The notes under the pieces were generated by a model. That model worked only from the letters and a program-made list of their open reading frames with translations. It was not told the origin of the DNA and ran no database searches. DNA of 61,421 bases, filler included, from Streblomastix strix (Eukaryota), in assembly GCA_008636045.1 (NCBI GenBank). It is 4 parts of 4 records of this genome, joined end to end, with 100 filler letters (N's around TTAATTAATTAA, not from the genome) between each part and the next. Parts side by side here need not be neighbours in the genome. Positions count along the whole stretch, not along the records: positions 46,157 to 61,421 come from SNRW01001010.1; 3 more parts are not named here. The stretch is one strand, 5' to 3'. This document shows positions 1 to 61,421 of the stretch, one piece after another. The position numbers were made by a program, and so were the translations under genes. Within the stretch, counting starts at the first letter, position 1, and every line of letters begins with the position of its first letter.

Positions 1-128
1 TAATTAAAAATCTGAAAATTTATCTCCCTGAAATGAATTATAATATTTATTAAATTAATTTTTTTTAATCAAACTATTAAGTTCATGGAAATGACTGTTT
101 TTGGGGAATTATTAAAATCTAACACCAC

Positions 129-2015
129 ATGAAAGACTTCATCCAATATGGATTTACCCTCCAGTGGAAAGATAATTTGAGTAGTAACAATCTATAACGT
201 TAATTAAAGATAATGAATTTTAGGGGAACAGAAGAAGAAGCGAAGAAGTTCAAGATAATACTAGAAGAGGAATTGAAAGGGAACATTGTAATACCGATAA
301 GGAAAGAACAAATCAAATGTTATAACCAGACATTCATGAAAACGAAAGCGAACGGGAAATGGAGAAAGATATTAGATGCGAAAGCGCCGAATAAATAGAT
401 TGCAAGCTTCCACATCAAAATATACGATTCGAACGAGGTGAAACAAACAATTAGACTTGGAGATTAGTGCACTTCACTAGACATCTCCTCAGCATTTCAC
501 CACCTAATAGTCCAAACGGAATCACAACCATACCTAGCATTCGAATTCCAGATCAACTATTACACATATTGGGTAATGCCATTCAGAACCGAACACTCAC
601 CAATGTACGTTGCAACAGAAATGGAGCCAAAAATGCAACATATATGAATGAAAACAGTGATTAGAATAATCAATTACGTCGTCTACATCCTTCTCCTTCA
701 TCATTACAAGGAATATCTAAGGATTATGACTTAGAAAGTAATAGATACACTGAAATATTTCGGATTCACAATGAACACGGAAAAGAGCGAGACAGAACCG
801 AATCAAACAGTAATATTTCTAGGATGGGAATGGAATCTTGCAAAAGCAACAGTTAAAGCTAAACTGAAGAAGCATTTATTTTTCTTATACGTTTTATACA
901 GTATGAGAAGATGGATAAAGATGGAAACAGAGATAACAGTAAAACAAACAGCCAAATTATTAGGAAAACTAAACTACCTAAGGTTGTAATTCTAAGAAGC
1001 TTCACTCTTCCTGAACTCAATGGACCATCAGAAAGCATAAGCTGCAAGACTGAGAGAATGGAATACAATTATGATAATGAATAAGACTGCAATTCCAGAT
1101 GTGAATTGGTGGATAGCGAAACTCAGGGCGAACATTCTTGCACAATTAATATAAATACCACCACAAGTGACAATGACAACAGATGTAGCACAAAGTGGAT
1201 GGTGTTCTACATTAGAGAAAGAACTGGAAATGATATTAACGGTTCATGGAACTTGGAATAAAAGATAAACGAAGTAAACAAGTAACAACATAGAAATCAA
1301 AGCTATAACTTAACGCCTACGAAGATTCGCCAAAGTCTTAAAGAATTTGCGAGTTCAATCCATAGCGATCAGAATCGATAACAGTACAGCAATTTTCGAC
1401 ATCAGGAAATGGAGAGCATCAACATCATTGATAAAAGAAATTAAACACGTACACTAAACAATAGAAAAGTTAAGAATTTAGATCCAGATTACTCGCATTC
1501 CAGGAGTTAAAAACGAGATAGCAGACGCATTAAATAGACTATAAAGAACAGGAGACCACAAATTAAAGGAAAAGATTTCTCAACAGACATGTCTTCAGAT
1601 GAACTTGAACCCAATAATAAACTTATTCTCATAACACTTCAATAACCTACTGCCTAGATTCATGTCAACAATAAGAGGACACGGAGAAATAGCAATCGAC
1701 GCTCACAATCAAACATGGAAGAAGGAATTTCCATGGATTCACCCTCCTATCTCTCTACTTCCAGCTGTTCTGAAGAAGATCAGAGAAGAACAGATAGATG
1801 CAATGATAATAGCTCCTCTATGGACAGGCCAGATATGGTATACAGAACTGGTAAACAAGAATGTTCAATCCCTTATGCGTGGCTGGAGCAATGAAATTCT
1901 GGAACCAGGAACATCTTTAATTAAGAAGAACTTGAAACTCCCTCCTGATAAGATATGTTGTTTCCTGATGGACCGAAGGTCAGGAAGAGAAGAAGATTCG
2001 CGAGAAAGATTTTGA
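129..2015 (+). pseudogene. Reverse transcriptase / RNase H / adenine-methyltransferase-like polyprotein (inactivated)
   Basis: One frame with TAR=Gln: KWRKILDAK, SLDISSAFHHL, MPF, FLGWEW, TTDVAQSGW, IDNSTA, IPGVKNEIADALNR, WIHPPISLL. In-frame TGA at 645-647; the catalytic YVDD position reads YVVY (675-686). Confidence 0.88.
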
Positions 2016-3020
2016 GAATACTAAACGTATTCAAGGGGGCAATCGAAATGATTTTATATGGATAAAGATACCATACACAAAGAAGATACTATTATGCAAT
2101 GGAAACTTAAGAGATGGACCTAAATCAATCACTACACAATATTTGACTTATTAACAATGAAACCACATATCATTATAACAGATGTATTAACTTAATTCAC
2201 TTCAGTAAACACTTCATCAAGCTCAGCACTTCAGTTTCTTAATGGACTCTCCTCAATGCTATCACTCACATTTAACATAGATTCAAAGAATAACCACATG
2301 TTCCAATTTCCCAGAAAATTGATTTCAGCACATATGATCGTGAAACCGAAATATGATGCTACATGGAACATGGGAATACTATTTGACTATTGAAGAGGAA
2401 AAAGATAGACCCGAAATTAGATAAATATTGAACTGTAGACTAAACTCACTTCATCCCTTATGACTATTTGTTCAATGAGACCAGCCGAAATCGAAGGAAT
2501 ATCTCTAAGACACTCAGTAATTTGCGAATAAACTGACAAGGTTGACTTACGACTACAACCGAAATCAAAGTCTAGACTTCACTCACACAAACTTCCAAAG
2601 ACTAGAGATCGAACTGTGTGTCCAAGAGCAAAATTTTTTGATTGTTTGAAAAGAATTGATAACAAACACAGTCGATTCATCAGAAACAATAAGTATGGAG
2701 CATTACGGTGGAATGAAGGTATAACTATACTAGCCAAAAGGGGCCAAATCTCATTCAGATTAAAGAAATTACTAGATGTGATGGGTATTAAAGGGAAATA
2801 AGTATATTCCTTAAGACACTCAGCAGCAACATAACTAATAGTAATGGGTCTAGACGAAACATTATTAAACACATACATAGGACATGCAAGAAATTCGAAA
2901 TCAACAAACGAATACTATGTATTTGCAGAAAGATTAAAAGATAATGAAATAGCAACGAAACTATCTAATATTCGTGGCCAAGTGGAATGTAATCCAATTT
3001 CAAGTACTCAATAAAAGTGA
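2009..3020 (+). pseudogene. Tyrosine recombinase of the DIRS element
   Basis: PKYDATWN, SMRPAEI (catalytic R), YSLRHSAAT, YIGHARNS, NEYY. Frameshift near 2105 and TGA near 2391; ends at TGA 3018-3020. Start approximate. Confidence 0.85.
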
Positions 3021-4049
3021 AGTTGTTGGATATAATATATGCACTCCTCAATTGCCATAGTGGGACTATTGGTAATTAGAGGATGTATAATAATATACAA
3101 CAACTTCGCCTTGGTCCACTCATCAGTCTAAATCTCTATAGAAATGCATTCATATAGTTTTTTACTTTAGTCCCAACCCATTGTGGCGTTTGTGAATCAA
3201 TCACAGCACTTTACGTATCATATATTTTCTTTATTATATCACCTTTATCAATCTCCTGCAAATACTATCATGCAACAATGACAAGTAAGTAAGTGAACTG
3301 TTGACAATGGTATCTAATAAGCTAGTGAGCATGAGATGCCAGCAATTTTTCATGGATGGATATGTTCATGCAGTTCGCTGATAGAATTTGAATCTAGAAA
3401 CATGGATATTTTTATTTATTGGCCATTTTATTTAACATTTAACTATTTTTATTCAATATTTTAACCAGTTTTAACTTTAATATTCAACTTTATTTTGTTT
3501 AATTAACGTTTTTTAATTTAACTTTAATCTTTTTGTTCGATGCGAGTACTTCTATGCTTAATTATGTAGTCACTTATTTTGGTTTTTACTCTTACAAATC
3601 ATTTATTTATGGGGAGTTTCTCTTGCTGGCATTCTTCTCACCCACTTTACATTATAAACAACACTTTGTCTAAATTTTTCTGCTGGATCTCCTGTTGAGA
3701 GTCCAGATTTATCAATTTTTTCTACCTTTCTTTTTTGTTTTTCTTAATGGCCACTCCATTGTAAACATTGTTTGGGGAATGGCCAGAAGAATCACATCAA
3801 ATAGTTGATGGCAATCACTCAATAAAGGCGAAGTTGTTGTATATTATTATACATCTTCTAAATAATTTTAATTTTTACTGTTATTCTAACATTTGCAATA
3901 TATTCTGTTTTTTATTTTTCAAAATATATTTTTAAAATTTTAATATAGAATTGTGTTTAAATTAATTTTGAAAAATATCTTATTTTTTATTATAAATTGC
4001 GTTTTTCTCGTCCATACAAAATATTTATCAGTGCTTTGATTATATTCCA

Positions 4050-9413
<5,364 letters not shown>

Positions 9414-9741
9414 AAACTAAGGATTTGGAAGAAAACAATATGAGGGATATGATATGGCGAATAAATAAATCCATATTTTGAAATTCATTCTATATCCTTT
9501 TAGTCTTTCTTTCATATGATACATATAAGTCATTTATTTTACTAGCGCTCCTACTTACACTTAACAGAGATTCATTTTAATAATCATTCAATAAAATTTA
9601 CATATAATTATCATCTTCAACACCATTATTTCTCATTCATTTAACTCTTTGAATAAAATAATAATAAAATTCATAAATAGCTTATAAAAAATATTAGAAA
9701 TTGAAGTATTTAAATTAAATTGTACTATTTAAAATTTAAAA

Positions 9742-9788
9742 TAGTGTTGGACAAAAGCTCTTTTAAGAGAACTAAACGCGCGCTGAGC
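9742..9788 (+). mobile_element. Solo transposon end, same family as 36858-37843
   Basis: TAGTGTTGGACAAAAGCTCTTTTAAGAGAACTAAACGCGCGCTG closely matches the reverse complement of 37800-37843. Confidence 0.75.
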
Positions 9789-10869
9789 ATTATATATCAC
9801 AAAAAACGCCTACTAAACTCAGGTACAGCCTTATTACCCTGTTTCCGAGGGAGATGTGGATAATAATTGGTTACCCCCTTCTCTCCTTATCTCACCTCTT
9901 TATTAAAATACCATTGTGGCTCAAATACGGTCGGTTCGTGTACAGAAATTTGAATTATGGGTTGGCCATTTTTTAAAATGTCAAAGAATTTAATAAAACC
10001 GGAACCGTCAGAGCCGTGACTGTTCGCAATTTTCGACACACCAAAGTTCACTATAAAGACACCTGTCGCGACCGCATTTGAGCAACCGGAGATGGGAGAC
10101 GAGATTGGAAAGTTTCTTCAGTTCGAGCTGCAGCCGACACTATAGGACATCGAACGACAACTAACTCCAAGGCAGGCGGCCAGTCAAAGGACGCAAACGC
10201 AAATGGCAAAGGTCTTGGAAGCGATGGTTTGTGCGCAAGCGAGCGAGATTGATATTTGAGTAACGAATATCATAAACGAACGGAACGTCGAGGTCCGGAG
10301 AAGGGGGATATAATGCCCTTTGCTACTACCTGTTACATCGATTCCAGTACTAGATGAAGTACTTGAATCGAAGCGCAGTCTGATTAATAAAATTTTACAG
10401 AGAAAACAAGCACTGACACTATACAACTTCAGAATAGGTGAAGGAAACTATTAATTATAGAAGATATTCGCACTATTATAAAAAAGGCATAGGCAAATCG
10501 ACATACTCAGCTAGATGATCCACAATTTAAGGAAAGCCGAGAGAACGCATTTTGCGAGAGCGTGGAACGAAAACGGGACCAACGCGAACTATTTTAACCT
10601 AGCAGCGAATTCAATAACTTCAAGGACCGACTGATAGATGCAGTAGTTGAAATATCAACACAAAAACACTATTTTAAAGTTAAATTACAATGATCAAATA
10701 ACTATCGTGTTTCTTAGCAAATCGTTGACAAATCAATCAAAAACAACACACCAGATGGCAATACATGATACTACCATAATATTATTATTTATTTATTTAT
10801 CTTTAAGTAAGTAAATTTTTTCCCCATTTTTTATTTTTGTTATAAATTGCATTCGTAAAAACATAACTA

Positions 10870-13800
10870 AAATCAATATTGGATATATTTAAATTCTCCA
10901 CTGATGGAACTGTTAAATAGCTCAGAACTAGAGTTACTTAATTATTGAATTAACAATAGTTCCCTCAACGAGAAGGTAGAACTAAATTCGATAAGTTTGT
11001 AGCATTCTCAACTGAAAAACATACAGAGTCAATTAAAGAATAAACAATATATGAAAACTTACTCAAAACGTAGAAATAGATAGTCAAAGCAACTAACTTC
11101 AATGAAGCTAGAAACAAAATAGTTAGACTGGAGCACTTAACTTTAGACTAAATTGATATATAAGATAAATAGATTAATTCAAAGGAGAAGATATAGAAAA
11201 TGATGATCCTTAACACATCAATGCTCTTATGTTTAATGAACCTCAAGAAAGAGAAAGTTGTAGGGCAGCAATAAATTAAGCTAGATTATATAAAGTAATT
11301 AGAAATATAGTTGTAGTAACTGATGATGTTTCAATAAAATACAATAATAATTAAATCAGAAATATTGAAGATATAAACGATACAATTGACTATGTTCATA
11401 ATTAAAATGGTAGACGGATATATAAGATGTAATTCATTTTTGGTACTGTTAGTAAAGAACTAGTTTATAGAACATATGAATATAAATGTTAACCAATATT
11501 AGATTAATTCATCTAAATACACACTCCTATAATGATATATGATAATGCTTAGATAGAGATATTTAAATAATACGTTAAGAGTACTATAATTGAGATGTAA
11601 GATTTTCAATAAACAGAATAAACAAAATAGAGATATATTGGTGTCTATTCAATGATTATAAAGATTAATCTACTTCCAGTAGCAGGCCTTTGTCTTTAGG
11701 AGTTAATTGATTAACATTATACTTCTCATAGAAAGTAACAATTCTATCAATAATCTGATTTGAATGATTGCTTCTTGTTATAATATGCTAGATTCATATT
11801 ATAAGACAAAGTAGCAACCAAGTAACCGCTCTAACGATTATCTCCTTGACAAATAAGTTTTGAAGCTAAAAAATAACAAAGTGAATTCTATAATCTAATG
11901 AAGAAGTAATACGATACATTCATTAACGATTAAAAAGGATTTGATTTAGTATGTGAATTAAATAGAATTTTCTACTTAATTTTTTTCAATTAATTTTTAT
12001 TAAAATTGAAAAATAAATATTAGATCATAGAAATTTTTTTCAATGTTAATATTTTATATTATTGATATATATACTTAATAGTTTATGGCCAACAACTTTA
12101 AAGTTTTAAATTGCTGGTATCTATTTTAATTTTTTAAAATCAATTTTAAAATTTTAAAATAAAGTTAAAAAGATGCATATTAATATTAATTACAAAAATG
12201 AAAATAATGAAACTTATTTCAGTATAATTTGATAAATACATTTCGTAATGATGTATATGGGTAGTGTATATTTATAATTATAGTAAAATGATCATATAAT
12301 TATTTTAAGCATATTAGATAAATTACTTATTGCTAATAAAATAAGGTATTTTGAATATTGAAAAAAATAATTTTTTAAAATATTAAAAACTGAACTAATA
12401 AAACTTAATAGTTTATATATCAATTATTTTATGCACACATACATACATACTTCCACTATTCATCTTAGCTCTATCTTGCTTGATAAAAAAGTAATCAAAA
12501 AGATGCAAACAATTTGACGCAAAATTTTTGCTTATTTTTTAATACATTCAATAATTATAATATCAATTAACCATAATATGAAATGTATTGATTCTGATAA
12601 CAACATTAAATATTACATACATATATGCATATATCACATATATTAATATATTTGAACAATCAGTTATTTACATTGAATTGCATTTATAATTTTTTATCAG
12701 AATTTTACGCAAATAATTTGACTCGCAGTTTAATACTTAGGACAAAATCAAACATAGAAAGACAAACAATAATGTGACCATTAATGACTTTTAATACTAT
12801 AAGGATCTATTCAGTCGTTCTACTTGTGCCATTTGTGGTGATAAATTTACAATGAATAATAAGCCTACTTTAGATCGTATTAATAATAAACTACCTCATA
12901 CTAAATCAAACTGTTGTCCTTGTTGCTTATATTGTAATCGATATAAATCGGATAAAGATGAGAAGATAACTAGACTATTTATTCAATTGAAAAGATACTG
13001 TATTGCTAATTATCTTCCTCAAACTATAGTCAATATTGAAGTATATTAGCACATAAGACGTTATATTACTGGTGGATTATCAAATGTAATGCACCGTTAT
13101 AATCGTGTCAATATCGACACAATTAAATGCTATTATTATAATGAAGATAACAAAACCATTACTGTAATCAATACAAATCATACTATAATTCATATTTGTG
13201 GTGTTGATTTTAAATCATTATATCCAAATTGTTTCTCATCGTAATATCATTCCTTTAACAAGTATATTAATGGAATTATGTATATGTGTGGATCAGTAAC
13301 AGGTATAATTCATTCATGATCAATCTTAAGCTAGAAAAATAATACACTCAGATGATCGATTCAATGAGAAAGGATAACTATTCATTGCTTAACTGAAGGG
13401 ATATATTGATGAGAAATACGTTAACGATTTCGTTAATTGTGCCCCTATTGTTCGTAACCTATCATACGCAACTAATAAAGACACTATAGGGTAATATATG
13501 TATGATTAGATGAAAATTGCTTGAGCAAATACTGATAAATAAAGAAAGAAAATTAGCTCAATTATTATCTACTCATAATTAGTATTTGACCTTTAATTCT
13601 TATTATTTATGGTTCTTAATTGATGACTGTCATTCTAATATCGAAGATATTAAACTGTTAGTCATATACAATAAGCATAGTAAATTTAATGCTTTCGCTA
13701 ATGAGTTTATGAATAAACGTATTGAAGCTATAAAATAAAAGAATAGTGGTTTAGATAAATTTTATAAGATGATTTTAAAAGCTTCTTATGGATCTGATGG

Positions 13801-14638
13801 TATGAATACTGAGAAATATAACAAGATAAAACTACTTACTAAAGAAAAGACTAAAGAAGCACATATTAAGTTATCATGGATGAAAGATCATTAATTAGCT
13901 GATTACCTTTATGCTATTCAATTTAGTCCAAAGAATTGCAAATGTAAAACACGTTTTCTAGTAGCTTATTTTACACTAGACAATGTTAAGTATTGGTATC
14001 ATAATTTCATATATAATTTCAAGTATAAATGTTTGCATATGACTAAACTCCTTTTCATTGAAGGAGATACTGATTCAGCTTATTGGATAATTAGTGAAAG
14101 ACAAGTTATTAAAGGAGATGATAATTAATAAGAGTATGAAGATAATTTGCATTAATGTTTCAAACATGTTATCAAGGACAGGTAGTTCTATGACGCTAAC
14201 GCAAAATGCTTCTTTCCAACTATTGAAAGAGACAAATCTGACGAAAAGAAATTACTAGGTTTATCTATTGAAAATTAAGGAGATGAAATATTTGCATTAA
14301 CCTCTAAGAATTATTATATTCATACATTTAAATGTAATTAATTAACTGATGCAATTAAACTAAAAGAAGTTAATTTGAAAAAGAACAATATAAGCAAATA
14401 AGATGTGATTGATAATATCGTTAGTGAAAAAATTACACAAGGGACTAATATTCGATTATGTCAATAGGCAGATTAATTCTGAGAAGGATAACTGTCAAAG
14501 TCTAATTGTATGAGTAAGTTATTATCAACTATTAACACGTTAACTTGAATAAAAATTAAGATAAAAGAATTGAAAAATAGTTAAAGTTATTTATCGATTA
14601 TCTATGGATTAATTGCTGATAGTTATTTAGTTTGTTGA
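10870..14638 (+). pseudogene. Protein-primed family B DNA polymerase (Polinton/Maverick-type), degenerate
   Basis: ITGGLSNV, VDFKSLYP (~13203), YKMILKASYG (~13763), IEGDTDSAY (~14057), KNY/KLK motifs, N-terminal NDCFLLQYA. Several stops and frameshifts plus a non-coding block at ~11975-12700. Start approximate. Confidence 0.88.
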
Positions 14639-15288
14639 TGAAAATCGGCTTTTATCACTTTTTAATTTTCTTTTTAAGTTATTTTTTACCATATTTCATT
14701 TTAAGTTCTTTCTATGCTTCTATCTATGCAAACATTTATTTTTCACCAATATATATAAAATTAGGATAAAAATAAAAAAAATCACAAAAATATTATAGAT
14801 AGTTTTGGAGAAATTTGTTCTCGAAAATATTATTTTTATTTCGCCATATAACTTACATATAACTAATTACAAACAAAAATATTACTACTTAAATAGCATT
14901 AATATTATTTCTGTATGAACTATACATTTTAAAACTGCAAACATTATTATCTTCAAAATTGTTCAAAATCGTAATTTACATCAGAACTAATTTATTAAAT
15001 ATTTTATTTATATAAATTTTAATTTATATTCATAATTTTAAATAATTTAGTTAATTATTATTTATTATTTACAATCTAACGATAAAGATTCAAACAAGAA
15101 AATAATTTTTTTCTATGTTCTAAAGATTGGTATGATAAAATATATATATAATTCATTCAACATTTTTATAATAAATATTCTTATATGATAAATATTTTAA
15201 TTATAATATTTCATTATTTGTTTGAAAATTATTACTAATTTTATAAATTTTTATTTTGACTTTTTCTTTTTATTTATTGAATCTTATA

Positions 15289-15388
15289 NNNNNNNNNNNN
15301 NNNNNNNNNNNNNNNNNNNNNNNNNNNNNNNNTTAATTAATTAANNNNNNNNNNNNNNNNNNNNNNNNNNNNNNNNNNNNNNNNNNNN
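15289..15388. other. Artificial contig spacer (44N-TTAATTAATTAA-44N)
   Basis: Identical 100-nt construct occurs three times in the window. Confidence 0.97.
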
Positions 15389-16148
15389 AACAGTAAATAC
15401 ATTTCATTTAAACACTGTATTTTCAATCTATTTATGAACAATAAATAATATAAATTTATTGCAAAGTATATTATAAAATCAAACAACAACAGTTATTCAT
15501 GATGAGTGTGGAAAAAATCGATATAAATTTCAAACTTGCTGCGAGTTTTCTTCTTGGTCTAGACTATATCAAGGTTAATTGAATTAATATATTCCGCGAT
15601 TTATATGCTCTTTCCTACATATTAATTCAATATTTGATTTATAACTGACGATAATGTTTCTATCCAAACTCAAACTTTATCCACACTTTTCTACCACATC
15701 ACAGCACAATAATTCAAAATAGAACTAAAATGTTCATTTTCTGATGTTTATATTAACAAATATATCTTAGAGAGCAACATTAAAAATTATCAAAGACTTA
15801 AAATCGAGATCGAACGAAATTTACAAAAAAACATGTTTATCACCCGTCAAAATATTAATGATGAATGAAAATTAGAATTTATTGTTATAAAATTATTTAT
15901 TTACTAAATATCTACCAAAATCATTCTAAATATAATCAAAATTCATAAAATGACTATCGAACAAGAATATTAATATAGTACTTTATTCATCCCATCATGT
16001 GCAATTATATTCATGACTATTTGTGAATCAATTTATAATAATCACATTATTATTTTTAATTTTATATATTAAACATTAAACAATATCATTTTCACTTAAT
16101 TTCTTCTCTTTTCTATTTGATTCTATTTTTATTCTTTTTTTCTTGTAG

Positions 16149-18572
16149 ATGTCTCTGAACAAACTTTCGTAGGAAGAATTTGATAGCGCAGTAAAATCTA
16201 ATATAGAGGAGCTAGAAATGGATGAAGAAGAAGCCGTACGCGAAGCTGTAAGCATGTTTGAAGGAAGTGGTTATAACATATAATCAACATAATATCTATT
16301 TAATGTTTATTCATTAACTTTTTCTATAGGATATACTCTTAATAATATAAAGAAGGATTTCTATGGAAATTCAGGAAGGAAAGAAGGTGGAATACCTCGT
16401 TTAGAGCTTGAAATACAATCTATAAAGAATTCTATACTGACACTTTATTCAAAATCAATTGTGGATAACACAGAAGAATAAAAGAAATTCTTGATCTCTG
16501 TTTCAGGAATAAGACATTGTATAACAGTTGTTGAAGATAGTGGAATAGCTGGAGATGTACCACTTTATTGTTGTAAAGCTGGTATTGTACAAGTATTAAT
16601 ATAATTTATACATTATATATGTTAAAGAGAGTTGTTATCATTTCCTGTGACATCTGCAATAGTTGTATCAGATCTCCTGTATACAATTCTGAAGAGTTAA
16701 CCAGATTATTTGAATGTAGATGGAATACAGCCTCAACTTACATTAATCAACATTCAGTCATTATCGGAAGAAGAATAAGAAGCAATAAAGGATGAGAATT
16801 CACCAAGTTTTATTCTTCTATTCTGTATTAATAATATTATTGATAATATAAGAAAGAGTGGTTATATTTTATAATAAGTTAATCTTCTTACAAATATTAT
16901 TCACTTAATCACACTTATTATTGATAGTATTCGTGCATCTTGTAGAAAACATGAATCAAACAGAGGAATGTTTGTTATTAATGGCATAATTGATATGATA
17001 AAGTCTGTAATTGCATTATGTCTAGAAATTGAATCTGCATTTAATTAAGTTTGTTCATCATCTTAATAACAATTGAGTAAATAGAAAGATTAATTTGAAT
17101 AATAAGCATTCTTCTCCACACTACATCATCCTATACCCATACCGTCCAACTACATTCTGATATCCTTACTAAGATCATCACTTCAATTATGTCGTGTAAT
17201 CATAGCTGATGATGATATTAGATCAACTGTTGGTCATGGATTTGAATATCTTGCTTAAATGGTTAAATAAGGTTTAATTGATTAATTAATCACTTTATTA
17301 TCTGATACATTGACAGTAAATAAAACAGAAAGTAAGGATATTGCAATAAGGAATGAAAATAAAGAAAAGAATTATATTATTTTCCCTCCATTTTATGCTG
17401 TTGGATCAAAATCTACTTCTTTTCTTTCTCCAATTCCACTTTTTATTGAAATTATTACAATAAATCAATAATAAAGTAAATGTAAAGATAATCCTTATGA
17501 TATCCATTCTTAACTACAAGCATCAATTAGTCTTATTGGAGAAATTCTTTCTTCATTAGCTGCATTTGCAGTTAATAAGGAAGTCTGTACAAAGTTGAAT
17601 GAAAAAGGAATTACCACAGCTATTATTAATATATTACAAGATTCTTATAATACATTTGAATTTATCAAACACAAATGCATTATTATTAATCCAAAAGAAT
17701 AAGAATCTAATTCTGATAGTATTGAATTGACAAAAGTATCTAAATTAAGTATTTTCAATAGTGAAGTGTCTTCATTGCTATCTGCTATAACATCAGGATC
17801 TACTCTTATTAAAGGATCTTCATCGAGTGATGATATAAAAAGATTCTACACATAACATGCTGATGGATAAATAGCTTTTATATTACTTTAGTTAATGAGA
17901 GAATGTTGCTCTGATTAATCTTAGCATACTGGTTCATAAAGTATATTGAACATAACATCACCACAGATAACTTCTGTAATAGAATCATGTGGATCTGCAC
18001 TATCATCACTTCTATTGAGGAATAAAGATCTATCATATATACTGAGTTAGGCTTCAATGTATGTATAAACTTCATAAGAGGCAGATGATAAATAGAAGGA
18101 TGTGAGTGTATAAGATAATGAAAAGATTCATTTAAAATCTATTAGATCTAAATAAGGATGTTAAATTAAAGCTGATTTTATTGAAGTTTCATTACTTTGT
18201 CTTCGAAGTTGTTAGCATAGTTCAATTGCGTAGTAATAATTATGTTAATGCATTAGGAATAGTATATCACGATGTGTTGAACTGAAGGAAGCTTTTCTTC
18301 TTGCAGGTGTTGAACCACTTCTACGTCGATCAATGGCACTTGCATTGTAAATGAATTAAAGTAGTGATGGTACATAAGAATCAAAAGGATCAGCTCCAAT
18401 CACAAATACACTTTCAACTTCTACTCCTGCATCATCACCTTTAAATTAGGAGTTTACATCATGGCGTGCTCGAGCTCTCTATGAGGCAGCTCATTCAGCA
18501 TTGCGCGATTTAGGGTGTGAAGTTGAATTGAAAGAAATGTGGTAAGGAAAAGGTATCAATTTGAAGAAGTGA
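16149..18572 (+). CDS. ARMC6: Armadillo repeat-containing protein 6 homologue (~787 aa)
   Basis: N-terminus LSQEEFDSAVKSNIEELEMDEEEAVREAVSMFEGSGYTLNNI and C-terminus AHSALRDLGCEVELKEMWQG match ARMC6 signatures; intron 16270-16329. Confidence 0.88.
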
Positions 18573-19121
18573 GCAAAGCTTAGATCAATCCATTTTTCTA
18601 TGAGTATTATTTTAGAAACAAATAAATATAATTCAATTAAGGAAATTTTATCATTTGTCTGGCAGAGTTTAATTGCAAAATAAGAAAATAATTTTTTTGG
18701 AAGTGCTTTGTGGGAGCATAACCCAACAGGTAAGTGCAGATGCATGTTTTACCAGAAAGATGTAAAAATAAATATGATATTGTAAATGCTCACTGACTAA
18801 AACTAAAACTTATATCCTGCTACATCACACAAACCAACAATGCAAAAAAATAACACTCAAAATCCAATTTTTCTGTTGTACTTCATATATTTTTAGTCTT
18901 GCCATAGTTTTCTTTAATTGTATCATAGAATATCATAATATAATACATTAAAATAATATTTTTAAACAGCTTAGAAGCTATAGGAAGTTCACAAAGAATA
19001 ATTAGCTCAAAACGAGGGAAACAACCATTAATTTATTCATTTTATTCTCTATTTTACTCTTACTTGCTCTTTATAATTCTCTTGATTATTTACATAGACA
19101 ACTACATTTTGCTCGAGTTCT

Positions 19122-22100
19122 ATGGCCGAGAAAAAGCTGAATGCTGCAGCAGGCACGTTTCAGTCTAAAGGTTTGTATTGTCTATGTTGTCAATGATCAC
19201 ATGTATATTTTTATGATTAAATTATAAAAACTTTTTCCTTTTTATTTACGCTATTTTCAGGGAACTTGAACAAAATTGGCCTTGTTGCTACAAATTCCAA
19301 TATTAATAGTGAAAAACCTGATAATGGACCAAAGATTGTACTTGCACAAATAATACCAGTGGAAAGACACGATAGATAATAATAAGAAAAATAATAATTA
19401 CCTTCTTTGAAATTTGTAAATGAACAACAAGATTCTTTAACAAAAATATAACTTAATCCTGCTAGTATAAATGCCAAGGAATTCACTCCAAAAGCCTCTG
19501 CAGCGAAGTATGCACCAGTTCAAGTTGATTAATCTAACAAGGATTTATCCCAGAATATTTCTTCAACATCACTCAATAAATCTGCTCAAGCTTTTTAGCC
19601 AAAATAAAATATTATTACAAATGCTGCATATAATATATAAAATTAACAACCTATTTAGACTGCTAACAACATTTAATCATCTTAATTGCAATAATATTAA
19701 GCTCCTCCATAATTATTTCATCCTATACCAGTTACTCCAATGCCAATTACTCCAATACCAAATTAATTAATTGGATAATAAATAACTCAGCCTATATTAA
19801 ATACAGCACCTACAATCTCACAATCTAATCCACTTCCTATTTCACTTCAAAATAATAACACATCATCAAAGTAAATGTAAAATACTCAATTATTAAATCC
19901 TGCTTCTAATCAATCAATTAGATCTTCAACATCACCAACATAGGTACCTTATAATTTAATGCAGACTCAAAAGGATGATTAAACACAAAAGTAAGTTGGG
20001 TTAATATAAATATAACCTAATTAGCTACCTTAGACTTCTATGAGAGTTGAAGCTAAAGAATTTAATCCTCCTAAAAAAATAATTTCATAAGAGTAAAATT
20101 CAAAACCATAAATAAAAGAACAAGAAGATGAATCTTAATAATAGAAAAAAGAAGAGTAGAAATAAGATCAAACTTCATCAAACATTTAAGAATTAAAATT
20201 AAATACATCAGAATAATTAAATAAAACAGATTAAACTTAATCTGATGAGAATATTAAGTAAAATAATGAGATATAAACAAAGGATACAAAGGAAAACACT
20301 CAAATAATACAAAAATAAAAAAAAGATAATAATAATAAGAAATAAAATAAAAACAAATAAAAAGGAAAAGAGAATAAATAAATTGAATAATCAACTTAAC
20401 TTGAAGTAGAAGCATAAGAAGATGTTCTTAATGAAAAGAAAGAATAAGGAAATGAATAAGATATTAATAATATTAATAATAAATAGCAATAAAAAGAAAT
20501 TGTTAAAGAAAAAGATTCTAAAAGTAATAATAACAAATCATAAAAAAAAGAAATTGTAAAAGAAAAATTAAATAATAATAAATCTTAATCTTAAGAAATT
20601 GTAAAAGAAAATTTAAATAATAATAAATCTTAATCTTAAGAAATTGTAAAAGAAAAATTAAATAATAATAAATCTTAATCTTAAGAAATTGTAAAAGAAA
20701 AATTAAATAATAATAAATCTTAATCTTAAGAAATTGTAAAAGAAAAATTAAATAATAATAAATCACAATCATAAGAAATTGTGAAAGAAAAATTAAATAA
20801 TAATAAATCACAATCATAAGAAATTGTGAAAGAAAAATTAAATAATAATAAATCACAATCATAAGAAATTGTGAAAGAAAAATTAAATAATATTAAATCA
20901 CAATCTAATTAAGTTATAAAAGAAAAAGAACAAGAAAAATAGGCAATCACAGAAGATTTATTAAAGAAAGAAAAAGAGATCAATAATAATACACAAGGAA
21001 AAGAAATTGTAAAAGAAAAAGAGATCAATAATAATAAATCATAATAAAAAGAGATTGTAAAAGAAGAAGTTGAAGATAAAGATGTCAAAGAAGTAGAAAT
21101 ATAACAATAAGAAGAACCCAGTCATATTGCACCAGAAGATTCACTTGCAGCTTTGTAATTGAAAGTTAAATAATTATAAGATGCAATTGAATGGGATGTA
21201 TCAATATCTGGAATTGGTGATCGTGGTGGCAATTCAAGCAGAAATAATTAATATAAATAAAATAAGAATGTTAAAGCTATTCTTTCTAATCTTATAAAAG
21301 AGGATACAGATAGATTCAAATACTCATTATTAGAAGTACTTGATATGGGGAATGATGTTTGGGACCGACCATCAGAAAACTTCAATAACATTCCATTCTA
21401 GATATATTCAACAGTAACTGAATAATAATGGGAATAGAATTACTAATCAAATAATAATAAAAATTCAAGATAAGGTAGAGGCAGAGATAATAGAGATAGA
21501 AGAAGACCATATGAACCTTTGCCTAATAGAGCTGATAATGCTTGGAAGAAAGGACAATTAAATATATAAGATGAATCAGTTGTATATGCTAAGAAAGCTT
21601 TAGGAATACTTAACAAGATATCTCCTTCTACATTTTGGGTGCTGATGTAACAATTGGCTGAATTGATTGTGAATGAAGAAGTACTTGATGCTGTGATTGA
21701 ATAAATTTTTGATAAAGCTTTGGAAGAAAATAAGTTTACTGGCTTATATGCAGAGCTATGTCTTCAGCTTGCAAGATATGAATTAAAACATGGATTCCCA
21801 TTTGATATTAAACAATCTCCTGAAACATAAATTCCTTAATCGCATTCAGTCTTCTCAACTCCTTAATCATAATCCAAATAACTTGATAATTCTCCTAATA
21901 ATTAAAGAATATCAGATACAAGTTAATCTCCAGCTGCTTAATCCCCACTTACTAATTATGCTGAGTCACTTGATTCAATTAAAAGTTCAATGAATCAACT
22001 TGGAGATGAGAAAGTGAGTGTTACATCGCAGGATGAAGTTGAATCTATGAACAGCTCAGGAATTAAAGGATAAAATTAGCTTAAAACGACAATACAACTT

Positions 22101-25064
22101 ATTCCTCGACCAACACCATCAAATCCAGAAGTAAGTGGAATATAAGGAGAGGATGTCACAGAAGTTGAGGAAGTTAAATAATAAGAAGCTAAGAAAGGAT
22201 TGAGCAAAAGAGAGAAAAAGAATAAAAAGAAAGAAAAATAAGAAAAAACAATTGACACTAAAGTAGAAAAGGTTAATCAAGTAGAAAATGATGCGAATAG
22301 TTTAAAAGAGAATGAACTGGATAAAGTAAAAGAGGTAGACAAAGAATAGATAACTGATAAGAACAGTGATCGAGACCAAACCATAACTCCATCATCATCA
22401 CCAATATCATCAATAGCTTCATCTATATCTGATACTCCTGTTCAACCATATTTATAACTTCCCTCTCCATCACCTTCAAGTAACTCTTCTAATGTTGATA
22501 TGAATTAATTCTCTAATAGTATATTCAGAAAAAGATTACTTAAGAGATGCTAGAACTTCTTTGAGAATAACTAAGTTTTGATAATATCAGATTAAGATCG
22601 TGCATAAATGAGTGAAGTTGAATATTCTGATAAGGAGACCATATTCAGATTGCGTAAGAAGGGTAATATATTCTTCATTGGAGAACTAATTAATATAAGA
22701 TTGCTCCATCCTCAAGTTGGGGCTATTTGTATTTCAGAGTTGTGGAAAGGAAGTACATAAATTAAAGTTGATGCTATAGAATTAGAAGCATTGTAATACT
22801 TCTTAACTGCAGTGGGCAGCTTAATGATGAGAGAAGCTAAGAATCTTCTTACAACAAATATCTAAAAAATTCAGTAAATCATAAAATATGGATTATTGAA
22901 AGACCATCCACGTGTGAAGTTCTTACTAATGAATGTGATTGATTTTTACAATAATAATAACTTTCCAATCTATAAACGTGAATATGCTGAGTAATAACCA
23001 TCATTCATTCCAAGTCCTTCTGAATAGATACAAATTGCTAAGAAAGGATCTGATCAATCATTGACTATTCTTTCTTCAGTTGCATAGAAGACAAGAAATC
23101 AATAATGGAAGGAAAAAAGCGAATAAAGAAAGAAAGAGAAGTTACTATTATTATAGAAGAATCCATCAGAATCAATTACTCCAACATCACTTATAGACAT
23201 TTCTCCTTCTGATTCAACTACTCCATTTCCAATTGTTATACCTACTCCATTAATTACACATTCAAATACTCTATCTACGAATGTGTGGAATACCCCATTA
23301 ATATTTGGTCATTAAGCACAGTCAAAGACAAATGATGATGTACTCATTAATTCTTTGCTTCAATAAGTTGAGACTTTAACAAAGGATACCATTTCAACAA
23401 ATAAAGCAATTTCAGATCTTACGAGCTCAATTGAATAAGAACTTAACCGAGTTGCAGATAGTGCTGGACATTAACATATGAAACTTCAAACGCCATGCGA
23501 TGCTGCATTTAAACAATCAAATATCCCTCTTGTATGCGTTCTTCGTCATACTATAATAACCATATTCAAATCTATTATTGAATCTGAAAGTTCACTTAAA
23601 TCTGGGAAAATAATTAATACCAAGAAGATTTTAGGATAAGCTGCTGATACTTTAATAGTAAGGTCATATTTAGAACCCATTCTTGAATCTTTAATAAGTT
23701 TAAGTATTGAATAATCAGCACTAATTCTTGAACCAGATAATAGAATTGACTCAAACAGTAGCATAAAATCAGCTTTGTAGAAGACAATGGATTCTCTTTA
23801 ATCATTAAATAAAATTTAATTAATAAAATTTTAATTTATTCTTCTTCTTCCTTTAATATCACATCATCTGTCTGAGAAGTTGCCATCAGATGAATAATCT
23901 GCAATTCACCTTATTGATGCTATCCCAGAGCAAATATTAGCAGACCATCAAATTTCATAACATTTCAAAAACTTCTGTTCAATTCTTCTTGGGAATTGGC
24001 TTGCTGAGAGAATGTTAACACCTCTTGATGTTATATTTATATCTATTGGACTCAGACTTAATAGTCAACATATTATTGAGATATTTGCTATGAGACTTGA
24101 TTCTCTTTCTGACGATGAATCTATTTGTTAAGATCTCTACAAATGCACAATATTTGAGCTAAAGAACATCATTCTACAGAAAAAATCAAATTAATAAGAG
24201 AAAATAAAAGAAGAAAATGATAATAAAGAAATAATAATTGAATCATAAGGTTAATAACAAGATAATATTATTGTTCAATTCACAAAACATCTCATTAATG
24301 CTACTGGAGGATTAGATACTCTTATTAAAGCAATTACTGTCCATCCTAATGGTTAGAAACTCTTGAATATATTTAGTGAGGGAATAATTGGATTTATTGC
24401 TTTGTTGATACTTAAAGAGTTTCATGCTGATTCCTCTTTCTCATTTAATATTAATAAAGAAAGAACACATGAAATTATTGATTTAATTAAGATAGCTCTT
24501 TCTATTAAGTAATATGACATTCATGTAGTATCTCTTGTTCTATCAGGGGTCATTCGAGTTCTTCTCGCTTATTCTGCCATTAATGAATTTAATACTGATA
24601 ATCAATTAAGAATTGTCAGTGAGGATGAGAAGGGCTAAAGCAATATTTGCATATCACTCATTTCATTGCTTAATGAGAATCTTTTGAATATTAAACCTCT
24701 TATTATATCCATTGTTGAAGAAGGATAAGGATAGGATAAAGAAGGAGACAATTTAGCATCAACTAATAAGTTACTTGCAAAGATGACATTAGGACAACTT
24801 GGAAGAGAATGCATACTATTACAGAATGAATTTTTATCCTAGTCTAACAATTGGAATAATTCTGAGTATTCTTCTCCTTTGGATGTAATCTTATCATTTT
24901 TTAATTATTAATGCAAACTCTTTACTTCTGCTGATTATATCACATTTGGAAGAACAAAAGCATATTCTTCTCTATTAAATATCTTTATGGAGAAAATACA
25001 ACCAAAGAAAGACAATGAAAAGTAAAATTCAAAAGATGAAGAATTTGACGAAAATGTAGATTGA
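19122..25064 (+). CDS. eIF4G: eIF4G-like translation initiation factor (~1950 aa)
   Basis: Exons 19122-19170 and 19261-25064. MIF4G motifs ALGILNKIS, IEQIFDKALEENKFTGLYAELC, FRKRLLKRCQNFFE, GNIFFIGELI, PRVKFLLMNVID; candidate 4E-binding YSLLEVL at 21321. Confidence 0.88.
20550..20909 (+). repeat. Coding 45-bp tandem repeat x8 (EIVKEKLNNNKSQSQ)
   Basis: Units start every 45 bp from 20550 to 20865. Confidence 0.95.
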
Positions 25065-25494
25065 GCATATAGTGCTGGACTAAATTCAAAGCTTTGCTAT
25101 ATTTAATTATATCGCCATTTCTTATTTATTAATTATTTTATTATTTAACTTTTTTAAACATTTCCTATTTAAAAATGAAATGACGAGTCGTTTCATAATA
25201 TATTAAGAGTGCTTCATCAAAATATTGCTCTGAGATTCTTTTAACTGTTAATATTTATTATTTTTTTAATTTTTAAATTTTTATCAAAAAACCAAGGAAA
25301 TAATTCAATTTAAGATCTCTATAATGGTTTAAAATCGATTCTTGATCTAAATTAAATTTTATTTATTATCACCAAAATTAAATCACTCATAGGTATATGC
25401 TTTATATTAAATAAAGATTGTGAAATGAAAAACAAACAAATTTAAAGAGAAGAATAAAAGTAAGCTTCTTTTTAAATGTCTATTCTTGATAATA

Positions 25495-28400
25495 TCATTT
25501 CTAGTTCCTGCTTCGCTAAATTCTTTTTCGATGAGTATTAGTGTTTGAAGTAGAAGATGATTATTATGATTATGTATGCTATTATAATTATGATGATGAA
25601 GAGGTTTATTATTATTATAAATTTCTATTCTATTAATTATTATTTTCATTATTTGATGAAGAACTTCTAAAATTATGTTTATGACGTGGATGTTAAAGAG
25701 GTTAACGAATTTAAAGTTAAGGATGTTAATTAGTGGAAAGAGATTAAAATTGTTAGCTTAAAATAGATTAAGAAGCTTGTATAGATGGATTTATAATTTC
25801 TGATTAATTAATTTCTTCCATTGGAAAAGAGATAGAATTATTTTTAGGATGAACAACAATTCTAGGTTCTTCTATCGTCTAATTTTGATTTATGTAGTGT
25901 CTTCTCTTCTTAATGAATATTATCGCTATAATTATAATAACAACAACTAAGAGTGAAAATATTGCAATAATTATAATAACCCATGATGGAAAATTAATTT
26001 GATTAATATCTTATTATTTTATAAATTCTGATTATTCTTAATCTTATTAATCTGGTTATTCAATTTCAATATCTGAATCTGAATCAGTAATTTAATCATT
26101 AAATTCCCAATATTCTTCAAGATATTATTATTATATTATAATTTCATCAATCGATTTCAATTCAAATTCAGAAATGCTTATTGGAATTCCTTATAGTTAA
26201 CTTTTAGATGAAATTCCATCTTAATAATCTCCTTTAACATATTCTCCTTTCTCTCCAAACCGACAAAATTATTTCAAATCGGAACTCACAATATAAACAT
26301 TCGATCCTCCATTCAATCCTGAATTTAATTCAAATTTGCATCCTTTCAATCCGTTTCCATTCTTATCAGCATTAAATTCTCCTTTCGAAGTAAGAAAGAT
26401 TCCTCCACCAAAACCATAATGAGATGATGATGATGATGATTGTGATGATGATGATAATGATAATGTTTATGATGTTGGCGATGGTGAAGAATTTGTAGTA
26501 AAAGATTATGATGATGAATACGATGAAGAAGAAGAATAAGAAGAAGAAGAAGAAGAATAAGAAGAAGAAGAAGAAGATGATGATGATGATGATGATGATG
26601 ATGAAGATGGAGATGATGATGAATCTTTGGAAATGCAAGATTTGAAAATCGTATCACCAATATTTATTTTGCTTTCAGATGTAAAATCAATATCAATATA
26701 TAATGCTCCTCCATTTCCATTATTATTAATACAAGATGTAAATGAAGATGTTCCAATAAAATTCAATGTTCCTCCATTCCATATTTATGCATACATTCCA
26801 GATCCTCCAATTCCACGTGAATCTCCATCAGCATTGATATTCTTAAATTAACATTAATTGATAGTTATTGTGATTGGCGATGTTAATGATAATGATTCTT
26901 TATTTTATATTCGAATCATATTCCCTCCTTTTCCTTTTATATTGATATCTTCGAATATGCATTATGATGCAATAAAATTCGATTTATCAATATTAATGTG
27001 AATAATTCCTTTGGCTTCACTTATCGGTTATAGATTGACTCCAATTATTGTTACACCAGCAATTTCCAAAGATGAACTTTCACCATCAATATATATAATA
27101 GGAATATTAAGAATAGAAGAATCTGTTTTGATCTCAATTTCATATATTCCAAATTGCATTCCTTCAGTCAATGATATCCATCCAAATTTACCATTCTCTT
27201 AATCATCATTATTCTTCTTAATCATTATTGATCCTTATCCAGTCATCGCTTAGCTTGTTCCATACTATTGTTTCATTATTTTTATTGAATTTGTATGCAT
27301 CATAGTTTTACTCATTTCAAATGGCTATAATAAATCATATCCACCTGCACAAATTCCAATCCTCTTCTCTTCAACATCAATATTTTTATTTCCTTTTAAT
27401 GCAATAGATATTTCATTAATTGCATATTCTATAGTTTAACANNNNNNNNNNTTTCAAATGGCTATAATAAATCATATCCACCTGCACAAATTCCAATCCT
27501 CTTCTCTTCAACATCAATATTTTTATTTCCTTTTAATGCAATAGATATTTCATTAATTGCATATTCTATAGTTTAACAAGGATCATAAATAGTTTCACAT
27601 CCTAATTCATCTTTTGATTTAATTAATTCGTAATTTCGATTTAAAACATGCCAAATTTCTTATTATCTTATAAACCAATATTATTCTAATTATTACATAT
27701 TAATTAATATTTAATTAAAAGATAATTAATTAAACGAAATATTATCAATAGAAATTCCTTCTAATTCATGTATATTAGAAAATCCATCACTGTAATTCCC
27801 TTTTACATATTCACCAGCTGTTCCAAACTCACACCATTCTTTTAATTTTAGCATAACTGCAAATAAAGTTTATCCTCCATTATCTGCCTTATTATTGTAG
27901 TTTTTCATTCCCCTTAAATCTAGTCCTTTCGATGATGGATTATAATTACCTGATCCAGTAATAAATACTGCTCCTCCAAATCCACACGAGGAGTCATTTA
28001 AAGATGATGCAGCTCTACATTCTTGAAAAGTGGTATCTTTTATCTCAAATAAGAATTATGCTTCAAAATTAATCTCAGCATATATACAACCACCATTTCC
28101 TGCATTATTTATGCATCTTGTAAATATGCATTGAGACATTTTCATTTAATCTTAAGAGCTGATTAATGTTAAAAATATGCCTACACCATTATTATTTTAA
28201 TGATCAGTGAATATATTTTATGTCATTGTTACTTTTCCTTATTACTATTTAATCATATTTCCCGATTATTAATTAAGATTATTTAACAATATATCATTCA
28301 CAGTTGCAGATGAATTATTTAAATAAATAACTATTCCTTCTATTTATTAATCTACTAATTCTAATCCTTTATATTCTATATTCCCATTTTCCGAATAAAT

Positions 28401-29102
28401 TAACCGAATTCCTTTGAAAGAACTATCTTTATATATCCAAAAATCTGTAATAGATATATTTCCTCCAGCGTTGAAAATGAAATTATTCCCAGTTATTTCA
28501 CTTCCTTCCCTAACAGCAATATCAGAAAGATACATTTTTCCTCCATAATTATGAATGAAACTTTATCCTGAGATTGAACTGTTATATACATATATAACAT
28601 CAATTGTTCTTGTCTATCCAGAATTTGCATGAATAAATGCTTCTCCTGAAATTGTACTGTTGATAATTTCCATATCTTTAATAGTTAAGTTTTTGATTTT
28701 ATCTATAAATATTTTATTAAACCCTTCCATTTCACATTCGACAACATAAAATCCTTCAATGATATCATTTTCCTTTAAGCCTATCTCCACTGTAATTTCA
28801 CCACTGGATATCCAACCTAATATTATGACTTATCGATTTTCAAACTTCTTCAAATTATTATTAGATTAAGATGGTATATTAATGAGTTAAATTGTATTAT
28901 TATATTTATTGTAATTTTCCATTTTATTATTATTATCAGCATTAGCATTAAAGAAATTACATGAAATATAAAATATTATTATAAGAAGACGAGATATCTA
29001 TTTATAATTATTGAATTATTTCTGTTTAATAAATGTCTAAAATGTAATGGAAGATTAATGAATAAGCGTAGTACTAAAAATTGCAAAGATTGAGATGAAC
29101 AT
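25495..29102 (-). CDS. Type I membrane/surface protein with beta-helix-like GG(A/C)(I/L/V)(Y/F) repeats and a poly-Ser tract (~1156 aa)
   Basis: GNGGCIY, GFGGAVFI, GNGGALYI, GFGGGIFL motifs; TM segment WVIIIIAIFSLLVVVIIIIAIIFI followed by KKRR. The frame is restored if the 127-bp duplicate and 10 N are removed. Confidence 0.8.
27315..27578. other. Assembly artefact: 127-bp exact duplication around a 10-N gap
   Basis: 27315-27441 equals 27452-27578. Confidence 0.9.
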
Positions 29103-30676
29103 TTTGATTAATTTATGGAATTCTAATGATTACTACTTAATCTACTTTAAATAACTGAATATTAATAATTAGTTAATATATGATGTGATAGAGGAATTGA
29201 ATTCATCAGTTGCGATGGTTTTTGCTGAAGAAATTTATTGAAGTAGAAATACCTTACATTTTGAATGTGCATTCATAATTATCTTAATAAATTGAGTGAA
29301 AAATTAATAAATATGTAATTATATATTGCTATAATCAGAATATATTTTATTACTCATTAGTTCTTCATAATTTTCTTTTCCTATTTATTAATTATGCAAA
29401 GGAAGAATTAAAACCGTGCAAGAATATATCAAAAGTATCAAATGATGAGCGAAAATAACTTTAAAAAATGTAAGTAGTAATGAATTTGTCATGATGAGGA
29501 GTTTGCGTTTGATGAAATAATTTGTTTTTTGAAATGTCTGAAATAGATTTTGTGTATTTATTAATCATAACATTATAATATTCTTTTCTGAGTGAAAAAT
29601 CGAAAAATATTGCTCATTGCACTATTATGGACAAAATATGCAGCTTTTATTGTTTTCACTTTTCTATCCGCTGCTTTTGCTGAACTGAAAAAGTTAATTA
29701 TTTGAAAATGACTAATGCAATTATTTAAATTTATTTCTTAAATTTTATTATATAAATCAGTCGAATAACATAAAAGCAAATATTTTACTAATATAAAAAA
29801 AAAAAAATACTTAATCTGTATTAAAAAATCTAAAATAGTCGAAATTGCTGTGAAGAAATTTTTTTATTCAGACATTATTACTTTATAATATAATAATTAT
29901 TATGATAAATGAATAGTTAAGAGAACAAGGAGAGAAATAGTGTATAAAACTTTTGGAAGTTATGATTTTTCGTCTAAAAATAACAACATTCGTCCACGCC
30001 AAATGACTATGATCATCAACGCATATTATTATTTATTAAAGCCAATGTATATGAATAATGTATAATATTAATGTTATAACTAATTCTCAACTTACAACAA
30101 AAAGTAAAACTTCCACTCTTCTCCCCACATTTCTATTTAGAATTAAAGCCAATCTTTTATATATTATTTACGTAATTTTTATTACTCCTTACTAACTGTT
30201 TACAAATTGCAAATATATTTTTTCAATTCTTCTTCTCCACAAATATTTTTTTCCTTAAAATCATCTAATTAATCATACGTTAAAAGTAGTGTGTATTTTG
30301 ATATCTACATCTTATTGAAATTATCAGAAGAAATATTACCAATTAGTTCAACTCTAACTTATTTATCTATGTGAACAAGATTCCAGCTAATTAGTTTCAT
30401 TTCAATGAAAATATAAATAATAATTACTAATAATAATTTTCACTCATCCTCAATAAAAAAATTATCTAATTCATTTTAGAATTCATAAAGTAGTAATCTT
30501 GCACTTTATACTGTCTTTCCTTCATTAAATGTAGATTTTTTTCTTGCTTTTATTTTTGCCATATCCTTGTCATACGTTCTCTATTCTTTGAGTCTTTTCT
30601 CATCTTTTCTCTATTTTACCTCTTTAATAGCCTATTCCGTTGGAATAGCAAATATATCATCTCTATTATCATTTGT

Positions 30677-30776
30677 NNNNNNNNNNNNNNNNNNNNNNNN
30701 NNNNNNNNNNNNNNNNNNNNTTAATTAATTAANNNNNNNNNNNNNNNNNNNNNNNNNNNNNNNNNNNNNNNNNNNN
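30677..30776. other. Artificial contig spacer
   Basis: 44N-TTAATTAATTAA-44N. Confidence 0.97.
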
Positions 30777-31637
30777 TTCCTTGATATTTTGCATTAACTG
30801 GCTCAATAAGCTAATGCAAAATGGAATTAGAAAGAAACATTATAGTTGATAAAAGTCATAGAAATTGTTTCTGGAGATTAATAAGTGGATGATGAAGATA
30901 CAATTGAAGGAAAAGCGCATCTATTAATTCCATTGTTAAAAACAAAAATTGATAGTTAAGAGAGTGATAAAAGTGATGATTTTTGCGTTGATTGCTAAAT
31001 ATTATAATAAGAAATGCAAAAATATTAATAATAATTGAGAATAAAAGATGATTAAATAAAAATTTCTGAGGAATAATTAAGAAAAAGTTCTGATCAAATT
31101 AGAATAAATGAAGAATATATGAAAGAAAAAGATCTTTAAAATAGTCAGTTGAAAGATTAAATAATTCTTCTTCAGCAACAGCTATAGTAGAATTTATCAG
31201 TAAAGCCATCATAAACTGTTTGTTCAATTTGCTAATCAGTTGGAAACGAATCTTCTCCTTGCAGAATTTGCCACAAAGATAGATGCAGGGATTGTTACGT
31301 TAAATGCGAGAAATGCAATTTAATGAGTTGTAAGATTTGTGTTTATGAATGCTCAAAATGCAAGAAGCAAACATGCGATTAATGCATCAGAACATGCAAA
31401 AGGTGTTACGATAAGAGCTGTGTTGAATGTCTGAATTATGGAATTAGGTGTAGCAAATGCAGCAAAATAGGTTGCTAAAGCTGCATTCACAGTTGCAAAG
31501 TTTGCAAAGTTATTATATGTTCTTGCTGTTAAGAAGTCTGCAATTATTGCGGAGGTTCTTTGTGTGAAGACTGCACATAGAATGGGAAGAAGGACAACAA
31601 GATCTATTGTAAAGGAGGTTGCAGACGCCGCTGGTGA
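30777..31637 (+). CDS. 3' part of a coiled-coil plus CxxC-repeat cysteine-rich protein
   Basis: Open from the contig edge to TGA 31635-31637; serial CxxC pairs (CRIC, CRDC, CEKC, CKIC, CSKC, CDQC and more). Confidence 0.8.
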
Positions 31638-31964
31638 ATTTCGAGAATGATGTTCATTTATTGTTGAGTTTCAATTTGTTGATAATTTTCTCGTTTGTTG
31701 ATGCTTTGATATTCATATCATAGAGTGCTTATAAATTTTTATCGTATCAATGAATAAAATAATAGAGTCACTCATAATATTTATTAAAAATAGTGAATTT
31801 TGAATTAAAATATTAATGAATAAATAAAGAAGGTAAGAGTCGATTAATTTAAAAAAAAGGAAACAATACATATAAAATGGAATAATGATTAAAATTTCCC
31901 CCCAAAACAATTAAATAGAATTAAAAACATCTCAAATTAAGTATTTAAAACCCACAAAATCAGC

Positions 31965-32374
31965 TCATTCTGGGAAAACAGTGATTATCGTTATTTCGCC
32001 GAACCCAGAGGTCCGAGCAGGAGTTCCCCATGACCCAGTTCCAGGATTCACATACATATGCCTGTCAAATGAATTAAAGCCACCATCTTTATTATTAATA
32101 TTATTATTACTACTATTACCATTATTATTATTATTACAACTATTATTATTACCACTATTATTATCACCATTACCACTATTATTTGAATCACTTACTTACT
32201 AACTACCCTATTATACAACAGAAGCAGGAACAGACAACAGTCCATATGGATGCGAGAACCAGTGGTATATTAGTGGGTGCCAGGGGAATATCTGCCCGTT
32301 GTGTGTGTGCCCTGCGAGGAAGAGATCCCCTTTAAGTGCGTTCAGTGCAGTTAGCCAGGCTTCTATTTGATATG

Positions 32375-32438
<64 letters not shown>

Positions 32439-33773
32439 TGTGTGTGTATTATAGTTATTAGTATTAAATAAATATATATATAGAGTTTTTTCAATTGTTT
32501 TGTTATATATATTGTAATAAATTATAATAACAATTATAAGCAAACCATCGTGCGGTCTGTGATGAAGCAAGATCGTATATGGTGAATCAGAAGTCTCATT
32601 TATGAACAAGGAAGAATTGGAAGACTGCAAATTATTGACTTCACCAGTGAATTCATAAACATCTCCATCCTCAATTCCAACAATCCTGATCTGTTTGTCA
32701 GTTTAATTTGATTAAGCTGATTATTGAAGTGAGACGTCAATGTATTCATTTTATAATAAACGAACCTGAGAAAGAATAAAATAAATAGAAAATATGAATA
32801 GATTAAATAATATAGAAATAAAAATTACTTATGATAAAGTTCATTTAAAATAATAATAACTCTATTTCATACATTAGGAAAATGCTATATCATTTTTACA
32901 AAACTCTTCCCTCCAGATACAAAATCGTGATTTCCCTTACAATAACAAAACATAAAATAAATATAAATAAACATTTAAATATATAAATTTCAAGCACCGT
33001 CTCACACCATCACCAAATAAACGCCACATTTCGCAGTGATATTTGCCAGCGGCTGCATCGCAGGATACGGATTCTGCCCATCTGAGTCAACATTTTGCCT
33101 CACAACTCCGCTTATATCAACAAGATCTCCAGTTACACAGACAATGTCTCCTTCAAGGATATTTACCTGCTTTACAACTCTATTGAGGAATTTTGTGCTC
33201 CTGGAACCGATATGCACATCTGAGATCTGGATGATTCGGAGCGGCTGTTTGAGTTTGGAACTCCTGCGGATAATTAGAAATTAAAATGTATGAAAAGAAA
33301 TAATAAATAATAATAATAAAATATAAATGAAAGAATGAATACTTTAGATTAACTTTCTTTTTTCTCAATATTAAAACGCCATTCAAATGTGCCAGTATTA
33401 TGTAGATAAGAACTAAACTAACCAATGAAATGCAAACTATCCAGGCATATTTATGTGCAGCAGAGGAAAAGTCGAATATAAATTCGCATATTATTATTAA
33501 AAATAGAAATGGGAAATCAAAGCTGATGTAGTCTATGACTAGGTACATGAAGTAGCGGACTTTGATAGAACGTACAAGAAAGCCAACAGCCGTGCATATG
33601 AGAATGAAAACTTGAAATAGAAGTGGTACAGCAATGCAGATGAAGTAGAAGTACCATGTTTTTGAAATGAAATGTTCCAAAATCCACCATAAGCATCGGA
33701 ATATTGGATATCCATAAATAAGTATAAATAAAATAACAGCTATTGAAGCAAGAAGAACAGTTTTGCTTTACAT
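31965..33773 (-). CDS. Membrane-anchored calcineurin-like metallophosphoesterase (YkuE/TMPPE-like)
   Basis: Hydrophobic N-terminal helices; ISDVHIG, TGDLVD, GNHD, LHHRP, AGHTHNGQIFP, GTGSWG..R motifs. Introns include 33264-33342 and 32936-33007. Confidence 0.9.
32377..32436. repeat. (TA)n microsatellite in an intron
   Basis: About 30 TA units. Confidence 0.95.
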
Positions 33774-34633
33774 TTGATTTCTGAAAAATGATATAATGAA
33801 AGAAAAAAGAGATTTTTTTTAAAAAAAAATTATGATATATTATTTTGCCTAGATTTTAGTTAAAATTAAATGAGAAAAATTAATAGAATAAAAAATAATG
33901 ATGATTAATTATAATTTAGTTTTGATTTAGAGCAGAGAAATATAAATTAAATTTCAAAACAATTATTACATCAATAAGAAAATAATATTTATAAAAATTA
34001 GAATAAAAAATTAAATGACGCATTATAAAATTAGAAATTGTATTTATTTATAAAATATATTTACTATCTACCGAAAATTTTTTTTTATAAATAAATGAAT
34101 TAATTAGACATTTATATTGATTCCCCATCTTGAATTTATAATTAAATTATTTTTTTTAAAAAAATAAAGTATCTCCGAAAAAAATTTATTTTATCGTTCA
34201 TATAATCTAATTCCAAAAAAAAAATACACAAAATTCATAACGTATTAAATTTATTTTATTGCTGAAACCAGAATTTGTTATTTAAAAATAGATGTTCTAT
34301 GCATTCTTAATTTCTAAGTTAAATTATAAGTAAATATACAACCCAAAAAAATTATTATTAATAAATCTAACTTTTTGAACTTTAATTTCACTTATAATTT
34401 GGTAATTTTTATATTATAATTAATATAAAGTTTATACATGGTAGTTTATAACTACTCCATTCCGATTTACGAATTCAACGAGCCAGTTTATCACTAAATC
34501 GAACTCAATTTTATATATTAATTTTCTTTATAATTCATTCAATTATATTTCTCAGATTGTAATTTATAAAATATTCACTATGTTATATAAATTATATTAA
34601 TTCTATTTAAAACACTTTTTTATTTAGATTTCA

Positions 34634-36603
34634 ATGAGTTAAACATTTGCAAACGCTCCAATTCAGTTATATATTGGAAATTTGAATTGCAATACATCAG
34701 AGAATGATTTGAGGGATCATTTTGAGTTAGTTGGATCTGTTGTATCAATTAATATACCAGTAGATGTTGATAAAAGAAGAGGATTTGGATTTGTAACAGT
34801 ATAAAACGTTGATGTAGCATAAAGAGCGATTAGTTAATTGAATGGATCATAGTTACAAGGTTGTAATATTCGTGTTTAGATATCTAATAAACAGAAAATT
34901 CAATGCACTTCCGATGGTTTATTATTTTATCAATACAAATATATATATTTACTTTTATAATATTAAATAATTAATAATTTGAAACGATTATTTTATTAAT
35001 TTTAATCTTAATTTAATTAATGTATTATATTAAAATTTCAGATTGCTCGGAGTATACAACCAAGCAAATAGAGATAATTGAATAAATATAAATTATAATA
35101 GAATCTGAATTAATTACTGAAAAAGAGAAAGAAAGAAAGATAAAAGATATTTTTGAATAATTGAAAAAGAAAAATTTGAATTAAAATGAATTATATTTTA
35201 CATTTCGAGGATATGATTTCATTTTCCTTCTATAACAGATTAATGACTGTAATAATATAAATAAAAGGATGTATTTGGATGAAATTGAATATATATCTGA
35301 AATTGGAGTTACAGAATTCGGATAAAACATTTTCTTCAACATTTTTTAATATTCTGGTCTGTTGAATAAAGTTTAATAACTTATCTAATAGAAAGTTGGG
35401 AGGAAAAAGAAAAGCAAAAAAATATAATAATTTTCAATTGTCATTGAATAACTGGTTAGAATTTTCTTAATGATAATGATGTACAAAAAAATTGATTTAA
35501 AAATGATTGATATTTGTGTCAAAGTTTTAGATAAGAACTTTACTTATGTGTTGAAAAAACTTAAAAATATAGGAAAAACAATTGAAAAAATTAAAATTAA
35601 AATAAAGAATGAATTATTAGGGAAAAAATTAATAAGAATCGCTTCAGTAATTCAAATTGCTGCATAATTTAAAGATGAATAGAATCTTGATTGGTCATAA
35701 ATCACAAAAATTCCAGATTGGATAAATTAATTTATGATATAAAGAGTTTCACCTTTAATGCACATAAATTGTCCAATAGAAATTCATTGTCCACTTTGTA
35801 TCAAAATTCCAAACTCTTTTGAAGTTCAATAATTACAAAAGGCTGTTTACAACTCCTTTGATTACATTTCTTATAACAATTCAAACTTCAAAGATTATCT
35901 TGTAAATTCGAATAATATTCTTTTACATCTTGCATTTTCAATTGTGTAATTCACAGATTCATCCCATCTAAATAATTAAACATATTAAAATGAATAATGT
36001 TCATCATCATTATATTCTCCATAATTCATTTCTTCATCTATTAATTTATTAAACAGTTTCATCAAATCTAAATTTTTTTTTTCAATTATTATAATTCGAA
36101 ATCTTCTCTCTTCTTTAATTTCACTTATGAATTACAAACTTCATGAGCAAATGAATTTAAATGAATAAAAATAATCACTTTAAATAAGAAAACAAAGTCG
36201 TTAGTGTTTAAGCTCAATATATGCATATGAAGATAAATCGCATTTAATTCTGCTTTCATCCTACGGTTATGCAAAAGAATTGGCAATCGCAATATGCACA
36301 TCTGTTGGATTTGGAGAAGAAAGTGATGAAGGGATTGCAGGTCCATTACTTAATATCAGAGATTTCTTCAATATTCTTCACAAAAGAAAATATTATTTCC
36401 TTTAAGTACCACCACACCCCGAACTTATCTTACAATCCGCTGAACAATTTGAAGAGGTAGGTTGCATAGAAGAAATCGAAGCTCATTTATTTACTTAAAT
36501 AATATACGGTAGTTACAGCACTTAAGCAAAGAGTGCTAAAGATGTATTGTTCAATTTCTTCAAGGATCAGAGTAAATCAACATCTTTTATGTAGCATAGA
36601 TGA
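34634..36603 (+). CDS. RRM + helical-module protein (~614 aa), paralogue of 4050-9413
   Basis: LYIGNL and RGFGFVTV RNP motifs; intron 34917-35041; SPLMHINCPIEIHCP and EQFEEVGCIEEIE match the module in the first gene. Confidence 0.85.
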
Positions 36604-36857
36604 GTTTTTTGCTCTTACGAAATTTAAGCAACAGTATTATTTTAATTTTTGTGTTTACTATTAAAGAGATTTGAATTTTAAATTCTATTGTTTGTATATA
36701 TAAATATCAAATAAATAAAATTTCTGAGTAAAAATAAAATTAGAAATTGTATTTATTAGTATTAAACGTTTCCTGCCTACCGATAATATTGGATTGTAAG
36801 TGATTGAATTGTTAAGACTTTTAAATTAATTTTTTTATTAAATTTTTAATTAAATTA

Positions 36858-37843
36858 TAGTGTTGGCTTAAAACGCTGTAAATTAATCTGCTGCGCGCAT
36901 CTCAGCGCATTAAAAAAATCTTAAAACTCCTTAAATTCATGAAATTAAATTTTTAATATCATTTTTGTGTTGATTGGTATTAATTATCATGAATTAAAAT
37001 GTTTATTTAAAGAAATGTATTTTTCTGAAGAATTAAATTGAATATTGATTAAAATCAAAGCTTTGCTTATATAGAATTCATTAAAAATTATTTTTTGCAA
37101 TTTTCATTTAATTCTCAGCGACTGTCAATAATTAATATAAATAATTTCAGTAATTGTGCTATGATAGTTATATCTAATTAAACAAAACATAAATTTATAT
37201 TTGATACATTTTGTCCAAGAAAAGATAGCACAAATGCACCTTTTTTAAAAAATTACATTTTGTATCAGTTTTTATTCAATATCCAAAGGATTATAATATA
37301 TCAAACTTCTATAATTATCTTTAGTATACGCAAAATTTTTAAATATTTACATATATAAAAATAAATACTCACTCTATGTCAACAAAATCTAAAAAGCGCT
37401 TAAAAGTGCTGAAAAAAAACGCTTAAAAATGCTGCAAAAAGCGCTGTAAAGCGCGGTGCATTAAATTCTCGATGAAAATTAAATATTTTTTAAATTTGGT
37501 ATCGATTTATCAATTAATAAGATAATATCTATTATTTATATCAATAATGACACTAAATACATTTTTAGGAGCAGAGTAAATTGAGCCCGAAAAATCAACT
37601 TTATTTTAAAACATGAACAATTCAGACTAATAATGAATAATAACGACGCTGTTTAAGAATTAAATTTATAATTTGTCTAATTGATAAATATTATTAACTC
37701 AATTAATAAAATAATTGTTTATTGACAGAAAAAAATTTCACCTTATTTTTATTTAATTATTGATTGGACAATTTTAATTGGAGCGCTTTTAATTTTGCGC
37801 AGCGCGCGTTTAGCCCTATTAAATGCGCTTTTGTCCAACACTA
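36858..37843. mobile_element. Non-autonomous TIR DNA transposon (986 bp) with a 9-bp TSD
   Basis: TAGTGTTGG...CCAACACTA ends flanked by ATTAAATTA on both sides (36849-36857, 37844-37852); internal AAAGCGCT-like repeats at ~37390-37455. Confidence 0.85.
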
Positions 37844-38258
37844 ATTAAATTATCATTTTTGAATAAAACCAAGCTGATAAAATTAATTTCCCTTTCAATT
37901 GTCTCTAAAATAAAAAAATTTTTGTAAAAATATAAAAACTTGATTTCACAGCGCATTAAAGTAGTTACGATTTAAAATAATAAATATATATTTATTTAGT
38001 ATTAATAGAAGTGATTTATCTAAATATTAAATAATAATTATCACTTATTCATCAAAACTTAAAAAAACGCAATTACTGTTCCAATCATATTATCAACAAT
38101 TAATTCAATTATATTTCTTTAATAATATTCAAATTTATATTATATTTAAATATAAAATTATTCACCGTTTATTTTAGAACTTTTTAACCAATAAAATTAT
38201 AAATAAATTTAATTTTTTACATTATTTGTCTTTATTTAAATATTTTAGCTTAATATTC

Positions 38259-39246
38259 ATGATATTCTCAACGCTTGCAGACGGGTCTAAAATTCCGGTG
38301 ATTGGTTATGGCACTGCTTATGTTGAAAAGAGCAAAGTCAAAGAGTATATTTTAGTAATTTCCAAATTTCATTTTTGTTTACCTATTTAAACCAGGGTAT
38401 TATTACATGCTATAAAAGTTGGATATAGGCACTTTGATTGTGCATTTATTTATGCGAATTAAGTTGAAGTTGGGGAAGGTATTTAATTATTAATTTTATA
38501 CTAAATTTGAACTCTTTTATTTTTGTTCTTACTTAGCACTCAAAGAGGTATTTGCGTCTGGTTCTGTGAAGCGTGAGGATATCTGGGTCACATCCAAGCT
38601 ATGGATCACAGACTTTGCACCCGACCAAGTTGAAAAAGCATGTCGACTGTCTCTTGCATAACTTCAACTCGAATATGTTGATGAATATTTGGTTCACTGG
38701 CCTGCGTCATAAGTTGGAAAGCATGTTTCTATTACTGAGACGTGGAAAGCGATGGAGAAACTGAAGCAAAAAGGACTTGTGAAACATATTGGCGTGTCAA
38801 ACTTCAACGTCCAACTTCTGAACGAGATATACAACAGTGCGCAAATTTACAAGCCTGAAATAAACTAAATCGAGACGCACCCGTATTTGCAGCAGACTCG
38901 GTTAGTTGAGTTCTGCAGATAGTTGGGTGTCCACGTGACTGCATATTGCCCAGTTGTGCGGATGGGAAACGGATTAACTGTTGATCCTTTGAAAGATCCA
39001 ATATTATAGAAGATCGCATCAAAACATGGTAAGACAATTGCGCAAGTCATACTCAGGTGGAACTTCTAAAGATCACCAAATGTATCTGTTGTTCCAAGGA
39101 CGTCTACACTTGATAGGATCACTGAAAACTTTGGATCTCAATCTTTCTAACTCGATGATGCTGATATGGGCGAGATCAAGAAATTGGAATGCAACTTCAG
39201 AATAAATGACGGGCTGGAAATTATTGGGACTCCGGTGTTCGATTGA
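38259..39246 (+). CDS. Aldo-keto reductase (~292 aa)
   Basis: [45 protein letters not shown]; introns 38345-38395 and 38479-38536. Confidence 0.95.
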
Positions 39247-39904
39247 ATTAGCTGATTTACATTTTACCTTAACACACAAGTGTTTAATTCATTCTATGAA
39301 AATAGAATTTAATAAAATTAATACTAATACTAATAATAATATTATTATTTAATATTTTTATTGACAAAATTATTATTCTATGGTATTGTTAAATGAAAAA
39401 ATAAATGAATTAGATAAAAATTTAATTAAAAATAGAAGTTGTTTTTATAAATTACTGTAATTATATTCTAAAATTAGTGAAATATATTTAATGATGGTAA
39501 ACAAAGATTTGTATTGTCGTATTGCCTGGTAATATCGACTAGAAATTTAAAACCATGTGTGAATCACATAGTAACTATTTGAAATTAAATATTTCATGGG
39601 CGTGAGATATACTTTTAAATTTAAGAGAAATGTTTACTAATAATCATATCCTAAACGCAATAAATTATTGGTCGATTTGCACGCGATATAAATTACTAAT
39701 TTTTGAATTTATCTCAAATATGTCTTTATTTTTATTTTCTCCTAATTTTTATTATTTTATCATCACTTGCTCCAATCATAATTAATGCAAATACATTTTT
39801 TTAAAAAAAATCTAATTTATCGCAATAATTGCACATCATTTATGATTAAAATTTATAATTTTCTAATTTATTTTAATATTTAATTTATTTATAGAAAGAC
39901 ATCC

Positions 39905-42018
39905 ATGATTTATTTGATTATTTTAGCTGCAGTGTTCTAGGAAAGTTTTTGTTTGGAATAAACTGATGCAAATTTCATAATCTTGCACACAAATGACAGT
40001 ATTAATACATTTTCTTAATTTATGAAATTTATTATTAATATTTTATTGTACAATAAGTTCATGGTTGGATAAATGGTCACAGACATATTCCAGTACTTGA
40101 TGCTGATATTGCAGATTACTATAATTTTGTTTAACATGCAAAAGAACTTCTAACAAATCACACTGTTCTTGCTTTTGATTCGGGAGATTAAACACAGGTG
40201 TGCCTTATTTGAATATTTTTTATCTATTTTAAATGCAATTATTAATTAAACGAATATTTTTAGGGTACTGGATTAAGTGATTATACAAAAACTTCTGGTG
40301 AATTTATTTTTGAAATGCTTGAGAAAGTTCCAATAGATGGATTTACAATCGGGAATCATGAAATGTACAACAATTCTTGCATTGACAATATTGCTGATAA
40401 AGTTTAATATGCAATGAAAGGTAGATATATAACATCGAATTCTCATCATATCGACCCAAATAAAAAACTTGGAGAAAAGTACAGAATTATAAAAGTGAAT
40501 AACTTTGGATCAATTCTTGTATTTGGATTTATTTATTCGATGACTGTCTTTAATGATCATGCTAATGTAACTTCTGTTCCAGATGCCATTAAAGAAGAAT
40601 GGCTTAAAGATATATTGATTAATAACTAATAATTAATTGATGATGAATATCCTTTGAAACTTATCATTCTGCTTATTCATAATGATCCTGTTGATTCAGA
40701 AACTGATTTGATTGTAAATAAGATCAGAGAATATCGTCCAGATCTTCCCATTCTGGTATTAGGAGGTCATTCACATTATGAGAAGATTGTAATGAAATAG
40801 GATATGAATTAAAGCCATTAAAATGTGGAAGACGTTAGAATTGAAAGTTTTTGCTATTTTTAAGAGTTTGGTCTGCTTTAATTCAGTGTCTCTATAGAAA
40901 AAGAATCAATTTTGAAGAATAATACTAAAATTGACTAGATGAAATAAAATATACTGAAATCACCTTATAAAATATTTAATCCACAGAAGAATATGAATTC
41001 AGATTCAAATTATATTATCAATTCCATGTAAATTGATTTCATTCATACGCAAGTGCAATATATGCAACAAATACTTAAATAGTTATCGAAACAAGATCAA
41101 CCAACAAATGTGACAGATAAAATAGTTTGGGATTATCCTGATGCTACAAATATAAGAAATTAGATATAGAACAAAGTTAAAGAATTAAAATTAGATGAAA
41201 TAATAGGATGTTCTGATAAAACATATGGATTTGATAGCACCGATAAAATTAATCTATATGATCTTCTAGTAAACAAAATCTATCCGAAAGTGAAACCATT
41301 TGGAAGAGAAAAAGAAAATTCATCTTATTCCAACCCATCCAATGGAAAGAATGTCAGTACAGCATACATCTACAACCCCTAATCATTAAGAGCACCTCTA
41401 TATTAAGGAAATGTAACTTTGGATGATTTTGTGAAAGTAGATCCAAGTTTCAACACTTTCTGCGCCTTTCGTGGAGTTACAGGTCAAGATATGAGATAGT
41501 TGATGAGCACATTATTCGATCCTGCTTTTAAGAATATGAATTATGAAGTATCATTTGGTGATTATTATAAAGTTACTGATGATGCTTAATAACTTTTCAG
41601 TAATAAAGATATGGATGAATAATATGAATATGATATTATAACAGAATCATATGATTGTCCTCCAATCAGTTACATATTCCAAAGTATAAATTCATCATAA
41701 GAAAACTTATAAACAGAAATAAAATATCCAATTCACAATTCAAATGTTGTCTAAAGTCAAGTGCTATATGAATATATTCTCAGTAATATGAAATGCAGTA
41801 ATAATTAAAAACCAATTATATTTTGGATAATAATTTCAGTATCTATTCTCCTTGTAACTTGCGTTATTCTTATTATCATACTAATAATATTCATCTTAAA
41901 TCTCAGATAAAAATCCACAACAATTGATTAACTTTCATCTGAAACAAGATTACTGGGTGGCATTACATATAGTAGCAGTTGGGCAAACCGTGCAAAAGAA
42001 TCAAGTTAATAATAATGA
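39905..42018 (+). CDS. 5'-nucleotidase-like metallophosphoesterase with signal peptide and C-terminal TM helix (~662 aa)
   Basis: HTNDIHGW, DSGDQTQGTGLSD, IGNHE, LGGHSH; introns 39999-40057 and 40198-40263. Confidence 0.88.
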
Positions 42019-43335
42019 AAAGAAAAAAGAATATAAAACAATTATCAATGTTACTTTTAACAAATGTTAAGCCAATTAAACAATTATAATCATTTCATTT
42101 AGAAAGTAATAAAATTGATCTTATTCACTTTTTAATAAAATAAACAGTAACAGTAATAATTTTACTAATATATCTATTTATAATTTTTGTAAAATTTTAT
42201 AAGCTATCGTAGTAATTTTTATTAAAACTCACCGAATGAATGGAGAAAACTAGTATTTAATCAAAAATAAACACTCAAAATTATGTTATTCATATCCATC
42301 TAACAGCATTTTTTTTAAGAAATTTTCTTTAATGTCAATTTTTTTAATCCAACAGCACTTTCGTTCAATTTGACATTTTGAAAAAACTATTATTTTTAAA
42401 AATAATATTGATTAATTTTAGTTTGACGTTTTTTTATCGTATCAATTTCAGCGAATAAAATTTGATTTATTTTTATCAAAAATTAATTATAATAAACTTT
42501 ATAAATAAAAATTTATTATCATCTTCATTTTCTTATTTCCCAAGATTAACTTATTCAATAAAAATTTTTAAGTATGTTAAGGCATGTCTGGCTCTGGTGT
42601 CCTGGCCAGACATTTTTTAGAGTTTGGACATCCAATGTCCGAAAATAAAAAAAAATTTTTTTTTATTGACGATATTGATGATGATTATTATTATAAATAT
42701 ATTAGTATATATTTAAATATACATATTTAATATTCAATATATATTAAATGTTTCAAACTGAAAAGATAATTTTTTTGGTAATTTTTAATGGGCGGATCGG
42801 ATCGGCCAAACTTTGTCCGATCTGGCTTGGCCGATCTGGCTTGGCCGATCCGGATCAGAATTTGAAATTTTTTTCTTCTATTATAATACTTACATTTATA
42901 TTTTATATGATTTGTATGATAAACGCAAATCAATTAATAAGTTCTTACCAAGAAAAACAGTATTGAAACAATTTTTTGAAAAAACTCACATTTTATGTTC
43001 CAATAAACTAAGAAACATATTGATTAATTTTACAAGCTCATACTTATATTATTGAAATTAAACTCAGACCAAATATCAAAATTCTAATTCCCAACATATT
43101 TTATTAAATGTATGATAAATTATCGAATTTTTAAATGAAATTTAATCTAAAATAATAAACAAAAATCAATAAAATTAATACGTAACACCAAAACTAAACA
43201 GAATATATTCTAAATATTTTGCAGAAACTTATCCATCTTGAAAATTATTTATTATCGATTAATTTTGAATTGATATTATTCTATTTTAAATGTTTCTTCA
43301 ATAAATAAGATGGTTCCAGATTTTATCGAGAATTA

Positions 43336-43702
43336 TCATTATGGATTAATTTGAATAATGGAATTATCAGAAATTGAACTGCATATAACTGCATCAATAT
43401 ATCTTTGACTTAATATACCTGCTAAATTCACATTAACAATGGAATTCAATTAATATTCATTTATGATCATAACCTTCTTTGCAGATGTACTTCCATTTTA
43501 TTGAATTGCATAATATATTGTTAAACAAAGATAATCAAAATGTCCACATCCAATATTATCATTTCCTTAATCTACACCAGATATATATTTTACATTATAC
43601 ACACTTTCTCCGACTGCTGTACATACGTAATACAATGGAATAGATAATATATTATCGCCATTATATCCTATCAGATTATAGAAATCTGGTTCTGGATTTA
43701 AT
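43336..43702 (-). pseudogene. Fragment of a surface-protein gene abutting the DIRS terminus
   Basis: IPLYYV...GNDNIGCGHFDYLCLTIYYAIQ resembles the GC...PCQTIEYAI block of 25495-29102; frameshifted. Confidence 0.55.
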
Positions 43703-44263
43703 GCTCTTGTAGCAATCTACTGAAATCTAGAGCGAGTTTTTATTAATGAGACTGTCAACGCTAGTGATAAAGGGGCCCAATCAACTAGCCCAAATGATTC
43801 GCGAAGTGATTAAATATATATAAGTTCGTAAACATTAAACTAATATTAATAAAATTAATCTAATTAAAGGAAATAACAAAATTGTTCTCCGAAAATTTTC
43901 TCTCTTCTTCCTTTATATGACTGGCTTACAGACACGCTCTAGATCATTCTAATAAATGGATCATTGAGGATTAACAATAAAAAATAACGTGAGTTAAAAT
44001 ATAACAAACATAATAACATATTAAAAAATATAAACAAAGGAAATTAAACAATAACAAAAACTGATAAAATACGCAAATAAAATATCTGATGTGCATTGGC
44101 CGCTTAAACATGCAGCTTAAAACGAGGGCGGGTGTTAAGAATGGAACATGCCTCTCTGTTGAACTATATGGATATTCATTCTTAAGGGAGGGAACATAAA
44201 AACTCGCTCTAGATTTCAGTGGATTGCTACAATAGCCACTACGTATACTCCGTGACTATTTAC

Positions 44264-45290
44264 TCAATCCACATCCATCTAGAGCTCCTTTTTATTAATG
44301 AGACTGTGTCTTTTGAAGGTTGCTAATCTTTCTCTTATTCCATCATTAAGGGTCTTATCATAAAACTTTGCCACTGTATTCGGCCCATTCTTATGTCTTG
44401 TCATACGATTAATCTATTACTTTGTAGCTCCAATCTTAACTTGTTTAGTTACCGATGAAGCTCTTATTGAGGTCACCGAATATGTCATCTCTATTCCCGC
44501 AAGTTTCATTATCTCATGCACTGCTTTTGAGCCATATTCAACCGAAGCCACTCTCTTTGTCTTGTTGAGATACCAAAGATTCTCCGATTATGTCCTCTTT
44601 TAATTGCCATTAATCCACGCAGCTAACCAAAAAGATGGTGAAGTGTTCTTATACTTACTCTTGCGAAATGTCACTACCACGCCATCATCGCCGCCTTTCC
44701 AAGTCGCAGTTGATAACTACCATACTCCATTATCGCCTTTTATAGCTTCAGATCTCATTACCTCTGCTAATCTAAGCACTGAGAATATCATTATTGAAAC
44801 AATAGTACATCCCATCATAGTTTTCTCTGATATTTATCCAATGTTTCTTGCTTACTCGTCAAGTACCTATAATAAATCATCCAAATTGTAGATTGATTCT
44901 TCCTTTTGTGTCTTTCTTAACGCTGCTCTATATTTCTTCATAACTAGCTATAGTATTTTCCCTTAAATCTATTAATCTGTATGTCCAGACACCTTAAATA
45001 GTAATGATAAAGCAGCTACACTTTCAACGATATTGTTTGCTGACGCTTTATTCTACTTCAAATGCATGACATAATTGATTACCTCTGCTTCAGGATCCTT
45101 ATGTGATATCAAATCTTGCAATGAACCACTTCTTCCTTTCCAGTAATCAATGAACTATCCGATCCTCTATCTGTGCCTCCTCCAGGCTGTGTGCCAACCT
45201 TAGACAGAACTGTTGATGGCATCATCACTTAACCCTCTTAATCGAGCTAGTTCGAAGAATGTTTCTTCTCCTTTTTCCCCTTGAACTTTG
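44264..45290 (-). CDS. Tyrosine recombinase, apparently intact
   Basis: SVLRLAEV, TWKG, VTSIRASS, RMTRH, KFYDK; ends at TGA 44264. Start approximate because it overlaps the upstream ORF. Confidence 0.85.
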
Positions 45291-46056
45291 CTACCAACAA
45301 ATCTCCTGGTGGGAGATGCCGTCTCTGCTTTCTCATGCGACCGCCTGGGACTAGCACGTCTGCACATTTTCCCACAAGAACTTGGTTAACTCGAACACTC
45401 TGGAACGCGGGCCACCAATGCTGTGCCTCCCAATTAGGAAGTATGATTACACCTTCTGCTTAATCCTTCATTATTTTATTCAGTACTCTTTAAATCAACA
45501 TTATTGGTGGATGTAACAACAGAGTTTCTTTCTTCCAATTAAGCTTGAACCCGTCCTACTTTAACGCCCAACAATCTTCCATCAAACTACAAAACCTTTT
45601 ACACTTTCTGTTTCGTCGGTTTGCAAACACATCCACAGTTGGCCTTACATCCGGACACCTCAGAGCTTCTTCTAAAATCTCTTATCTTATCTCGTAATCC
45701 CCACTCGCGGACAATCGTGACAACGCGTCTGCAACTTGGTTACTCTTGCCAGGAATGTGAAACACCGATATCTATATTTGCATTAATTCTACCTTCTCCA
45801 ATATCATGTTTATAAGTGAAGCTAACGCTGGAGCTGCCGCACCCCGATTCAGATTAAGCACTGCGCTCGAATTATCCGATTATATTCTAAGGCTACTGAT
45901 TTTGTAACTGATGAGTTCCTTCTCCATCCTACATAACGCAAGATATATTGCTGCTGTCTCCCTTTAGTTGGACGAGGCCAGTCTCCACCGAGGACTCCAA
46001 GGTTCTGACAGTTTAATCTCTTTTCCTGTGTTTATTATTTCTAAGGTGGCGCCCCA
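45109..46056 (-). CDS. RNase H + adenine-methyltransferase-like C-terminal part of the DIRS pol ORF
   Basis: WGAT, SSNQRETAAI, SDNSSAV, HIPGKSNQVADALSR, VDVFANRRN, LLLHPP, LPNWEAQHWWP. Confidence 0.88.
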
Positions 46057-46156
46057 NNNNNNNNNNNNNNNNNNNNNNNNNNNNNNNNNNNNNNNNNNNN
46101 TTAATTAATTAANNNNNNNNNNNNNNNNNNNNNNNNNNNNNNNNNNNNNNNNNNNN
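46057..46156. other. Artificial contig spacer
   Basis: 44N-TTAATTAATTAA-44N. Confidence 0.97.
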
Positions 46157-46520
46157 GTGAAATACATCGATTTGGGATATTCGCAGCCTAAGTCGGAACT
46201 TACTCCTGAAAGTTTACTTGCTGATACTCCAATTTAATGTCCATTTATTGGTAATTTTTAGTAATATCATTAAATGCTTATAATAGCAGTTTCAAATTAA
46301 TTATAAGGAAATGCACTGCAAGGAATAGGTGGTTAATGATTCTCCAACGTATGTTATAAGTAAAATCTTATTGGTGCACCTGTATTATGGGGTTAGAATA
46401 TGTTATCTCAGTAATGTAATATAGGATAAAATAAATCAGTTATATTTACGTTGTATGATAATTATGGAAGAAAAATACCAAATCAGTTCCTTGATATGTA
46501 TAATAATTTATTGTTGGAAA
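46157..46520 (+). pseudogene. C-terminus of a putative minor capsid (penton) protein
   Basis: SVIFTLYDNYGRKIPNQFLDMQIIY resembles the 'L.D..GR.I' C-terminal motif of Polinton-type minor capsid proteins; one internal TGA. Confidence 0.45.
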
Positions 46521-46571
46521 TACAAACTCAATGACTGCGTATCTCGTCACCAAACTTCGTTTGGTGAAAAA

Positions 46572-47246
46572 TCAAATTAAATCACAATCTCTGAATTAAA
46601 TTTCCTAAGCTTATTCTTATTCTTATTCTTATTCTTAAATTAGTTCAGGTTACTGTTGTGATTGATCTTATTTTTCTTAATATTTCTTTGATACATAAGA
46701 TGTGATTTTTGCTTTATATTTTTCGACTTACTTTACTGAATCTTGATGTTATTGCTTAATAAATTTGTTTTCAGTTCGTAATCTTATTAATTCCTCTAAA
46801 TCTACTTATGGTGAGGTATAATTTATCTATGGTTACTTCTTTATAATTTTCATCGGTTTTGATTTAGATGTTTGTCTTGGTTATTCCACAATAATTTAAT
46901 CTTCTAACTCATCATCGCTATTTATTGGAAAATCGTAAGAGTACGCCGGAACAGCTTAATCGCTTCGCGAGTATTTACGTTCATTTCCTGAAGCTTCTTC
47001 TTCTGATTGTTCACTATTTTGTTCAACATGTCTTTTTAATGTTCGTTTTGATTGTTTAGTTTAGCCTCCACCTCTTGCTTCTAATAATAATTTAGTTTAT
47101 TATGCTTGAATCAGAGTTCTTGCTGCTTTCTTTCCTTCTTCATACACTTTTATCTTATCTTTAACTTACATAATATATCCATTACTGAAATATTCGATTG
47201 AAGTTCCGTTTTCCATGAGGTTCTTTAATGCTTATGCTTGATTCAT
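46572..47246 (-). CDS. Hypothetical charged viral protein (224 aa)
   Basis: ATG to TGA open in the TAR=Gln code; E/Q/K-rich. Confidence 0.6.
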
Positions 47247-47287
47247 TTTATAAGATACTTATTGATTTTATTTAAACACAAAATTAT

Positions 47288-48010
47288 ATGACAACAATAC
47301 AAACAAATCAAATAAGAGTTCATAAAAGCAAACATGCGAGTATGGTTAAGAAAGAATTATCAGAAGATGATAAGGCGAGATTATAAGCAATTGATGAAGC
47401 TATAACGAATGGATTCAGAAAAGCAATGTAAATTCTAACATTATAAATATAGTCTTTTGTTCAGACACCATTACGAAGCAGAGATTTAATAATCGATGAA
47501 GAAGAACCACAACGAGAGATATAAACTGAAAGACGACGAAAACACAGGTATAATATTAATAAATATAAAGAAGTTCCACATGAAACAGTTTAGGTTGAAC
47601 CAGAATAAGTTGTTAAGGATACATATTTATCTCATCCTGACTTAGAAGTATAGAAATTCATCATAGATACGATTTGGAGATGTGTTGATTCACGAAAGAA
47701 AGATGAAAATTTAATATTTAACTCTGATAACTATATTAAACTGTGGGCACTAATAACTTAAGAAGAAGAGAAAGATATTGAAGTTGTTATGGAAGAGCCA
47801 CTGATGAGATATAATAGTTGTACTTCAAAAAAATATAAGAAGAAAGAGATTGTAAGAATAAATGATGTTCTAATAAAAATGTCTCTATAAATGTTATGGA
47901 TAATGTTCTCTATAACAGTATCGAAAAACTTTATAGAGTAAATGTTGATTTCGTTAGATTATCAGATAAAATAGAAAACGAAATTGATCCTGAAGATTTT
48001 TTAAAAATAT
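47288..48010 (+). CDS. Hypothetical viral protein, 3' end uncertain
   Basis: Long open frame from ATG 47288; likely frameshift near 47880. Confidence 0.5.
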
Positions 48011-48039
48011 AGTAAATATTATTTTTATTTTCTATAAAA

Positions 48040-48460
48040 ATGGAGGAAACTAATAAATATTAGATATTGAAAGTAGATAATGATTATGAAATATTGACTG
48101 AATTCCCACATACAATTAGAAGAATCAAAGATGGTTTTATACCTTTAGTAGATCTGATAATAGAATTGAAAATTTAAGATGGTGTACTCACTCAGATAAT
48201 TAAAGAAATAAAATAAGCAATATATATATATATGAATACTTAGATTAACTACCAGATGGATGTAAACCACTTCTATCATATAATGATCATCAGTTGGAAG
48301 ACTATTATTATGACAACGATCACAATATTTACACTTATAATGGTTTATAATACAGAAAATTAGTTATTCATAACTATAAATGCTTATAATCTCGTCCAAT
48401 TGTATGTGTTTAAGATAAAAATCATTAAAAATTTAATATTTATGTAGAAAATATTTGAAT
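48040..48460 (+). pseudogene. HNH-family paralogue lacking the nuclease core
   Basis: VDNDYEILTEFPHTIRRIKDGFIP...YNGLQYRKL matches both flanks of the 54035-54607 gene. Confidence 0.7.
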
Positions 48461-48497
48461 TCATCATTATGAAATTGTTTATTTTTGTTGAAAACTA

Positions 48498-49454
48498 ATG
48501 GAAGAATAAGCGTAATAAATAACTGACTTGGAGGATACATCAGAAGAAGAACTGTAATAAATGACATCTGAATATGAGAAGATGAAGAAATAATAATAAG
48601 AAATAGAATCACTATAGAAGTTGTAAAAATAAATAACTTAATAGATAGATAATGAAAAAATAAAATATTTTACTTACTTTAGTTAATACTTTAAGAAAAC
48701 ATAAGTAGATTTATCACATTTAGTAACATTGAACACAGCTTAAACTATTACTGGAACTAAATCATTTAATAATCAAGTTACAGCAAAATCTTTTAAAGAA
48801 CCAGAAGGTGCAAATTAATAAATTATGCTTGCAAATGGAATTAATATGAATCATTATAATTTTAGACCTTATTATGATGCTGAGTGTGTTGATGGAATAA
48901 GAATTTCCAGAAATTTAGCAAAATAGACATTGGATTAGGATTCAAGCATATATCTTGGCTGTTCTAATACTTAAGAAAGTGGTGCTATAAGTGGATAATG
49001 GTCAATAACAGCAAGTAAATTAAATACTTTATTAATTCATCCAAGTAATGATTCATAACATGGATTAGCTATGATGAGCGATAGATTAATGTTTAATGAT
49101 CTCGTAATTTATCCTTCAACTTTATTAACTAATTATTGTAGTTCCATAACTTTGAATACAAATGTATCAATTCCATCGGAATTTCCTACTTAATTCGTCT
49201 ATAAAAGGTAAAATATGGTGTTTATTAAAATGGTTTTAACAATATATGAAACAACATTCAGTTAGAAAGTTGTTACATTAAGCATTCCATAAGATATTGG
49301 GCTAACTTTAGAAAAATAATATATTCAACTTTAAGAAATTTCTCTTTCATAAGGTTCTGCTTATCCAACGAATGTTCATTTAAGAATTAATGGTCCAACT
49401 GATAATTATTACTGGTAAGTATGGAATAATCAAAAAATAAGTTGGGCAACATGA
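48498..49454 (+). CDS. Short fibre-like protein (coiled coil, QTITGTKSF repeat, beta-rich tip)
   Basis: LVTLNTAQTITGTKSF; DGIRISR..SSIYLGC..GQW module shared with 51023-53277. Confidence 0.65.
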
Positions 49455-49953
49455 AATTCTGTAATAATTAATGGAATGTATTATATTTAAACTTAAGACT
49501 ACGCGAAGCTCGTCGCTAAATCGTTCACGATTTAGAAACTGTGTCATATGTTTTAAGATTCAATAACTTCAAATACAATATATATCTTCACATCTTTTCA
49601 TGTTCTTCATCTTATTTTTCTATGGCTTCCTTAATGAAATCCTCTACTTATTCATTTGAATATTTGGACCAATGGAAATAACTTACTTAGTTAATGTTTG
49701 GTTTCTCTTCAGATTCTTTTTATGATTCCATTTTTAATTTCTTTCTCCTACGATAAACAAATTGAAATATATATATAATTATATTAATAGGAATTAGAAT
49801 CACATCAAAATAATTCCATAATTATTTTATTAAAGCAATAATATATGTTAATTACTTAGGAATTGATAGAGAAATTATAGACACAATGAAGTTAACTCCA
49901 TAAAATATAGAATTGAAAATTAATATTAATAGATTCATTTGCTTATTTAGTAA

Positions 49954-50985
49954 ATGACGTTATCCGAGATATAATCTGTGACATTTACCGATAATTCTAT
50001 GTTAGATGAATATAAAACCAAGCCATTGACAAGGAATTCATTATTCTTAATCAATGGTAATCATTATATAGTTGATGCAGTTGGTTCAGGTAAAACAACT
50101 TTATTAAGTAAACTGATAATAATCTATAAATAACGAATCAATCGATTCATTTTATATTTCTCTAATTTTGGTGCTGATGAGACTATGGCATTGAATCTAA
50201 ACTCTAAGAATGTAATCTTAACTAATATTACTTATGAAGAATCAATGTATTTCCTTCCTTAATTTGATGAAATCAAGAATATGGTAAAAGAAATCTATAC
50301 GTACTAGAAACTAAGAGAAGTTAACGTACCTTATAAATCAGATTTCATATAACGAATGAAAGAAAGAATATTAATAACTAATCCAATAAAAGAGAAACTG
50401 AAAGAATCTTAAAAAGACTATGTAAAACGAATTGCAGATTTATTTTAAAAAGAATGTATCGATATCATTATTAAATACAGTGTTCCAACAAAAATAATGA
50501 GATTTACAATTCCAGCAATGATTCATAATGTGTAATTCGAAAAGAAACTAAAAATCGTACCATAAGATACATCAGCTGATGCTGAATTAAAAATAATAAA
50601 AATTCCTATATTATTTCATAGTTCCTTATTAAATTCATTGTTAATATTTGATGACATAGGAAGTAATGCTGATATTTAAAGATTCTCTTCAGGATTATCA
50701 AAAACAATAACACATTTAGTTTCCTACAGTAGACATAGTAAAAATACTGTTTTCTTTGTTGCTTAACGTCCAAGTTACTTATTTAAAACTGCAAGAATAT
50801 TATCTGATGTTATGTATTTAAGAGTTAATCTTAGTGAGAGTGATTTAAAACAAGCATACGAAGAGAATTCTATTTAGAATCTTGACTTTGATGAATTTAT
50901 GTTACTATTTGGAATTATTAATAAATATGAATTCAAAATACTTAATAAATATTAAAGTAAATATGAAATTCTAAAGAATCAATGA
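49954..50985 (+). CDS. A32/FtsK-like genome-packaging ATPase
   Basis: Walker A YIVDAVGSGKTT, Walker B LLIFDD, SRH and FFVAQ motifs. The true start may be upstream (frameshift near 49880). Confidence 0.88.
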
Positions 50986-51022
50986 TAATATATATGATTA
51001 TATTTATTTTTTTTATTCAAAT

Positions 51023-53277
51023 ATGACATTAGCTAAAACCTTGAGTTAATAATAGATCTAAGTTATTCGTTCATTAATATAATTAGATTTTCAATATTTG
51101 ATATAATATTCAAGGAAATCATCAAGTTCCAGCAGTTAATTATCAGGAAGTGAATATTCATTAATAGTTGATGATTAAAACTCATTAATATATGCACCAA
51201 TAGATAATCCTTAGAATTACGCTATGAAACTAGAAACTAATGGTGTAATGACATTGAAGAATATAAATTTATTAAATAATGATTTCTTAGGTAAAATAAC
51301 TACGTTAGAATAAGAAGTTAACGTATTATAATAGACATTGGGAACAGCAACTTAAGATATTGATGGTTTATAATAATAAATTAATGAAATTAATGATGAA
51401 TTTAATAGATAAACACATTTTAGAGGATAGTATTTATTGAACACAAATATATAAAATTTATCTAATTCTGCAAATGGTGATTTTGCATTCTCTGCAGAAA
51501 GTGGAACTGTATGGATGTATGATTAGAGTTGGAATAACAGTGGAGATATAGTTCCTGATTAAATAACTCCTGCAAGTGATGCTACTCCATTAGTTGATAG
51601 TGGAACTGGAGTTGCAGGAACTTCAAATGAGTTTTCAAGAGGAGATCATAAGCATCCACTATAAGTTTCTGATGTTTTACCAAGTAAAGATACTTCTGTT
51701 GGTACTGTTGAATAAGCTAGTTCTTATGCAAGATCTGATCATTAACATCCAATTCAGACTGTAGATACTATTCCTAATAGTGATTCTGCATATGGATCTT
51801 ATGGTACAGTTGATTCTTACTCGAGAAATGATCATTCACATCCTATTAATGTTTAAACTAATGCTTCAATTGTACCAATAGTTAGTGGAGTTCGAAATAA
51901 TGGTACTTCAGCATATTATTCAAGACATGATCATATTCATCCTTAATAATTAACTTATGATGGTAATGTAACAGCAACTAAATTTATTAAATCAGGAGGA
52001 ACAGGTAATGATATATTGCTAGCTAATGGATATACAAAATATATTAATGGCGTTACAGTAAAAAATATATCAAATAATAATGGTTAAGATAAATATATTA
52101 AATTATGCCATTTTAACGCAAGCGCTGATTTTAATATACATTTATTGAATTTGCTTTGTAATGTAGATAGGGATTTGGAAAAATATTAGTAAATTTATAC
52201 TATAATGAAGGTATGGGAGGCTTCATATATAACTATAAACCGTGCATTTTCATTAATGAGCACATAGTTAATCCAATTGCATTATTCTATGGTTAGGGAG
52301 TAAATAAAACAGCTGATTTATGGTGTAGATTATAAAAATATTGTCGTGAAGGATAAATAACATAAACAATTGAACGATTCAATCACCCTGAATGTATAAC
52401 TGATATATTAACATCGGAACCTGTTGATTAAATGCCTACTGATTTTTCAGATTCATAAGAGTTATTACCTAATCTATAAGCAAATTACTTTACTATAAAT
52501 AATGCTCCATTTACATAAGATGGTAGTATGTAAATAAATCCTACAGTAACTAGTTAAGATGATGGGTTGAGAATATCCAGATCTGCCACAGAAGCAGGAA
52601 ATTCATCAATTTAGTTAGGATGTAGTAGAACTTATAACACAGAACTTACTGAAGGATAATGGGTAATATTTACACCATCAAATACTGCTGAAATTAATCC
52701 TTACGGTTTAGTATTAGCAGTGGCATCTTAAACTGGTGATAATACTAGAGGATTATAAATTAGTGCTAATGGAAACACATTATCTTTCAACGGAAATGTA
52801 TTTGTTGATTTAACAACTGATTAATCAATAGCAGGTATAAAAACATTCCATAAATTAGTATAAGTAATTCCATCAGCTAATGGTACATTTAACGAAAGGA
52901 TAAGAATAAGTAGACATCCGTCAAACTAATGGAGTAATATATAATTTGGTAGCGATCCAAATACAAATTTTGGTAAGATTGATAATTAATGGCTGGTAGG
53001 ATCAACTGGTAATAATGGTGCAAATCCTCTTGGTTTTGTCATCGTAAAAGCAGGAGAAGAAGGTTAGGCTAATAGAGGATTATAAATCAGTGCTGATGGA
53101 AACACATTATCTTTCAATGGCTAAGTTATTGCTTGTGGATCAGTTAATTATCCATAAGGTAGTACAATATTATGGGGTACAAAAAGTCTTGGTACAGATG
53201 GTGGATTCTATACTGATGGAACAACTGTATTCTGGAGAGATAATGCATTATAATTTGATAAGTTCTACTAAGGATGA
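51023..53277 (+). pseudogene. Long tail-fibre-like protein with one frameshift (~52140)
   Basis: Four (S/A)RxDHxHP repeats, TDQSIAGIKTF, and duplicated G(L/I)RISR...QW...RGLQISA(N/D)GNTLSFNG modules. Confidence 0.75.
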
Positions 53278-53333
53278 GAATTTTTGATTTACAAAGCTGT
53301 GCTTAGATGTTTAGTTTTATTTTTATTAGAAAC

Positions 53334-53783
53334 ATGTCAAAGCCACTTAAATAATTAATCAATGAACTAGCAAAAACAAACTATGAAGATAAAGATTTAA
53401 TAAGAACAACGATTGAAACACTATAGAATCAACTGATGAAAAATAAATAAGATTCTTAACATATATTACTTAAAGAATTAATAAGAATTAATAAGTAATT
53501 CACAATACAATAGAGTAAATTATAGTTAATTAAATAATTTGTTGATGATGAAGACTAAAAAATTAAAATATATGGTGAGAATAATAAGTATTATGCAAAT
53601 GAATATAATCAAATCAAGAAGAAGATGGATTTGAATCAACAACCATAATAAATAAATAAATATATTATATCTGAGGCAACTAATGATGAAAAATATATAT
53701 ATAATTAGTTTGTTACAGATACTGATAATCAATTATTTTGTGCGTACTATCAATTAACTTAGCTTAACGTATCTTAATAGTGA
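53334..53783 (+). CDS. Hypothetical viral protein
   Basis: ATG to TGA open frame in the TAR=Gln code. Confidence 0.45.
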
Positions 53784-54034
53784 AGATAATCTATGACTTC
53801 CTATGGTTTTTCCGATATAAGACCAAATCTTTCATTACATTCTTATTTTTTCTTATCATAGAACTCTTATTGAAAATCATCTAATTCCTTATCATCATTC
53901 AATGCTTCAAAGATTTAAAACACTTCATAATCAGAAGCATTATGTTCTTTTCCTAGAGTTTAATCAAAGTAATATAAATCTTCCATTTATTATTAGAAAA
54001 ATAATTTATAAAATTATATTGATTATTTTTATAA

Positions 54035-54607
54035 TCAAATAAGATCATATAATTTCTTGAATTTATTTACTGCAATCTTAGTTAATTTATCATTTATATC
54101 TCTTGCTTTAACAAAATATGACCATCCGTTATAAATTATGTGTAATTTTCTATATTAAAGACCATTGTAGAACCAGAATTCATCATTATCGTAATAACAA
54201 AACTCAAACTTATGATCTCCGTAATCTGTAATTTCAATAGCATCATCAGATAATTCATCAACAAATTCGTAGTTAATACCGTTTTGTGATTCTTTATTCT
54301 ATTAATTAACAGAGTTAGATACCCATCGTAAATTTTCGAGTCGATTATCTGATTGAATACGATTTTTATGATCCACTTCAGGTAAATTTTCTGGATTAGG
54401 AATGAATTATATTGCAAAAACTCGATGTAATCTATAAAATACCTAATTAAGAAGTATTGATGTATAACCATCGAAGTTTGTTCCAGTTAATGGAATAAAT
54501 CCTTTAGATCTCCTTCATATAGTATGTAGTTCTTCTATTAGAATTTCATAATCATTATCAACTGTTAGTATTTATCACTGATTTTCTTCAATTTATTATT
54601 CAGTCAC
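54035..54607 (-). pseudogene. HNH endonuclease
   Basis: HRVFAIQFIPNPENLPEVDHKNRIQSDNRLENLRWVS; two in-frame TGAs near the start and a C-terminal frameshift. Confidence 0.9.
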
Positions 54608-54666
54608 TTTTGAATTTAACAAAAATAATTTATAAATTTATAGTATTTTTATAATTAATTTTAATA

Positions 54667-54873
54667 TCACCGTTTAATTAAGTATTAATCTACTTTTCCA
54701 GCTATGTTTCCTGTTGTTCCCATAATTGCACCGATTACTGGATGTAACGTACTTACTGGACCTGATAAAACTCTCATTACTTTATGAACGGTAGGGGCCA
54801 GCCATGAAGCAGCTTTCTTAATACCGGTTAATATTTTGGAACCAAAATTTTTCAAGCCTGAGAGGAATCCCAT
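54667..54873 (-). CDS. 68-aa amphipathic peptide, adenovirus protein VI-like membrane-lytic candidate
   Basis: MGFLSGLKNFGSKILTGIKKAASWLAP...; divergent from the putative major capsid gene. Confidence 0.7.
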
Positions 54874-54934
54874 ATTTAGTTAACTAATAAAAATCAATAG
54901 ATAGTTTTTATATTAGTAAGTAAATACAAGTACA

Positions 54935-56881
54935 ATGAGTTTCTCTGCAAGTAATTATTTTTAAAAGCTAGCATAAGCATAATATTCTGATTATGTTTCT
55001 TCATATTCTGCATTGAATGAAGTTTTAAGAACTGCATCAATTCATCCTTAAAGATTTAATACAAGTAGAGTTTAGTTCTTTGATTAACCAGTAACACAAT
55101 TAACAATTGATGGATAAAGATATACTCGTGCACCATTAGGTGCTAGAGGAGGTGGTATATGTTCAATGGTTTAAACTTGTTAGGTTAATTGGTAAATAAC
55201 GATTCCAGTAGGTAGATTAGCATTATAAATTAATCTTAATGATTTAACAGAATAGCTGGTGCTGCAACAGCGTTGTAAAGAGTAAACTTCACAAGAAATG
55301 CTGATTATTAATTTAATTATTTACGTACTATGGCAGCAGGAGCAAATGCTGATACATAATAAGCATTTAATACTTCAGAACATATCAAATTTTGGCTCGG
55401 ATTTTCAACTGCTTGTGGTCCATTTTAATAATTTACCATTTGTAAAGATAATGCAAAACTATGGGATACATCAATCTATGCATGAGAATAAGCAATGATA
55501 TCAGCAAATTCATTATCAGACTTATGTACAAATAATTCAGTGAGCGTATCACCATTAGAATCAATAGTGGCTGGTAAAAGACTTTGTGGAATATTTATTG
55601 ATATACCAGTTGCCGCATTTAGTGCAACAGCAGAAAGATTTAATTATTTAATACCATATCTAATAACTTTTTCTGGTGTACATGATTTAAATTAGTTGAA
55701 TCCAATTTTCAATTCATTTCCTGTATTAACACGCAATTATGCATCCTTATATCTATAGTTATGGATCTAAGATTTCTTATAAGATCTGAAGATTGTATGG
55801 TTAAACAAGACTAATTTGGTAACAAACGAACATCTTGCATATTAAATGATTCCACCAGAGAAGCCAAATATAATATTCCTAAGAAATCGTGATGAAGTTG
55901 CTTATGATACATACACTGTTAGAATAGTTAATATAGAAGGAAACCATACACTGAAAAATTTCCTACCAATACGATTTCACAGATAAAAGATGCAAAATTT
56001 AATAAATTAGACATAAGCAACATAAGTTTTAATATGGAGAATGAAGAAGCAATTATAGATCTAATCCGAGCTCAAAAATTATTAACTTTTCTACTTAAAT
56101 TATTCATACATAATCAACAAATTTTCCTTTCGGTGGTTTTGATGAAAATGAAGGTAATTTATAGAGTATAATGTCATTTACTAATATCAAAGCAATGTAT
56201 ATGACATTTGCAATGTACTAATATCCTACTTGGTTCTTTCCTGTTTTATTATAGAGGTTTGATCTAATAATTGATTAGCGTCATCTAGTACCAGAAGCTT
56301 ATACGTCACTTAATCCAATGGTTTATAATCAAATGTTTGATTGCTTTGTTGATTAAGATGTTGTAGCAGCGCCATCGGATTTATATCATTCATTATCATT
56401 TGAAAACTAATCAATAAATGAAGCAGATAATGATTATTATGGTAAAATTGGAGCTGGAATAATAGAAAGAGAAAATATATTCTATTAAACTACGTCATTT
56501 AAAGGAAGTAAAGCAACAAAAGTGTATTATCCTAATAAATTCATGCTTGTATGGAAGATGGCTACAGATGATTCATTCATGAGAGGCTACAATTCATCTA
56601 AAACGGGTACAAGAACTAATATATAAGTTAGTTTACAAGGCAGTTTAACTCCAGTTATCAATGAAAATTCATTAATTAATGCAGAAAAGAACTAGTATAA
56701 TCACCAAATATTTTGTGCAACACGAAGTCATCCAAATCCTAGAACTGCATAGATAACTCCATTGATGCATTATCTTTGTGATGCTATTGTTAGAGTTACT
56801 TTTGATGATGCACCTGATCCATAAGTTCTAACTTTAGAAATAATTGGTGAATTAGGTGTAACAATGGTAAGAGTAGGATGA
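54935..56881 (+). pseudogene. Putative major capsid protein (double jelly-roll expected), degenerate
   Basis: About 640 codons, beta-strand-rich (KFWLGFSTACGPFQQFTIC; LMHYLCDAIVRVTF); size and context fit. Frameshifts and a TGA near 55482. Fold not verified. Confidence 0.65.
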
Positions 56882-57026
56882 AAAAAAAATGAGCTAAATT
56901 TATTTTTGTTTAATATGAAAATGTAACTAAATTCATATGAAATAACATTTGCAGATTTAATAATTTACAATGATCCAATTTTACTCTTTTTACTTGTTTT
57001 CTAACACATTCATTTTTAGTAAATTG

Positions 57027-57298
57027 CTCGTTGAAACTCGTTTTCAGACATTAAATTAGCTATCAAAATCGCAAATCACTCGTTGAAACACGTTTTTGAC
57101 ACTTAATTTTTCATCTACTATGCTAAATCACTCGTTGAAACACGTTTTCAGACGAAATCTTAAGCATCGGCTCAATGCATTATTTTTGTTTTTTGAGCTC
57201 TCAAAAATTTGAGTACGTGTAAAACGAGCTCTGCAAATTAACAAACACATGAAAAACGAGCTCTGCCAACAATCAAGTTGCTTAAAAACGAGCTCTGC
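57027..57298 (+). repeat. Periodic subterminal repeats: 3x CTCGTTGAAAC(A/T)CGTTTT at 52-bp spacing and 3x AAAACGAGCTCTGC at 32-bp spacing
   Basis: Copies at 57027/57079/57131 and 57221/57253/57285. Confidence 0.9.
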
Positions 57299-57856
57299 AA
57301 TTAACAAACATGCTTAATTTTTCGTCTTCGAAAATTTTGATAGCGCTTTTTCAAAATTATTTTTTCATAAATTTTGCATTTTTTACTGCTTTTTAGTTTG
57401 ATCTATGAAAAATACGTTAAAATCGATATTTACAAACGTAAAAACTGGTAAAAAATGAAAACACCGATTTGCACCATTCCTATACTACTAATTAACCAAT
57501 TTCCATAGGTTAAAATTAGAAATCAAAATAAGATCAGAAATTATAATTCATTTAGAAAATTTTTAATTTCATTAATTTTTATTAGAAATTTTTAAAACAT
57601 TGTTCGAAAAGTTTATTGCTTTTTATTAATTTAATAAATACTAGACATATACATAATATTAATATTTTTTTACCTACGCATAAAATTACAATATATTACG
57701 ATACAGAAAATGAAATTTGAATTTTGAAAATTTAAAATCGCTAATTTAATTGTATTTTATAAATTCAAAATCTGTTTATTTGTTTATTTAATTAGAACAA
57801 ATATATTTGCGCATATTTCCATCTTTAAATAAGTATACAAACATCCCGTTTCGAAT

Positions 57857-60800
57857 ATGGACATACACATAGTAATTATCAAATTCGGAAGCTGTTTGCG
57901 ACTAAACATGCGCTCCCCGTTGTCCCTCAATAGGTGTGTTTATAATTTTTTGTCTTCAATTTATTATTTTAATTGTTGCAAAGAGGATGAATCTATTGGC
58001 GGTATTTCCCGATAGATGTTTCGCATTTATTGCTGTTGATAATAAAATTTATACATACCGCCTGCACTCTGGACTTCTATAATCATCGAGGCGCTATTAT
58101 GAAATAGAGACGTTCCCAAAAATAGTATGAATTTATATTATTCTATTTTATTATTAAAAATCTTTTTAATTTAATTTATTTAGTTTTAAATTAACCAACT
58201 CCGATTTGGATTCTTACATGGACGCCAAGTCCTCATTACTGTGAGTTGCAGTGGACTCGTTCATTTTTTTGATATTCCGAAGAATATATAATTAGAAATA
58301 TTAAATCAAAGCTAAAAATCACCTTTCATTCAACACTCTTATTGGTATTGCATTATAAAATATATTTATTGTGTATTTACAATTAGACAATTCATTAACA
58401 ATAAATAATCTTATAAACAATATTTTTTACTTATTTCTACAACTTTACATTAATTACATCAGAAACACGAACTGGAAAGGCCGCGCTGAAGAAACTTTGG
58501 GTGTTGCACTTCCACAATAAGAAGATTGGCCTTCTGCAGACAATGCGATCTTTGCTGTATCAGCCAACACTCATTTGATTACTTTGATTGATGAGAAACC
58601 AGTGAGTTAGAATTGTGATTACTGCATTAAACGCAGAGATAATGAAGATATTATCCAGCTTGAGGAGGAAAGACTGCATTTGCATATGAATGAGATTATA
58701 ACACAAGGATTAGTATTATAACAAAAGATAATTAAAGAAAATGAAATTTCACTCAAGATTGAAAATTAAACACCAAATTAAATAACTTAAACTTTAACAT
58801 CATCATCTTCTTCTTCTTCTTCATCTCCTTCATAAAAGCAATATCCAATTATCCAATAGTATTCATCATCAAACCAAACCCACATCATTTCATAAACATC
58901 TCACATATTACATTCACCCTCACTAATACATGCATCTACATTCATGGTTCTCCTTCAAGGCCACGAAAACAACATTCCTGGCATTGACATATCAGGATGT
59001 GGTAAGTTCCTTTGCTCATGTTCTGTTGATGGGACATTCCTTGTTTGGATGATTGAGCTTCCAATGCATCCTCCGATGTGGTTCAAATCAAGGAATGTTA
59101 CAAAATAAGGAAAAAGAAGCCGTTTGTAGAGAGAGAAAAAGTTTGGTGAGAGGTAGTAATAGTAAGAGTAATAGTTGATATTGGCTAAAGATAATAAGGA
59201 TTTAAGTTAAATGAAGGAATAATAAACAACAGTCAGTAATTCTGAAAAAGTATCATAATCATCGAATATACAAAATTAAAAATCAATTAATAATAAAAAA
59301 TCAAATCATTAAAAAGATATTATCAAACTCCCAGATGAAGGAATGATGCAACTTCCAACATATATATTTATTTTATTCATTCAAACCTACAAATGAATAA
59401 AATCTTCCCAAATACATCTCACTTTCACACTTAGCATATTTTGCTCAAAGATCATTTCAAATATAATAAGGAATAAGAATTGAAAATTAATCTGAATTTA
59501 GTCCAGAAAATGAAAACATTCCTCAGACTCCTACAATTCAAACAGGATTTGAATATGATGAATCGCATTCATCACAACATCTGCAATTTCAAACGATTTC
59601 TCAGTTGCGTCTGAAAATTGTGATTCACATATACCAATAATTGTATCTGCATAACATCGGTTAGTTTAGAAAACAAGCTTTAACTATTCATAACTAAATG
59701 ATTTATAATAATAGTAATAGTAATTATAATAATAAGAATATGATGAACAATAAAACCAAGAAGCACTTTCCCCATAAAGACAACAACATCAGCAAAAGAA
59801 ACACACGACACCTGGAACACACAGAAGAAGAAATGAACTTATGCAACATCATATAAGAGCATACTCACTAACATCTTCTGAAAAGCATGATGGATAGAAT
59901 AGAATAAATAATAATAATATTGATAATAATAATATCAATGAATAGAATTATAATTTTAAATCCAATTAAATATTAGAAGGTGATGAATAGATAATAGATG
60001 ATACTGATTATTAGAAATTAGATTATAAAGTTCTTGAAGTTGAAGTTCCAAATAGAAGTGGGTAATCATCACTGCATAGACGTTGTTGGACTGAATAACC
60101 TTTACAAGAAAAGATTTAAATAATTACAGATAATAATAACAACATCAATAATAATGCAAATATTAACAATTAAATACAACCATAGGATTCAACTTATAAT
60201 ACCGCTACTCCTGAAGAAATACAATCAGATTTAGAATAATATGAAAATGAAGAAAATTTGATTAATGTATAAGAAGAACCAGCTGCAGAAAGATATCACA
60301 ACAGAACTGTATCAATGAGCATAGTGAATATTTTCTTAAGATAAGAAATAATGCAACAAAACCTTTTAATTGCTCAATAAAATTAAGCAGCTTCAAATAC
60401 TGAAACCAAATAAATAAGCAATCCAACAAATCAAAACAAAACCTATCATAAAATGATACACATTCTTCTGAATAAACGAGCTCAAACAGCGAAAATGAAT
60501 ATTTATTGTATGAATTTCCTTCTCTTCCGCACAGAAGAACAGTGTAAGCTGCAGCAAAAGCAAACAAAGCGATGTCAAAACACGCATCTCGATTAACATC
60601 AGCTTTCACACCTTCAACTCCAACACCTCAATTAGTGACATCTCTTCATTAGTAACAACTTTAACACATCTCAGCATCACAATTAAATATAAGACATTAG
60701 TAATTTTAATGATAGATATAATAATAAATATAATTAAAATAATAATAAGCATCTTCTCCTATTTTATAATAATTACCATAATATAGATTTATAACGCAAC

Positions 60801-61068
60801 CTTAATAATATATTGATTAATCAGCTCCATAATATCAGATGAATTCTGCAACTGCACAAACAGTACCAAATGAAAGATCAATTCTTGCTCCTCAGAGTTA
60901 AATGCGTTTGGGTTAATTATTATCATAGTCATAAACATAGCCTCCTCAAGTTTATTCATCATTAATCGTTTCTCCTCCATAAACACATCAATAATAACAA
61001 CCTTAATAATAAACATAATCTACATCTTCTTCTTAATAGTAAACATAATTTACATCTTCTTCTCCATG
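57857..61068 (+). CDS. CRT10-like WD40 protein with long Q/S-rich insertions; possibly disrupted
   Basis: INQLRFGFLHGRQVLITVSCSG, TLGVAL..FAVSANTHLIT, LQGHENNIPGIDISGCGKFLCSCSVDGTFLVWDI. Several 5' introns; apparent frameshifts/TGA in the 3' half. Ends approximate. Confidence 0.55.
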
Positions 61069-61421
61069 AATAGAGTTGGTGCATATGCGATTGAAGGCAG
61101 AATTATTGATATGTCATCGCTTACACTCGAGTTCAGACTCAGATGATCTGATTGTTGTTGACTCAAAGATGGATAGAAACTTTGTCTTGGTGGAGCTGGA
61201 GCCATATATAGTGATGATAAAGAAGGACTTCGAATGCTTCTTCCTTGATTCAAACCTCCTATACCAAACAGTAGTGGTGTTAATTGAACTCTGCGTTGAA
61301 TAGATGGAGCATTCAGTGTAGATTCATGAGATGAAATATATTCAGGCATCAGCATCGGTGTGAATTATGATGAATTTGATTGTGATGTTGAATGAGTATG
61401 TGAATGTGTAGTTAGACTCAT

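Follow-up and report, generated by a model that had tools for sequence, protein, structure and literature searches.

The right-hand part of a broken, recoded Polinton-like virus, likely integrated in Streblomastix strix and with a predicted double jelly-roll capsid

The window analyzed here is a stretch of 61,421 nt of Streblomastix strix DNA in which N-linkers at 15289, 30677 and 46057 join four contigs. Its fourth contig (SNRW01001010.1, positions 46157 to 61421) raises the question of what kind of element encodes ~13 tightly packed, gene-sized units between 46157 and 56881, apparently written with TAA and TAG as glutamine codons. As the gene run begins exactly where the contig begins (46157), the element is truncated on the left by the assembly. 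We confirm that this AT-rich copy (27% GC) is the remnant of a Polinton-like virus, and we consider it highly probable that it represents the right-hand 11 kb of a broken, recoded member, likely integrated in the S. strix genome, with a capsid predicted to adopt the double jelly-roll fold.

The initial annotation described packed, intronless ORFs that are open only under the TAA/TAG = Gln code (table 6). Stop-free frames of at least 100 aa in 46157-56881 number 57 under table 6 and one under table 11, but 30 base shuffles of the same DNA give a mean of 63 such frames under table 6. Because shuffled DNA yields as many, open frames alone are no proof and ORF length was discarded as evidence. That the genes are real is shown by homology, namely for the ATPase, the capsid, an HNH gene and a second, broken HNH gene.

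The genome-packaging ATPase gene (49954..50985, plus strand, 343 aa) has an intact frame and 45 relatives, all 45 from S. strix. One of these, P0003, is 91% identical to the window ATPase and scores 26.2 bits against Pox_A32 (cut-off 22.8), which bears out the A32-type assignment made at the outset. Pox_A32 was matched at E ≤ 0.05 by 5 of 18 aligned ATPase copies, the best lying above the curated cut-off; the Pfam scan of the window's own ATPase gave no Pox_A32 match, and the ATPase profile had no sequence match in the PDB. End to end, the window ATPase is 27% identical to that of L002, in which capsid, peptide, ATPase, penton candidate and fiber-like gene are all in the standard code and 11 of 16 ORFs end in TAA or TAG.

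The major capsid gene (54935..56881, plus strand) had been taken for a single large beta-rich ORF. It actually consists of four frame pieces, with frameshifts near 55250, 55950 and 56070 and an in-frame TGA at 55483. Its 112 relatives are all named S. strix, and the four pieces are 80-93% identical to one that is intact, P0048 (649 aa). The predicted structure of P0048 (pLDDT 83, pTM 0.87) was compared with the PDB using Foldseek (best E 5e-12) and with VIA, where double jelly-roll capsids fill the top 15 rows (best Z 14.9, rmsd 3.6, 336 aligned). Capsid_N, Capsid_NCLDV and Sputnik MCP are language-model neighbors of the capsid at 0.95-0.96. A first model built from 40 S. strix rows only reached pLDDT 42 and had no structural match. 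By sequence, the capsid has no match in Pfam, PHROG or the PDB, and no virophage capsid Pfam was found in the nine capsids scanned. The locus is thereby confirmed as a broken major capsid gene, its jelly-roll fold, as first proposed, being predicted through the intact relative.

A minor capsid protein is likely represented by the C-terminal piece of a penton gene (46157..46534, plus strand), which is cut by the contig start and has an in-frame TGA at 46337. The assignment takes two steps through L002. The product shares 20 of 48 residues with the C-terminus of a 701-aa L002 protein (pairwise E 4e-5, a score equalled in none of 200 shuffles), and that L002 region has among its Atlas neighbors a cluster of Sputnik minor capsid V18/19 (score 0.95), in which 52% of the members carry PF21507. 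Two HNH genes are present, as annotated. The one at 54035..54620 (minus strand), with two in-frame TGA codons in its 5' part, matches PF13392 over 54035-54514 (E 6.5e-10) and PHROG HNH families with E down to 3.7e-17. The other (48040..48490, plus strand) is its broken paralogue in two frame pieces (68% over 34 aa, 46% over 97 aa).

Fibers were likewise annotated, and two fiber-like genes can be recognized by motif, although the label has no significant match in Pfam, PHROG or other databases beyond a weak 24% match of the longer gene to a Bacillus phage G protein. The shorter (48498..49454, plus strand, 318 aa) combines a coiled coil with one QTIxGxKxF-type repeat. The longer (51023..53277, plus strand), frameshifted near 52150-52420, comprises a coiled coil, four HxH repeats spaced 31 aa and repeated beta-rich modules; its sequence adjoins the ATPase in 11 S. 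strix gene models and the capsid in 3. The other units are a 224-aa charged ORF (46572..47246, minus strand) and an ORF of up to 280 aa (47228..48070, plus strand), both without a Pfam or PHROG family, the latter recurring with ATPase and fiber sequence in S. strix gene model P0014; an uncertain 116-aa gene with a hydrophobic N-terminal half (49588..49938, minus strand) and sub-threshold Pfam rows only; a helical 149-aa ORF (53334..53783, plus strand) to which the Pfam and PHROG scans assigned no function; and a small acidic ORF of ~78 aa (53750..53986, minus strand).

Adjoining the capsid gene is an intact gene for a basic amphipathic peptide of 68 aa (54667..54873, minus strand). In both L002 and L003 a homologous 69-aa gene comes after the one for the capsid (32% over 69 aa, E 3e-4), and 4 further S. 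strix gene models likewise place the peptide beside the capsid. The best 18-residue hydrophobic moment is 0.59 for this peptide (reached by 97 of 5000 shuffles) and 0.69 for that of L002 (reached by 5 of 5000), with net charges of +8 and +6, respectively. Searches of the PDB and Pfam gave no adenovirus match; all they returned was a cecropin row below threshold for 7 of 8 members. The peptide is a candidate membrane-penetration protein.

The genes co-occur in other copies, as the initial annotation implied: of the 303 gene models (S. strix or related) with a match to the window, 20 combine at least two of its genes, and L002 and L003 carry capsid and peptide genes. None of the three outcomes named at the outset as refuting the viral reading was seen, the ATPase having been judged by profile score. 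No polymerase, integrase, protease, paired terminal repeat or target duplication was found in the ~11 kb seen, from which the left end is missing. As side observations, gene model P0110 links this capsid to a sequence resembling the ORF that precedes a polymerase remnant on contig 1, and P0155 joins the capsid to a further region, possibly a primase by eye, that has no Pfam or PDB match.

On the right, a non-coding stretch (57020..57490) forms a candidate terminal repeat, with three repeats spaced 52 nt (57020-57153), three spaced 32 nt (57215-57310) and ACTACT at 57484-57489; no partner arm was found in the contig, which lacks the left end of the element. The alignment of one run X2 contig covers 57126-57490 and extends no further, and the right end probably lies at ~57490 instead of the annotated 57310. 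Beyond it follows a host-like flank (57491..61421) with a piece of a WD40-repeat gene (58686-59396; PF00400, E 2e-5). The assembly places viral genes and WD40 piece on one contig, and after 57490 the summed contig depth is far below that of the element in 7 of 8 bins. The element is likely integrated in the nuclear genome of S. strix, an oxymonad protist of the termite gut.

Decay of this copy, noted from the start, is visible in the frameshifts and in-frame TGA of the capsid gene and in point changes at conserved ATPase sites. Of 159 near-invariant columns the ATPase deviates in 10, compared with 0-9 in 15 of 17 other copies, and an Asp replaces the first glycine of its Walker A motif; although its frame is intact, the gene is likely dead as judged from its sequence. 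The breaks might instead be assembly artefacts of a collapsed multi-copy repeat, the true locus or loci being intact and potentially active, a reading compatible with the viral identity. False frameshifts have been reported in short-read assemblies of such elements (PMC10120064), 10402 contigs of run X1 align to the contig, most of them less than 99% alike, and 21 of the 112 capsid gene models are full-length, a number that may be raised by annotation skipping breaks. Against this stand the ATPase point changes, which go beyond frameshifts, the in-frame TGA codons in the penton, HNH and capsid genes, and many sites where nearly all aligned contigs differ from the window letter, the pattern that private mutations would leave in an old copy. 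We regard an artefact as unlikely, though worth serious consideration, and retain a decayed copy as the preferred reading.

The element was also said to be possibly undescribed. Recoded viruses in S. strix are already on record: Bellas et al. 2023 (PMC10120064) reported viral elements that use the host's table, likewise inferring a long association, and their Table S4 counts 820 S. strix capsids in Metamonada cluster 40. That the element is simply one of these loci, and nothing new, is slightly less plausible than an artefact. Host and code are the same, and the nearest Atlas clusters by features are unnamed Preaxostyla and Parabasalia clusters at 0.97-0.98, which may be the known Metamonada capsids. 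In the parts of the paper's tables and supplement that were compared, on the other hand, none of nine S. strix cluster-40 identifiers occurs among the 112 capsid relatives, none of six identifiers of this family occurs in the supplement text, cluster-40 S. strix capsids match trichomonad capsids at ~31-33% over ~527 aa, and a 562-aa cluster-40 example is unlike the ~650-aa capsid by eye. Of the capsid profile matches, the 150 strongest were considered (63 weaker ones fall outside); none of the 150 lies outside the S. strix group and metagenomic relatives, and among them a relative at 31% scores E 4e-97. Among the 148 newly listed, 138 fall in the S. strix group (two at 39-43%) and 10 are other, full-length or near-full relatives. 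The standard-code metagenomic relatives are 22-31% identical, and all 157 close relatives bearing names are S. strix proteins. In a quick, unrooted tree with long branches, built from 30 of ~130 capsid sequences chosen for length, a branch with SH-aLRT 100 sets the S. strix capsids apart from the others, and they divide into subfamilies 55-90% identical. No relatives were found in viral and genome contig collections by short-pattern scans, which are blind to TAA/TAG Gln codons, and in a literature search, mostly outside subscription papers, PMC10120064 was the sole source that bore on S. strix viruses. The capsid family thus probably is separate from the Metamonada cluster reported from S. strix, as far as identifiers, the listed profile matches and descriptions indicate. 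The ~650-aa capsid with standard-code relatives and the conserved capsid-adjacent 68-aa amphipathic peptide seem to be new here.

A fragment of an integrated giant virus (Nucleocytoviricota), in place of a 15-25 kb Polinton-like virus, is very improbable. PBCV-1, faustovirus and ASFV capsids rank first in VIA (Z 14.9-13.6), ahead of mavirus (11.7) and Sputnik (11.4), but identity of P0048 to all structural matches is 6-10% and virophage capsids lead the viral predicted-structure library. The complete morphogenetic set fits into 11 kb that close with repeats, as in L002, and no giant-virus core genes were found among the ORFs scanned.

For the preferred Polinton-like reading, the genetic code is a further argument. 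In 2656 viral codons, 180 Gln codons are TAA/TAG and 34 are CAA/CAG (84% TAA/TAG); the share in host genes is 72-81%, one of four having been excluded because its frame was wrong (13 TGA), and the window's host-like genes likewise follow this code. When TAA/TAG were masked as X, Gln made up 21.4% of the residues of 12 distant relatives in 35 capsid columns, compared with 3.7% in the 571 other columns (0 of 10000 random draws reach 21.4%). The ATPase alone, with only four near-identical relatives, is not enriched (1 of 10 columns, a value reached in 2992 of 10000 draws). The ATPase and capsid genes end at TGA where standard-code relatives end. Taken together, these alignments support the table-6 reading proposed initially and indicate that use of TAA/TAG = Gln by the virus lineage itself is real. 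That the codons arose by post-insertion C-to-T decay of a dead standard-code virus, as the decayed, AT-rich copy and a TAR share slightly above that of host genes might suggest, is the least credible alternative, since a protein divergence of only 9-20% from intact relatives is far too little to convert 84% of Gln codons and the TGA ends are retained. The TAA/TAG share and the Gln-rich columns make long replication on the host's recoded translation system likely, which would confine the lineage to hosts with that code.

Intact members would build an icosahedral particle from capsid trimers, with pentons and fibers at the vertices; the ATPase would pack the linear genome, the basic amphipathic peptide may breach a membrane on entry, and replication and integration genes would reside in the missing left arm. 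Many diverged copies of the element are present in termite-gut data. We tentatively propose, at somewhat less than even confidence, an undescribed deep lineage of small double jelly-roll DNA viruses of anaerobic protists that present capsid surveys have overlooked, with a capsid of 600-700 aa, an ATPase of 300-340 aa, a large penton and a protein-VI-like entry peptide. One branch would have moved from standard-code hosts to one with TAA/TAG = Gln, converted 84% of its own Gln codons and multiplied to more than 100 copies. If so, a single virus family would be represented by recoded genomes and by unrecoded counterparts. Code 6 has also been reported to give the best reading of a giant-virus genome (PMC13524828). 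With a second capsid type in S. strix and intact relatives in the standard code, the recoding of a virus lineage would become measurable; the conserved peptide is a small candidate for cell entry of never-isolated viruses. If this family is uncounted in the published 820 capsids, the viral load of S. strix exceeds that number.

Among known systems, the Metamonada (MMN, cluster 40) elements of S. strix and parabasalids (PMC10120064) are likewise multi-copy, with a double jelly-roll capsid confirmed by modeling only. Compared by description only, the capsid here differs in its length and in having no trichomonad relative among the matches listed, its nearest relatives being standard-code metagenomic contigs. 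Virophages (mavirus, Sputnik) share the capsid fold, which in VIA is not closer to them than to giant-virus capsids, and the V18/19 lead of the penton; no virophage capsid Pfam match or protease is seen, and identity is 7-10%. In adenoviruses, the protein VI gene adjoins the major capsid gene. The 68-aa peptide likewise provides a basic amphipathic helix by the capsid gene, an analogy rather than a shown homology, as it is only 68 aa long and matches neither Pfam MCPVI nor adenovirus chains. Protein VI disrupts membranes (PMC6048507), and small membrane-active accessory genes (cupiennin-like, PLA2X) occur in the adintovirus group (PMC8502044). Maverick-Polintons and adintoviruses (Polintoviricetes) have capsid, ATPase and, as far as the candidate here is one, penton in common with the element. 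Maverick-Polintons also carry pPolB, RVE integrase and cysteine protease (PMC4028283), which are absent from the 11 kb seen, where the left arm is missing, and had no Pfam match in the partial L002 (13.4 kb, 16 ORFs). A recent framework defines the term Polinton-like virus by a module of capsid, penton and A32-like ATPase, assigns Metamonada elements to no group and calls for further genomes (bioRxiv 10.64898/2026.06.19.733378), which gives the present element value for virus taxonomy and evolution. With Polinton-like viruses in this broad sense it shares, of the morphogenetic module, a double jelly-roll major capsid (by the P0048 model), an A32-like ATPase (by P0003) and a likely penton; its capsid is distinct in lacking a Pfam, PHROG or PDB sequence match, and the element adds HNH and fiber-like genes.

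The element is a real, decayed and left-truncated Polinton-like virus (PLV) in the code of its host. It takes up the opening 11.3 kb of contig 4 (46157 to probably about 57490); N-linkers at 15289, 30677 and 46057 separate the four contigs, and because the element begins contig 4, the assembly truncates it on the left. Mapping gave about 13 tightly spaced units, of which eight are labelled and five carry no label. Between 46157 and 56881, a single frame of ≥ 100 aa exists under standard stops (table 11), compared with 57 when TAA and TAG are read as Gln (table 6). The initial annotation took its ORFs to be open only in the latter code. This count stands, but the frames alone are uninformative: in 30 shuffled versions of this stretch, the mean is 63 such frames under table 6. 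Removal of two stops thus makes long frames expected by chance, and the genes need homology as proof. Every one of the 45 ATPase relatives, like each of the 112 longer relatives of the C-terminal capsid piece, is annotated as S. strix. The window's MIF4G and WD40 genes, which are host-like, are likewise readable in table 6, so the host is probably S. strix or a close relative.

Among 2656 viral codons, Gln is encoded 180 times by TAA/TAG and 34 times by CAA/CAG. The TAA/TAG share in three host genes is 72–81% (a fourth, out of frame, was excluded). With TAA/TAG masked, the 35 corresponding capsid columns contain 21.4% Gln in 12 distant relatives versus 3.7% elsewhere, a value reached in 0 of 10000 random draws. 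The same test on the ATPase (10 columns, four near-identical relatives) gave no significant enrichment. Post-insertion decay is a very unlikely origin of these codons, as the window copy is only 9–20% diverged from intact relatives while TAA/TAG make up 84% of its Gln codons. Judged from its ORFs, metagenomic contig L002, which carries distant relatives of the element, uses the standard code: no ORF contains an internal TAA/TAG and 11 of 16 terminate in one. This was read at the DNA level for L002; the other distant relatives are known as proteins. In a quick, unrooted capsid tree, the 18 S. strix capsids included are separated from all other sequences by a branch with support 100 and fall into several subfamilies. 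We infer that recoding proceeded from the standard to the reassigned code.

The major capsid gene (54935-56881) is broken into four frame pieces, 80–93% identical to the intact S. strix relative P0048 (649 aa), with one TGA at 55483. Full length is reached by 21 of 112 capsid gene models, which can skip breaks. A profile built from 40 S. strix rows matched 213 of 1.84 billion representative proteins searched, and a metagenome scan yielded three capsid loci at 27–32%. Structure prediction failed without distant rows (pLDDT 42) and gave pLDDT 83 and pTM 0.87 with them (44 rows). Foldseek aligned this model to the capsids of PBCV-1, EhV, iridovirus, mavirus and Sputnik (E 5e-12 to 2e-9), and virophage capsids rank first in a viral structure library. 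The best 15 rows of a wide structural aligner are all double jelly-roll capsids (best row: Z 14.9, rmsd 3.6, 336 aligned, 7% identity). The suspected jelly-roll nature of this large β-rich ORF is therefore borne out by the predicted double jelly-roll fold of P0048, to which the model belongs, the window copy being broken.

The proposed packaging ATPase was also supported: it carries Walker A and B motifs, plus downstream Arg and Gln motifs, and the S. strix relative P0003, 91% identical to the window copy, scores above the Pox_A32 cut-off, a family matched by 5 of 18 aligned ATPase copies. In the window copy, Asp occupies the first Walker A glycine position, and 10 of 159 near-invariant columns deviate; together with the fragmented capsid gene and its TGA, this agrees with the earlier reading that this copy is decaying.

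The stretch 46157-46534 aligns with the C-terminus of an L002 protein of 701 aa, at a score that none of 200 shuffles reached. In the Atlas, a protein-cluster resource compared by language-model features, the C-terminal region of that protein is similar to minor-capsid clusters of Sputnik. By this similarity the stretch offers a lead as a candidate penton gene piece. Two fibre-like genes combine a coiled coil, four HxH repeats at 31-aa spacing and QTIxGxKxF-type repeats, motifs like those of phage fibres; no firm database match was found, Pfam and PHROG included. The two HNH genes are paralogues, each broken, and a deep contig from termite-gut run X1 omits 54006-54646, which suggests that the HNH gene there is optional among copies. 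In L002, three tandem paralogous ORFs (5380-7293; 201–222 aa) sharing a terminal DIxIDxxW-like motif lie between the ATPase and the penton candidate; Pfam returned no family. A short L002 intergenic motif (21-47, 3805-3831, 7288-7310, 9553-9572) follows several gene ends in both orientations and is possibly a transcription signal.

Next to the capsid gene, in head-to-head orientation, is an intact gene for a 68-aa peptide. Homologues follow the capsid gene in L002 and in a second metagenomic contig, L003, and the sequence is fused to the capsid, in both orientations, in four other S. strix gene models. The peptide is basic and amphipathic, with a hydrophobic moment reached by 97 of 5000 shuffles (window copy) and 5 of 5000 (L002). 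In adintoviruses, small genes with membrane activity have been described (PMC8502044), and for mavirus an amphipathic fragment of the capsid has been proposed (PMC6048507). By analogy, the peptide may act in entry; searches of PDB and Pfam did not link its sequence to adenovirus protein VI. This conserved capsid-adjacent peptide is probably undescribed.

Parts of the element turn up in termite-gut DNA, in four runs that come from two studies, and the best-matching run may be the source of the window itself. Contigs aligned to contig 4 number 10402 from X1 and 2029 from X2, most < 99% alike. Summed X1 contig depth per bin, which is not a copy number, is 1010–77873 over 46157-56845 and 137–243 in seven of eight bins beyond 57355. 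The single deep flank bin (60409-60917) is probably another repeat. Two short repeat arrays lie 3' of the capsid gene, and L002 is likewise repetitive at its capsid-proximal end. One X2 contig ends at 57490, beside ACTACT. An ACTACT-like motif may mark Polinton ends, which a literature search did not confirm. The expected co-occurrence of the element's genes in other copies is seen in 20 of 303 stored proteins matching the window, which combine at least two of them.

On contig 1, separate from the element, a polymerase B gene readable in table 6 survives as a decayed remnant (11157-14482, + strand; PHROG DNA polymerase, E 2e-6) and contains an inserted endonuclease VII/HNH-like domain (PHROG endonuclease VII, E 3e-13). 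The ORF upstream matches the tail of gene model P0110 (33% over 78 aa), which also contains the element's capsid type. DIRS-like retroelement remnants with reverse transcriptase/RNase H and tyrosine recombinase were recognized by eye at 33-3020 (+ strand) and 44267-46051 (− strand, contig 3); the sole Pfam row, at 2460-3017, is Phage_integrase (E 3.7e-5, short of the cut-off), and the remnant at 44267-46051 is not part of the virus. S. strix gene model P0155 fuses the capsid type to a region that looks primase-like by eye (residues 326-666), without a match in Pfam or PDB. A Yaravirus primase-polymerase reportedly clusters with Streblomastix sequences (10.1101/2020.01.28.923185).

The recoded virus was initially suggested to be possibly undescribed. 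For recoding in this host this does not hold: PMC10120064 already reports that S. strix viral elements read the host table, infers a long association, and counts 820 S. strix capsids in one cluster, seeded from Trichomonas capsids and about 31–33% identical to trichomonad capsids. No identifiers were common to both capsid sets in the available text and supplement (0 of 9 from cluster 40, the Metamonada capsid cluster with S. strix elements; 0 of 6 from this family). The best 150 of the 213 profile matches, those listed, comprise the S. strix group and 10 other relatives only. Against this, 63 weaker matches lie beyond the listing and the nearest Atlas clusters are Preaxostyla and Parabasalia; a family separate from the published cluster is likely, short of proof. 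Metamonada elements are left ungrouped in bioRxiv 10.64898/2026.06.19.733378. The capsid family is probably undescribed, the recoding itself being known.

Of the defining PLV features, two are present outright and the others are at most putative; the element is accordingly not filed as a Maverick-Polinton. By analogy, it would work as other capsid-encoding integrating DNA viruses do.
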